From positions 341,620,001 to 341,684,000 of the forward strand of contig OZ024740.1 of NCBI GenBank assembly GCA_964016885.1: DNA of 64,000 nucleotides, written 5' to 3'. Within the stretch, counting starts at the first letter, position 1. Every line of letters starts with the position of its first letter. Below are positions 1 to 64,000 of the stretch, in pieces. Made by a program: the position numbers and the translations under genes. The notes beneath the pieces were generated by a model. The model was not told the origin of the DNA and did no database searches. It was given only the letters and a program-made list of their open reading frames with translations. Origin of the DNA: Eledone cirrhosa. Lineage: Eukaryota.

Positions 1-470
1 GCAAGTTTGATCTATTATAATCCATGCAATGACTCAGAGGCTGGCCCAATGCTGTTGATCACACAAATGCATGACATAGATAAAAAGAAAAAAGATAACA
101 TTCATATCCATTTCTACTCTCTTTAGTTTATGTCAATGTCCTTCTTCAGTCTTTGAAATATAATGACTGTGACTATCTAGTCAGTTAGCTGCAGTCAGAG
201 ATGGAAATTTGACAGAAATGGTTTATGTAAAGGAAACTGGAGAATCAGTAATAGTCTTAACATCCTGTGCTGTATGAAACTGCATTAACAAGACATTCTT
301 AACAAAAAGCAAACAAAAAACTACACTATGACTGCATCACATTGAAAATTTATGTATTTTCTGTAATGTTGCAAACTTTCATGAAGATTTGTCTAATAGT
401 AAAGATACTACAAGCATTTGAATTAACAAACCCACTTTTAGATATTTTCTATTAAATGATTACAGTATAT

Positions 471-1217
471 ATAAGTATGTATACGTACATACATATATGT
501 ATACAAACGTATATATATATACATACATGCACACATATATATATGTACGTATGGATTCACCGGCTTAATTCACGGCTTAATACGGGATGTTTGTTTACAA
601 AACACCGAGCATTATAATAAATGTTCGGTGAATCCATACGTACATATATATATGTGTGCATGTATGTATATATATATACATACTACTGTACGTCTGTATA
701 CATATATGTATGTACGTATACATACTTATATTTAAGTAACAGCCGTACTAAGAGTGGGAAATGAAATTTCCTTTTATTTTTTTCCGTTTTATCGTTTTCG
801 GTGCACCCGGCCGATTAACCCACTCGATATGCAAATTAGGCTGCTCAGCTGTTAATATGCATAAGAAAGTATATACTTTCAGATGTTCAATCATCTGGCA
901 GGAAGGTATACATTGCTGACGATAGCTAATAAGCTTGAAACTAGTACAGCGTTCCTTTGTCAGTGTTGAACAAACGAGCAACGATGGTTGCTGGACACTA
1001 CGGCTTAATACGGAATGTTTGTTTACAAACACACTGAGCATTATAATAAATGTTCGGTGAATCCATATGTACATATATATATGTGTGCATGTATGTATAT
1101 ATAAATATATACATACTACTGTACGTCTGTATACATATATGTATGTACGTATACATATTTATATTTAAGTAACAGCCGTACTAAGAGTGGGAAATGAAAT
1201 TTTGTTTCATTTTTTCC
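471..1217 (+). mobile_element. Penelope-pLTR/retrozyme-like insertion: inverted 5' segment plus partial tandem repeat with a hammerhead motif, flanked by a 13-bp direct repeat
   Basis: gattacagtatat occurs at 458-470 and 1218-1230. 471-562 is the reverse complement of ~626-730. 573-785 is repeated at 1001-1217 (offset 428). A hammerhead core lies at 911-951. Confidence 0.7.
911..951 (+). ncRNA. Minimal type I hammerhead ribozyme motif
   Basis: cattg-CTGACGA-t-agct-aata-agct-t-GAAA-CTAG-TA-cagcg. Helix II is agct/agct, helix III is palindromic ACTAGT, the cleavage triplet is GUA (944-946), and helix I is imperfect. Confidence 0.65.
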
Positions 1218-1467
1218 GATTACAGTATATTAAGAGTTAAACTAGTGTGTTTGTGTTGAACTCGATCAGTTTTGACAAGAGATGTTCCAGTTGTTTGAAC
1301 AATAGAACAGCCTGCTCATGAGAATGTGTAAGTGGCTGAGCATTCCACCGAAACATGCAACATTAATGTAGTTTTCAGGACCTCTATTGGCCATAATGAC
1401 AAGTGCTTCAGTTGATTGATCTATGGGACAAATTGGTTGTGAAATTAATAGACATGTGTATCCTTAA

Positions 1468-1675
1468 CCCATTAGCATTTAAACTGGCCATATCCGGCCA
1501 GAATTCTCTCATCTCTTTCTGTTCAAACCAGCCATGACCGGCCACTCATACTGACATTAAGGTATTGTTCTCAAAATAAATAATATCAAAATCTCATAGA
1601 TTCGATACTATGTGAGATAAAGTCTTTACCGTGAAAATACAATAGAATATATAGAGTAATGTAAATGCTAAAGGG
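1468..1675. mobile_element. piggyBac-type MITE nested in a SINE
   Basis: TTAA|CCCATTAGCATTTA...TAAATGCTAAAGGG|TTAA gives TIRs with a TTAA target duplication. It interrupts a SINE similar to the one at 32560-32820. Confidence 0.75.
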
Positions 1676-2425
1676 TTAACCTAATTCTCAGTGTGTGGCA
1701 TGTCTGGCACTTTGAATTACTGGTACAGGTCATTTTTACCAGCTGAGTGAACCAATGCAATGTGAAATAAAATGTCATGCACAGTTATTTCTGCTAAAAT
1801 AATTTTAGTAAATCTCTCAAAATACTTAATTAATTAATTGAAATATAGTTTATTTCAGTAGAAATATAGTCATGAAATAGCTAATCACAAGGGTATGCAC
1901 CAATATGAGGCTGGGCCTACGTGAAATTATTTCTCTGGGACATCAAGGAATTTGAAATGAAAATTAGTTACATTACAACACTGTGTCCATTAATGGTGCA
2001 GTTTAACTGACTTAACGACACAGTTTATACTCCCTGGTGTAACAGAATTACTGCAGGAAGAGGGAAGAGGAGAGTGGGAAGGGAATTAAAGAGGACAGAG
2101 AAGAAGAGGTAGAGAAGTGGGAAAAAGGAAAAAAATGAAAAAAATGATGGAAAAGGGGAGAGGGGAAAGTTTTAATTTTTTTTTTTTTTTTTGTTTTTGA
2201 CATGTTTGTTTATGTTAAAATTATTTCAGTTTGAGGAGAACAGTAAAGTATTTAAGAGATGAGAGATGTCATTTCGTTTCTCCTCTTTCCACAGCATTTT
2301 CACTCTGCAATGAGATAATGCACATTCTGTGTACTTTTGATGGCTTGGGGACAGTTGAAAAGTCATTAGAAAGTGTGGGAAGGAGTGGGTGGCTGAAGAA
2401 ACTATACATATGCAACTTTTGTTTG

Positions 2426-2438
<13 letters not shown>

Positions 2439-2498
<60 letters not shown>
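2439..2498. repeat. (GT)n microsatellite
   Basis: Direct observation. Confidence 0.95.
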
Positions 2499-2499
<1 letters not shown>

Positions 2500-2561
2500 G
2501 TAGTATAAGTTTGGCAGAAATATTCAAGAGTAAGACCATTCAGTCCATAGGACAAATTAAG

Positions 2562-2775
2562 TATAATTAATTACAACAGTGGCATATACAGGTACTTAAG
2601 TTTCATTGGGTTATATACCTCACCTCATTCAGTTTGTTATATAAAAAAGATGGCTACTCTCACTGTTAATTGGAGTGGGAGTAGCCATCTTTTTTATATA
2701 GCAGGTGGAATGAGTTGGGTTTATAACCCAACAAAACTTAAGTACGTGTATATGTCACTGTTGTAACTAATTATA
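2562..2775. mobile_element. Fold-back palindrome with a degenerate hammerhead motif in each arm
   Basis: The ~100-bp arms are reverse complements. Right arm: gaatgag-ttgggtt-tat-aacccaa-c-aaaac-TTAA-GTA. Left arm (minus): ctgaatgag...GAAAC-TTAA-GTA-cctgtata. Helix III palindrome is ACTTAAGT. Confidence 0.6.
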
Positions 2776-3241
2776 TATATATGTATGTACATCATCATCA
2801 TCACTGTTTAACATCCATTTTTCCACGCTAACATGGGTTAGATGAATTATTTCATTTTTTGAGGCAAGTCAGATCAGGTGAGTCTGTCTTGCTCATACAG
2901 AACTGTTTCTGGCTTGGTTTCTACAGCTGGATGTCCTTCCTAATGTCAACCACAAGTGCTAATTATATGCAAATTAATATGTCCATTTCAGAATAATACA
3001 AGCAAATGGGTATATATACCCATCAAATACATCCTTCCTTGTGGTTGATTGGATGATATACATGATTTTGTTCAATAAAATCTGAAAATCAATTAAAGAT
3101 GTTTATCATGTTTTCAATTTACAGGGAAATTCCTATTTTCTGGCATGTTTACATGTGAACAAATTAGATGTGTTCATATATATTTATACACTTTGGTGCA
3201 GTCTCAGTTACATACTCTGTATTTATACAGATTTAACTTTA

Positions 3242-3282
<41 letters not shown>

Positions 3283-3448
3283 TGTTTAACGTCCATCTTC
3301 CATGCTAGCATATATATATATATATATATACATATATAAACTTACACTAATATTATGCTACAAAAATACTACAATTAAAAACTTTCTTAGTAATAACAAA
3401 CCACAAGGATTTATAAGCTGTAACTGACCAATGTGATTTATATAAATG

Positions 3449-5252
3449 ATATAGAGGCATTAAATTAATCGACCAGGTCATGAAGGTCACAGAAAAAGTA
3501 ATAGCGCAACTAATAGAGAGAGAATTGACCTAGATGAAATGCAGTTCGGGTTTGTGTCAGGTAAAAGTACCACAGACGCTCTTTTCATTGTACGACAACT
3601 ACAGGAGAAGTACCTAGCTAAAAGTAAACCCCTATACTTAGCTTTTGTCGACTTGGAGAAAGCCTTCGACAGAGTCCCCCATTCCATTATCTAGTGGGTT
3701 CTTAGAAAACTAGGTGTTGATGAATGGCTTGTGAGAGCTATACAAGCCATGTATAAAGAAACAGTCAGCAAGGTTAGAATTAACAACAAATATAGTGAAG
3801 AGTTTAGCGTAAAAGTTGGTGTTCATCAGGGCTCCGTTCTTAGCCCCCTACTATTTATTATTGCCCTTCAGGCTATAACAGTGGAGTTCAAGACCGGCTG
3901 CCCATGGGAACTCCTATACGCAGATGATCTAACGCTCATAGCTGAATCAATGGCCGAACTAGAGAAGAAATTCCAAACATGGAAGCATGGCCTAGAAGCA
4001 AAAGGCCTTAAAATTAACCTGTCTAAGACTAAAGTTCTAGTTTGTAGGAAGGAAAATAGGGCGCCGGTCCCATCCGGGAAATGGCCATACTCAGTGTGTA
4101 GGAAAGGAGTAGGTAGAAACTCCATTTTATGTCCCAAATGCAAAGTATGGGTGCATAAAAGATGTAGTGGAATCACAGGTAAGCTAACTAAGAACATAGA
4201 TTTTATATGTGGCCGGTGCTCTGGTGCAATAAGTAGCAGCAAGTGCTCACAGAATACTAGCTCATTCCATTGCACAGATGGTTCTATAGAAATAGTGGAC
4301 AGCTTCCGTTACCTGGGTGACAAAATCAGCAGGGGGGGGGGGTGCTCTGAAAGTACAGTAGCTAGAGTCAGAACTGGATGGAAAAAGTTCAGAGAGCTTA
4401 TACCACTATTAGCCGCTAAAGGGTTCTCCCTAAAAATGAAAGGCAGGTTGTATGATGCCTGCATACGAACAGCAATGTTGCATAGCAGTGAGACCTGGGC
4501 ATTGTGTGGAGAGGATATACGCAGACTGGAGAGGAACGAAGCTTGCATGCTCCGCTGGATGTGTAATAGTAATATACGTGAACGGCAAAGCATAAATGAA
4601 CTAAGGGAAAAATTAGAAATAAGAGGGATCAGATGTTGTTTACTCGAGAGAAGACTACGTTGGTATGGTCACGTGATGCGCATGAAAGACGACAGCTGTA
4701 TAAAAAAGTGCAGGGCAATAAAAATAGACGGTAGCCACGGAGTAGGCAGACCCAGAAAAACCTGGGACAACTTGATAAATTCTGACCTCACACACTCTCC
4801 AAGACAATGTCACTGGACCGAGATCTTTGGCGCTACACAGTAATACAGAAATACAGAAGCCCCGCCTTACCTAAGTACAAAGTGAAACCTACTACAGTCA
4901 GTAGGCACCTCTAACAAAATACTCCCCCGTCCCACTACCCACACCCCATCCACACCACCCCTTTCAATGTAAAGTTATGTTGGTACCACAACATCCAGCC
5001 CGAAACAAATGAGGTCGTGTAGGTGTCACGACAAAAAAACACACAGTCCACGCTGTAATGTGGCCGTGTAGGTAACACGGTAAAAACCTCCCAGTTCACA
5101 CTGTAAACATGGTTGGTGTTAGGAAGGGCATCCAGCCATAGAAAACCCGCCAGACAGTCCTATGCGAGCAAGACAACCACTCTTGCCTCAGTGGGAAAAC
5201 TCCCGTCCAAACCCATGCAAGCGTGGAACATTGACGTTAAACGATGATGATG
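3449..5252 (+). mobile_element. 5'-truncated RTE-clade LINE (RT with embedded PHD-type finger), (GAT)n tail
   Basis: Translates YRGIKLIDQVMK, QFGF, FVDLEKAFD, GVHQGSVLSP, LLYADD, FRYLG and LRWYGHV. There is an in-frame stop near 3692. The 3' UTR ends ...gacgttaaacgatgatgatga. Confidence 0.92.
3731..4843 (+). pseudogene. RTE reverse transcriptase fragment with C4HC3 finger (first Cys mutated to Tyr)
   Basis: ORF track 370 aa with the YADD motif and YSVC..CPKC..H..C..CGRC. Confidence 0.88.
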
Positions 5253-5299
5253 ATTGCAAGTGTGAAAATTGTAAATTTCACAATTCCAACTGTTATATT

Positions 5300-5582
5300 G
5301 GCCCCACAGCTTAATGGTAAGGGTTTATGATCGCAGTTCTTGAGATTCGATTTCTGGACCAAGTGGCACATATTTTTGAGCAAAATATTTCACTCCACAT
5401 TGTACCAGTCTAATTAGCTGAAAATGATTACCGGCAATAGCAGATGAAGTTTAAATCTGTGACAGACTGACAGACTGGCATCTCATTCAGGAGAGAGTCT
5501 TGTCTTTTTAGTCACATAATGCCTATGGAACCAGGATAAGCTCTGGCCTGATAGGCCTCCAGTCTTGAGGCAGACTTTAACA
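5300..5582 (+). mobile_element. Degenerate tRNA-derived SINE
   Basis: Has a B-box-like gattcgatt and a ttgagcaa core, and resembles 41034-41301. Confidence 0.5.
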
Positions 5583-5629
5583 TTTAAAAAAATAAATACA
5601 ACACTCTCCCACCAGCTCACCATGCTTAC

Positions 5630-6040
5630 AAAATGGAACAATTGCAATGCACTACATGCATCACACAACACAAAACTGAACTAAATAGGAAAACATTAAT
5701 GGACAACACATCTATACTCCACAAAAATGATGCCCACAAAAATGATGATTAATGATGGAAGCAATACTCATAATACAGTACATTGTTAAAATAAACATAG
5801 ACATCTTATACTGTCCACAAACAAAAATAAACACCTGACTGATGATATATAAATCTAAGGCTCAAAAAATCAATCTCTTGCAGTAGTGTCAACAACAATC
5901 ACAATCCTTCTACCTACCAAAAAGTGGTAGCAACACACCAACATCCCGTCACCCTGAAGATGAAACTTTGAAGGTCTAAAAATATTGAAAAAATGCCTGA
6001 TAAAAAAAGAGAAAAACTAGAACAGAGTTGTGTTTTCAAT
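5630..6040 (+). mobile_element. Possible decayed Penelope-like 3' end (GIY-YIG C-terminus remnant and CTGAAGA motif)
   Basis: Fragments translate LMDNTSILH and LMMEAILII, resembling PLE endonuclease C-termini. ccCTGAAGAtg occurs at ~5953. Confidence 0.3.
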
Positions 6041-6173
6041 TTATACACATAAAGAGAGAGAGAGAGGATACAGAAATGGTGGGTGAGATGACAGAGGGGT
6101 AGAGAAGTTTTTGAAGAATTTCTCTCAACTTGATTCTTTTAGTGTCAATGAATGATTGACATTATTGTGTTAC

Positions 6174-6364
6174 ATGGCAGTGGATTGGCAGTATCGGTAG
6201 AGGGTCGGACGCCATGCTTTCCAGCATAGTTACGTCCCTTTACGATCTGAGTTCAAATCCCGCCGAGGTTGACTTTGCCTTTCATCCTTACGGGGTCGAT
6301 AAAATAAAGTACCAGTAATGCACTGGGTAATTGCTGGCCTTGTGCCTAAAGTAGAAACAATTAT
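6174..6364 (+). mobile_element. tRNA-derived SINE with Meta/MESC-type core
   Basis: B box gagttcaaatccc followed by gactttgcctttcatccttacggggtcgataaaataaagtaccag. Near-identical copies lie at 33073-33256 (-) and 37389-37576 (+). Confidence 0.8.
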
Positions 6365-6391
6365 TGTGTTATATTACATACTACAGGAGAG

Positions 6392-6790
6392 ATGATGGTG
6401 GTGGCGGTGGTGGTGGTGGTGTTAGTTATGTTGGTTGTGGTGGTGGTTATGGTGTTAGTGATGGTGGTGATGACTGTTAGTTATGTTGGTTGTGGTGGTG
6501 GTGGTGGTGTTAGTTTTGGTTAAGGTGTAGTGGTGGTGGTTTTGGCGGTGGTAGAGTTGGTGAAGGTAGTAGTGGTGATGGTGATAGTTATGGTGGTGGT
6601 AGAGTTTGTTAAGGTGATAGTAGTGGTGTTAGTTATGATGGTAGTGGTTTTGGTAGTGGTAGGGTTGGTTAAGGTAGTGATGGTGGTGGTGGTGGTGTTA
6701 GTTTTGGTAGTGGTAGAGTTGGTGGTGTTAGTTATAGTGGTGATAGTTATGGTGGTGGTAGAGTTGGTGAAGGTGGTAGTGGTGGTGATG
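6392..6790. repeat. GGT/GAT-rich low-complexity trinucleotide tract
   Basis: Degenerate (GGT)n. The poly-Val ORF is an artefact. Confidence 0.9.
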
Positions 6791-7102
6791 TCAGAAACAG
6801 ACTGATATGTAACTAGAGAGGAGTGAAAGGTGGCAGAGGGCGGATGGCAGGGTGGAGAACAACAAAGATAAGGCCTGGTAGGAGTATGGAAGGAGAAAGT
6901 GGAACATGTTGAAGAAGAGAGGGTAATAGAGGTGAGAAGAGGGAAAAATAGTACACTGTGTGTGTGTGTGAGAGAGAGGGTGTGAGAGAGTAGAGAAGGC
7001 TTAGTGGTATGTTACTCCAGACCATCAGAATCTCCTATTGTTTCCACAATCTCTAATTAAACAGATGATTTAGAGTTGTTTAGAGAATAAATTACTCTGA
7101 GA

Positions 7103-7137
<35 letters not shown>

Positions 7138-7239
7138 TTGTCGTCGTCGTCGTCGTCGTCATCATCATCATCATCATCATCATAATCACATCATCATCAT
7201 CATCGTAGTTGTCGTAGTCATAGTTATCATTATCATCAT

Positions 7240-7830
7240 CGTCATCATTTTTGTATGTCTACTTTCCACACTACCATGGGTTGGAGAGATTGACACATTC
7301 TGAGGCTAAACCATCAGATGACCACATTTTGCTCATATGTTCCATATTTGGCATAATTTCTTGTATAGATTGGCTGTCTTTTCTCCAAAACAGGTCTCCT
7401 CTTGCCATTTGTGGTATTACTTTGTCCTCTCCTTTGTGAGGTTCAGTATCCTGAGAACAGCTTTCACCACCTCTACTCACATCTTCTTCGGTCTTATTCT
7501 TTCACAGTGGCTTCCTTCTACTTTGAACTCTTGGCACTTCTTTATTCAGTTATCATCATAATACGCATTACATGTTTGTACCAGTGCAGTTTTCTCCCAA
7601 CTCATCTGTGCTTCGTTGTTCATGCACACTAACATTACATACCAAACAGAGCATGTTCTGTTTCTTTGCAGCTTCACACATCCTCAGCATTCAATGTCCT
7701 CGGCTTGTTATCATGCACCATTGTACTATACATGCGTTATCTAATTCACCTTTTGTTCAGAGAGAACATCCTTTTATTGCCCTTAGAGATAAAAGCTCTC
7801 TGAACATTTTCCACTCTCTTCGTATTCTAA
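7240..7830 (-). mobile_element. Degenerate RTE LINE 3' fragment
   Basis: A (CAT)n tail plus ttccacactaccatggg terminus, with sequence similar to the RTE C-terminal coding region. Confidence 0.55.
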
Positions 7831-8060
7831 ATATTGTTTTTAAAACACCTTGTACACAGTGTATCTGGTACTACATTTTCTAATGCATCTTTACATTTTT
7901 AAGACACTAGATTGTGATTTGAGGGAGATTGCGTTGCTATTTCTACTAGGTATAAAGGCTCCTTCATTGGCTCATATACACTCCAATTGTTTCCATTGAT
8001 CATTAGATATTTCTTAGGTTCCTTTCCTTAACAAACTTAGTTGTTGTTGCTATTGTTTAA

Positions 8061-8269
8061 CCCTTTACTCTATATATACTATTATATTTTCATGGTATAA
8101 GCTTTATCTTACATAATTATCTCACATAATATTGAATCTATGTGATTTTGATATTATTTATTTTGAGAACAATACCTTAACATAAGTATGAGCTGCCAGT
8201 TATGGCCAGTTTGAACAGAAAGAGGTGAGAGAATTCTGGCCGGAAATGGCTGGTTTAAATGCTAAAGGG
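8061..8269. mobile_element. piggyBac-type MITE (same family as 1468-1675, opposite orientation)
   Basis: TTAA|CCCTTTA...TAAATGCTAAAGGG|TTAA. The interior matches 1468-1675 and 62645-62810. Confidence 0.72.
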
Positions 8270-9428
8270 TTAACTTCAACTCAGTCCTGATTGAGCAGAC
8301 CTTTGATCAAAGGTAATCTAACCATGACATTCTGCTTTTTTTACATATCTAACAATACAATATTTAATGTCTCCTACCATTTTCATACACCTGTTTTCAC
8401 TTGTAAGCCATGTTAATTTACACCTGTGATCCACCTTCACTGATAACCACTACAATATTTGCTGATCTGTTACTCCTGTTTTTACTTGTTATCCACTTTT
8501 GTTTTTATTAATAATTTACTCTTGATTTTAATGGCTACCCGACTTCTATTTTCACTAAGGATACACCTCTAATTTAGCTGAGGATACACTCCCATTTTTA
8601 TTGGTGAGTCACTCACATATATGTTTATTCAATAAATACTGTGAACTTGTGATTCCAAGCTAACTTGTTTTTAGAAAAGCATTTTGTCTGTTAAATATAT
8701 ATACATCTCTAATCTTTTATCCACACAGCAGAGCGAACAGCCTAATTCCCTTCCAACAACAAGTCTTTTATTTGTCTTCTGTAGTCCTCCATTTTCATTT
8801 TAGTGTAATTTATCAGTTATCTTTTATAACAACAACAACAAACCCGCTAACTTTCCATATCTGCGAAAAATGATAATATATAATTTTTTTTTTTTTCCTG
8901 TGAAGAATTTTTCTGAAGAATTTTTCTGTCACCACCTCTCAGGGAATCTAGTACTGTTAATAACCATTGCTGTCTGCCAGTCAAGTTATTTCATTGTATT
9001 TAAAAAGCTTTACAGTGTTTCACACAGCTTTTGATTTTTTTTTTTTTTTTTAGTATTTAAAAGAAATCAACTTAAAGGTTTAGGATTGGGTGTGTGGTAA
9101 AGAAACTTGCTTTATAGCCATGTGGCTTTCTTAGCTCCTATCCCACTGAGTGGAACCTATTGAGTGAATTTGGTAGAAAGAAACTTTAACGAACCCCATC
9201 CATCATATATACCACCATCAGCATTATTATCAGTTTTAAGTTCAGGTGGTGGTGGTGGTGGGGGGGGGGGGGGTGATGGTGATGATGATGATGAAGGGGA
9301 TATAATTGCTAGATTTGGGTACTGAAGTGCACTAAACATGCAATGAATAAAGGACTCAATACTAATTGTAGAGTCAAAACTATATTTCTCTATGGTGATT
9401 TTATTTAGAAGATTTTCAAAATATTCTG

Positions 9429-10227
9429 TTGGTGGTGGTTGCTGGTTATGATGATGATGGAGATGGTGATGTTGGTGGTTATGATGGTAATGATTGTTCT
9501 AATAGTAATGGTAGTGATGACTGTGGTTGTTGTATTGATGATGATGATGATGCTGATGGGGATGGTAATAGTATTGAAATTGATAATGGTGTGATGGAAA
9601 TGATAGTGACAGTGATGGTGAGTGATGGTGGTGGTGCTGGTGAAGATGGTGATAGTGATGATGGTGATGATGGTGATGATGATATAGGTAATGATGGTAA
9701 TGTGATACTGAAGATTGTAGCAGTGATGATGCTGATGGTGAAGATGGTAGCAGTGATGATGGGAATAGTGATGAGGGTTATGGTGTTGGTGATATGATGA
9801 AAGTGGTGATGATAATGATAGTGATAGTGATGGTGATGGTAAAAATAGTAGTGATAATGGCTATGGTGATGGTGATAGTGATAGTGATGATGAAGATGAT
9901 GGTGGTGATGATGGTGATGATGATATAGGTGATGATGGTAATGTTGATGGTGATGATAGTGATGATGATGGTAAAAATAGTAGTGATAATGGTAATGGTG
10001 ATGCTAATAGTGATAGTGATGATGAAGATGATGGTGGTGGTGATGGAGATGATGATATAGGTGAGGATGATGATGATGATATAGGTGAAGATCGTGATGT
10101 TGATGGTGAAGATGGTAGTGGGGATGATGATGATGATATAGGTGAAGATCGTGATGTTGATGGTGAAGATGGTAGTGGGGATGATAGTGATGATGATGGT
10201 AAAAATAGTAGTGATAATGGTAATAGT
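9429..10227. repeat. GAT/GGT low-complexity tract with internal duplications
   Basis: Degenerate (GAT)n. The poly-Asp and poly-His ORFs are artefacts. Confidence 0.9.
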
Positions 10228-13200
10228 GATGTTGATGGTGATAGTGATGATGCCTATTGTTGTCTAGTCTAACAACCACCGATGTTGATGGTGATAGTGA
10301 TGATGCCTATTGCTGTCTAGTCTAACAGCCACCGATGTTGATGGTGATAGTGATGATGCCTATTGCTGTCTAGTCTAACAGCCACTGGTGTTGATGGTGA
10401 TAGTGATGATGCCTATTGCTGTCTAGTCTAACAGCCACAGGTGTTGATGGTGATAGTGATGATGCCTATTGTTGTCTAGTCTAACAGCCACAGGTGTTGA
10501 TGGTGATAGTGATGATGCCTATTGTTGTCTAGTCTAACAGCCACTGGTGTTGATGGTGATAGTGATGATGCCTATTGCTGTCTAGTCTAACAGCCACCGA
10601 TGTTGATGGTGATAGTGATGATGCCTATTGCTGTCTAGTCTAACAGCCACTGGTGTTGATGGTGATAGTGATGATGCCTATTGTTGTCTAGTCTAACAGC
10701 CACAGGTGTTGATGGTGATAGTGATGATGCCTATTGTTGTCTAGTCTAACAGCCACAGGTGTTGATGGTGATAGTGATGATGCCTATTGCTGTCTAGTCT
10801 AACAGCCACAGGTGTTGATGGTGATAGTGATGATGCCTATTGTTGTCTAGTCTAACAGCCACAGGTGTTGATGGTGATAGTGATGATGCCTATTGCTGTC
10901 TAGTCTAACAGCCACTGGTGTTGATGGTGATAGTGATGATGCCTATTGCTGTCTAGTCTAACAGCCACAGGTGTTGATGGTGATAGTGATGATGCCTATT
11001 GTTGTCTAGTCTAACAGCCACAGGTGTTGATGGTGATAGTGATGATGCCTATTGTTGTCTAGTCTAACAGCCACCGATGTTGATGGTGATAGTGATGATG
11101 CCTATTGCTGTCTAGTCTAACAGCCACAGGTGTTGATGGTGATAGTGATGATGCCTATTGTTGTCTAGTCTAACAGCCACCGATGTTGATGGTGATAGTG
11201 ATGATGCATATTGCTGTCTAGTCTAACAGCCACAGGTGTTGATGGTGATAGTGATGATGCCTATTGTTGTCTAGTCTAACAGCCACAGGTGTTGATGGTG
11301 ATAGTGATGATGCCTATTGTTGTCTAGTCTAACAGCCACAGGTGTTGATGGTGATAGTGATGATGCCTATTGTTGTCTAGTCTAACAGCCACTGGTGTTG
11401 ATGGTGATAGTGATGATGCCTATTGCTGTCTAGTCTAACAGCCACCGATGTTGATGGTGATAGTGATGATGCCTATTGTTGTCTAGTCTAACAGCCACTG
11501 GTGTTGATGGTGATAGTGATGATGCCTATTGTTGTCTAGTCTAACAGCCACTGGTGTTGATGGTGATAGTGATGATGCCTATTGCTGTCTAGTCTAACAG
11601 CCACTGGTGTTGATGGTGATAGTGATGATGCCTATTGTTGTCTAGTCTAACAGCCACTGGTGTTGATGGTGATAGTGATGATGCCTATTGCTGTCTAGTC
11701 TAACAGCCACTGGTGTTGATGGTGATAGTGATGATGCCTATTGTTGTCTAGTCTAACAGCCACTGGTGTTGATGGTGATAGTGATGATGCCTATTGTTGT
11801 CTAGTCTAACAGCCACTGGTGTTGATGGTGATAGTGATGATGCCTATTGTTGTCTAGTCTAACAGCCACTGGTGTTGATGGTGATAGTGATGATGCCTAT
11901 TGCTGTCTAGTCTAACAGCCACTGGTGTTGATGGTGATAGTGATGATGCCTATTGTTGTCTAGTCTAACAGCCACAGGTGTTGATGGTGATAGTGATGAT
12001 GCCTATTGCTGTCTAGTCTAACAGCCACAGGTGTTGATGGTGATAGTGATGATGCCTATTGTTGTCTAGTCTAACAGCCACCGGTGTTGATGGTGATAGT
12101 GATGATGCCTATTGTCGTCTAGTCTAACAGCCACTGGTGTTGATGGTGATAGTGATGATGCCTATTGCTGTCTAGTCTAACAGCCACAGGTGTTGATGGT
12201 GATAGTGATGATGCCTATTGCTGTCTAGTCTAACAGCCACAGGTGTTGATGGTGATAGTGATGATGCCTATTGCTGTCTAGTCTAACAGCCACCGGTGTT
12301 GATGGTGATAGTGATGATGCCTATTGTTGTCTAGTCTAACAGCCACTGGTGTTGATGGTGATAGTGATGATGCCTATTGTTGTCTAGTCTAACAGCCACT
12401 GGTGTTGATGGTGATAGTGATGATGCCTATTGCTGTCTAGTCTAACAGCCACTGGTGTTGATGGTGATAGTGATGATGCCTATTGTTGTCTAGTCTAACA
12501 GCCACTGGTGTTGATGGTGATAGTGATGATGCCTATTGCTGTCTAGTCTAACAGCCACCGATGTTGATGGTGATAGTGATGATGCCTATTGCTGTCTAGT
12601 CTAACAGCCACCGATGTTGATGGTGATAGTGATGATGCCTATTGCTGTCTAGTCTAACAGCCACCGGTGTTGATGGTGATAGTGATGATGCCTATTGCTG
12701 TCTAGTCTAACAGCCACTGGTGTTGATGGTGATAGTGATGATGCCTATTGCTGTCTAGTCTAACAGCCACCGATGTTGATGGTGATAGTGATGATGCCTA
12801 TTGTTGTCTAGTCTAACAGCCACCAGTGTTGATGGTGATAGTGATGATGCCTATTGTTGTCTAGTCTAACAGCCACTGGTGTTGATGGTGATAGTGATGA
12901 TGCCTATTGCTGTCTAGTCTAACAGCCACCGATGTTGATGGTGATAGTGATGATGCCTATTGTTGTCTAGTCTAACAGCCACCAGTGTTGATGGTGATAG
13001 TGATGATGCCTATTGTTGTCTAGTCTAACAGCCACTGGTGTTGATGGTGATAGTGATGATGCCTATTGCTGTCTAGTCTAACAGCCACCGATGTTGATGG
13101 TGATAGTGATGATGCCTATTGTTGCCTAGTCTAACAGCCACCAGTGTTGATGGTGATAGTGATGATGCCTATTGTTGTCTAGTCTAACAGCCACTGGTGT

Positions 13201-16200
13201 TGATGGTGATAGTGATGATGCCTATTGTTGTCTAGTCTAACAGCCACTGGTGTTGATGGTGATAGTGATGATGCCTATTGTTGTCTAGTCTAACAGCCAC
13301 TGGTGTTGATGGTGATAGTGATGATGCCTATTGTTGTCTAGTCTAACAGCCACCGATGTTGATGGTGATAGTGATGATGCCTATTGTTGTCTAGTCTAAC
13401 AGCCACCAGTGTTGATGGTGATAGTGATGATGCCTATTGTTGTCTAGTCTAACAGCCACCGGTGTTGATGGTGATAGTGATGATGCCTATTGTTGTCTAG
13501 TCTAACAGCCACTGGTGTTGATGGTGATAGTGATGATGCCTATTGTTGTCTAGTCTAACAGCCACCGATGTTGATGGTGATAGTGATGATGCCTATTGTT
13601 GTCTAGTCTAACAGCCACTGGTGTTGATGGTGATAGTGATGATGCCTATTGTTGTCTAGTCTAACAGCCACTGGTGTTGATGGTGATAGTGATGATGCCT
13701 ATTGTTGTCTAGTCTAACAGCCACAGGTGTTGATGGTGATAGTGATGATGCCTATTGTTGTCTAGTCTAACAGCCACTGGTGTTGATGGTGATAGTGATG
13801 ATGCCTATTGCTGTCTAGTCTAACAGCCACAGGTGTTGATGGTGATAGTGATGATGCCTATTGCTGTCTAGTCTAACAGCCACCGATGTTGATGGTGATA
13901 GTGATGATGCCTATTGCTGTCTAGTCTAACAGCCACCGATGTTGATGGTGATAGTGATGATGCCTATTGCTGTCTAGTCTAACAGCCACAGGTGTTGATG
14001 GTGATAGTGATGATGCCTATTGTTGTCTAGTCTAACAGCCACTGGTGTTGATGGTGATAGTGATGATGCCTATTGCTGTCTAGTCTAACAGCCACTGGTG
14101 TTGATGGTGATAGTGATGATGCCTATTGTTGTCTAGTCTAACAGCCACTGGTGTTGATGGTGATAGTGATGATGCCTATTGCTGTCTAGTCTAACAGCCA
14201 CAGGTGTTGATGGTGATAGTGATGATGCCTATTGTTGTCTAGTCTAACAGCCACAGGTGTTGATGGTGATAGTGATGATGCCTATTGTTGTCTAGTCTAA
14301 CAGCCACAGGTGTTGATGGTGATAGTGATGATGCCTATTGTTGTCTAGTCTAACAGCCACAGGTGTTGATGGTGATAGTGATGATGCCTATTGCTGTCTA
14401 GTCTAACAGCCACTGGTGTTGATGGTGATAGTGATGATGCCTATTGTTGTCTAGTCTAACAGCCACAGATGTTGATGGTGATAGTGATGATGCCTATTGC
14501 TGTCTAGTCTAACAGCCACCGATGTTGATGGTGATAGTGATGATGCCTATTGTTGTCTAGTCTAACAGCCACCGATGTTGATGGTGATAGTGATGATGCC
14601 TATTGCTGTCTAGTCTAACAGCCACCGATGTTGATGGTGATAGTGATGATGCCTATTGTTGTCTAGTCTAACAGCCACCGATGTTGATGGTGATAGTGAT
14701 GATGCCTATTGCTGTCTAGTCTAACAGCCACCGATGTTGATGGTGATAGTGATGATGCCTATTGTTGTCTAGTCTAACAGCCACCGATGTTGATGGTGAT
14801 AGTGATGATGCCTATTGCTGTCTAGTCTAACAGCCACCGATGTTGATGGTGATAGTGATGATGCCTATTGCTGTCTAGTCTAACAGCCACTGGTGTTGAT
14901 GGTGATAGTGATGATGCCTATTGTTGTCTAGTCTAACAGCCACTGGTGTTGATGGTGATAGTGATGATGCCTATTGCTGTCTAGTCTAACAGCCACCGGT
15001 GTTGATGGTGATAGTGATGATGCCTATTGCTGTGTAGTCTAACAGCCACAGGTGTTGATGGTGATAGTGATGATGCCTATTGCTGTCTAGTCTAACAGCC
15101 ACCGGTGTTGATGGTGATAGTGATGATGCCTATTGTTGTCTAGTCTAACAGCCACCGGTGTTGATGGTGATAGTGATGATGCCTATTGCTGTCTAGTCTA
15201 ACAGCCACCGGTGTTGATGGTGATAGTGATGATGCCTATTGCTGTCTAGTCTAACAGCCACCGGTGTTGATGGTGATAGTGATGATGCCTATTGTTGTCT
15301 AGTCTAACAGCCACAGGTGTTGATGGTGATAGTGATGATGCCTATTGTTGTCTAGTCTAACAGCCACTGGTGTTGATGGTGATAGTGATGATGCCTATTG
15401 CTGTCTAGTCTAACAGCCACAGGTGTTGATGGTGATAGTGATGATGCCTATTGTTGTCTAGTCTAACAGCCACAGGTGTTGATGGTGATAGTGATGATGC
15501 CTATTGTTGTCTAGTCTAACAGCCACTGGTGTTGATGGTGATAGTGATGATGCCTATTGCTGTCTAGTCTAACAGCCACAGGTGTTGATGGTGATAGTGA
15601 TGATGCCTATTGTTGTCTAGTCTAACAGCCACAGGTGTTGATGGTGATAGTGATGATGCCTATTGTTGTCTAGTCTAACAGCCACTGGTGTTGATGGTGA
15701 TAGTGATGATGCCTATTGCTGTCTAGTCTAACAGCCACAGGTGTTGATGGTGATAGTGATGATGCCTATTGTTGTCTAGTCTAACAGCCACTGGTGTTGA
15801 TGGTGATAGTGATGATGCCTATTGCTGTCTAGTCTAACAGCCACCGGTGTTGATGGTGATAGTGATGATGCCTATTGCTGTGTAGTCTAACAGCCACTGG
15901 TGTTGATGGTGATAGTGATGATGCCTATTGCTGTCTAGTCTAACAGCCACCGGTGTTGATGGTGATAGTGATGATGCCTATTGCTGTCTAGTCTAACAGC
16001 CACCGGTGTTGATGGTGATAGTGATGATGCCTATTGCTGTCTAGTCTAACAGCCACCGGTGTTGATGGTGATAGTGATGATGCCTATTGCTGTCTAGTCT
16101 AACAGCCACAGGTGTTGATGGTGATAGTGATGATGCCTATATCTGTCTAGTCTAACAGGCACCGGTGTTGATGGTGATAGTGATGATGCCTATTGTTGTC

Positions 16201-19200
16201 TAGTCTAACAGCCACAGGTGTTGATGGTGATAGTGATGATGCCTATTGCTGTCTAGTCTAACAGCCACCGGTGTTGATGGTGATAGTGATGATGCCTATT
16301 GTTGTCTAGTCTAACAGCCACCGGTGTTGATGGTGATAGTGATGATGCCTATTGTTGTCTAGTCTAACAGCCACTGGTGTTGATGGTGATAGTGATGATG
16401 CCTATTGCTGTCTAGTCTAACAGCCACTGGTGTTGATGGTGATAGTGATGATGCCTATTGTTGTCTAGTCTAACAGCCACCGGTGTTGATGGTGATAGTG
16501 ATGATGCCTATTGCTGTCTAGTCTAACAGCCACCGGTGTTGATGGTGATAGTGATGATGCCTATTGTTGTCTAGTCTAACAGCCACAGGTGTTGATGGTG
16601 ATAGTGATGATGCCTATTGCTGTCTAGTCTAACAGCCACCGGTGTTGATGGTGATAGTGATGATGCCTATTGCTGTCTAGTCTAACAGCCACCGGTGTTG
16701 ATGGTGATAGTGATGATGCCTATTGCTGTCTAGTCTAACAGCCACCGGTGTTGATGGTGATAGTGATGATGCCTATTGCTGTCTAGTCTAACAGCCACCG
16801 GTGTTGATGGTGATAGTGATGATGCCTATTGTTGTCTAGTCTAACAGCCACAGGTGTTGATGGTGATAGTGATGATGCCTATTGCTGTCTAGTCTAACAG
16901 CCACCGGTGTTGATGGTGATAGTGATGATGCCTATTGTTGTCTAGTCTAACAGCCACAGGTGTTGATGGTGATAGTGATGATGCCTATTGCTGTCTAGTC
17001 TAACAGCCACCGGTGTTGATGGTGATAGTGATGATGCCTATTGTTGTCTAGTCTAACAGCCACAGGTGTTGATGGTGATAGTGATGATGCCTATTGTTGT
17101 CTAGTCTAACAGCCACTGGTGTTGATGGTGATAGTGATGATGCCTATTGCTGTCTAGTCTAACAGCCACTGGTGTTGATGGTGATAGTGATGATGCCTAT
17201 TGTTGTCTAGTCTAACAGCCACCGGTGTTGATGGTGATAGTGATGATGCCTATTGTTGTCTAGTCTAACAGCCACAGGTGTTGATGGTGATAGTGATGAT
17301 GCCTATTGTTGTCTAGTCTAACAGTCACTGGTGTTGATGGTGATAGTGATGATGCCTATTGTTGTCTAGTCTAACAGCCACCGGTGTTGATGGTGATAGT
17401 GATGATGCCTATTGTTGTCTAGTCTAACAGCCACAGGTGTTGATGGTGATAGTGATGATGCCTATTGTTGTCTAGTCTAACAGCCACCGGTGTTGATGGT
17501 GATAGTGATGATGCCTATTGTTGTCTAGTCTAACAGCCACCGGTGTTGATGGTGATAGTGATGATGCCTATTGCTGTCTAGTCTAACAGCCACCGGTGTT
17601 GATGGTGATAATGATGATGCCTATTGTTGTCTAGTCTAACAGCCACAGGTGTTGATGGTGATAGTGATGATGCCTATTGTTGTCTAGTCTAACAGCCACC
17701 GATGTTGATGGTGATAGTGATGATGCCTATTGCTGTCTAGTCTAACAGCCACCGGTGTTGATGGTGATAGTGATGATGCCTATTGCTGTCTAGTCTAACA
17801 GCCACCGGTGTTGATGGTGATAGTGATGATGCCTATTGCTGTCTAGTCTAACAGCCACTGGTGTTGATGGTGATAGTGATGATGCCTATTGTTGTCTAGT
17901 CTAACAGCCACTGGTGTTGATGGTGATAGTGATGATGCCTATTGCTGTCTAGTCTAACAGCCACAGGTGTTGATGGTGATAGTGATGATGCCTATTGCTG
18001 TCTAGTCTAACAGCCACAGGTGTTGATGGTGATAGTGATGATGCCTATTGCTGTCTAGTCTAACAGCCACAGGTGTTGATGGTGATAGTGATAATGCCTA
18101 TTGCTGTCTAGTCTAACAGCCACCGGTGTTGATGGTGATAGTGATGATGCCTATTGCTGTCTAGTCTAACAGCCACCGGTGTTGATGGTGATAGTGATGA
18201 TGCCTATTGTTGTCTAGTCTAACAGCCACAGGTGTTGATGGTGATAGTGATGATGCCTATTGCTGTCTAGTCTAACAGCCACTGGTGTTGATGGTGATAG
18301 TGATGATGCCTATTGCTGTCTAGTCTAACAGCCACTGGTGTTGATGGTGATAGTGATGATGCCTATTGCTGTCTAGTCTAACAGCCACTGGTGTTGATGG
18401 TGATAGTGATGATGCCTATTGTTATCTAGTCTAACAGCCACTGGTGTTGATGGTGATAGTGATGATGCCTATTGTTGTCTAGTCTAACAGCCACTGGTGT
18501 TGATGGTGATAGTGATGATGCCTATTGCTGTCTAGTCTAACAGCCACAGGTGTTGATGGTGATAGTGATGATGCCTATTGTTGTCTAGTCTAACAGCCAC
18601 TGGTGTTGATGGTGATAGTGATGATGCCTATTGCTGTCTAGTCTAACAGCCACTGGTGTTGATGGTGATAGTGATGATGCCTATTGCTGTCTAGTCTAAC
18701 AGCCACAGGTGTTGATGGTGATAGTGATGATGCCTATTGTTGTCTAGTCTAACAGCCACAGGTGTTGATGGTGATAGTGATGATGCCTATTGTTGTCTAG
18801 TCTAACAGCCACTGGTGTTGATGGTGATAGTGATGATGCCTATTGTTGTCTAGTCTAACAGCCACTGGTGTTGATGGTGATAGTGATGATGCCTATTGCT
18901 GTCTAGTCTAACAGCCACAGGTGTTGATGGTGATAGTGATGATGCCTATTGTTGTCTAGTCTAACAGCCACTGGTGTTGATGGTGATAGTGATGATGCCT
19001 ATTGTTGTCTAGTCTAACAGCCACTGGTGTTGATGGTGATAGTGATGATGCCTATTGCTGTCTAGTCTAACAGCCACAGGTGTTGATGGTGATAGTGATG
19101 ATGCCTATTGTTGTCTAGTCTAACAGCCACTGGTGTTGATGGTGATAGTGATGATGCCTATTGCTGTCTAGTCTAACAGCCACCGGTGTTGATGGTGATA

Positions 19201-20244
19201 GTGATGATGCCTATTGCTGTCTAGTCTAACAGCCACTGGTGTTGATGGTGATAGTGATGATGCCTATTGCTGTCTAGTCTAACAGCCACTGGTGTTGATG
19301 GTGATAGTGATGATGCCTATTGCTGTCTAGTCTAACAGCCACTGGTGTTGATGGTGATAGTGATGATGCCTATTGCTGTCTAGTCTAACAGCCACTGGTG
19401 TTGATGGTGATAGTGATGATGCCTATTGCTGTCTAGTCTAACAGCCACAGGTGTTGATGGTGATAGTGATGATGCCTATTGTTGTCTAGTCTAACAGCCA
19501 CTGGTGTTGATGGTGATAGTGATGATGCCTATTGCTGTCTAGTCTAACAGCCACAGGTGTTGATGGTGATAGTGATGATGCCTATTGCTGTCTAGTCTAA
19601 CAGCCACAGGTGTTGATGGTGATAGTGATGATGCCTATTGCTGTCTAGTCTAACAGCCACAGGTGTTGATGGTGATAGTGATGATGCCTATTGTTGTCTA
19701 GTCTAACAGCCACTGGTGTTGATGGTGATAGTGATGATGCCTATTGCTGTCTAGTCTAACAGCCACAGGTGTTGATGGTGATAGTGATGATGCCTATTGC
19801 TGTCTAGTCTAACAGCCACAGGTGTTGATGGTGATAGTGATGATGCCTATTGCTGTCTAGTCTAACAGCCACTGGTGTTGATGGTGATAGTGATGATGCC
19901 TATTGTTGTCTAGTCTAACAGCCACCAGTGTTGATGGTGATAGTGATGATGCCTATTGCTGTCTAGTCTAACAGCCACAGGTGTTGATGGTGATAGTGAT
20001 GATGCCTATTGTTGTCTAGTCTAACAGCCACTGGTGTTGATGGTGATAGTGATGATGCCTATTGCTGTCTAGTCTAACAGCCACCGATGTTGATGGTGAT
20101 AGTGATGATGCCTATTGCTGTCTAGTCTAACAGCCACTGGTGTTGATGGTGATAGTGATGATGCCTATTGCTGTCTAGTCTAACAGCCACAGGTGTTGAT
20201 GGTGATAGTGATGATGCCTATTGCTGTCTAGTCTAACAGCCACC
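10228..20244. repeat. 53-bp tandem minisatellite array, ~189 copies
   Basis: Unit is tgtctagtctaacagccacNgRtgttgatggtgatagtgatgatgcctattgY. Identical phase recurs at 10261, 13441, 16621 and 19801 (3180 = 60 x 53). Confidence 0.98.
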
Positions 20245-20587
20245 ACTAGAAAGACTACTTAACATTTTGCACCAGTGTTATCAGAATATTTGTATCACCT
20301 TTTGTTAAAGTATTTAAACTTGAACATCAACCTTTCCAAATACACACATCTATTACACACACAGTGGAGCACAACACACTCAGCAACAAACACAGATACA
20401 GACACACACAAATACACAACATATACATATATATATTCACACACACACACATGCACACCCTCGCCACCACACCACATATATACATACAACATAAACATAT
20501 GTGTACATAGTAAATACACACATCACACACATGTACAACACACACATACACACTAAATAGACACATGCAAATATACATATTAATGGA

Positions 20588-21604
20588 TCATCATCATCAT
20601 CATCGTTTAACATCCATCTTCTACGCTAGCATGGGTTAGACGGGAGTTGTCCCAATTTGAAGCAAGGTTGGTCGGGTGACTGTGTCTCGCTAATATAGGA
20701 CTATCTGGCAGGTTTTCAATGGATGGATGCCCTTCCTAACACCAACCACATTTACAGTGTGAACTGGGAGGTTTTTACCGTGTTACCTACACAGCCACAT
20801 TACAGCGTGGACTGTGTGTTTTTTTGTCTTGACACCTACATGACCTCCTTAGTTTGGACTGGATGTTGTGGTACCAACATAACTTTACAAAGAAAGGGTG
20901 GTGTTGGTGGGAGTAAGAGGATGGAGTAGGGGTGTATATTTGGTTAAGAGGTACCTACTGACTGTAGGTTTCGCTTTGCACTTAGGCAAGGCGGGTCTTC
21001 TGTATTACTGTGTAGCGCCAAAGATCTCGGTCCAGTGACATCGTCTTAGAGAGGTGCAAGTGTGTAAGGTCAGAATTTATCAAATCGTCCCAGGATTTTC
21101 TGGGTCTACCTACTCCGTAACTTCCATCAATTTTGATCGCCCTGCACTTTTTTATGCAGCTGTCATCTTTCATGTGCATCATGTGACCATACCAACGTAG
21201 TCTTCTCTTAAGTAAACAGCATCTGATCCCTCTAACTCCTAATTTCTCACTTACTTCATTTATGTTTTGCCGTTTGCGTATATTACTATTACACATCCAA
21301 CAGAGCATGTATTCTTCATTCCTTTCCAGTCTGTGCAGGTCCTCTGCACACAACGCCCATGTCTCACTGCCATGTAGCATTGCTGTTCATATACAGGCAT
21401 CATACAATCTGCCTTTCATTTTTAGAGAGAAACCTTTTGCGGCCAACAGTGGTATAAGCTCTCTGTACTCTTTCCATCCCGTTCTGACTCTGGCTATTGT
21501 ACTTTCAGAGCACCCTCCACCACTGCTGATTTTGTCACCCAGGTAACGGAAAGTGTCCATTATTTCTATAGAACCATCTGGGCAATAGAAGGAGCTAGTA
21601 TCCT
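20588..21604 (-). mobile_element. RTE LINE 3' part, interrupted by a CR1 insertion
   Basis: ORF 20982-21380 (MLHGSETW..LRWYGH..GRPRKSW) is homologous to the other RTE copies, with a (CAT)n tail at 20588. It resumes at 24709. Confidence 0.9.
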
Positions 21605-24600
21605 AATAATAATAATAATGAAATTATTGTGTACAGTGCTCAGGTGCATTACAACTCGTCAAAGGTGCATGTATAGTGCATAGAATAATATACAAATGTC
21701 AGGGAAGTGAATAGTGTACGAGTCATGAAATACATGTGTGCTTGTGTATGGAGGGGGGACATCAGGTGTTGTGTTGGCGAATCTCAGGAAGCATGGAGGT
21801 TTTAAAGGATGCAGTGTTTCGACAGCTAACAACTGATGCAAGTAGTTTGTTCCATGCTTCAGCAACTCTGAGCGTGAAAAAATGTTTCCGAAAGTCATGG
21901 GAACTGTGCTGTTTTCTGACTTTGTGGGCATACCCACGTGTGTTAGACACATGGAAATCAAAAAGGTACTCAGGGTTGTTGTTGGCAAGATGGTTAATAA
22001 TTTTGTGGGTGTTTACCAATTCAGTTGCCAGACGTCGGAGCTTCAATGTATCCATGCGCAGGGAAGCAAGGCGTTCAGAGTATCGTAGATGCCTGATGGA
22101 AGGTATTCGCTTGGTTGCACGTCTCTGAACAGTTTCCAGGCGGTCAATGTTCTGAGCAAGATAGGGGTTCCAGACTGGTGATGGAAATTCTAAGTGTGGC
22201 CGCACCATAGCTATATACAGCTTTAAATAGTTAGCTGGAGAGCGGCTGACAAAGGTCTTGCTGAGTGATGCTAAGACATCCTCGGCCTTCTTGGCAATTT
22301 TAGAGACATGCTTCGTCCAATGCAAATCGCTACTGACCGTAATGCCTAGGTCATGCTCACAAGAAGACTTCTTGATATTAGTGTTGTGGAGGGAGTATGT
22401 GGATGCTGGGTTTTTACTCCCAAAATGCATGGTGGTACACTTGTCAACAGCTACCTTGAGATGCCAGTCTGTGATCCATTGTTGCAATGTGTCCAGGTCA
22501 GATTGCAGGAAAAATATATAATGTTCAGGATCTGTCCTTTTATCTCAAGGTACAGCTTGATGTCATCTGCATATTTCAGTACTGTGGCATTCTTTAAGTT
22601 GGCATCTATGTCATTAATATATGCCACAAACAAAAGGGGGCCAAGAACAGATCCCTGTGGTACACCAGATGACATCTCATATGGTGAGGAATGCTGTCCT
22701 AGAACCGTGACTACCTCTCTTCGACTGAGAATGAAGGACTTCAACAAGTTAAAAAGATCATCTTTCATACCCATTGCAGAGAGTTTTGCCATAAGTCTTT
22801 TGTGTGGCACAGAATTGAAAGCTTTAGCAAAGTCAAGGTAAACAACATCCATCCGTGATCCGGGTGATGTCTTCAAGAAACTCGATAAGTTGATCACAGC
22901 AGCTGGAGTTAGAGATAAATCAAAATTGCGAGGGCCGGATAAGACTGTGAGAGTTCCAGAAGTTCCAAAGCGTTTCTCTGACACAGGATTCCATCAGTTT
23001 TGCAATGCAGCTAGTAAGACTGACTGGACGATAGTTGACAGGTGATGTGCGGTCACCCTTTTTGAACAGAGGAATAACACTGGCAGTTTTCAACTGTTCT
23101 GGAGTAGCACCGTTATTCAGACAGAATTGGAAGAAGCGTGATAGCTGGTGCAGAAGGAAGTACCCACCACGTTTGAGAAGCAGGTACGTAACACCATCAA
23201 GAGAAGGAGAGGTATGGTTGCTTTTATTTTTAAGGTGACGTCACAGCATTGCCGGTGTAAATTCCATAGTCGTAATAGTATCTGATGTCAGAGGTGGTGG
23301 AGATGGTACACTCTGGTCTTCAATAGTGAAAATGCCTGCATAGCATTCAGCAATGAGTTCTGCGCATTCCTTGGGGTCGTCAGTAACCTGGCTTGTGTGG
23401 GGATTGCGAAGAAGACCAGCTTGAGAGTGAGGCCTCTGCTTTGAGTGAACATACTTCCAGAACACCTTACTGTCAGGGCTGGTTGCTATGCGCTGCTCAA
23501 ATTGAAGCACTGCCTTTTTTGTCACCTGTTTGAGATGGTTGGATGATTTATTTCGCTTCTTCCTATTGATATCTGATTTATGCAGTTTGTACCCACGTTC
23601 AGCATTACAACGTTCTTTTCTGGCAAGATGGACTGCTGCAGTCTCCCAAATTGCAATTTTAGGATGTTTTTTCTGCTTACGTGGCACCAATACTGCACAT
23701 GCTGTCCATATTGAGCTCAGGATGTTCTGGAGTACTGTGTTGACATCTCCAGAGTCGTAGAACTCAAGCCAGTTTGGACGTTGCAACTCAGTGCAGTAAC
23801 AGTTACAGTCTGCTTTATTCCAGTCAAAGTGAGCAGTTTGGAGATGGTTGTGGTTTTTGTTACTGCCCAATGAGGGATAGATTGGCAATGATCATAGCAT
23901 GATCAGAGTCACCTAAAGGTTCCTCAGTAGTAATACTAATAACCATTTCAGGAGTAGTGGTGAAGAGTAGGTCCAAGGTGTTGTCACCTCTTGTTGGGGA
24001 GGGGACTACTTAGGACCAGTTCGAGTCCAGTACTAGCTCAAGGAAGTCATTTGCACATTGCGGCCAACGAAAGGTTTCCCAGTCAATCTCAGGGTGATTG
24101 AAGTCCCCTGCAATAAAAACATAAGTGGCTGTTTGCCTGTCAACAACTCTGAGGATATCACAAAGTTGAGTGTCCTGATGGTAATTTTGAGGACGGTAAA
24201 CAACTCCAAGTAGCAGTGTTGACATGGTCATACGTATATCGCAGAAAAATACCTCTTGTTGCGATTGGTTCAAATAAACACAAGGAATTGCCGAAAAATT
24301 TGACCGAACGTAGACCATTACACCACCACCACCACGATTAATGCGGTCTTTACGAAACAAGTTGTAGCCAGTTATGCTGAAAACCCCATCACAAAGTAAG
24401 GAATGTGCCCATATTTCCGTGACTGTAATGAAGTCAGGGTTGATACTTTTGACGTAGGAGTTAAAAAGATGTATCTTATTGCATAGACTACGTGCATTCA
24501 AGGACAACAATTTGTACCTTGATTCCAGTCTATGATTATGTGCAGGGGATGGCAGGTTGTTCTGATTTAGTTTCCCAGAGTTTTTTCAGTTTTTTTATTG

Positions 24601-24708
24601 TCAGTTGTTGCAGGTACAGTGTTTTCAGAACAGCTGGTATCTCTTTTCCATGTTTCACCAGCCTTAATAAACTTCCATATCTGCCCATCATCACATTGGC
24701 TGAAGCTG
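21605..24708 (-). mobile_element. CR1/Jockey-group LINE (endonuclease + RT, disrupted), (ATT)n tail
   Basis: APE motifs NARSL, VTE, RKDR..GGGV, YRP and GDFN (24010-24510). RT motifs DFAKAF, GVPQGSVLGP and YADD (22451-22984). C-terminus RPHLE..VWNP..QRRATK..RKHFF..RV..WN (21762-22487). Confidence 0.92.
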
Positions 24709-24831
24709 TGGGCACTTGCTACTTATTGCACCTGAGCATCGATCACATATAAAATCTACGCTCTGAGATAGTTTACCTGTGATCCCACTACATCTTTTAT
24801 GTACCCATAGTTTGCATTTGGGACATAAAAT
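24709..24831 (-). mobile_element. Upstream remainder of the interrupted RTE (PHD-finger region)
   Basis: Encodes ILCPKCKLWVHKRCSGITGKL..ICDRCSG, contiguous with the sequence ending at 21604. Confidence 0.88.
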
Positions 24832-26832
24832 GGATATATATATATATATACACACCATACACACATGTACACATGTACACACACCCTACACACTCATATA
24901 TCACACATATACAAACATGCATATATGTGAATTTACTGATACATCAATGTTTGAGTTTTTTCATCAGTAGCTTAACTTCTGGTTCTACAATAAAAGGCTG
25001 TTAATTTTGAAGTGTAAGAACCATAATTTAAGTTGTGTCAAACACCAACTTAATAATAAGAAAGTTAGTTATATTTCTAAATCACTCAAAATTCTTTATT
25101 ATTTTCAAACATTTTTGAAAATCATTGTCCAACCCTTGCAAGCAGGGAAAAGCGGATGTAAAATGATGATAATGATGATTGGCAATAACTTTTATTATAA
25201 TATAAATATAATAATGAAAGGGTTGAATTTATTTGTCATACTTAGTATGAGGAGAAAACACAATGCCCTGAAACTCACACTGATCTGCCTAAACTTTAAT
25301 ATAGTATCTTATATATGATGTTGTGTAGGCCAGGTCAGCGCTATTCTAAACAACTCTAAATTTGATCAAAGGAATTATATCTGTAGCCACCCTTTCTTTT
25401 TACATGAATGTAGAACTACATTATAAATGTAGCATGGCCAAATGGTTAAGACATTTTTATACAACCATGAGGTTTTAAGCTTAATCCCACTGTGTGACAT
25501 CTTTGGCATATGTCTTTTACCATAGCCTTAGGTTCATACAAACCTCATGAGTGAAACTGGATTGATAGAGACTGCTTCAAAGTCCAATGAATGGACTGTA
25601 CTTATAATTTGAATAGCTAATCTTGTCACAAACTTTGTCATGCTGAATCTGCCTGAGAATTACAGCAAAGGTTTGCAAATCTTTGAAATACTCACCCACT
25701 TATACATTAATTTAACAAAGTAGACTATGCCATTGGTCACACTGATTGAGCATTCATCATTGAAACTGATTTAGGTCCATTTAATTTGATACAACTACAT
25801 TATCTAATGAATCCTTTCCTAATTTAAGATAGTAGGGTGTGGTTTGAGAGTGATTTTGCTACTATTTTTAGAAGGTCTATTGACCCCATAGATACTCACT
25901 TGTTGGTTTTAGTGTCTCATGTACAGAACTTCAACCTTTTAGTGTCATCATCATCATCATCATCACCATCGTTTAACGTCTATTTTTCCACACTTGCATG
26001 GGTTATAACTTTATTAAGAAATGCATCTTGTCCCAATTTATAATGGTAGGATATGATTTGAGGAACATTAGGCTGCTATTTCTAGCATGTCCAGTCACTC
26101 CATCAATTCTCCCTCATTAGTTTCAAACCCTTATGTATAGAAAGAATCCAGTAAAATTAGCAATATAACGCATTCACGTCACACAAACAAATATATTTGT
26201 TTGAAAAAAATGGAAGTGTTACATATATTAAAGAAAGGTTACCAAAGATATATAGCTGATAGAGCCATTTTCTTTTTCCTAAAGGCTAGGCAGAAGAAAG
26301 ATTTTGGTTGAAGAAATTAGTCTAGGAATCTGTGATTTGTTGAAACAAAAGGCCAATGTTTCTCGTTATTTCACTAAACACTAGTTCTATTTTATAAAGC
26401 TAAAAATAACATCTAAATTCCATTCTGACTGTTATACTAATATACTGTTCAAATCTTTGGTTGTAGAATCTTCAAGATAATTGGTTAGATAGTGTGAAAG
26501 AGAAAGTTTGAGTGAGTCTTACATTGATTGAGACAAACACACACTAACTTGCTTGATACTTTCCAAGAAAATTGAGAAATTTAAAACAACAGTGATATCT
26601 AAATGGGTATAGAACTCCTGAAAGTATTAGGTTCTAATTAAGATCACCCTGTTTACTGTTAGCTTGTTTGTAGGTTGTGGATGATATCCTTGTTATATGA
26701 AAATATATGGTTTAATGGTTTATAAATCTGCTACATACACATGTATGCTATACTTTTATATATACAGGCATACATGTGTGTGTGCATGTGTTTATATATA
26801 TATATATACATACACACCATACATACAAAAAC

Positions 26833-26885
<53 letters not shown>

Positions 26886-26888
<3 letters not shown>

Positions 26889-27582
26889 TCATCATTACCA
26901 TTTTACATCCATTCTTCCATTCTAGCATGGGTTAGACGAGTTGTCCTGTTGTGGGCAATGCCAGGTCAGGTGACTATGTCTTGCTCATACAGAACTAATT
27001 TTGGCTTGATTTCTACAGCTGGATGCCCTTCCTAACACCAACCTCATTTACAGTGAGTACTGGGTGCTTTTTACCGTGGTGCCTACACAACCTCTTTACA
27101 GTATGGACTTGGCATGCAATTGGGCAAGATCAGCTTTTATCACCTCATCCCAGGTCTTCTTGGGTCTCCTCATTCCAAGGCTTCCATTGACTTTTAGCGC
27201 TCTACACATTTTTATGCAGCACTCATCCTTCATACACATCACATGTCCATACCAACGTAATCTCCTTTCCTGCACACAGCATTTGATTCCTCTTATACCT
27301 AGTCTCCCGTAATTCGTTTATGCTTTGCCATTCACATATATTACTATTACACATCCATCAGAGCATGCAAGCTTCGTTTATTTCTAATCTATGCAAGTCT
27401 TCTTTACACAACGCCCAGGTCTCACTACTATGCAACATTGCTGTTCATATGTACACATCATACAGTCTGCCTTTCATTTTGAGGGAAAAGCCTTTTGCAG
27501 TGGCAGTAGCTCTCTGAACTTTTTCCATCCTGTTCTTACCCTGGTTACTGTACTTTCAGAACACCCACCTCCACTGCTAATT
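26886..27582 (-). mobile_element. Older RTE 3' fragment
   Basis: (CAT)n tail and 3' UTR, then sequence homologous to the GGGCSESTV..LRWYGHV region. Confidence 0.8.
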
Positions 27583-27609
27583 CGGATATATATATATATA
27601 TATATGCAT

Positions 27610-27662
27610 GAAAAAATTCAGGGCCCCCGACGACTGAGCTCCACCAGCCGTTTCAACAGCTA
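27610..27662 (-). mobile_element. Single arm of the 38873/39092 hammerhead-element family
   Basis: cagggccc..gacgactgagctcc..gccgtttcaacagcta matches 38886-38925 and 39101-39140. Confidence 0.5.
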
Positions 27663-28030
27663 TCTTCTTCTTCTTCTTTGCCCACAAATTCCTGAGAGGG
27701 TCGTGGGGTAAGAGTCGTCAAACATTCCTTCCATCAGGTTCTGTCAGAAACAACCATCTCCAACTGATCCAGCTGGGTCCCTAAGCAAGACCAGCCAAGC
27801 TCATGGATATAATCCAATCATCTTGCTTGGGGTCTACCCCTGGGTCTCCTTCCGGTTGGTTTTGCCTGTAAAATCTGTCCAGAGATTCTTTCCTGAGACA
27901 TTCTAGCCACATGCCCGTAGTATTGGAGCTGTGATCTCTTAATTCAGAGAAGTAGTGGCTCTACCTCGACTGACTCGTTGATCTCTGAGCCATGCACTCT
28001 ATTGAGTAAAGTTACTCCAAAGACTATTTG
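27663..28030 (-). mobile_element. Second RTE family, 3' fragment with (GAA)n tail
   Basis: Minus strand reads RSQLQYYGHVARMSQERISGQILQAKPTGRRPRGRP. A homologue lies at 52264-52870. Confidence 0.8.
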
Positions 28031-28069
28031 GCCACTTGTATTTATATATACATACATATATATATATGT

Positions 28070-28200
28070 GTATCCCAGGTTCTATCGGGAGTAACCACAG
28101 TAAAAAGGTACTCAATACATAGCAGAGTATAAATATTTAATATAGAAATGGCTTCTGACGATTTCCTCTGAATGAAACAGTTCTAGTCCTGTAGAAGCCA

Positions 28201-28208
<8 letters not shown>
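28070..28208. mobile_element. Hammerhead-bearing fold-back element in (TA)n
   Basis: atggctt-CTGACGA-tttcctctgaat-GAAAC-agttctagtcct-GTA-gaagccat (28148-28201). TTGAGTACC lies on the minus strand at 28107-28115. Confidence 0.6.
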
Positions 28209-28230
<22 letters not shown>

Positions 28231-28234
<4 letters not shown>

Positions 28235-28370
28235 AGGTTCATTCAGGAAGTTCTGAGACTTCTTCAGGAGAAACATTTATGAATTTCAAAGAAGTACAAA
28301 ACTAATCTTTTTCAAAGTATGATCCTCTGAGTTTTATGCACTTGCAGTGCTCCAACCACTTTGTGAAGAT
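28231..28370. mobile_element. Mariner-like terminal fragment
   Basis: TA-caaggttcattcaggaagttc terminus followed by ttttcaaagtat..cctctg..tatgcactt, typical of mariner ends. Confidence 0.4.
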
Positions 28371-29244
28371 CCTTCCTATCACCAACCACTTTACAGTGTG
28401 GATTGGGTGCATTATTTGTGCCACCAGTACAGAAATTGTCTTACTGGACTCATGAGTTCTCGCTACCCTATATCAATTTATATTTGGAGTGTCTACTCTC
28501 CTAGATGAGTTGCCTTCACTACAGCTTACAGGCTCCATGTCTGCCCCATACAATCATTTTTAATCGGAGCCTCTGTTCTCCTAGATGTGTTGCCTTCACT
28601 GCGGCTTATGGAGTTCTCCTCTGTCCTCACCAGTTGTTTTTTTTTTAAATCAGAGTCAGTAGACAAGCTGCCTTCATTACAGCTATGGGGTCCGCATCTG
28701 CCCTGAGGAGTCATTTATAATTAGAGTTTTCCCCATCCTTGACAATCTGCCTTCTCAATAAACTACAAAACTCAACATCTCTGTACAATCTTAATTTTAC
28801 TTTACTCAGAACGACTGCTCTCTTAGATACTTGTCTACATTGGACAAAAGAGTAGTAATTTAACATTGGTGATGTAAGAGGTAAGTAGGGAAAACAACAG
28901 ACAGGAAAATGATGGAATGAGGTGAGGGGGAGTAAGGCCATATCTGACAAACAACAATCTGGAACGTCATGAATAGGGGGTAGGGGAGAGGTACGTCATG
29001 ACGTTAGAACAAGAAGCTGCAATAAATATAAATAAATATATATAAATTTAAATATAAATAAATATCAATAAGTATAAATAAATATAAACAAGTATAAACA
29101 AACATAAATACTAAGTCAAACAATTAGGGTTTATATGTCTTACATGTTTGATTATTTTCTTAGTCACAAAAACATGCATTGTAGCTATTAACTTTACTCG
29201 TATGAAGATTCATAATCATATATACATAAGGATATATATATATA

Positions 29245-29384
29245 TATAGATGTGTAAAATCCTGATCGCAGTGCCAAGCGGTTTCAGGGTTTTACACATC
29301 TCTATATCCACTCTACATCTTCCCATGTATCAAGTACTCACATGTTTAGTGGTCTCCTTGATCTCAGCATTGCAGACTCTATTC
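29245..29384. mobile_element. Fold-back element with half-hammerhead (family of 38205-38380)
   Basis: IR 29245-29265/29284-29306. Minus strand reads GAAACCGCTTGGCACTGCGATC. The tail matches the reverse complement of 38210-38300. Confidence 0.6.
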
Positions 29385-29411
29385 ATATATATATATATAT
29401 ATATCTGTGTA

Positions 29412-29464
<53 letters not shown>

Positions 29465-29567
29465 ATATATATAAGTATAAAGTAAGTGTTCAAGTGCAGA
29501 AATGCTTTAAAGACAGCTTATAAAATAGGGGGAAGACTCTTAAAAGGGGGAAAAAGAAGTTGCCATC

Positions 29568-29640
29568 GGCTGCTATGAGGAAATGAACCCCGTATCTTCC
29601 AGATATTGGCTAGACGCTTTAACCGTTAAGCTAAGGAGCC
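29568..29640 (-). pseudogene. tRNA-like sequence (Thr-like scaffold, AAT in the anticodon position); pseudogene or SINE head
   Basis: GGCTCCTTAGCTTAACGGTTAAAGCGTCTAGCCAATATCTGGAAGATACGGGGTTCATTTCCTCATAGCAGCC, 73 nt. It has an A box, a 6/7 acceptor stem and an anticodon stem TCTAG/CTGGA, but a damaged T loop. Confidence 0.6.
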
Positions 29641-29977
29641 ATGACAAATTTCTTCCTTCATTTTAGCTAAGTAACTGGACAACAGCTTTCAGATGTCAGC
29701 AGGCAGGCAGAGAGGGTGACAGACAGACATCTGTGTGTAAACAAATAGTATACAAAGCTGAATGTTTGGCTTTTTGAAGCACTGAGAATATCATCATCAT
29801 CATTTAACGTCCATTTTCTGTGCTAGCATGGGTAGGACGGGCTGTCCCTTTGTGAGCGATCAGAACGGAGGACCATGTTTCGCTCACACAGAACTGATTC
29901 TGGCTTGGTTTCTATGGCTGGATGCCCTTCCTAATGCCAACCATATTTTTAGTGTATACATATATATATATATATAT

Positions 29978-30178
29978 CCTTATGTAGTTTACGGATGATG
30001 GAAAAGACTACTCAATACCAAATTAGAGCTTAAATATACATTTATTATAGCTAAGTAGTAAGTCACACTACTCTGGAATTTCACCCGCACAGCTTCATCA
30101 GACAAGACTAATGATCCTGTGAGTGCACAGGTGAAACTCCAGAGTAACAAGACTCACCACTCAGCCACAATAAATGAA
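29978..30178. mobile_element. Fold-back element with two divergent hammerhead motifs, in (TA)n
   Basis: Plus: CTaATGA-t-cctgtg-agtg-cacagg-t-GAAAC-TCCAGA-GTA-acaagac (30108-30153). Minus: gtcttgt-CTGATGA...GAAA (30062-30108). TTGAGTAG lies on the minus strand at ~30008-30015. Confidence 0.65.
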
Positions 30179-30339
30179 TATATATATATATGTGTGTATG
30201 TGTGTGTGTATGTATACATATATTCAGTATTACAAAAAAAAACAAGGTTAACAACTTACATTCATTTCAGTTGGGAGGGGGCATGGGGATGGGTAAGGTC
30301 AGATGTTATACTGGTAGACAGGTTTTCTCCAGTACAGCA

Positions 30340-30668
30340 TGTTTTGAATTCTCACAGTTCTTTGTCGTCTCTGTTGTGAGGTTCAATTTATTAAGGCTGG
30401 TCTTCTTGAGTCTGCCCCTTCCAAGCCACTGAGATTTCTCTGGATTTCTTTATAGAGCTGTCATCTTCCATATGCATGGCAATATGCACATGGCAATACC
30501 AATACAATCTTCTCTCTTGCACACTATATCCAATTCCTCTTATGCCAAGTTTTTCTCTCACCTCGTTTATGCTAAATCATTCATGCACACTAACTTTACA
30601 CATCCACTGGAGCACACTTGCTCATTTCTTTCTAGTCTTCACAGGTCTTCTGCAGTCAAGGCCCATGA
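30340..30668 (-). mobile_element. Degenerate RTE fragment
   Basis: Similar to the WYCH..EDDS..GRGRLKKT region of RTE. Confidence 0.5.
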
Positions 30669-30688
30669 ATATATATATATATATATAT

Positions 30689-31266
30689 AATTATAATAAA
30701 ATAACAGGAGGCTGGACTTGTGTAAATCCTTGAAAGGTTTATTATACTATGATCATTTCAATGACCGGGTTCCGTATGAATCCAGTGATATCATCAGGTA
30801 TTCGAAATATAATAAATGAATGTAACAGATAAAATCCATGGGGCTGAAAATCATAGATCCGAGGACAAACGACCATCTAGCATTTTCCACTTTAGCCGGA
30901 CGACCGACCATCTAGCATCTTCCACTTTAACCGGCTAAAGTGGAAGATGCTAGATGGTCGGTCGTCCTCGGCTCTATGATTTTCAGCCCCATGGATTTTA
31001 TCTGTTACATTCATTTATTATATTTCGAATACCTGATGATATCACCGGATTCATACGGAACCCGGTCATTGAAATGATCATAGTATAATAAACCTTTCAA
31101 GGATTTACACAAGTCCAGCCTCCTGTCATTTTATTTACAATAATTAACTCCGTATTAGCACTACCAACTACACAAATGAAGACGGTTGAGCTGCTTTACG
31201 TTGAGTACTCTCCATATTATTACATCAAGATTGACCATACGGAATGACCAACTCTATCCAACTCTA
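30689..31266. mobile_element. Large near-perfect fold-back (arms ~210 bp) with an intact hammerhead in each arm and a TTGAGTACTC tail
   Basis: 30689-30898 is the reverse complement of 30931-31145. The centre has a ~34-bp tandem duplication. The element is flanked by (TA)n. Confidence 0.8.
31029..31086 (+). ncRNA. Minimal type I hammerhead ribozyme motif (mirror copy on - strand at ~30744-30801)
   Basis: atac-CTGATGA-tatc-accggattc-atacg-gaacccggt-catt-GAAA-TGATCA-TA-gtat. Helix I is atac/gtat, helix III is palindromic ATGATCAT, and the triplet is AUA. Confidence 0.72.
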
Positions 31267-32212
31267 TATATATATATATATATATACTAATATAGTACAA
31301 AACCAATATACCTACTGGAAACTACACATTGATTGCTCACTCTGGTGAACCTACAGTAACCGGACATTACAACCCCTTAAAAAATATACATATAGACATC
31401 ATACAATGTAATTTACTTTGTACATTAAAATCTAACAATGTTTCATACAAATTGTCTTACTACAAATTTAAATATCTATCTATTGATATATTATTGTCAT
31501 CATCATTTTGCATGCCGGCATGAGTTGGATGGGTTCGTATGGTCTGAGACTAAATGAGTCAGAGGCCATGTTTTGCTCATATGTTTCATCCAACTTTGAC
31601 ATAATTTTTACTGCAGGATGCCCTTTCTACTATTACCAACTACTTTACTGAATATACTGGGTGCATTTGATCATGGCACCAGCAGTAGCACTTTGCATGT
31701 TGTATTAGGTGCATTTTACCATGACACTAACACTACTTCTTTACAGAGTGTATTGGGTGTATTTTATCATGGCACCAGCACTACTACTTTACTGAATATA
31801 CTGTGCCTATGGGAAGGCAGGTTTTTTGTATTAACGCCAGAGATCCCAATCTTGTGTCATTGTCTTCAGTGTATTTTTTTGTGGCTCTATCTTTGGATAT
31901 TTTGGCTGCCATATTAGCAAACTTCTTTGTATATGTATGCATGTATTATCTGAAGGCCTTGTTAGTAAACTTCTTCAGCTTGTTCACATACACACACACA
32001 TACACATACATGTCAGATATACACATATGTCTGTGCATTTCACATCTTCAGACACACACACACACTTAAATATCAGCACAATAGTAAATATGTGCCACAA
32101 TAAGCTACGTATTTCTATTCCCCTCTGGATTTACAACTGATAAGCTGTAATTGTATAATTAGGGAGGTATATTAATAAGGTTTATATCTTATGTATGCCA
32201 TAGCTCAGCAAA

Positions 32213-32277
<65 letters not shown>

Positions 32278-32559
32278 CTCTCTCTCTCTCACACACACTC
32301 TCTCTCTCTCACTCTCTTCATAGCTTTTGTTCAGATAAGGCACGAATGTGATTTGTGGTGACAGTTTTCAGGGACTCCTGCGATATATCAGCAGGAGCAC
32401 AGTTTTAGTGTAGTTTAGTGTAATGAATCCAGCTATATTTATCATGAATACATAAAGATATAGTTGTACACATACATTCATCTTGTTGGTGTTATTGTTA
32501 CACTCCCTGTCAGTCCCAAAGATGAATGTTCTAGTTTTTTGTCTAAAGGAAATCCAGAT

Positions 32560-32822
32560 TGTGAAATTAACGTGCAAGCAAGTGGCTGAGCATTCCACAG
32601 GCATGTGCACCCTTAGCATAATTCTCAGAGAGATTTAGCATCACATTTTCTGTGACAAGGCTGACTTTTTTAATAGCAGGTACAACTCACTTTTGCCAGC
32701 AGAGTGGACTGGATTAATGTGAAACAAAGTATCTTGCTCAAGGATACAGCATGTTGTCAGGAATCAAACACATAACATGAAGATTGTGAACTGAACACCA
32801 TAACCACTAAGTCACATGCATT
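32560..32822 (-). mobile_element. tRNA-derived SINE
   Basis: tRNA-like head at the right end, ttgagcaagatac core. Shares sequence with 1300-1790. Confidence 0.55.
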
Positions 32823-33072
32823 CACTCATACATATATGCATTAAAGTTTGAATGAAATATGAAAAGTTTGTACTATAAAATAGAATGATACACTTAGATG
32901 GTATTATGAAGTATAATGTTTGTGTTTGTAATAGATATATTTCCATGCATCAGCTATATCCTAAAGCAAAGATATTTAAAATGTGTTGATAAGGCAATAA
33001 TTTAAATTAGCAGCATTCATATATGAACTTGTATGAGAAACTTTTGCTACTTCAAGTGGCTATATGAATTGA

Positions 33073-33256
33073 TAATTGTTTCTACTTTAGGCACAAGGCC
33101 AGCAATTACCCAGTACATTACTGGTACTTTATTTTATCGACCCCATAAGGATGAAAGGCAAAGTCAACCTCGGCGGGATTTGAACTCAGATCATAAAGGG
33201 ACGTAACTATGCTGGAAAGCATGGCGTCCGACCCTCTACCGATACTGCCAATCCAC
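33073..33256 (-). mobile_element. SINE with Meta/MESC-type core
   Basis: Reverse complement of 6174-6364. Confidence 0.82.
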
Positions 33257-33740
33257 AATAACACTCTAACAGATATGCTGAGTCCTTACTCTCCAAGACC
33301 CCAATTTGTGGGAATTTTTTTGCCTTCAGGCATTGGTTTTTCAAAAGGAAAGGAACCAATCATTAGATTGGACAAAGGAAACAATGTTTTCATTAGCCTT
33401 TCCATTGCTGAAACTATCTGGCAGTTGCAGCTCCTGGCAGAAGGGGAAACATAATGTATTTTGTTCAAGAACCCAATATGTCGCCTGGTCCAGGAATCAA
33501 AACTGTGACCTTGTGATTGGAAGTCTGACACCAGAACCACTAGGCCACATAAATCTATATGTGCATGTGTGTGTGGCCCCATTGCGTAACATTCCATATT
33601 TAGGTATTTGTGTTCTCACATGTAGACACACGTCCTTTACGATAGTGTTGTGTCCCTAAACAAAGTTTATTTCCTTTAATAGTTACAATGTAATTTATCT
33701 GCAGTATGTATACGATGAGATATGATTAAAATGTGTGTGT

Positions 33741-34225
33741 ATCATCATCATTTTACGTCCGCTTTTTCCCTGCTTGCAAGGGTGGGACAGGAACTGATTC
33801 TGGCTTGATTTCTACAGCTGGATGCCCTTCCTAACACCAACCACATTTACAGTGAGTGCTGGGTGCTTTTTTTTTGCCGTGGCACCTCCACGACCACTTT
33901 TCAGTGGAATGATAGGGACCCCAGACCCTATCATCTCATTTCTACAGCTGAGTAAACTGGAGCAATGTGAAATAAAGTGTCTTGCTCAAGACACTTTGCT
34001 CCAGTTTACTCAGCTGTAGAAATGAGATGATAGGGACTGGGGTCCCTATCATTCCACTGCAAAAGTGGTCGTGGAGGTGCCACGGCAAAAAAGCACCCAG
34101 CACTCACTGTAAATGAGGTTGGTGTTAGGAAGGGCATCCAGCTGTAGAAATCAAGCCAGAATCAGTTCCCGTCCCACCCTTGCAAGCAGGGAAAAGTGGA
34201 CGTGAAATGATGATGATGATGATGA
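33741..34225. mobile_element. Head-to-head palindrome of two 5'-truncated SINE copies (family of 62931-63260)
   Basis: 33741-33965 is the reverse complement of 33996-34225, with (GAT)n tails pointing outward. Confidence 0.88.
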
Positions 34226-34485
34226 TATGTGAAGTAATTCCGTCGGAAAGGTACTGGTATGTGTATTACTAGATGTGTATTTTTATGTATATATATTTAT
34301 GTATATGCACATCTCGTGTTTTTTTTCTTATTACCTCATGTATATGTATGTGTATGTATTTTTGTCCCTGTCTGTAGTCGCATATACGCTTATGTGAATA
34401 AGTATACGTCTACATACTTTTTAAGTATATGCGCGTGGTTGTGAGTGTGTGTATGTTTTTGTTCTCGATATTTATTGTTTATTTA

Positions 34486-36113
34486 TCATCATCATCATCA
34501 TCATCATCGTTTAACGTCTGTGTTCCACGCTTGCATGGGTTTGGACGGGAGTTTTCCCACTTGAGGCAAGAGTGATTGTCTTGCTCGCATAGGACTGTCT
34601 GGCGGGTTTTCTACAGCTGGATGCCCTTCCTAACACCAACCACATTTACAGTGTGGGCTGGGAGGTTTTTACCGTGTTGCCTACACGGCCACATTACAGC
34701 GTGGACTGTGTGTTTTTTTTGTCGTGACACCTACACGATCTCATTTGTTTCGGCCTGGATGGTGTGGCACCAATATAACTTTACATTGAAAGGGGCGGTG
34801 TGGATGGGGTGGGGGTGGTGGGACGGGGGAGTATTTTGTTAGAGATGCCTACTGACTGTAGTAGGTTTTACTTTGTATTTAGGTAAGGCGGGTCTTCTCT
34901 ATTACTGAGTACCGCCAAAGGTCTCGGTCCAGTGACATTGTCTTGGAGAGGTGTAAGTGTGTGAGGTCGGAATTTATCAGCTCGTCCCAGGTTTTTCTGG
35001 GTCTGCCTACTCCGTAGCTACCGTCTATCTTTATTGCCCTGCACTTTGTTATACAGCTGTCGTCTTTCATGCGCATCACGTGACCATACCAACGTAGCCT
35101 TCTCTCGAGTAAACAACATCTGATCCCTCTTATTTCTAATTTTTTCCTTAGTTCGCTTATGCTTTGCCATTCACGTATATTACTATTACACATCCAGCGG
35201 AGCATGCAAGCTTCGTTCCTCTCCAGTCTGCGTATATCCTCTGCACACAATGCCCAGGTCTCACTGCCATGCAACATTGCTGTTCGTATGCAGGCATCAT
35301 ACAACCTGCCTTTCATTTTTAGGGAGAACCCTTTAGCGGCTAATAGTGGCATAAGCTCTCTGAACTTTTTCCATCCAGTTCTGACTCTAGCTACTGTACT
35401 TTCAGAGCACCCTCCCCCACTGCTGATTTTGTCACCCAGGTAACGGAAGCTGTCCACTATTTCTATAGAACCCTCTGCGCAATTGAAAGAGCTAGTATTT
35501 TGTGGGCACTTGCTGCTACTTATTGCACCAGAGCACCGGCCACATGTAAAATCTATGTTCTTAGTTAGCTTACCTGTGATCCCACTACATCTTTTATGCA
35601 CCCATACTTTGCATTTGGGACATAAAATGAAGTTTCTGCCTACTCCTTTCCTACACACTGAGCATGGCCATTTCCCAGATGGGACCAGTGCCCTATTTTC
35701 CTTCCTACAAACTAGAACTTTAGTCTTAGCCAGGTTAATTTTAAGGCCTTTTGATTCTAGGCCGTGCTTCCATGTTTGGAATTTCTTCTCTAGCTCGGCC
35801 ATTGATTCAGCTATGAGCATTAGATCATCTGTGTATAGGAGTTCCCATGGGCAGCCGGTCTTGAACTCCACTGTTATAGCCTGAAGGGCAATAATAAATA
35901 GTAGGGGGCTAAGAACAGAGCCCTGATGAACACCAACTTTTACACTAAACTCTTCACTATGTTCGTTGTTAATTCTAACCTTGCTGACTGTTTCTTTATA
36001 CATGGCTTGTATAGCTCTCACAAGCCATTCGTCAACACCTAGTTTTCTAAGAGCCCACCAGATAATGGAACGGGGGACTCTGTCGAAGGCTTTCTCCAAG
36101 TCAACAAAAGCTA

Positions 36114-36116
<3 letters not shown>
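34486..36116 (-). mobile_element. Young 5'-truncated RTE LINE
   Basis: Uninterrupted 406-aa ORF and complete 3' UTR with (GAT)n tail. Closely matches 3640-5252. Confidence 0.95.
34879..36099 (-). CDS. RTE reverse transcriptase C-terminal portion with intact C4HC3 PHD-type finger (5'-truncated, YADD>YTDD)
   Basis: EKAFD..GVHQGSVLSP..LLYTDD..CSVC-x10-CPKC-x4-H-x2-C-x14-CGRC..FRYLG..LRWYGHV. Confidence 0.8.
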   Translation of the reverse strand: MEKAFDRVPRSIIWWALRKLGVDEWLVRAIQAMYKETVSKVRINNEHSEEFSVKVGVHQGSVLSPLLFIIALQAITVEFKTGCPWELLYTDDLMLIAESMAELEKKFQTWKHGLESKGLKINLAKTKVLVCRKENRALVPSGKWPCSVCRKGVGRNFILCPKCKVWVHKRCSGITGKLTKNIDFTCGRCSGAISSSKCPQNTSSFNCAEGSIEIVDSFRYLGDKISSGGGCSESTVARVRTGWKKFRELMPLLAAKGFSLKMKGRLYDACIRTAMLHGSETWALCAEDIRRLERNEACMLRWMCNSNIREWQSISELRKKLEIRGIRCCLLERRLRWYGHVMRMKDDSCITKCRAIKIDGSYGVGRPRKTWDELINSDLTHLHLSKTMSLDRDLWRYSVIEKTRLT

Positions 36117-36153
<37 letters not shown>

Positions 36154-36159
<6 letters not shown>

Positions 36160-36588
36160 TCAAGATAAGCAGAACAAGTAAAATTCAACCAATTTTTCAA
36201 AATAAATCAAAATTAATTTACAATTAAAATTAATCAAAATTAAAAAATATAATATAAATATTTACCTATTCAAATGGCCCTTCAAATGGATATTAATGGA
36301 AAAACAAAGATCATTAATATCCATGTGATATCTAATGTTTTGCAAAGTGAAACTGTACAGTAAGGGCCATTTGAATAGGTAAATATTTATATTATATTTT
36401 TTAATTTTGATTAATTTTAATTGTAAATTAATTTTGATTTATTTTGAAAAATTGGTTGAATTTTACTTGTTCTGCTTATCTTGATATATAGTTCTGGTGT
36501 ATCAAATTATTACCATAGAACTACCTTGAATCATAGACAACCTATGTATTTCTGGGGGTACCTTGTACCCTCAGATATATTAACTTTA

Positions 36589-36591
<3 letters not shown>
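36154..36591. mobile_element. Perfect ~129-bp inverted repeat around a half-hammerhead, in (TA)n
   Basis: 36154-36282 is the reverse complement of 36362-36490. GAAAC-TGTACA-GTA lies at 36349-36362. Confidence 0.7.
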
Positions 36592-36649
<58 letters not shown>

Positions 36650-36787
36650 ATTTATATATATTTATATATTTTTATATTATTTTTATTTCCCCTCTTCTTC
36701 TCCGTCCGTTTTTTTCCTCAGCCTCACTTTCATATTTCTTAAATTTTGTTTTCAAATCCATATTTAATAAAAACACCATGCTTTTTA

Positions 36788-36845
36788 TTCATTCTGACGA
36801 CTGAAAACAGATACATCTGCTTTCAAGAAACCACTGGTAAATGAA
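36788..36845 (+). ncRNA. Type I hammerhead ribozyme motif with intact core
   Basis: ttcatt-CTGACGA-c-tgaaa-acagat-ac-atctg-c-tttca-a-GAAAC-CACTG-GTA-aatgaa. It has a 6-bp helix I, a long helix II, helix III ACC/GGT and a GUA triplet. It lies between two (TA)n tracts. Confidence 0.75.
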
Positions 36846-36875
36846 ATAATTATCTCATGTTGTTTATTATATAAC

Positions 36876-36916
<41 letters not shown>

Positions 36917-37388
36917 ACATACCATGATGAAAAGCACCCAGTCCACCCTGTCAGATTGTCATTTTGGTATCACAATTAAAAGTTCCCAGTTCATACAGTA
37001 ACGCAATTGGCGTAAGGAAGGGCATTTAGCTGTAGAAACAAAGCCCAAAACAGATCTGTATAGGCGAAACACAAGCACCTGAACTGACTTGTCTCACAAC
37101 GTGACAACCTGTCTAACCCATACAACCATGGAAAATAGACATTAAACTGTGATGATAATGATATTGATATTGATGATATTGATATCTATACATTCACAGT
37201 TCTGTCTGAGCAAGTTTCCATCTACTAAATTTCACTCACAAGGCATTTGTCAACCCAAAGTGCCATGTAGTGGGAATGAATCTGAAACCACATTGTTTCA
37301 AAGTCAACTCCTTAACCACACAGTTATACTTGAGTCTGAACTAAAAGCACATCTGTGTCCCTTTGCTCTGTTTTATATCCATTATCTT

Positions 37389-37576
37389 GGTGAATTGGCA
37401 GTATTGGTAGAGGGTCGGACACCATGATTTGACGCATAGAGTTACGGCCCTTGCCATTCTGAGTTCAAATCCCGCCGAGGTTAACTTTGCCTTTCATCCT
37501 TATGGGGTCGATAAAATAAAGTACCAGTAATGTACTGGGTAATTGCTGGCCTTGTGCCAATAGTAGAAACAATTAT
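37389..37576 (+). mobile_element. SINE with Meta/MESC-type core
   Basis: Matches 6174-6364. Confidence 0.8.
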
Positions 37577-38204
37577 CTTATTTACACTTGAATTACATCA
37601 CATAATTTCTCTTACACAACCTGCAACAAATTATAGCCATTTTTGCAATTATTTTAAAATGCTACTTTTGACATTTCAATGTCAGTTAACTTGATTACTT
37701 CAAAAGGTCAGAAAATTAGATTTAATATTCAATAATTCTGTAATACTTTCACACTTTTTGTTATATATTATGTTGCTTGTTAAGTACTCCTTTTTCATAT
37801 CTCTTCCTTCCTCTATAAAACTGACTTGATAGCTTATTAAAAGAATCAATTGTTTTTATTAGAATTTCATTTGTAATTTGTATGAATAATAATTGAACTA
37901 TAATTTTTCATGAGTTCCTTATTTTGAAATATAAAAAAAATGGCATAATAGTATTGTATATGTATATACATACATACATACATCACCATTATCACCGTTT
38001 AACATCCATTTTTTCCACGCTAGCATGGATTAGGTGAGTTACCCCGTTGTGAGACAAACCAAGGCCAATGACCATGTTTTGGCTTGGTTTCTATGGCTGA
38101 ATGCCCTTCCTAACATCAACCACTTTACAGTGTGTGCTGGGTGCTAGGCTATACACTGTACATATATATATATATATGTATATAAAGAGAGAGAGGGAGA
38201 GAAA

Positions 38205-38380
38205 GAGAAAGAGTCTGCAGTGCTGAGACCAGGCAGACCACTAATCATGGGAGTACTCAATGCATGGGGAGATGCAGAGTGAGTATAGAGATATCTAAAA
38301 TCCTGACCGTGGCGCCAAGCGGTTTCCTGTTGTGTCAAGCTGAAACCGCTTGGTGTTGCGTTTGGGATGTTAGATTCTCT
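38205..38380 (-). mobile_element. Fold-back element with half-hammerhead and TTGAGTACTC motif
   Basis: Minus strand reads GAAACCGCTTGGCGCCACGGTC (38305-38326; palindrome TGGCGCCA). An inverted copy lies at 38342-38380, and gagtactcaa at 38251-38260. Confidence 0.6.
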
Positions 38381-38768
38381 CTCTCTCGCTCTCTATATAT
38401 CATCATCAACATCATCATCATCATTGTTTTTACATCAATTTTTCCACACTTGCATGGGTATATTTAAATTTCTTAGAAAATTTTAGCAATCTCAAATGCA
38501 GAAAACAATAGCATGGAGTTTGATTCTTCATAGTAACTGCTGGCTACTTTTTTCCATCTATAGAGGTATTCCACCCAATTTTCTAAGCTATTATTTATAT
38601 CAATCAATTATGATTACAGTTATTTTCTGTGTTTGGGATTTCTATCAAATTTTAATCTATAGTTTTCTACCAAATTTTAATGCATTTTAATCTGATAGTT
38701 TACCTTTTAAATGTTGTATGTATATCTATCTATCTGTCTTTCTCTCTTACTCTCTCTCTCTCTCTCTC

Positions 38769-38842
<74 letters not shown>

Positions 38843-38872
38843 GTATATATATATATATATACATATGTGTAT

Positions 38873-39074
38873 ATAGGAAATGGTCAGGACCCTCACGGCT
38901 GAGCTCCGGCCATTTCGACAGCTAGATCCAAACGTTCGGATCTAGATGTCGAAACGGCCAGAGCTCAGCCGTCAGAGTCCTCACTCTTTTCCTATTACCC
39001 ACTCTACTACCCTAAGTATTGAGTACTCTGGTGCGTTATGGTCCATCTGGTATCTTACCACACCCTCTTTGTTT
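38873..39074 (+). mobile_element. Fold-back centred on hammerhead helix II, with TTGAGTACTC tail
   Basis: IR 38873-38995. GAAAC-GGCCAGAGCTCAGCC-GTC at 38951-38973. ttgagtactc at 39019-39028. Confidence 0.62.
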
Positions 39075-39091
39075 TATATATATATATTTTA

Positions 39092-39245
39092 GAAAGAGTT
39101 AGGGCCTGATGGCTGATCTCTTGCAGTTTCAACAACTAGCTGTTGAAACAGCAAGAGCTCAGCCACCAGGCCCCGACTATTTCCAATATATTGAGTACTC
39201 TGTTGAATAATGGTTTAACTAGTTTAATATTGGTTTAAACCTGAT
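39092..39245 (+). mobile_element. Related fold-back element with TTGAGTACTC tail
   Basis: IR 39092-39184 centred on caactagctg. GAAAC..gagctcagcc from 39145. ttgagtactc at 39191-39200. Confidence 0.58.
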
Positions 39246-40329
39246 ATATACCTATCTCTCTCTCTATATATATATATATTGAGAGAGACTGAACGAGAGA
39301 GAGAGAGTTACACATATATACTCTGTTTTAGCTAAACCTGAGCTGCTTTTTTGACATCCTCCACATTTTTTTTACTGTTACTTTTTGTATTCTGCTTCTT
39401 TATGTATTTTGATATTTTCCAGTTAGAAAGAAAATTTTGGTCAAAAACTTTCTCACATGTCTGGTTCTTCTCAGCTAGTGCAGAGCCTTTTCTCTAACTA
39501 CTTCTTGTCCCAGTCTTGGCCTTGCCATATAAGGGACTTTTTTCCAGCATCATAGCACAGCATTAAATCTGGTTTTGAATTTTGTTTTATAATATATACG
39601 ATTTTATTCACAGTTTTATATATAACATTACAAATCATTTACAATTCTTACAGAATGAAAATATAAACATAAATAATATATACAATTAATTATTGCTAGG
39701 AACCTTAAAAATATAATACACAAAAATATATTTAATCAAAGTTTACGTTACTGCTTCAGTATCTCCCTCACAATTCATCACCATCACCGTTTTACGTCCG
39801 TTCTTCCACGCTAGCATGGGTTAGACGGGTTGTCCTGTTGTGGGCAGTGTCTGGTCGGCTGACCATGCCTTGCTCATACAGGAACTGTTTGGATTTGCAA
39901 AATTGTATTCTATATTATCCTCTGTTTAATATTTGTTGATTTTTTAAATTCAGAAAGCAGTTTTTATTGCAGGATTTTAGATATCTCTATACTTATGTGT
40001 TGTTATTTTAAGTAGTTTTTTTTTAATTCTTTATTACCTGTTTTATAGTCCTGCAGTATATATTTTATAATAGTTTTCTAGTTGTAGAACCCTACTTCTC
40101 TGTATTTGTGGTAGATATCATCTTTCTGTTTAAGCTTTTGAAAGGTTTATTCTATATTCAGTTATTGTTTCCTTTGATAAACTTAAGAAAATTAACAAAG
40201 AGAGGACAAGACAATGATTGAAAACAAGGCAAAACGAAAAACAATTTTTTAAAGGGAAACTTTAAAAAATTATTTTTTGAAAATAAAAATACAAACGAAG
40301 GATAAAGAACTCCATGGTCATCAGTCATT

Positions 40330-40397
40330 GAGAAGGACTTTTGCAGTTTCGACCCCTACCAATGGTACTGCTGGTCCACCTGGGGTCACAGCATCTG
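40330..40397 (-). ncRNA. Degenerate hammerhead motif
   Basis: Minus: agatg-CTGTGA-cccc...ggggtc-GAAAC-TGCAAAA-GTC-cttct. The core lacks one A. Confidence 0.35.
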
Positions 40398-41033
40398 CCA
40401 TATGTTAGCCATCTTCTTTTGCTATCTCACTTACTATCTTGATAACTTGTTACTAGAATAACTAGAGTAATGATACCCACCACTATACTATTGGCTTTAA
40501 GTATTAATCCAAATGCATCTGTAATATTCTTTTTTAACTTTTTATTTTGTTCATTTGTATTTCACTCTATTTAGTTCATAAATGAAAAGTTTTTATTAAT
40601 TTGTTTTATTTAATTCTCTTGTCTCTGTTTCTATATCTAACTTAATGTTCATTTTTTTCTTTTTCTTTTTTAATGTTCCTGTATTTAAGTAACATTTTAA
40701 TTTCCATGCAAATTTCTCGATTGAAAGTATGTATCTTATGTAACAGGGCTTCTAGCTGTTTATCATTTGTAGCCTTCAACTTGAGATCATCTATATACAT
40801 ATGATTAATTGTCATCTCATATTACTTTTAATCAATATATAGTCTGCTTTGGTATGTTCATTACATGTGCCATCATCAGATATAGAAGGACTGGCTCCAC
40901 AGGAAATAATTATCTTTAATAGGGATAGGTTTCACTTTTACAACCAACACTTTTGTTTGGATTTGCAAAATTGTTTTCCAATTGCTCATGGCATGTTTGA
41001 TGTTAATTTACACATGGCTAATGCTGACAGAGT

Positions 41034-41301
41034 GGAGGCATGTGGCCTAGTGTTGAACTTACGATCATAATGTCATGGGTTCGATTCCTGGGTTGCATGT
41101 TGTGTTCTTGAGCAAAACTCTTCATTTCATGTTGCTCCAGTATACTCACCTGAAAATGAGTACCAGCAATAGCTGGGGGTTTTACCCTGCAATGGACTGG
41201 CATCCTGTCCAGGAAGGAGTCTTGTACTCTCATTCACTTCACACCATGAAACCGGGATAAGCACCGGTCAAATGAATCTTCTGGCTTAAGACAAACTTTA
41301 A
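41034..41301 (+). mobile_element. tRNA-derived SINE (V/CORE-like body)
   Basis: A box tggcctagtg, B box ggttcgattcc, then ttgagcaaaact..ttgctccag..ctgcaatggactggcatcctgtccagg. A copy lies at 47230-47430 (-). Confidence 0.7.
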
Positions 41302-41476
41302 AATGCTGACAGAATCCCCAACAATGTCAAAATATTTATGCTAATCAATCCATGCCATGCTCAGGACATATTCTTTCTACAATCTTTAGCTATGTCTTTG
41401 TTGATCAATAATAATTGATCAGCATCTATATAAGTCTTTGAAGCATCTTTTCTATACTTCTAGAAGAACAACAAGA

Positions 41477-41519
<43 letters not shown>

Positions 41520-42267
41520 TTACGGCAACATCAAACACAAGTGTTTAAGGCCATTTTCCCTGCTAAATTAGGAGGTTAGCATTGCAGGCCACATAACAAG
41601 CTTCTCCAGCTTTCTCTCTGCATCATCCTTCATTAGCTCTTCCACCCTCTCATGTCATGTTTTTCTTTGTTTTTCCTCTATCCCCTTCTAATTTCATTCC
41701 CTTCATTTTTCCCCACTCAATCACTTTCATCCTTCTTCAACACATGACTTAACCATCTCATTCTTCTGAAAGGATGTCAGTTGTTGTTTTTCATCAGATG
41801 AGAACTTATAGTTGTGATAAGATTGATGTTAAGTTTTTTGAATACTGTTAGAAAAGTTAGGCTTCTGTAGTTTTTCAAGTTTTATGTTAATTCAATGAAG
41901 AGGGCTTTTCTATTGGTGAAACATTCACATGTTTTTTATAACACTTTCAGTAAATTGTTGACTATTTTTATAAGTACTTTTACAGGCTGTGAGATATTTT
42001 AGTGAGGATCTTATGTTTTATCATTTCTATGTTTTCTAGTTGTTGTGAAGACATGGCCTAATGGTTGGGGTATTGGGTTCACAATCTTAATTTGTGGGTT
42101 CAATTCCTAGACCAGATAGTGTACTATGTTCTTGAGGAAGCAAGAAACTTATAAGCTCTTTTATAAGCTGTAAGCTCTGACCTTTGCCAACCTATATAAG
42201 TATGGAAAAACCGACATAAAAATGATGATGACTGTCTCTCATTTAATCTCTTCCTTCTCTTTCTCTT

Positions 42268-42322
<55 letters not shown>

Positions 42323-42340
42323 CTTTTTATACACATATAT

Positions 42341-42414
<74 letters not shown>

Positions 42415-43185
42415 ATGATGATGATGATATATATATATGTATGTATGTATATATGTGTATAAAAAAGATGAACACATAGATACAATAAAACAAAATCATA
42501 TTAATGTCATGCTTGTTAGAAAAGGAAAAGGAATATTTCAACGTATCAGATATTAGTCCTTCACCGGGAAAGAGCAAAGTTCTGAGAAAGAGGAGGCTGC
42601 AAGGTTGGGAAAAAAAGTTTTATGAAGATGGGTGAGGAGGGCAGGCAATGCGGAGAATCTGAGTCTATCAATATTAGTATTTTGTGGTGTCTGAATTAGT
42701 CCTGTAGTGTCTGGTGCTGAATTTGAAATTTAGCATTCTCACCCATGTTTTGTAAAATGTGTACCATGTTCTGTACAATATATATGGGCCCTTGTAGCAT
42801 ATAATGAACATGTTATTATCAATGTTATATAATAGTGGCAGAAAAAATAGTAAAACACACTCACTGTTTGATTTGGTTTTCACTTCAGCATATTCTTATA
42901 TATTTGCTTCAGTAAAGTTTTATATTTCTATAAATAATTTAGCTGGCAATCAATATTTATCATTGATTGACCAACAGTTAAAAATATAAATATAAATATA
43001 GTTTTTCAAAGTTCTTTCATCATACATATCTGTGACATCGTCAGTGATTTTCATGTCTCCATGTTTCCTCCCATTGTGTTCCTATGTTTTTTATTTTATT
43101 TATTTATTTTTTAATTTTATTTTTATTATCATTGTTGTAGTGAAATTATTTATTATACCATTTTCTTTTCTTTTTGGTTCTTCAG

Positions 43186-43947
43186 GTTTGCAAGTTACAA
43201 CTGTTAAAATCACAAGGATGCCTTTAAATAAATTGAACAAGCTTATATTTCTTTCTATTACATTATTTGTGACTGTAGTCAGTATCCAGAGTGTGGACTT
43301 GGCAGATCATGACATCATTAAAAAAGGAAGAGATGTCATCAAAAATTTATATCAACGTTTTTCAGGAGAAGAAGTTGACCTTGTTTTTATACTCGACCGA
43401 TCAGCTAGTATTCCACCTCGTGGCTGGAGTTCTATGATAACATTTATACGTTCCATTCTTGAACATTTCTCAGTGACTGGAGAGCACACAAGAGTTGCTG
43501 TAATAACATATGGCTCCCATGTCAGTTTGGAAATTAATGATTTAAATGAAAAACACACAACAAAATGCTCTCTTATGAAACAAATAAAACAAAGACTAGA
43601 GAAAAAGTTAATGGCTGGTTATACTGCCACATATGATGCTTTGAAAAGAGCACAAGAAATTCTTTTAAATTCAAGACGAAATGCCAAAAAAGCCGTATTT
43701 GTTTTAACTGATGGAAAATCAAATGTTGGCCCAAACCCTGTACGGGCTTCATTGGAAATACGTTCTCTTCGCTGGAATCCCAAGTGGAATTCTTCAGCAT
43801 ATGGCCCTCAAGTTGAGATCTATGCATTTGGCATCAAAGATGCCAATTTACCTGAGTTGAAATACATTGCGTCACGATTGAAAAACCATACGTTCTTCAT
43901 TCCAGATTTTACAACTTTCTCACTTCTTGCTAGACAGCTTCATAATG
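43186..43947 (+). CDS. SVEP1: SVEP1/polydom-like gene, first coding exon (ATG 43218): signal peptide and vWA domain
   Basis: Polypyrimidine ttcag acceptor. MPLNKLNKLIFLSITLFVTVVS, VDLVFILDRSAS (MIDAS DxSxS), TRVAVITY, LTDGKSN and VEIYAFGI. Donor G|gtgagt. Confidence 0.85.
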
Positions 43948-44699
43948 GTGAGTACATTTATGTCTGTGTCAATATTTATGTTTATGAGGGGGAAGGATGG
44001 GTGGACTTTCTAAGTGTGTTTATGTATGTATGTGTGCATGTGTGTATGCATGATTATGTAATTATATATTTGCGTGTACACTCTGTAAAGTGGTTGGTGC
44101 TTGGTAAGTCATCCAACAGTGGAGACCATGCCAAAAACTGGAACTACGAGGGAAATTTGGTCATCCAACCCATTTAAGAAGGAGATAATTCTGCATAAGA
44201 ACTGACTTGAATCATCATAATCTGTCCAACATATGCCAGCATAGAAAGTTGACGAAAGATGACAATGATGATGATGACGATGAGGAGGAGGATGATAATG
44301 GTGGTGGTGATTATGATGATGATAATGAGGAGGAGGAGGAAGGGGAGGAGGATATTGATGATATGGCAATAGTATGCAACATACACAGGTGTATGTATGT
44401 GTGTTTATGTGTGGTAACCACTTCCCTATGACTAACTTTTCTCATCTTGATATCAGCAATGATACATCTCTGTTGTTCTGACTAAATGCTCACCCCCCTC
44501 TCCAACTACTCATCGAGATCAACTTTTGAGGTTGATAAATAAATGACTGCTCCAGAATTGTGGATTGTCTGAATTGCTAGGGCATTAAATGAAATGTCTT
44601 GTGTTATTTGTTCTGACTCTTTGCATTCTGAATTTAAATCTCATTGTGATTTAGTTGAGTGGTAGACTTAATCTGCCACCTGGTTAACACCACTCTGGT

Positions 44700-45263
44700 T
44701 TAACACCACTTCCTTGGTACCTCTCTGTCACAAAGATCAATGGAGAGTTCACCGTACATGTTCTTGAGCAGGCAATGATCCTTCATCCTGGAAACGTGCC
44801 CTGTCCAGCATAGTTTGGACTTCAACAGTATGACTTCGATGCTGGTGACTTCTGCCCGTTCAAGGACTTCAACATTGGTGACAAAGTCACTCCAGTGAAT
44901 GTTGAGGATGGTGCAGAGGCCGCTCTGGTGGAAGTGCTTGAGAAGTTGATGATAAGTGACCCAAAACTCTGAGCCATATGGGAGGGTGGTATGAACTGTG
45001 GCTCTGTACACACTGATCTTGGTATCCTTCTTCAGGCGCTTGTTGTTCCACATGTGTTTGTACAGTTTGGGTTAGAAGTCAGCTTAAAGATGGAGGTACT
45101 CTACCAGCTGACACCCCAGGAAGAGTACCACCATTCCCATATCACCATTAGAGTAACTGAATTGAAAACAGTTCATCGGTTCACCTACCTGGAGTGTACC
45201 GTCATGTCAGATGCCAAGATTGACAGGAAAATCGACAACAGACTGGTAAGGGTGAACAGTGCA
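44700..45263 (-). mobile_element. AviRTE/BovB-like RTE fragment with an inverted 5' segment
   Basis: Minus 44700-45067 reads LYKHMWNNKRLKKDTKISVYRA..YGSE..ILNIHWSDFVTNVEVL. Plus 45066-45263 reads FGLEVSLK.EVLYQ..FTYLECT..KIDNRLVRVNSA. Confidence 0.82.
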
Positions 45264-45599
45264 GTCATTACATATATACCTACATCTTTTCTACTCCTCA
45301 GGGACATACAGCTAAAACCTTTACAAAAGCAACTAGATATCTATAATATAGTTTGAAACCAGGCTTGCTTGTACAAATAGATGAAACAAAACAATGTATG
45401 AGTAGAGTGAAATATATTTTATTATAACCATGAAGCAATGACCTAAAGTTTTGTGCTCAAATACACTTGTCAAATGCCTTTTAACTGAAAATTGTAGGCC
45501 GTTGGAGTCACTGATGTAGCTTTATGGCTATAAGAAAGGTTCTCTTTAAGGTTAACATGTTCCACAGTAGAGTACTGTTCAAATACCTTAGATCATGCA

Positions 45600-45960
45600 G
45601 TGATTTTCACAAATATTCTAGACCATTTTTCTTCTAATAACCATCTCGTTGACACACAACAATCCCATGTTTTCTGATGCCCTCTCCTCTCTTTCCTCTT
45701 TCTCTTTTATCAGAATTACAGTGGTTCCTGCTTCTCTAGACTGACAAACCGTGTACCTCCTTATTAGACCACTTCTTCCCTTCCTTTCATCATTCCTACT
45801 TTGTTTCAATCCCTACATTAGATACTACACCCAGACCCCTAACTATAGAACTGCAACCCTTTGGAACTCTCTCTTTGATACTGTTTCTCCTACAGACATC
45901 AACCTGCAGAAATTAAAGATCAACATTGACTGTATTAACTGGATCTCTGTCTCTATAGGA
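45600..45960 (+). mobile_element. Decayed Jockey/CR1-group 3' fragment
   Basis: RTATLWNSL..NLQKLKINI resembles the LINE ORF2 C-terminal motif. Confidence 0.4.
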
Positions 45961-46070
45961 TGATTTACAAAAAAATAGGGATCCTGTCTCTTATACTTGT
46001 TCTGAATTTCTTTTCAATATTCCTGTTTTCTCAAATATGATAACATTTTAATTAAATTTAATCATTTCAG

Positions 46071-46220
46071 GTAGCCAGAAAGAAATCTGGGAAGTTGCAA
46101 ACAGGAATTTCTGTAATGAAAAATGTTCCAAGAATGCTGTATGTTCATGTGGAACAAGAATTGGGCAATACCAGTGCATCTGTAATGCAGGATATGAAGG
46201 TGATGGTATCACATGTAAAT
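46071..46220 (+). CDS. SVEP1: SVEP1-like coding exon 2: EGF-like domain
   Basis: ag|GT..CNEKCSKNAVCSCGTRIGQYQCICNAGYEGDGITCK T|gtaggt; phase 1-1, 150 bp. Confidence 0.88.
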
Positions 46221-46797
46221 GTAGGTATATTATCACATGCTCTATTTTCATTATCTTTTACATTTTCCACACCCTGTCTTCCAGTGTTAGCTGTTATGGG
46301 CATCACGTACATTGATCTACTCAAAGAAAGGTGATTTGTTCTTTACAGACAACTATAGAGGCTCTTGAAGCTTGAACTGTTTTAGGGAAACCTTTGCAAT
46401 CATATAGGGCACTCATAAAAAAAAAGAAAAAGAATTACTCCTGGAGCCCCTCTGGGATTAGAAGTGCTGAGCTTTAAGCTTCATTAGTTTCAGAGTAGAC
46501 CTGCCACTGGTGTGTGTATGAGTGTGTATATGTGTGAATTGTGTATGTATGTGTGTGTGTGTGCATGAGAATATAACTGTATGTATGTGCATATGGATAT
46601 ATGTGTGTGTGCACATGTGAATGTACATTTATGTGTGTGTTTGTGTGTATGTACATGCCTGTGTATCTGTTTAGTATGTATGCACATGCATATGTGCATA
46701 TTGTGCATGCATGGTGGAACATGAAATGTTAGGATAATCATAATTAGCATTTGATGATAAATAATTCTCATTGTTCATAATACTGTTTGTTTTCTAG

Positions 46798-46953
46798 TAT
46801 GTGCAAAAGGTTTCTTCAAAAGAACCTTAAGTCCTGGAAAATGTGAACTGTGTCCTGCCAATTCTACAACCTTTAGAGAAGGTGCTGAAATCATTACAGA
46901 ATGTATATGCCATCCTGCCTACTACCGAGAAACTCCACATGACATCTGCAAAT
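46798..46953 (+). CDS. SVEP1: SVEP1-like coding exon 3: ephrin-receptor-like (GCC2/3) Cys-rich domain
   Basis: CAKGFFK..CELCPANSTT..GA..ITECICHPAYYR..ICK; ag/gtaagt; 156 bp. Confidence 0.88.
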
Positions 46954-47545
46954 GTAAGTTCTTCTTATGTATCACAGTTTTTTTTTTGTTCGATGTAAAA
47001 TCTTCCATGATACATACACCAATGGTGTAACTAGAGTTTGTGCTTCCTGGTGAGGGCGGATTATTAAGTTTTCCCCTTGCATCCATACAAAAACACAACA
47101 CAATATACAAAAATGTTACCCCACAAAGAGTGTTGTCTGGGGCAGACCACACTCTTTCCGGCTCGTTATCTAAAGTCTGTCTCAAGCCCAGACGATCATC
47201 AAGCCAGTTCTTATCCCAGTTTCCATGGCGTTAAGCAACTAAGTGTAGAAGACCCTCTCTTGGACAGGATGCCAGTACATTGCAGGGTTAAACTCCTAGC
47301 TATTGCTAGTACTCATTTTCAACTGGAGCAATGTGAAATGAAGTGATTTGCTTTAGAACATAACACCAACCCAGTTCAGGAATTGAACCTATGGCATTAT
47401 GATCATAAATCCAACACCCTTACCACCCTTCTAGTTATACTAGTGACTTACACAAACCATTGTTTTTATTTTTCTGTTCAATGTGATTTTCTTTCCAAAA
47501 GAAATATAATATATTCTGAATGTTGACATTGCTTTCTGATTTCAG

Positions 47546-47764
47546 TACATTTTTGTGAGAAACTACCAGACATTAAACATGGTTACAGTTTTCATGTTGA
47601 AGGAGCAATAAGAGATGAGGTACCCAGCACAAATGTTACATGTAAAAACACTCCTAAAGATTCTTGCCATTATCAATGTCATGTTGGTTATCGACTAGAT
47701 TCTAATCCAGTGTTGATCTGTGAACCTAATGGAACTTGGTCTGGTATAGTTCCAAATTGTAAAG
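47546..47764 (+). CDS. SVEP1: SVEP1-like coding exon 4: sushi/CCP domain
   Basis: CEKLPDIKHG..SCHYQCHVGYRL..LICEPNGTWSGIVPNCK; 219 bp. Confidence 0.88.
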
Positions 47765-49744
47765 GTAGGTTCAGATATATGTTGCCTGTTTACAATTCTG
47801 AATTGTCATTGTGTTCATCTTTTAGTATAATTAGAATGTTACCTGTCATCGCTCGCTCTGATCGATTGACAAGATCCCAGACCTCATTCACTTGTTGAGT
47901 GAGGTGGACCTTGTCAAATCGGACCAAGGAAACTTTTTATTTCCATTGGTCTTTCCATTGCTGATTCTATCTACTGGTCACAACTCCTGGCAGAAAGAGC
48001 AATGTAAAATAAAGTGTCTTGCTCAAGGACATATGACAGGTAAATTGGATGTATACATTTGCAGCGATGGGTAACCATAGGTAAATATTTATAAACCTAC
48101 AAATGAATTAATGAAAATAAATAAACGAAGTCATTATTCTGGTATTTGACTAACTTGCTTCGTTATATGGCTCATGCTCAAACACTACAAATATAGTAAT
48201 AAATAAATCAGCAATTTGACAAAGAAAAAGAAGAATTTGGAAAAAGGAATATATATTTCATATATGTATATTCCAGTCATCAATGAAAAAAGAAGTGAAA
48301 AGAAAACATAACATTGTACAATTCTAGGGTCAAGCCCTTTGAATTGCATTTGACCAAGTCTACAAGGCAAATCTACTGCAGCCTTGGGTTGACCAATGCC
48401 TTGTGAGTGGAATTTGATAGATGAAAACTGTGCAGAGACCCATTGCATATATGTATATAATATGTATGATGTATGACTGTGTGTGCGCACACACATATAT
48501 GGTTGAGTGTTAGTGTGAAACAAGGTTTTGAGTTATGTCCCTTTATAAAAAAAAGTTAAAACTCAGCTATTTGATAAAGATTGGTTAGATAATTACCATA
48601 CCAAAGTAAGTACTAGGGTCAATATGATAAAGTTAAACTTTTGAAGGTGGCACCCCAGCATGGTCTTCAAAGATGATTATATGAACTCAGTACTTATTTC
48701 AGTCTAGATCACTACAATGTACATCAACATATGTTCAGTGGTTGAACTAGATCAATGATTCTGTTAAAATGTCAGATCATCAATGTTAAAAGCTAGACCA
48801 CTTGATGAATAAGAACTTGGATGTGGTTATGAGCAGGGTAGCCAATTTCACCCAGAAATGGCCTGAGAGGTTAAGCTGAGGTAGTGAATGCATACATTCC
48901 TTCTATAATGAGCTGAGAAGAAGCTATCTCTGAAAGGTTGAGCTGAGGTTGTGAATGCATTCATTACCTTCGTTATTTATTCCTGACCATCATGCTGAGG
49001 CTTGGTATGACATGCCCAATGATTTACTGGTATGTGCTGAGGCTGTATATCTGCTAAGATTCCTGGAGGCTGAATAGATGTGGTTACCATTTGTCAGCCA
49101 TGTCTTCACACAGCTTGTCTCTTTGATGAACATGTAGTCATGAATGCCTGGCATGTGGAATGCTGTCGGGTATTTACGGTTCTCTATCTCAGTCAAAAAT
49201 ATAATTGGTGTAATTGGTGTAATTGGTGGTTTGTCAATTCTCTAGAGGTTTAATGGTTGTCAAGAGCAACTACATTCTCAGGAAAACTTTAGGTGTTGAT
49301 GAAAATCAGTAGGATACTTAGCCCTTGCATTATGGCGTTAACTTGCTCATGCTATCAGGGAGCATTGTTAGTTTGAGATAAATACTATATGCACAGAGAT
49401 GCCATTAGACAAATCTGTCTAGGATGCATGCAGAGTAATGAATCCACATTGCACTCACTCATTCAGTGTTTAAGTATTGCTGACATATGGAGTTGAGTTA
49501 TGTCAAACAGCTATTGCTGTGTGTAAGATGGATCTGGTTATCAACTAAATCCATTGAGAAGATCATCCCTGCTTCCTTTGGTCAGGAAAGACAAACTGTT
49601 TCCTCTGGTGGACAAGATTGACCACACCAAGGAGAGACATTTTCCTCTTCACCCAAGCTTTCACCCAAGCTTTCATCAACTTTGATATCCTTCACTATTT
49701 AATTTGGTAGGTAGTGACTTGAGAGAGAGAGGGGGGGGGGGATG

Positions 49745-49784
<40 letters not shown>

Positions 49785-49858
49785 AAGTGGATTTGTATTT
49801 CTATATCTCTTTCATTTTTTTATTTCATGTAAATTTGTTTTCTTTCTCTTATGCATAG

Positions 49859-50050
49859 TTGTTGACTGTAAAACACTAACTAAAATCAGTGAAGATGTTG
49901 AAAATGGATTAACTGAATACCCTAACAAGACCACTACATATGGTTCTTATGTAAATGTTAGCTGCTTATCTGGTTGGCAACCATTTGGTGATACATTACG
50001 ACAATGTAATAGCCATGGTGTATGGTCTGGTACTCGTACATGGTGTGTTG
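49859..50050 (+). CDS. SVEP1: SVEP1-like coding exon 5: sushi/CCP domain
   Basis: VDCKTL..VENG..TTYGSYVNVSCLSGWQPFGDTLRQCNSHGVWSGTRTWCV; 192 bp. Confidence 0.88.
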
Positions 50051-50597
50051 GTAAGTCATCTTTATTATTACCATATATACCCATAGAAAAATCAAATCTT
50101 TTAAACTATATTTTTAGGTTAAATTTATGGGGTCAATTATTATTAGAATACTACTTTTAAAAGGGCTGAAATTTCCACTAGAATCTGAAATACTATAAAT
50201 AAACAGCTCAAATGGACTCTGAATGAATAAAAGTAAAACAATAAATTAGAGTAATAATAAAATGCTGTAGTTTGCTTGAAGTATTGTGTATAATATATAG
50301 TGTAGAAAGTGATATATGTCTAAACAATGCAAAATGCACGGTAAGATGAAGGTAACGAAAAAGTAAGTTACCTTGTCTTTTTTTTTCGTTTGTTGCTGTT
50401 GTTTCTTTCATCCTAATATTTCAAGACTTGAAATTCCCTTCTTCAGAGTATAAGGAACTCTCAGAGAAAAATGTTCCGGTTTCTTCTAATAATGATTTCT
50501 AATTTAGGCACCAGGAGTACTGATATTTCTATGCATCAAAACACAATAGTACCAAACATAAATGTTTACAGGAATAAGGTCTTGTAGCTCTTATATT

Positions 50598-50707
50598 CAG
50601 GGTGACCACAAAAAGGCTCCTTGTAGCTACCAATATTGTAAGAATATTTATTTAAGTTTTGATATTATAAGTATTTGAAATCAAGAAGTGTTTTTGTGGT
50701 CACCCTG
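50598..50707. mobile_element. Tc1/mariner-type MITE
   Basis: 17-bp TIR CAGGGTGACCACAAAAA...TTTTTGTGGTCACCCTG followed by TA. The left flank is TT. Confidence 0.7.
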
Positions 50708-51223
50708 TATATTTTCACTTACGTATATCAGAACATAATAGCATGGTAAAATTAATTTCTTCATTATGACATTTATGTTCAGGATTCACATATGTTGAAT
50801 TTGGAGGCAAAAAATAGGACAGACTCTTACACAAGTATAAATGGTATATTTCTTTTTGCAGCAATATAATTGAATCACCTTCTCTTTTTGTCATCTTGGA
50901 ATGACTAGGATGGATCATATCAGCAGAATATTTCAATGCATCCCAGTTTTATGATATTTAATTTCTGACGTTTAATATTATGACTTCTCATAAGTTGTTT
51001 TATCCCACTTTTAATGAAAGTTTTGTCAGATTATATACAAATCTCTCCTGAACTGAGATAAGGCCTGTGGTTAACCTAACATCAACTGTTTTGATGATAA
51101 AATCATCAGATTTATTTTAATGTCAGATTTTCTATGGATCTGACCAGATGAAATATATAGTTTTGAATATATCATGGATAAGTTTATACTCAATATAAGA
51201 CTTATCAATAATGATAATAATAA

Positions 51224-51400
51224 TTGTTTCTAACATAGGCACAAAGCCAGAAGTTTCAAGAGATGGGTTAGCTGATTAAGTTCACCCCAGTACTTGACTG
51301 GTACTTTATTTTATAAACCTTAGAAGGATGAAAGATAAAGTTGACCTCAATGGAATTTGATCTTAGAATGTAAAGGCAGAACAAATACTGCAAGATATAT
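51224..51400 (-). mobile_element. Older SINE with Meta/MESC-type core
   Basis: ctggtactttattttat..aaggatgaaag..aaagttgacctc..atttga. Confidence 0.6.
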
Positions 51401-51529
51401 TTAGAATCCTACCGATCCAATAGCAACAACAATAATATTGATTTCTTTTTGAAAAATTGTACTGTAATAATATTTGTCTAATGAACGTAATAAACTATTT
51501 ATTACAATTTTTACTGTATACTTTTTCAG

Positions 51530-51721
51530 AAGCAAAATGTAAGCCTTTATCTTCTATTGATGGAGGTTTACTTAAACCTCTTGACTGCTCCAAAAGAAAT
51601 AGCAATCCAGGAGTAATTTGCAGATATAAATGTAAAAAAGGATATAAATTATTTGGACCTTCTCAGAAGAAATGTGGTGATCATGGTGAATGGAATGTTA
51701 CTAAAGAAACTAGATGTGTTG
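51530..51721 (+). CDS. SVEP1: SVEP1-like coding exon 6: sushi/CCP domain
   Basis: AKCKPL..CRYKCKKGYKLFGPSQKKCGDHGEWN..RCV G|gtaaga; 192 bp. Confidence 0.88.
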
Positions 51722-51762
51722 GTAAGATTGTCTTGTGATTACTACATTATTGTTGACAACTA

Positions 51763-51826
51763 ACTGTACTTGATAGAAACTTATGATGCTGAGGTATCAG
51801 CATCATAAGTTTCTATCAAGTACAGT
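51763..51826. repeat. Perfect 30-bp inverted repeat with 4-nt loop (intronic)
   Basis: actgtacttgatagaaacttatgatgctga-ggta-tcagcatcataagtttctatcaagtacagt. Confidence 0.95.
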
Positions 51827-52263
51827 ATCATCTTCAAATGGAAGTACTAAGGGTCAAATGTTTTTTTCTTTAAATTTAAGTGTTATGTATAATGAAATGT
51901 AATGGCTACCAACATAAAGTATCTGTTGTTTAGTAACAAGAATCCTTTTGACAGGTTCTTAACATTATATTTCTGTTATTTAAAGAATCAAATTAGGTTT
52001 AAATTCTCTTTTGGCTAAGTTCTCACATTGAAAAATCCTTAAAGTATGGACAGAGTCACATACCAACTGAGTCCACCTTTCCTTTCTCCCTTGCATCAAC
52101 CACTAGAACCTTTCTTCATATTAAATAGACAAAATAGCAAAATACAGTATTTATTCACATATAGTAGTATTATTAATACACGCATTTTCCTGAAAAATAT
52201 GAAATTTGTTGGCTTTATAGTAGCTGCATTTTTATGGCCTACAGCAAGATAATTCAAAGGTGT

Positions 52264-52870
52264 TCTTCTTCTTCACCCATTTATTCCTGGGAAAGTCAGG
52301 GAAGTAGAGTCTTCAAGCACACCTCCCAGCTGGTCTTGTCAGAAGTAACTGTCTCCAATTGATTTGACTGGATCAGCCAAGTTCATCGATGTTATCCAAC
52401 CATCTTGCATGGAATATACTGTTGAACCTCCTGTAGGTTGGTTTTGCCCATAAAGTCTGTTTAGTGATTCTTTCCTGAGACAATCTAACTACATGTCCAT
52501 AGTATCAGAACAGTGATCTCTCAATTTGGAGAAGTAGTAGCTCTACCTGGAGTGACTGTCTGATCTCCAAGCTACACATTCTATCGAATTATGTTACACC
52601 AAAGACCCTTCTGAGGAACCCCATTTCAGCTGCTTTTATTTATAATCGTATTCTTTCGATCATTATACAAGACTCATGACCATAGGTAATGCCAAATTGA
52701 AAATAAAGAGCTTGGCTTTTACACCTACCTCCATTCTTCTGATGATCAAATGCTGAATCTTCTGCATTACTACACCAGCTCCTGTAATTCTTGCACTTAA
52801 TTCAGCCTCGTTCCTCCTATCAGTCATGAACATGGCCCTAAAATACTTAAACTTTTCTATCTGCTACACA
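52264..52870 (-). mobile_element. RTE fragment, (GAA)n-tail family
   Basis: Homologous to 27663-28030 and extends to a FKYLG-like motif (~52840). Confidence 0.7.
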
Positions 52871-53618
52871 CATGTAGAGTTCACTGCACAGGCTTCCTTG
52901 AGTAGATGTCTCAGTCTTTGCAGCACTGATTTCCATTCCTGCTGGGAAGCCTTTGGCATCAAACCTATCAAGTGCATGTTGGTGATTGCCTACTTGTATC
53001 GCAAGTGCAAGAAGGAGGACTTATTTCCAAGCCAAGCTTTGTAAGCCCCCTTCTTTGCTGGGGTGGCATCTTTGACCATGTGATTGTGCAAGGAGTCCTT
53101 CTGCTACCTGGTGCCACACCAAGCCACTTTTGTCCCTAATATTTAACAGCTGAAGCAGAAACTGCTGAACTAAACAGCCTCCACTTTGCTTCAACATCCT
53201 CAATTTGTTCAGGAAGTTCTCTGAATTTGGATGCCATAGTATCTGCAAACCTGTTGGCTGTTCATCAACTTCATTTAAGCTACCTTTGTGTTATTGGTCT
53301 GCTTGGACATATTGGATGAAGGATATATTCCTGAGGTCACTTCACAAACAAGTGAAACCACCAAAGTTTACGACTTCAGGAAAAAAATTATATAAAGATT
53401 AAAGGTGATTATGGAATTTCCTCTATTTTTCTTTACATTGTTTTAATTAGTTTATATTAAAATTATCATCATAACAACTTATTTGAAGATGTTAGGGTAT
53501 TCAAAGGTCATAAGTGCTGCCTCATTTTTCTACATGTAAATAAGGAAAAATATAAATTTAAGGGATTGACCAAGCTTTTCCATATAAATTATTCTGTTAA
53601 TTTCCTTCATTTATTCAG

Positions 53619-53867
53619 ATATTGAATCTCCAAAATTGAAGTGCCCAGCAGACATAATTGTTGCTGCCAGAAACCAGGATTATGCTATTGTCCATATACA
53701 TACTGAAAATCTTCCAATGAGTGACAATTCTAATTATGTAAAATTAACTTACAGTGGTCTCACTGAAAATCCTGCACGATTTAAACTAGGTTTCCACCAG
53801 ATTGAGTTCTTTGCTAGAGATAGAACTGGAAATAATGTCTCCTGCATACAGCGTATACGAGTTCAAA
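53619..53867 (+). CDS. SVEP1: SVEP1-like coding exon 7: HYR domain
   Basis: DIESPKLKCPADI..SDNS..FKLGFHQIEFFARDRTGNNVSCIQRIRVQ; 249 bp. Confidence 0.88.
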
Positions 53868-56800
53868 GTAAGTTCTTGCTCATTCATAGAACCATTTGGA
53901 TAAAAATGGAATATTATTAGGATATTTCTGTATCTTCTTGCTATCAACTTATGCATGCATTAGGGCTGGAAATGGAGTTTATATTTGAGGCATTGCTAAG
54001 GGTGGGGCTGGGGTAGTGTAAGGAGAAGCATTATCATAGTATAGGGGGTAATATTGTATGTGGTGTTAATTTGATATTAATGGTGATATTATTGGCTGTA
54101 ATGATAATTGTGATATAATTGTTATATGCTAATATTGTAGTGTTGCATGCATTTAACATGCTGATTAAGGCTGGTTAAAGTGGTTCTCAGTTCAGTATCA
54201 GAGTTTGGCTATTTGAATAAAGCTTCTGAGCATAAACAATATGTAATTAGAACTTTGCTTGGATAAATACAGTACATGACAATGATGTTTTCAGTTAATA
54301 AGAATAAACCTACAGTCTATGGCCAAAATATAATAAACTTTGCTATCATGTTTTGCAGTGATGCTTTGCTGATATGGAAAGGACAGAAAAGCTTTTAGAT
54401 ACAAAAGATAAAAAAACAAATAGCAGATTTGTTTCATAAAAAGCAGATATAATTTCTGTAATGATGAAACTCCTGGAACTTTATAAAATAAATTTAAACA
54501 GTATGATATCTGAAATAATGTTAACAGTTCATCCCCCAATAAATTAATAGTTGTTGAAAGAGTAAAAATTTTATAACATCTCTCTGAATCAATGCAAAGT
54601 GATTCACAGAGATTACATAGGTTAGCTCATTTTGGTGAATTTGAAAACATTAGAATTCAAGAATGAAGTGCAAAAGATGATAGGTTCAAATGGGATTCAC
54701 AGATGGCATGTAATTTTCTGAGCATTGTATAAAATATTAGAATATCTTCAATAATTTATTCTGAAGCTTAATGCATGCATTTTATTCATTCAATAGCTTA
54801 GAATCATCTGAATTTCAGATAACCGCAAAAAAGCAACAACAAAAAAATACAAAAAAAAAACAACAGCAAAAAATACAGGTGTTCTTGAGGATGTCACTGT
54901 GTCACATGATGTTTTTGGTTTGATAGCTCTATCACAGCTTATATCAACTAAGCTTCCTCTCTTTATCTTTCCATCTGTTTCACTTTCTATCAACTCTAAT
55001 AAACACTGGTATTTAGTAATGTCTTCCTCTTTTCTGTACATGGAAGACGTGCTTGTAGTTACCTTTAACACACATTCCTATACACAGGCTACAACTCTTT
55101 TCTAACCTTAGACTTTCACACACACTCACTTTCTGTAAAAAGCTTCAAAAATCCCAGAAATAGTAGTCAATTATTCTTTATATCTCATCCTACCAACTTA
55201 AAAGCAAGAAGAATATATAAGATAATGGGGTTCTAAATACAATGTGCCTAAATAAAATATGAGATGATAATGGTGGGATTGCCTTTCATTATAGATTTGC
55301 TGGATCAGAACTGATCTGGGGCTAAGCAAACAATAAAAACCAACCAAACATCAATCTAAGTAAACATCAACCACATCAATCAGGTAGAGCTTGAGAGATC
55401 CTGAAAGAGCTATAAGTGTTGCTATTTTCCCTCAGATTAACTAGTAGAAGAATCAGGGTTATTATAAACACTAAATACTAGTAAAAAAAAACAACTATTT
55501 CTCAACATATATTAAATAACAAATACTCCCATATCATTGAATAATCTATATATAAATTTGAGTGAATTCCGTTCGTCACACAATATGCATGTGTGTTTGT
55601 GTGTATTTGTGTGAATGTATGCCTGTGAGTGTGTATTTTTGTAAATGTGTCTATAATACTATGCTGTTTATTTTAAAGTTATTTTATATTTATCTAAAAA
55701 CCTTAGATTATAATTTTATGTGAGAACCTTTTTTAAGTTATGTTCCAAACATCATCACCATCACTTTTACATCCACTTCTCTATGCTGGCATGGGTTGAA
55801 CAGGATATTTTAAGAGAATGTTTTACATCCAGATGCTCTCCTTCACATTAACCCTTTTAGTTGTCTCTTACAATATGCAGGGATACAGTGTACCTATTTT
55901 AAAAACTGGGGTACACCAGCTTATAAATTAAAAAGTTAGTTATATGACTAAACTCTCTCTAAATTCTTGATTATTTTCAAAATGAAGTGAAAATTATTGT
56001 ATTTCATTGTATTTCATTAAAGATATGGCAATGAAAAGGTTAAGCCAACATCATGTCCTCTGTCTTTTATTGACTTTTTATATAAACCACAATATTTAGT
56101 TTGAACTTTATTTAATGATATCCTGTTGTATAGATTGAGAGTATGTTGCCATTCAGCAGTTTTTGTTGTAAAACTATTCTCCTTTGGCTTTTTATTTGAA
56201 AATATTTCAGCTTGACTAACAGAGAAAAATAAACAGGGTGATTTTGTTTTATTGTTCTTTATAAAGCAGCTAGTTACAGCAGGGGAGGAGAGATCTTGAT
56301 AAGAGCTGACAGACTAACTGTATAAGAAAGACAAACTTTGAAAAGATCTCAGAGGAAATCTGTTTTGTAACATAGAGAAGACTTTAGAATGAAATAACAC
56401 AACAGTCTTCTTTAATGTTAGTTGGGCTGTTATATTTCCATGAGATTGTATCAATTCTTAAAGAAAATAATAGTATTTTATCAAAATAACTGGCAGATTT
56501 AACTGGTATAAGAAAGTAAATTGTTTTAGGTTCAGTTGATTTATATGTAATTTTATTTTTGTTATCATGGGCTCAACTGAGAGATAATTATGTAATTATA
56601 GGTTTATTTACAAATGCTGCAACACGTCTGATAGTGTTGTTATTGTTGTTACTGAGTTGTAGTGCTGTGATGTTAGTCTTCTTCTTTTGAAGACCAGTTA
56701 CATAAAAACATTCAAATGAAGTATTTAATTAGGAGTGTTTAGGTTTTGGTTAAACGTCAATGCTTTTGATTTTTCTCTGTTTAGTCAGAGAGAAGAACAA

Positions 56801-57972
56801 TGCTAATGTCCCTTTCAGAGTCTCTGAGACTGGTAGCAGGGAGAAATAACGGTATCCTCAAACCAGATACCTGATCAAAATGCTTGCAACAAAGTGGACT
56901 CCACTAAAAGCAGCCAGAAGTCAGGTGGTAGTGCTGAGCAAAGTAACAGATTAAGTCTTACATCCAAGTCAGCTTCATCAGAATTTGGACTCAGAATGCA
57001 AAGATAGAATATTGCAAAACATTTCATCCATCACTAACAATTCAACTAATCCACTGCACTGGGCTGCTACTTTTTTTTATTGACCCCAAAGGGGCAACAG
57101 GAAAAGCTGATCTCAACAGGATTGAAATTCGAATCACAGACAGCTGGAACTGATGCCAAAAGGCATTTTGTTCAACACTATAAATCTGCCAATTTTCTGC
57201 CTAATGCCAAGATCATTACTTTAATTGTGATAATCATATCTTCATAACAGAACTGTCTGTCATAAAATGTTCAGCTTGAAACATAGTCTTAATTGTAAAG
57301 TTGGTAGGGAGCTTGTTTAGCTCTTTTGTTACCATATTTCTAACAATTTAAAAAAATTGTTTCGAAAATAATAACTAAATTTCTCATTATTAAGCTATTA
57401 TTTGGAACATAAATTAACAAAGTTTTTTTACATAAAATTATGATGGAAGGTTTTAGATAAATATAAGCACCTTTGTATCATATAATATGGAGCAGTTTGA
57501 GGTATTTTGGTATCAAAAGGTTTATGAGATTTGGCTACTATGTTAATGAGGTGGAATGACTGCATAGAAGCTCCATATGATAAGTACTTGATTATTCTAG
57601 TTATAAATTGGAGACTAGATTAATATAACAATGACATCAATCTCAGATTGCTTTTAATTATAATTGAAAATAGTATGTACAAATCCAAAATCAGCAATTT
57701 TATCTCCTGAAATTTACTTCAGGTAGTAAAATGAGGTAAATTTATTTTAGGTTTGGAACACCTGTCTTAGTGTAACTATTCTTATTTTATTTGTTGAAAG
57801 ATCATTCTCATCTTTAGCTCATGATAATGAAAGTCTGCTACAACTACATATATTTACAGGTGTTTTTTATCTTAAAGAAAAAGAAAAAAGGCAAATTGGA
57901 AAAATCATTAAAATAAATTAACCTCTCGCTCCATCACCTGAATTGATATGAATTTCTTTTATATATTTGCAG

Positions 57973-58206
57973 AAGAAACAATAAGAATGACATATTGTCC
58001 TCAAGATATAAACATGACTGTAGAATACCAAGTTCCAGTCACCTGGCAAAGTCCAGTATTTCTAGACAAGGACAATAAACCAGTTGAATACTACTGCTCC
58101 CATCCAAATGGTTCTAAGTTTCTTGTAGGCCGCTACAACAATATCTGTGCACCTGTTAAAGATTATGGACAGAGTATTAAATGTATATTTTCAATTACTT
58201 TAGAAA
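57973..58206 (+). CDS. SVEP1: SVEP1-like coding exon 8: HYR domain
   Basis: YCPQDI..VTWQSPVFLD..SHPNGSKFLVG..CIFSITLE A|gtgagt; 234 bp. Confidence 0.85.
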
Positions 58207-59419
58207 GTGAGTATTGTGTTAATATAAAGATCAATTTATTTTGTAGATCATTGTTATCATTATTATCATCATCATTATCATCATCTTTGTTATTATCATC
58301 TTCATTATTTACCACTAACACAACCACCACTGCTGTTGCCAGCCCCACTGCCACAACCACAACTTCACTGCTGCCATCATCACCAAAATTATCACCAGCA
58401 TCATTGTCATCATCATTTTATATCTGTTTTTATTTCTTTTTCATGCTTGCAAGAGTTTGGTGGGAGTTTTTCTTGCAAAGTGTTCTCTCCTCTCTTGTGG
58501 TCTGTTGTCATCATATTTGTGAGGTTTAGCCTTCTGAGGTCAGCCTTCCACACTTCTTTCTATGTCTTCCATGGTCACCATGGATATAAGCTAGTCAACT
58601 GCATGTATGTAATCTTATGCTATCAAGATTTGTGGCATCTAATTATTACTATAGTTTTTTATCTAAAAGATCAACTTCTTTTGTAGCAAATCACCATCAC
58701 CCTTATCATTATTCAGTTTTTTTTTTCATTCTTGCATGAGTTGGATGAGTCTTTTCTAGCAGAGCCTCACACCACTTATCGTGAATCTTCATCATCTTCA
58801 TTGTGAGATTCAGTCTCCTAAGATCTTCCTCCTTAGATCAGTCATCCATGGTCTTTCTCTTCTGTAGATTCCTTCCACTTGGCTTGCTTGGCACATATTC
58901 ACCTAACAGTCATCCTTCATAAACATCTCACTGTAGTCTTCTTTCTTGCACTCTACTTTTGATTTTCCTTATAACCAGTTCATTTATACTCCATCATTCA
59001 TGCACACTATCATTATGGTTCCAATATTCTGATATATTTGTCTATACCCATAGACTAAAATTGTATGTCTATTTGACTTAGTTGGCATCCCAGAAATCTG
59101 ATCTCAAATCAGCTCTTATCTTATCTACCTTCCCAGTATCTCTATAAGTATTCCATTTGACTCTCCTGTTAATCTTTCCAAATACTACTGGTCAGTTTAT
59201 TTTCACAATAGATAACATAATGATCCAATAAATAGAGATCAATAAATAAAAACTAGTGTCAGAGGCAGACTGGCTTTATAGGCTGGGTAAAAATAAAAAT
59301 ATATATAATTGCTAACTGAACTGTGAAAACATATCTTTGACCTTCAGCAGCCAGTTAGTGTTGCTCAGGTATCTGGGCTGGTTTTAAGACCATGTCTGCT
59401 TCAGAGTGGTGCTGATTTG

Positions 59420-59985
59420 AATGATAATGAAAATTATTGTGTACAGTGCTCAGGTGCACTACAATTTATCAAAGGTATGTGTATAATACATAGAATAATT
59501 TGTTTTTACTTTTGACCAGCAATTATCCCAATGCATTACTGATGCTTTATTTTATCGACCCCATAAGGATGAAAGGCAAAGTTAACCTCGGCAGGGTTTG
59601 AACTCAGACTGTAAAGGGACGTAACTCCATGCTGCAAAGTATAATGTACAAATGCCAGGAAAGTGAACAGTGTAAGAGTCATGATATGCACACAGATACA
59701 TACGTGCATATGTATGGAGAGGTAATATCAGGTGTAGTGTTGGCAAATTTCAGGAAGCATGGACGTTTTGAAGGATGCCGTGTCCCATCGGCTAACAACC
59801 GATACAGGTAGTTTGTTCCATGCTTCAGCAACTCTGAGCATGAAAAATGTTTCCGAAAGTCATGCGAGTTGTACTGTTTTCTGATTTTGTAAGCATGTCC
59901 ATGGGTGTTAGACACATGGAATTCAAAAAGGTACTCAGGTTTGTTGTTGGCAAGATGATTAATAATTTTGAGGGTGTTTACCAAG
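59420..59985 (-). mobile_element. CR1 3' fragment (same family as 21605-24708) interrupted by a SINE at ~59496-59637
   Basis: Matches 21612-22018. The inserted segment carries the Meta-type core. Confidence 0.88.
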
Positions 59986-60156
59986 TATTTTGTGGGTCTC
60001 TACTGAAATCTTTGAGTGTGTTGCCCACTCTTGAAGTTCCATACTTCATCATTTCTGATGTGCAAGGGCCATCGGGATGTAAAATACAGCCCTTTCTCTT
60101 CACATGTAACACGAATGAAAAAATGCAAACGGTTATATCTTTATTTTGTTTTTCAG

Positions 60157-60345
60157 GAAAAAGCTGTGAAAAACCACTACCACCTAAAAATGGTGGCCTT
60201 ACTTGTCATAGTATGAGTTCACAATATCTACAAATATGTTTGGCACAGTGTAGTAAAGAGTTTGATTTTGTTGAGATGCCCAGGGAGCAATATTACTGTC
60301 TCCTTGACGGTAATTGGTCCACAGAATTATGGCCAGATTGCTCAT
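60157..60345 (+). CDS. SVEP1: SVEP1-like coding exon 9: sushi/CCP domain
   Basis: SCEKPLPPKNGGLTC..CLAQCSKEFDF..YYCLLDGNW..WPDCS; 189 bp. Confidence 0.88.
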
Positions 60346-60831
60346 GTAAGTAGATGCCATTTTATTTTTAAATGTCTCTCTTTTTCTCCCTCTCCACAAT
60401 TAATCTTATGAATAAAATAGAATGCATGTATGTGTGTGTGTGTGTGTGTGTGTGTGAGTATATATATATGTATATATGCATGTAAGTATGTGTGTCTAGA
60501 AGACTCTTTTCATTGCTTACTGGTTAGACAATGGAAGGAGACATCTATACACACTGAACTGAATTATTTTCTCTGCTTCTAACTTGATATCGAACATCGA
60601 ACATCGTCGTCGTTGTCATAATCATCATCATCATCAGTTGTCGTCGTTGTCGTCGTCATCGTCATCATCATCATCATTATCATCCTTGTTTTAAGTCCAC
60701 TTTTTTATGATAGCATGGGTTGGATGGCACTTATTGAGGTAGTTTATATTTTCTATTGACACAACCAAATGCCAACCTATACTTTGTTTATAAGTATGGT
60801 ATAAATTGCATTTGTTCATTGAACCCCTAAA

Positions 60832-61150
60832 CATCATCATAATCATCAGGTCGAGCTTGCTCGGCTTTCTACGACATGTTTCCTCCATCCATCTCTGTCT
60901 TTCATAGCATTTGCCAGTTCTTCCGCAGTGCATCCAGTATCGTCCTCAAGTTGCTTGACATATGTCTTCTTGGGACGACCAGCGTTTCTTGCTCCATAAA
61001 ATGGACTCCATAACAACACATCACCTGCTATTTCTTCCTTGCAGCGCCAACAGTGGCCAGCAAATCTGAGTCTCTGTACACGTATTGACCTGCTGATAGG
61101 TGGTATATTGCCATAGAGATCCTTATTTGTTGGGTGTTCCCTCCAAGATA
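60832..61150 (-). mobile_element. Third RTE-group LINE 3' fragment
   Basis: Minus strand reads HPTNKDLYGNIPPI..QRLRFAGHCWR..LLWSP..GRPKKTYVKQLEDDTG, then a (GAT)n tail. Confidence 0.75.
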
Positions 61151-62057
61151 TTGCTTACAGGGGACATGAACAAAAAACATTGCTTGCTTTTAAGTATTGT
61201 CAATAAGAAGAGGCCTGTGGTAAATTAATATGCATGCGCATACACTAACAACAACATCAAGTTGTTTGAGGCCATTTCAATAAGAAGGTAATTTGCTGGC
61301 ATCTATTTCTTTTCTAAGTATAATTGGTCACTGACATGCCAGTGAGAGGTTCATCCACAAGTTTTATTTTTAATCCTGCTGGGTGCCCAGACATTCCCCT
61401 CACTCAGTAAACTGGGGGAGATTGATGGTTGAGTTACTGGTCACCCAACCATCATACACACTAATATTGAAAACAAAAACTAAATAGACAGCTCACACCT
61501 ATGTAGGTTTGGCTGGCCTTCTATAAGGGCACATCTCATAGGAGATATTACAGTGTTTTAATGATAAGGGACTCAGTCCTATCATGAAATGCAATGAAAA
61601 ATGAAGCGTTTTGCTCAAGAATATAACAGCCCACTTAAGGAATTGTATCCCTGACCATATGATTGTGAGTTCAACACCCTAACCACTAGGCCATGCACCT
61701 ATTTCATTTTATGTTGTTATTCTGCATGCTGTTATTTGTAGGGAAAGTTTAAGAAGGTGTGTCACTCATTAACAGTTAATGGGGAAAGAACCTACCTCTA
61801 TCATCATCATCATTCTTTTGTCTTCTGTCTATTTTGGCACAGGTTGGATGGCTGCTTATTGTGATTACTTTAGGATGGAGGCTTTTAGATAAAAATAACT
61901 GGCTGATAACATTAAGCAAAGAATGAAGCACCAACAATATACAGAGATTGAGTTAATCAATTATATCTTTCTACTCCACAAAATTTGTTGCTATGTGGCA
62001 ATTTTAGAAATTATTACTAATTTAGTTTCTTTTTTTTACTTTGAATTTTTTTCACAG

Positions 62058-62573
62058 CGGTTCACATTCCTGGTGCCGCTGCCATGCAGGGAATGATGGA
62101 ATACTATTATTTCACTGGTGATTGTATTAAGGCTCATGACCAAATTCGTCGCATGTTCCGCGAGAAGTTTGATGATCATTTTAGCAAATACTGTAAAAAA
62201 GCAGAGTGCCATGTGGAGGATATTGAAGTAATATGTTCTGAAATTCAACAGCGCAAAAGAAGAGACACAAAAAATACAATGAAATCTAGGTTTTCTAAAC
62301 GTGATGTTCAACAAAGCTTAAAGATACGATTTAAAATTGTAAGTTCAATACAGAATAAAAAAATTACAAAAAATGAACAGTTTCTTTTGCGAAGAATTCT
62401 TGGACAAATAAACTATAACATAAAAACAAATGGTATGAACATAACAACCAATGACAGTAATCTCATTGGTAATTTAAGTTTCAAGAACTATACCTCTGGA
62501 AGTATTGAAATTGAGGCACACTGTGAAGACAAAAATATGATAACTGTAAAGTCTGTTTCAGAAATAAAGTGTG
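62058..62573 (+). CDS. SVEP1: SVEP1-like coding exon 10: region with RKRR furin-type site; gene continues past the window
   Basis: In frame with exon 9. YYYFTGDC..C..ECHVEDIEVIC..RKRR..AHC..KC G|gtaagt; 516 bp. Confidence 0.82.
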
Positions 62574-62644
62574 GTAAGTATTACTTGGTTTTCTTTTATT
62601 CATTCTTCATTACTTATCATCATCATCGTTTAATGTCCATTTTC

Positions 62645-62810
62645 ATTATATTTTCACAGTAAAGGCTTTACTTCACATAATTATCTCACATAATATCGAA
62701 TCTATGAGATTTTTATGTTATTTATTTTGAGAACAATACCTTAACATAAGTATGAACAGAAAGAGGTGAGAGAATTCCAGCCAGATACGGCCAGTTTAAA
62801 TGCTAAAGGG
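62645..62810. mobile_element. Partial piggyBac-type MITE
   Basis: Matches 8083-8269 and ends TGCTAAAGGG|TTAA. Confidence 0.65.
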
Positions 62811-62930
62811 TTAAGGGAAGAAGATTAGCAACATTTTTAAAGCTTCAGACAGGATGTGTCTCTGCCAGCTTTGTGCTTTTCCAAGTTCAAATCCCACTTC
62901 CTGTCACTAGGTAAAAATAAATATATATAT

Positions 62931-63260
62931 GGAGGCACATGGCTTAGTGGTTAGAGCATTGGCCTTGCAATCGAAAGGTTGTGAGTTCAATTCTCAGACC
63001 GAGTGATGTGTTGTTTCCTTGAGCAAGACACTTTATTTCATGTTGCTCCAGTTTACTCAGCTGTAGAAATGAGATGATAGGGACTGGGTTCCCTATCATT
63101 CCACTGCAAAGTGGTCATGGAGGTGCCACGACAAAAAGCACCCAGCACTCACTGTAAATGAGGTTGCTGTTAGGAAGGGCATCCAGCTGTAGAAATCAAG
63201 CCAAAATCAGTTCCCGTCCCACCCTTGCAAGCAGGGAAAAGCGGACGTAAAATGATGATG
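62931..63260 (+). mobile_element. Full-length tRNA-derived SINE with RTE-derived 3' tail
   Basis: A box tggcttagtgg, B box gagttcaattc and core ttgagcaagacac. The 3' end (gttaggaagggcatccagctgtagaaa..ggacgtaaaatgatgat) is shared with the RTE 3' UTR. Confidence 0.85.
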
Positions 63261-64000
63261 ATATAAAAAAGACATGACACTTGTGCCAGGAGCTAAAGCT
63301 GATAGATAGTATCAGCAATGGAAAGAAACCAATTGAAACATAGTTTCTTTGGTTCATTTAGATGGTTAGTGATCTTCTCATTGATCATTGTTATTAATAT
63401 GTCTTAAAGGAGTATATTTTAAAGAACATATTTTTCCCTAGAAAACACTTAATACCTTTGATACCAAACTGATTGAAACCATCCCAGGTTCTATAAAAAA
63501 AAATGTTTATTTAAAAACTTTTATATCTATCTAAAAAGTTACCACCATAATTTTATGTTAGAACCATTGTTAAGTTATATTCCAAACACCAACTTAAGAA
63601 TGAGAAAGTTAGTTATATTACTGAATCCTTCCAAATTCTTTATGATTTTCAAAAATTATTTGAAAATTATAGGTAGCGTATTTCATTAGAAATATAGTAA
63701 CAAAATATTTAAAATCCTATATTTCTAATGAAATACATTGCCTATAGTTTTCAAAATTATTTGAAAATTATTGGCAGTGTATTTCATTAGTAATATAGTA
63801 ACAAAAGGTTTAAAATCCTATATATTCTATTGTTATCAATAACTCCATGATTCTTTAATGCAACCTCAATACTATTAGATGACATTTCAATGCTGTCATA
63901 TGACTAAGATCATGCTGTATACTACCATTGCAGTGAATTGTCCTGTTGGCTACTTCTACAGAAACAATAGTTGTATACCATGTCCCATTGGAGAATATCA

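What the first reader, a model, noticed from the sequence alone, without database searches (positions are those of the whole stretch)
458..1230. Retrozyme-like insertion: 428-bp unit, ~1.5 copies, inverted head and 13-bp target duplication
Seen: the direct repeat gattacagtatat brackets an inverted ~90-bp head and a partial tandem repeat (offset 428) containing one hammerhead, with no ORF. Known: animal non-LTR retrozymes are tandem units of a few hundred bp that spread through circular RNAs. Inference: a greater-than-unit-length copy made from a circular or tandem RNA template.
Basis: partly seen in the sequence, partly recalled or inferred. Interest (0 to 1): 0.72.

Follow-up and report, generated by a model that had tools for sequence, protein, structure and literature searches.

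The report
Penelope-mobilised hammerhead retrozyme copy
This is one copy of a protein-less 428-base repeat, present thousands of times in this animal genome, that carries a predicted self-cutting RNA motif and has the mirror-image, one-tailed ends of Penelope-type jumping genes, so it was likely pasted in by a borrowed Penelope enzyme; this kind of element is known, but its copies keep an unusually clear record of how that enzyme likely works.

Summary
Observation confirmed: 13-bp duplication (458, 1218), inverted head, 1.5 tandem units at offset 428, one type I hammerhead, no recognisable protein. The duplication is real: 5 of 8 paralogues of the older repeat it interrupts carry the site once. 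The 34-nt hammerhead core has 5,653 exact genomic matches. Copies are not randomly permuted: 207 of 237 free 3' ends lie at two fixed sites about 58 nt apart, and 55 of 58 head-to-head inserts use one site per arm (25 of 25 in a younger 466-bp sister family). This is the Penelope-like element (PLE) inverted-repeat-plus-tail signature. Arms run through the ribozyme cut site, so the template was uncut multimer or circle. Private variants shared by all units (12, against 1 register-specific, sister family) favour re-copying of one monomer, but 9 of 32 arms mix subfamilies and long arrays grew later as DNA. No RNA data; no coding partner with matching sequence found. Verdict: new member of a known kind, an animal non-LTR retrozyme, i.e. 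a non-autonomous PLE. This scan noted the same class before, in this genome and others.

The parts
458..470 (+). Left copy of the 13-bp target-site duplication (last 2-5 nt also match the element's short end)
   Evidence: single copy in 5 of 8 paralogues of the interrupted repeat
469..562 (-). Inverted arm, 5'-truncated, ending at the short (tail-less) fixed 3' site; equals unit 626-731 with a 12-nt deletion
561..571 (+). Inversion junction: CG shared by both arms, then a 9-nt copy of unit 573-581 and two extra bases
   Evidence: read
572..999 (+). One full 428-bp unit (start is only this copy's 5' truncation point); predicted multi-hairpin RNA, z -8.6 against shuffles (inflated by the AT-rich palindrome)
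731..789 (+). Interval between the two family-wide fixed 3' sites (short about 731, long about 789): the PLE-type tail, here in the internal unit
828..835 (+). Octamer ATGCAAAT, inside a 12-nt block kept in the 67%-identical sister family; possible snRNA-type promoter part, untested
895..963 (+). Type I hammerhead, predicted cut 946/947; this copy has A at 912 where 92% of copies have G, breaking one helix I pair
1000..1218 (+). Partial second unit, ending at the long (tailed) fixed 3' site
1218..1230 (+). Right copy of the 13-bp target-site duplication
255..1240 (.). Older repeat (about 77% identity family) into whose right end the element inserted; occupies about 255-470 and 1231-1240

Best explanation
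This is a decayed copy of an abundant non-coding, hammerhead-bearing repeat (an animal non-LTR retrozyme) whose ends match Penelope-like element insertions, so it was likely inserted by a PLE reverse transcriptase-endonuclease acting in trans. Likely mechanism: the enzyme, probably a dimer, cuts both strands of AT-rich DNA about 13 bp apart (duplication shown; cutting inferred). The two free DNA ends prime reverse transcription inside the RNA, one at the short site and one at the long site (pairing of ends shown, 80 of 83; priming inferred from PMC11167929). Both copies usually come from one RNA or one source (shared haplotype shown). Copying runs through the uncut ribozyme (shown), so the template was a circle or an uncut multimer; a re-copied monomer circle probably made many multi-unit arms, and a mixed multimer or template switch made others (inferred). 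The two truncated cDNAs are then joined head to head through a few shared or added bases (junctions shown; repair step inferred).
For: Fixed ends: 102 short + 105 long of 237 free 3' ends in 148 loci; 73 head-to-head pairs, 58 with both ends fixed: 55 short+long, 2 long+long, 1 short+short, p 1e-13; only 2 tail-to-tail neighbours. Sister family, 34 loci: 61 of 62 arms end at the homologous sites, 25 of 25 both-fixed pairs are short+long. Targets: 59 of 96 short ends run into 8 or more nt of TA; of 55 short+long inserts 38 sit in pure TA, 10 show no repeat, 7 show 9-17-bp duplications, control 3 of 158. Same source: only 10 of 39 arm pairs differ in subfamily against 72% at random; 28 of 29 sister-family inserts have one main haplotype against 18%. 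The layout (inverted pLTR, tail on one end, 8-10-bp duplication) is described for PLEs in PMC3846280 and PMC8557442; two internal start sites bounding the tail, cutting and extension of both strands and a predicted dimer in PMC11167929. PLE-type GIY-YIG frames are abundant here (10,595 candidates, 150 scored); three families carry hammerheads downstream of the frame. For a re-copied monomer: 12 rare variants in 9 inserts are in every covering unit, 1 is register-specific.
Against: No coding partner with this terminal sequence: none in 50 GIY-YIG loci (8 families) or beside arms in 148 loci. No RNA evidence of transcription, cleavage or a circle. The tails (58 and about 70 nt) are longer than the 30-40 nt in the papers read. 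3 of 58 pairs break the short+long rule and 15 of 73 pairs have one end elsewhere. Against a monomer circle as the only template: 9 of 32 multi-unit arms mix subfamilies, locus L241 has register-specific variants, and 7 variants mark only a subset of units. Rfam does not score the hammerhead, and in this copy an inactive fold is predicted to be more stable (-16.5 against -8.3 kcal/mol).
Confidence: 0.85

Rival explanations
1. Same PLE machinery, but the template is only ever a linear, uncut read-through transcript of tandem arrays; circles, if made, are a side product.
For: Mixed arms, 9 of 32; register-specific variants at L241; long arrays exist as possible sources; ribozyme cleavage was not needed for insertion in vitro (PMC11167929).
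Against: Variants shared by all units outnumber register-specific ones 12 to 1, and single-unit variants (133) far outnumber subset ones (7), so most arms were multi-unit and uniform when inserted. The recurrent variants of the 50-unit array were not seen in the same-haplotype inserts listed (compared by eye). Uniform source arrays would give the same pattern, so this is not decisive.
Confidence: 0.3
2. The insert is the stump of an autonomous PLE (terminal repeats only), as described for truncated Penelope copies, not a self-standing non-autonomous family.
For: Inverted repeat plus tail plus hammerhead is the PLE terminal layout; a partner below about 2% of copies would be missed in this sample.
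Against: Units join seamlessly to units, up to about 50 in a row; no arm in 148 loci continues into a PLE frame (the two frames inspected, L138 and L170, are separate insertions); the hammerhead is the canonical retrozyme type with helix III, not the minimal PLE type.
Confidence: 0.08
3. Random rolling-circle insertion: a circle is primed anywhere, giving circularly permuted copies, with no PLE-type ends.
For: Arms exceed one unit and cross the cut site; 5' ends are scattered.
Against: 207 of 237 3' ends are at two sites and pair short+long; the same holds in the sister family.
Confidence: 0.03
4. A DNA-level satellite or fold-back rearrangement, with a chance 13-mer.
For: Long arrays show higher-order repeats typical of unequal exchange; the window locus itself is duplicated.
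Against: Dispersed copies on many contigs, fixed ends, and a single target site in paralogues. DNA exchange explains the long arrays only.
Confidence: 0.02

Closest known systems
Animal non-LTR retrozymes (Cervera and de la Pena 2020, PMC7229834; read: passages and parts 3-4 of 6; supplement not seen)
   Same: Non-coding AT-rich unit of 150-450 bp, tandem copies, canonical type I hammerhead with short helix III, thousands of copies (mussel about 5,000), duplication longer than 4 bp, a U-U pair at the base of helix II as in axolotl HHR_Amex2; PLEs proposed as the mobiliser.
   Different: Circles were shown there and are untested here. The parts read give no map of insertion ends; here the ends are fixed and pair short+long.
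Retrozymes as non-autonomous PLEs (Li, Clavereau, Pollet 2026, bioRxiv 10.64898/2026.07.22.740005; read: parts 1-3 of 5; supplements not seen)
   Same: Same conclusion; monomers, dimers and long arrays; later expansion by unequal crossover suggested.
   Different: Their evidence is co-occurrence and pLTR homology in Xenopus; here it is insertion anatomy, and no homologous pLTR was found. By their definition (two complete hammerheads in tandem) this copy is not an active one.
Endonuclease-bearing Penelope-like elements, Neptune type most likely (PMC3846280 and PMC8557442, passages; PMC11167929, parts 1-3 of 4; PMC4209133, part 1 of 4)
   Same: Partial tandem, inverted 5'-truncated arm, tail at one end, short duplication, TA-microsatellite bias, hammerhead in the terminal repeat, two internal start sites.
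   Different: No coding frame; tail 58-70 nt against 30-40 nt; canonical rather than minimal hammerhead; which family supplies the enzyme is unknown.
Newt satellite 2 (snRNA-type promoter; seen only as a cited statement in PMC2220036, passages; the primary paper PMC308520 was not held; the octamer detail is recalled)
   Same: Tandem hammerhead repeat; an octamer is kept here between families 67% alike.
   Different: No promoter activity or proximal element was tested here.

Membership tests
Animal non-LTR retrozyme | Non-coding unit of a few hundred bp in tandem, GC under 50% | tested here: met
   428-bp unit, no Pfam hit, arrays up to about 50 units
Animal non-LTR retrozyme | Canonical type I hammerhead in each unit | tested here: met
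   Core, three helices and compensatory changes; below Rfam gathering score
Animal non-LTR retrozyme | Many dispersed copies, duplication longer than 4 bp | tested here: met
   5,653 exact cores; 9-17-bp duplications in 7 of 55 inserts, most others in pure TA; empty-site proxy
Animal non-LTR retrozyme | RNA self-cleaves | not testable with these tools
   Needs an in vitro assay; 8 of 9 Xenopus dimers did not cleave in the 2026 preprint
Animal non-LTR retrozyme | Accumulates as a unit-length circular RNA | not testable with these tools
   No RNA reads were available; DNA variant patterns are indirect
Non-autonomous Penelope-like element | Partial tandem with inverted 5'-truncated arm, head to head | tested here: met
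   73 head-to-head pairs, 2 tail-to-tail, in 148 loci
Non-autonomous Penelope-like element | Two fixed 3' ends bounding a tail, present at one end of the insert | tested here: met
   55 of 58 and 25 of 25; tail longer than the published 30-40 nt
Non-autonomous Penelope-like element | AT-rich or TA-microsatellite target | tested here: met
Non-autonomous Penelope-like element | Terminal sequence shared with an autonomous PLE of the same genome | tested here: inconclusive
   None in 50 of 150 scored, of 10,595 candidate, GIY-YIG places; same helix III layout in two coding families is a resemblance only
Autonomous Penelope-like element | Frame with reverse transcriptase and GIY-YIG endonuclease | tested here: not met

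The most novel reading that the evidence does not exclude
The copies are a genomic record of the unseen steps of Penelope insertion: one enzyme dimer primes both strands of the cut target from two fixed sites on a single circular monomer RNA and rolls round it, tending to stall on either side of the folded, uncut hammerhead. This would be insertion-level evidence that retrozyme circles are the transposition intermediate, and the young 466-bp family would give a ready substrate to test it.
Probability: 0.4. Interest if true: 0.62.

Novelty: new member of a known kind. Interest (0 to 1): 0.33.

Why it matters
The class is published, and so is the PLE layout, so the locus itself is ordinary. What adds value is the measurement. 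The tail is described as 'often' or 'optionally' on one end; here the two arms take one start site each in 80 of 83 inserts of two families and usually share a haplotype, which turns the in vitro two-site, two-strand result into a specific in vivo prediction. How retrozyme circles enter genomes is stated as open in both retrozyme papers read; variant sharing among units of young inserts is a way to test it from DNA. I did not find this pairing count or a cephalopod non-LTR retrozyme in seven full-text searches (one search gave 0 papers); supplements and Repbase/Dfam entries were not seen and may already hold the family.

Tried and rejected
RNA: no RNA holder listed among 5 runs; contigs of 4 runs of unrecorded kind showed only family-level variation. 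No read-level test of the empty site was obtained. The second genomic copy of this locus (751 kb away, 99.3-99.8% over at least 19 kb on both sides) carries the same insert, so it is no empty site. Partner hunt: no match of unit 735-1065 to PLE terminal regions in 50 loci; three hits (L085, L100, L101) were read as independent insertions, and a 21/24-nt match about 700 nt upstream of the endonuclease domain of one family as chance (E 0.07 or worse); frames near arms (L138, L170 inspected; 9 more loci judged from coordinates) are separate elements. A search with window 700-765 found nothing because the words are too common. Long arrays as rolling-circle products: rejected; L053 and L153 are near-perfect ABAB with A and B 3-4% apart, and the 50-unit sister array has 7- and 8-unit periods. 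5' pile-up at the cut site: not seen (3 against 3.0; sister 1 against 0.7). 5' clusters at 778 and 885 and the gap at 970-995 were judged alignment artefacts (T run, 8-bp deletion, reference edge). Haplotype switch points in mixed arms could not be placed at the cut site. A TATA/start-site reading of the 908-922 cluster was considered and left untested. Dropped before the counts: 26 of 174 loci (overlapping fetches, duplicates of this locus, segmental duplicates, arrays cut by locus edges); the long array L154-L156 was handled apart. The last table failed to print. Sequence look-up in earlier findings gave nothing.

Full report
Observation. The 13-mer stands only at 458 and 1218 of the window; 466/469-562 is the reverse complement of 626-731/734 with a 12-nt deletion; 572-789 repeats at 1000-1221. 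The hammerhead core lies at 916-946 with a bulged helix I from 895 to 963. Rfam does not score it, but 6 of 13 helix pairs change on both sides among 6 related sequences, chiefly in one sister family. This copy has lost one helix I pair (A912, G in 92% of 248 segments). The only long frame has no Pfam match.

Host and copy number. The genome is 3.0 Gb in 1,796 contigs, AT- and microsatellite-rich; a cephalopod is likely (my inference, echoed by earlier scan notes, not tested). The 34-nt core matches exactly 5,653 times, the reversed control never. Segments differ from the family majority by a median 2.8%. The locus exists twice, 751 kb apart, 99.3-99.8% alike over at least 19 kb, both filled.

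The duplication is real. The left flank is an older repeat that runs up to the insert. Five of 8 paralogues read through one 13-mer-like stretch straight into the first bases of the right flank; one more does so with a diverged site; two do not continue. In other copies the target is mostly TA microsatellite; where it is not, duplications are 9-17 bp (7 of 55 inserts; control 3 of 158).

Ends. In 148 non-redundant loci from four searches, 207 of 237 free 3' ends fall at about 731 (102) or about 789 (105). Of 73 head-to-head pairs, 58 have both ends fixed, and 55 of these are one short plus one long (p 1e-13); 15 have one end elsewhere. The window copy obeys the rule: short end on the inverted arm, long end on the direct arm. 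A 466-bp sister family, about 67% identical and much younger (98-99% between copies), has the homologous sites: 61 of 62 arms, and 25 of 25 both-fixed pairs. Papers describe this layout for Penelope-like elements: an inverted terminal repeat, a tail on one end, a short duplication (PMC3846280, PMC8557442), and, in vitro, reverse transcription from two internal sites that bound the tail, on both target strands, by a predicted dimer (PMC11167929). The copies are therefore not randomly permuted; they are PLE-type insertions. All samples were top-scoring or first-listed hits, so they lean towards longer, better-kept copies.

Template. 119 of 206 fixed-end arms exceed one unit; 63 of 70 arms from searches that did not require the ribozyme pass its cut site; 5' ends show no excess there (3 of 122, 3.0 expected). 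A cut linear monomer copied once cannot be the template. The two arms usually share a source: 10 of 39 pairs differ in subfamily against 72% at random, and 28 of 29 sister inserts have one main haplotype against 18% (five with single-marker exceptions). In the sister family 12 rare variants (9 inserts; 3 of the 12 are haplotype markers) are in every covering unit, 1 is register-specific, 7 mark a subset, 133 are single and 6 uninformative. A variant can spread to all units only if one unit is copied repeatedly, at this insertion or an earlier one, which favours a circle (inference; about 65% that circles contribute). Against a circle alone: 9 of 32 arms of the window's family mix subfamilies and L241 shows a two-state multimer. 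The window copy is uninformative: 3 differences and no shared rare allele in 122 compared sites. Long arrays grew later as DNA.

5' ends near the ribozyme. There is a weak excess on both sides of the core: 18 against 6.8 at 908-922 (scan p 0.005, driven by two of four samples; 5 against 3.1 in the other two) and 18 against 10.0 at 951-969 (driven by the other two). The homologous windows in the sister family hold 9 of 49 ends against 3.3 (p 0.005), though I had seen part of those ends before the test. Stalling at helix I, perhaps in the dimeric fold, is my guess; a start site near 912 is the alternative.

Partner. PLE-type GIY-YIG frames are abundant; the 50 examined fall in 8 families, most with the zinc-finger linker of Neptune/Nematis type (clade label from PMC8557442). 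Three carry hammerheads downstream, two of them U3-A8 variants with the same short helix III layout (variant described in PMC4209133). None shares sequence with the unit. The partner is unidentified.

Comparison. It meets every sequence-level feature of an animal non-LTR retrozyme (PMC7229834) and of a non-autonomous PLE except shared terminal sequence, which is inconclusive; cleavage and circles are untested. A 2026 preprint already concludes that such retrozymes are non-autonomous PLEs, and earlier notes of this scan report sister cases (leads only). Papers were read as stated under Closest known systems; PMC9977147 was seen as passages only and added nothing decisive; no supplement was read.

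Verdict. A real, ordinary insertion of a known class; new member; interest 0.33. The residual value lies in the near-strict short+long pairing and the variant-sharing test of the circle model.

Noticed in passing
G000 loci L241-L322 (found through L236): Young 466-bp sister family (732-767 search candidates), same fold with compensatory changes, tail about 70 nt, GUU cut site; the best substrate for experiments.
   Followed up: yes
window 28095-28205: Short copy of a different hammerhead family (CUGACGA at 28155) ending in a TA tract; relatives seen at L096, L099, L106.
   Followed up: partly
G000:C1:342.36-342.38 Mb (L001, L208, L210): Near-identical second copy of the window's region, 751 kb away: recent segmental duplication or uncollapsed haplotype.
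   Followed up: partly
L154-L156; L176-L180; L314-L316: Satellite-like arrays of about 50 units; the sister-family array L314-L316 still keeps its long and short insertion ends and has 7- and 8-unit higher-order repeats.
   Followed up: partly
L061-L110: At least 8 PLE families; two (27 of 50 loci belong to them) have U3-A8 hammerheads 450-1,100 nt downstream of the endonuclease domain; frames up to 938 and 1,096 codons.
   Followed up: partly
L138 2100-2600, L015 flank: Another PLE family with a minimal hammerhead and a tail of about 58 nt; the retrozyme inserted at its TA-tract ends at two loci.
   Followed up: partly
window 10230-20243: 53-bp satellite, 189 copies, 97% matches.
   Followed up: no
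window 3695-4843 (+), 34879-36159 (-): LINE-like fragments with a reverse transcriptase followed by a PHD finger.
   Followed up: no
window 21762-24585 (-); 43002-44177 (+): Broken LINE (endonuclease and reverse transcriptase pieces); a 391-codon frame with a von Willebrand A domain, probably a host exon.
   Followed up: no
window 2562-2775: Fold-back element with nested inverted arms (58 and 44 nt), MITE-like.
   Followed up: no

Follow-up and report, generated by a model that had tools for sequence, protein, structure and literature searches.

A short motif recurring in the 64,000-nt stretch of Eledone cirrhosa DNA analysed here (the window) proved to be the 3′ strand of a bulged hairpin, usually twinned in Penelope-like elements (PLEs) of the Hydra clade, which probably serves as a docking site in the RNA, causing the reverse transcriptase (RT) to start a few bases 5′ of it. 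The copies carrying the motif appear to be the 3′ ends of Hydra-clade PLEs. A previous sequence-only reading had proposed that a PLE group has a conserved cis signal, shared by otherwise unrelated families; the signal is supported, RT recognition being the best of the options then listed, whereas the families with a known ORF all belong to one clade and their proteins are 30-53% identical, so that they are deeply diverged relatives.

Motif copies in the window

All seven motif sites were found where they had been placed: TTGAGTACTC occurred at 31201 (+), 39019 (+), 39191 (+) and 38251-38260 (-), and variants at 28108-28115 (-), 30006-30015 (-) and 29330 (+). The form TTGAGTAC(TC) was too narrow, the broader one being TYGAG[T/C][A/G]C. 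As had been noted, a microsatellite follows, first met 38, 45, 28, 54, 55, 46 and 43 nt after the end of the 10-mer at the seven sites. The 8-mer alone was not significantly enriched window-wide (5 seen vs 2.82 expected, a number reached in 13 of 100 shuffles); the exact 10-mer was present four times in 28001-39300 against a shuffle mean of 0.024, and none of 1,000 shuffles reached four.

The statements that each copy lies 3′ of a ribozyme and that the families differ hold in part. Only 2 of the 7 copies (31201 and 30015) are accompanied by an entire hammerhead core on their own strand, the 3′ half alone is kept at 38260, 39019 and 39191, and copies 28115 and 29330 start exactly at the predicted cleavage site, the remaining ribozyme lying on the inverted partner. 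Five or six families are represented among the seven sites, not one per site: 29330 and 38260 are of the same family (alignment z 14-15), and 39019, 39191 and the 29330/38260 family are weakly similar (z 2.1-3.6). Pairwise comparison of the seven sites gave no alignment outside the motif for the remaining families. At 39191, a 20-nt deletion relative to the related copy L011 has removed the 5′ arm, and the covariance model gave no match at this copy. The features are listed in the table; the upper stem of family D reads TACAT/ATGTA in the decayed copy and TGCAT/ATGCA at 38280, fold-backs of the family C type number at least 2,609 candidates across the genome, and the lone hairpin adjoins neither a hammerhead nor (TA)n.

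Table. Hairpins, hammerheads and fold-back insertions located in the window
Feature	Position	Strand	Details
Lone, slightly altered hairpin	9346..9380	-	24.2 bits; overlooked in the sequence-only reading
Family B fold-back insertion in (TA)n	28071..28209		long copy - (28146 to 28071), short copy + (28150-28209)
Hairpin 1, family B	28108..28128	-	5′ arm 28128-28125; bulge and 3′ arm 28115-28108; covariance model 25.3 bits
Complete type I hammerhead motif	28150..28199	+	short inverted partner, family B; predicted cleavage after 28193; stems I, II and III read off the sequence
Family D fold-back insertion	29243..29380	.	long copy (+) begins at predicted cleavage site
Hairpin 1, family D, decayed	29310..29337	+	G to A in 3′ arm; 16.7 bits
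Family E fold-back insertion	29981..30181		long copy -, decayed hammerhead (core at 30101); short copy + 30108-30181
Hairpin 1, family E, decayed	30008..30029	-	18.7 bits
Family C fold-back insertion	30687..31260		short inverted 30811 to 30687, palindromic centre, long 31019-31260
Type I hammerhead motif	31029..31086	+	family C; minimal palindromic stem III; predicted cleavage after 31082
Hairpin 1, family C	31147..31208	+	extended upper stem of ~45 nt; 22.4 bits
Family D long copy with hammerhead 3′ half	38203..38355	-	
Hairpin 1, family D	38253..38280	-	28.8 bits, a duplicate of the same copy being in the training set of the model
Family A fold-back insertion	38873..39073		short inverted 38933 to 38873; long 38934-39073 with hammerhead 3′ half
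Hairpin 1, family A	39001..39026	+	31.6 bits
A-related fold-back insertion	39083..39249	.	motif 39191-39198, 5′ arm deleted

Identity of the elements

An intact ORF of 713 aa (P0001), with YRDD and IVY..TYIG, was located in L191 behind the hammerhead and hairpin of family B. It is a single ORF containing RT as well as a GIY-YIG endonuclease at the C terminus; its predicted fold gave TERT as the best structural matches, and P0001 itself had no match in Pfam. The RWK of the Hydra clade and its DKT in place of DKG correspond to RWR and SDKT in P0001, motifs also present in families A, F2 and F8; in alignment A1, R38 was found in 60/60 sequences, DKT in 53/60 and DKS in 7/60. Likewise, CNCLNKEAC, CDLC and CMH represent the CxCx5C linker of the clade and its CxxC and CxH, which surround a conserved E and N, CxH being kept in 60/60 of A1. 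The hammerhead is canonical in families B, C and E and altered in its core in family A, and (TA)n follows 48/50 hairpin hits. The elements thus share with the C-terminal EN+ PLEs of the Hydra clade (Craig et al. 2021, PMC8557442) the single RT and GIY-YIG ORF with these protein motifs, the type I hammerhead in the pLTR, the (TA)n targets, the inverted 5′-truncated partners and the one-sided tail, an assignment made from protein motifs, hammerhead and target, with the published Hydra sequences compared by eye. Tails are ~55-145 nt here vs the 30-40 bp stated for PLEs in that paper. Families A and B connect to a Hydra-type ORF; in family C, hairpin 2 and a start codon were seen in one read-through copy, where no matching ORF was read, and neither a read-through copy nor an ORF turned up for window families D and E.

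A PLE of the Nematis clade was rejected, since P0001 has the Hydra forms and neither the CCHH nor the CX2-5CxxC-type linker. Metazoan non-LTR retrozymes likewise consist of short repeats that do not code for protein, contain type I hammerheads and are related to PLE pLTRs, and the available parts of their descriptions report no downstream motif (Cervera and de la Pena 2020, PMC7229834; bioRxiv 10.64898/2026.07.22.740005). This class was also rejected, as the window copies are 5′-truncated fold-back ends of coding elements with mostly partial ribozymes, unlike the tandem whole-hammerhead units of retrozymes; tandem pieces that lack a ribozyme core occur elsewhere (L319, L323, L338).

A covarying hairpin

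What had been taken for a linear sequence motif is half of RCUC–stem/loop–UY–GAGY–RC, a covarying hairpin with a two-base bulge. Hairpin 1 copies from the same genome were paired in 16/16, 15/16 and 14/16 cases at the three variable upper pairs (12.3, 12.0 and 6.1 in shuffles; p 0.0002-0.004), and those of independent relatives from metagenomes in 29/30, 24/30 and 23/29 (shuffles 22.7, 16.8 and 13.6; p 0.0002 each), GAG/CTC being invariant by selection of the hairpins. The outer pair was A-U in 16/16 of the former and G-C in 30/30 of the latter. The bulge was TT, TC or TA in 29/30 metagenome hairpins and TT or TC in 16/16 own-genome ones, with a Watson-Crick first upper pair in the same proportions (29/30 and 16/16), and the loop-side RCT bases are conserved though unpaired. 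Hairpin 2 covaries less (pair 2 in 21/36, pair 3 in 18/33), which counts against a docking function. Folding was weak, -0.7 to -5 kcal/mol in five of the seven window copies (shuffle z-scores 0.2, -4.8, -1.7, -1.9, -0.2, -1.6 and 1.5), the best-folding copy adopting a shifted register, so that protein or ions would be required. Searches of Rfam revealed no relevant match in the window or in 5 twin-hairpin loci, the hammerhead models likewise giving none.

Genome-wide, the hairpin pattern had ~162,000 matches vs 4,095 for the reversed control. A hammerhead core followed by TYGAGTAC 45-75 nt on had 12,304 vs 8 reversed, as expected from the enrichment postulated downstream of hammerheads; neither of the two outcomes named beforehand as adverse, a lack of such enrichment or a single recently diverged family, was observed. 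The association does not extend to hammerheads in general, as the hairpin was absent from 5 of the 11 groups of multi-copy hammerheads found when 824 kb were sampled without bias. In an evenly spaced 760-kb sample, ACTC with at least 3 upper pairs accompanied 42/85 TYGAGTRC but only 0-5 of 19-214 occurrences of each of ten control motifs. The hammerhead-to-hairpin distance ranges from about 25 to 65 nt, the second copy lying farther away, and (TA)4 was found 25-85 nt 3′ of 48/50 covariance-model hits and 5′ of 11, with a background of 7%.

Twin hairpins and insertion ends

Read-through copies have two hairpins between hammerhead and start codon, as seen in this genome for families A, C, F2, F6, F8, F9 and F21. 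All 22 metagenome families with an upstream hammerhead core have the hairpin; 16 have two, and the six with only one count against the preferred explanation, as does the reduced hairpin (4 bp, 5-nt loop) at the expected place of hairpin 2 in family B. By eye, the hairpin is visible in 3/6 new Hydra consensi in File S7 of PMC8557442, with a variant in a fourth: Hydra-1_Ajap has two, and a single one lies in the tail of Hydra-2_Amil and in that of Hydra-2_Ajap. The description of the Hydra clade in the available parts of that paper mentions no conserved hairpin or twin signal.

Insertions terminate in (TA)n, mostly 3–10 bases 5′ of hairpin 1 or hairpin 2. TA-ended ends fell into two clusters 5′ of both hairpins in 76/76 cases in family A, 53/53 in F2, 17/17 in F6 and 12/13 in F8, and among informative metagenome ends 8/11 were 0-4 nt before a hairpin and 3/11 elsewhere. 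TATA or ATAT was present within 12 nt before hairpin 1 in 23/30 (shuffles 9.0) and 11/16 (5.0). The ends follow the hairpins within ~10 nt across spacings of 59-144 nt, the whole UTR being AT-rich. The 30-60 nt reported between motif and element end are set by the spacing to the second hairpin, which normally lies outside the inserted copy.

Of the fold-back insertions, 110/122 join one short and one long end (25/28 in the unbiased sample, p 3e-5); nine long-long pairs and one short-short pair are exceptions that count against the preferred explanation. Family B has two end clusters and 27/28 long and short pairs despite its reduced hairpin 2, its short ends scattering over 1 to 17 nt. A hairpin-less hammerhead family (window 916) likewise has two ends, which thus do not require the hairpin.

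Possible mode of action and alternatives

Since ends lie a few bases before either hairpin, the hairpins likely set the start of copying, which would explain the one-sided tail. The GIY-YIG domain would cut both strands of the (TA)n target, and each cut DNA end would pair with the UAU/AUA bases immediately 5′ of one hairpin, there priming a separate cDNA. Priming at hairpin 2 would give a long copy containing hairpin 1, the tail seen originally, and priming at hairpin 1 a short inverted copy, the two cDNAs being joined centrally via short homology. A hairpin directing such an event would stay uncopied, so that hairpin 2 would be visible only in read-through copies; as the same stretch would be copied twice from one RNA, strand displacement or two RNAs would be needed, which is a difficulty for the scheme. 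Also counting against it, head-to-head junctions were read by Arkhipova 2013 as self-priming on an antisense template (PMC3846280).

The end positions alone fit priming and resolution of DNA equally. It is conceivable, though rather improbable, that the hairpin acts in DNA, an endonuclease or repair activity recognising it in single-stranded cDNA or the donor pLTR and cutting a few bases before it, so that the ends would mark resolution; a nuclease preferring AT would likewise be expected to cut in the TA-like stretch that precedes each hairpin. Three observations disagree with this. G-U wobbles outnumber A-C (19 vs 6, p 0.015), favouring the sense strand as the acting one, whereas first-strand cDNA is antisense; most family E copies have a C-UUCG-G loop, which is RNA-type; and a double-stranded site would not predict paired changes. 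Nevertheless, the endonuclease required the tail in order to recognise plasmid DNA in the case of D. virilis Penelope (cited in PMC11167929), and Craig et al. attributed tails to EN-mediated resolution (PMC8557442).

Somewhat less probable still is that the hairpins are translational or packaging operators bound by the element's protein, the ends being nearby since the TA-rich 5′ UTR happens to pair with the target. Small bulged hairpins are frequent operators, and hairpin 2 ends 13-41 nt 5′ of the start codon in 37 metagenome cases. However, the ends track the hairpins over variable spacings within an AT-rich UTR, and it would be left unexplained why a short end is usually joined to a long one. 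Neutral common ancestry, or a part in the tertiary fold of the hammerhead, is very unlikely: every carrier with a known ORF is in one clade, and several hammerheads of the Hydra clade have the ACTC/GAGT of the lower stem in their stem III (PMC8557442 File S2), but flanks are unalignable while the hairpin persists with compensatory changes at that level of protein divergence, so that covariation already largely excludes a remnant, and the variable ribozyme distance and the farther second hairpin disagree with a tertiary fold. An internal pLTR promoter element, also allowed by the sequence-only reading, is the least credible, since compensatory pairing over a loop of 3 to ~45 nt is unlike a double-stranded motif and each of the two copies per element is linked to an insertion end, even though an internal promoter that includes a downstream element is described for Penelope (PMC2377424) and the RCT bases are kept without pairing.

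Comparison with known systems

For the preferred docking of RT on RNA, the nearest parallel is Poseidon, a PLE for which both strands were cut and extended in vitro (Frangieh et al. 2024, PMC11167929). The Poseidon of Anolis carolinensis is alike in two internal starts bounding the tail, an AT-rich target and a predicted dimer. Its starts are inside one AC-rich stem-loop of the ORF, with no target homology and the binding motif undefined in the available parts of that report, whereas the ends here are in the 5′ UTR before two separate conserved hairpins, with TA-like target homology.

The hairpin also resembles the arginine sandwich of HIV-1 TAR and 7SK SL1 (Pham et al. 2018, PMC6189040) in its paired purine, bulged U and second pyrimidine, G-C, A-U and G-C, the TAR residues of this layout being A22, U23, G26, A27-U38 and G28. 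The hairpin indeed has a Watson-Crick pair followed by a bulge of pyrimidines and, two steps further, an A-U pair. Unlike TAR and 7SK, the bulge here is on the 3′ strand and the loop on the opposite side; the likeness is of layout only and implies no homology. By analogy, the bulge may form a U-A-U base triple holding an arginine, perhaps the one that is invariant in the RWK motif, both being more tentative suggestions. Taken further, two such TAR-like hairpins might dock a dimer of the telomerase-like RT, each subunit priming one end of the double-strand cut 5′ of its hairpin, a doubtful possibility that would explain PLE tails and head-to-head insertions.

Structured RNA positions RT on the template in the R2 3′ UTR and in telomerase RNA. 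The R2 structure lies 5′ of the start and is itself copied; unlike it, the hairpin here is 3′ of the inferred start and left uncopied.

Implications

No published description of a twin hairpin in the Hydra clade was found in a literature search, and the sole in vitro study of how PLEs choose template and start point found two internal starts and no binding motif. A clade-wide 20-nt hairpin at a fixed offset from both ends is a mutable target for testing two-ended priming, and it offers a way to see how telomerase's closest relatives recognise RNA. It is also a marker for finding and delimiting Hydra elements, of which the Eledone cirrhosa genome has well over 100,000 copies. An RT starting internally next to a portable hairpin could serve programmed insertion; if a docked dimer were indeed involved, the hairpin would be a portable signal of 20 nt for starting, and the first RT-binding RNA element to be defined in the sister group of telomerase.

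Distribution of the motif and its enrichment

All seven motif sites reported in the sequence-only reading were recovered at their positions, 28–55 nt 5′ of a microsatellite. Over the whole window, the 8-mer occurred 5 times versus 2.82 expected, which is not above chance; the exact 10-mer was found 4 times between positions 28001 and 39300 versus 0.024 by chance, i.e. above chance. In evenly spaced genome samples (590 kb), 17 of 20 motif matches had (TA)4 located 30–69 nt to the 3′ side, the random-position background being about 1% per 10-nt bin. Genome-wide, a hammerhead core with TYGAGTAC 45–75 nt further on had 12,304 matches and the reversed pattern 8, counts that reflect the copy number of a few families and not independent events. 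A whole hammerhead core on the strand of the motif was present in only two of the seven motif-bearing window copies, the other copies being 5′-truncated.

Table. Features of the window and of related loci (L-numbers, loci elsewhere in the genome; bare coordinates, window positions)
Location	Strand	Observation
C1:341620001-341684000		Position of the window in the 3.0-Gb genome
916-952; L370-L397		Hammerhead family in tandem units of ~430 nt; two insertion ends are present and the Hydra hairpin is lacking; at least 1,736 candidates
9346-9380	-	Extra hairpin detected by the covariance model; solitary, neither hammerhead nor (TA)n near; probably a decayed copy
10230-20243		53-bp satellite, 189 copies, 97% matches
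27617-27661	-	Short-end A-type fragment adjoining an (AAG)n tract, possibly the 3′ end of another retroelement
28146; 29285		Long copy whose start coincides with the site of predicted hammerhead cleavage, in two of the seven elements of the window
33929-34032		Long perfect fold-back
34578-36100	-	Non-LTR RT fragment, similar to an RTE-type ORF in L192
L191 4780-4960; L192	- (L191)	Two full-length family-B copies terminating in a diverged 3′ region unlike the usual family-B pLTR; motif present, without hammerhead core or 5′ arm
L001, L146, L166, L368		Window elements repeated at 100% identity ~750 kb downstream on C1, either through recent segmental duplication or as a duplicate in the assembly
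L319, L320; L338-L347		Satellite arrays (58-nt and 63-nt unit, respectively); unit comprises hardly more than family A hairpin 1 plus its TA-like lead-in

Hairpin structure and covariation

Clustering of the matches in the retrieved loci revealed that the broader form of the motif is TYGAGTRC and that ACTC nearly always lies 5′ of it with complementary bases between, giving a hairpin with the layout ACTC-stem-loop-stem-TY-GAGT-RC. Genome-wide, the pattern ACTCY N4-34 R TYGAGTAC had 102,469 matches versus 2,740 for the control, and its GTGC form 59,742 versus 1,355, the matches partly overlapping. In an unbiased 760-kb sample, ACTC with at least three upper pairs was found at 42 of 85 TYGAGTRC, and at 0–5 of 19–214 occurrences of ten control motifs. 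With one copy taken per own-genome family, the nearest 5′ arm used and pairing not required, complementary bases stood at the three variable upper positions in 16/16, 15/16 and 14/16 families, respectively; a 5′ arm was present in 16 of the 27 clusters, the remaining 11 being mostly single, decayed or chance matches. This unselected per-family pairing is the fair test; the pair counts from alignment A2 (98.4% paired, 55 double changes) draw on 50 hand-chosen hairpins out of 77 listed and are biased to structure. Loops ranged from 3 to about 45 nt, that of family E being C-UUCG-G. The predicted stability was low and mostly no better than that of shuffles, which counts against structure. G-U wobbles outnumbered A-C mismatches (19 versus 6), suggesting that the sense strand is favoured; recognition of the hairpin by the endonuclease at the DNA level is considered unlikely.

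A covariance model, trained on 50 hairpins including relatives of several window families, detected six of the seven motif sites and one extra site in the window, missing that at 39191, where the 5′ arm is deleted. In the 760-kb sample it gave 50 matches (2 by construction), 48 of which had (TA)4 25–85 nt to the 3′ side. No Rfam family corresponded to the motif, nor did Rfam models match any of the hammerheads described here.

Carrier proteins and relatives outside this genome

Family B continues at L191 into an intact ORF of 713 aa (P0001) bearing RT and, at its C terminus, GIY-YIG, the AlphaFold model of which had a pLDDT of 90.5 and TERT as the closest structural match. Family A continues into an ORF related to that of family B, and families F2, F6, F8 and F9 of the same genome likewise run on into related ORFs. 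Pfam gave no match to P0001 and, among 60 relatives, RVT_1 in one and GIY-YIG in one; no relatives were found in the viral contig collection. Among the sequencing runs listed as containing the element, there was no RNA run. The carrier proteins were 30–53% identical to one another and possessed the diagnostic motifs of the Hydra clade, as listed in the available sections of PMC8557442; the Nematis clade was ruled out, as the motifs fit Hydra instead. Those families with a linked ORF, in a set that had been described as otherwise unrelated, are thus deep branches of a single clade. Outside the motif, the tails gave no alignment except between the two family-D copies and, weakly, between A and D.

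Alignment of the 60 relatives retrieved 77 metagenome loci, of which 61 extended to the ORF start and represented 46 families. With a looser descriptor and the best copy picked per family, the hairpin was present in 22/22 metagenome families with an upstream hammerhead core, 16 of them having two hairpins (hairpins 1 and 2, between hammerhead and start codon); a stricter descriptor gave 26/31 loci, with 3 matches in 150 kb of ORF interior as background. In these relatives the outer pair was G-C. Hairpin 1 had its three upper positions base-paired in 29/30, 24/30 and 23/29, those of hairpin 2 being less paired (35/36, invariant; 21/36; 18/33). The 5′ arms of the twin hairpins were 59–83 nt apart, and the 3′ end of hairpin 2 was 13–41 nt 5′ of the start codon. 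Such a position 5′ of the start codon excluded a coding or splice signal; that the hairpins serve as a translational or packaging operator appears quite improbable.

By-eye reading of published consensi identified the hairpin in Hydra-2_Amil, Hydra-2_Ajap and Hydra-1_Ajap (twice), and a variant in Hydra-1_Crog. Among the motif matches listed for Naiad/Chlamys consensi, in a scan blind to matches split by line ends, one fits the hairpin. It lies midway along the Naiad_Mmer 3′ UTR, did not appear in the adjacent Naiad consensus and is probably due to chance. We conclude that the hairpin is a real, apparently clade-specific cis signal.

Insertion ends

Ends terminating in TA were mapped with read-through copies as references. 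They formed two clusters, one shortly 5′ of each of the twin hairpins, in families A (76/76), F2 (53/53), F6 (17/17) and F8 (12/13). In family C, 12 short ends lay 5–11 nt before hairpin 1, and 18 of 19 long ends lay 5–12 nt before the position of hairpin 2 as taken from L068; in F9, for which long ends alone were counted, 6 lay 7 nt before the hairpin. Among informative metagenome ends, excluding 7 contig ends and 2 read-throughs, 8 of 11 fell 0–4 nt before one of the hairpins. Many loci were retrieved by searches requiring the motif, which enriches long copies and does not dictate the end position. TATA or ATAT occurred within the 12 nt 5′ of hairpin 1 in 23/30 (9.0 in shuffled sequences) and 11/16 (5.0). 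In head-to-head insertions, a long end (before hairpin 2) was paired with a short end (before hairpin 1) in 110 of 122, the unbiased sample giving 25 of 28; family D had no countable fold-back pairs. Family B had both end classes, yet the place of hairpin 2 holds only a reduced 4-bp hairpin, making this family an exception to the strict twin arrangement. Most copies outside the window start further 5′ than the predicted hammerhead cleavage site.

Hammerheads with and without the hairpin

A hammerhead descriptor gave 79 matches over 824 kb versus 1 in the reversed control. Among 11 groups with at least two copies, the descriptor identified the hairpin in four, two further groups were known carriers from other counts, and five had no hairpin; the motif therefore does not lie 3′ of hammerheads in general. 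A neutral or ribozyme-related hairpin is regarded as very improbable, as is a promoter role.

Several hammerheads deviated from the usual form. That of the family A pLTR (L354, L356, L357, L074, L351, L363) had an altered core, TTGATAA or TTGAGAA, in which a U3-A8 pair replaces C3-G8 (two copies read CTGAGAA). Its stem II has a loop of ~35 nt, most copies being truncated within stem II; it is thus missed by standard core patterns. In another Hydra family, a hammerhead-like motif with the core CAGAAGA and GAAAG was located 3′ of the ORF (L051, L035 and L044); the 3′ UTR of this family is long, and its hairpin, of variant form, terminates in GAGC-CC. Tandem, retrozyme-like arrays of whole hammerheads without the hairpin were observed in L057 and L051 (17 and 4 descriptor matches, respectively). 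For the hairpin-less family at window position 916, a linked ORF was sought and not found; this may be a retrozyme belonging to a different PLE clade that has a tail signal of its own.

Proposed role in two-ended priming

What is already known comprises the class of element, its hammerhead, the targeting of (TA)n and the tail. No description of the hairpin was found in searches of the open-licence literature, nor in the available sections of PMC8557442, PMC11167929, PMC4209133, PMC7229834, PMC3846280, PMC2377424 and a 2026 retrozyme preprint. Its local duplex is arranged like the arginine sandwich of TAR/7SK (PMC6189040). The RWK arginine of the clade was invariant in 60/60 proteins and might, as a hypothesis only, be linked to the arginine-sandwich-like bulge.

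From the observed structure, conservation and position of the hairpins and the observed pairing of ends, we propose that both (TA)n target strands would be cut and that each cut end would pair with the UAU/AUA bases 5′ of one hairpin and prime cDNA. The tailed long copy would arise from priming at hairpin 2, and the short inverted one from hairpin 1. According to the available sections of PMC11167929, both strands were extended in vitro with the Anolis Poseidon element, from two internal starts flanking the tail, in agreement with the two-ended priming proposed here; the Hydra elements differ from it, to the extent covered by those sections, in their homology to the target and in a signal that is both defined and repeated.
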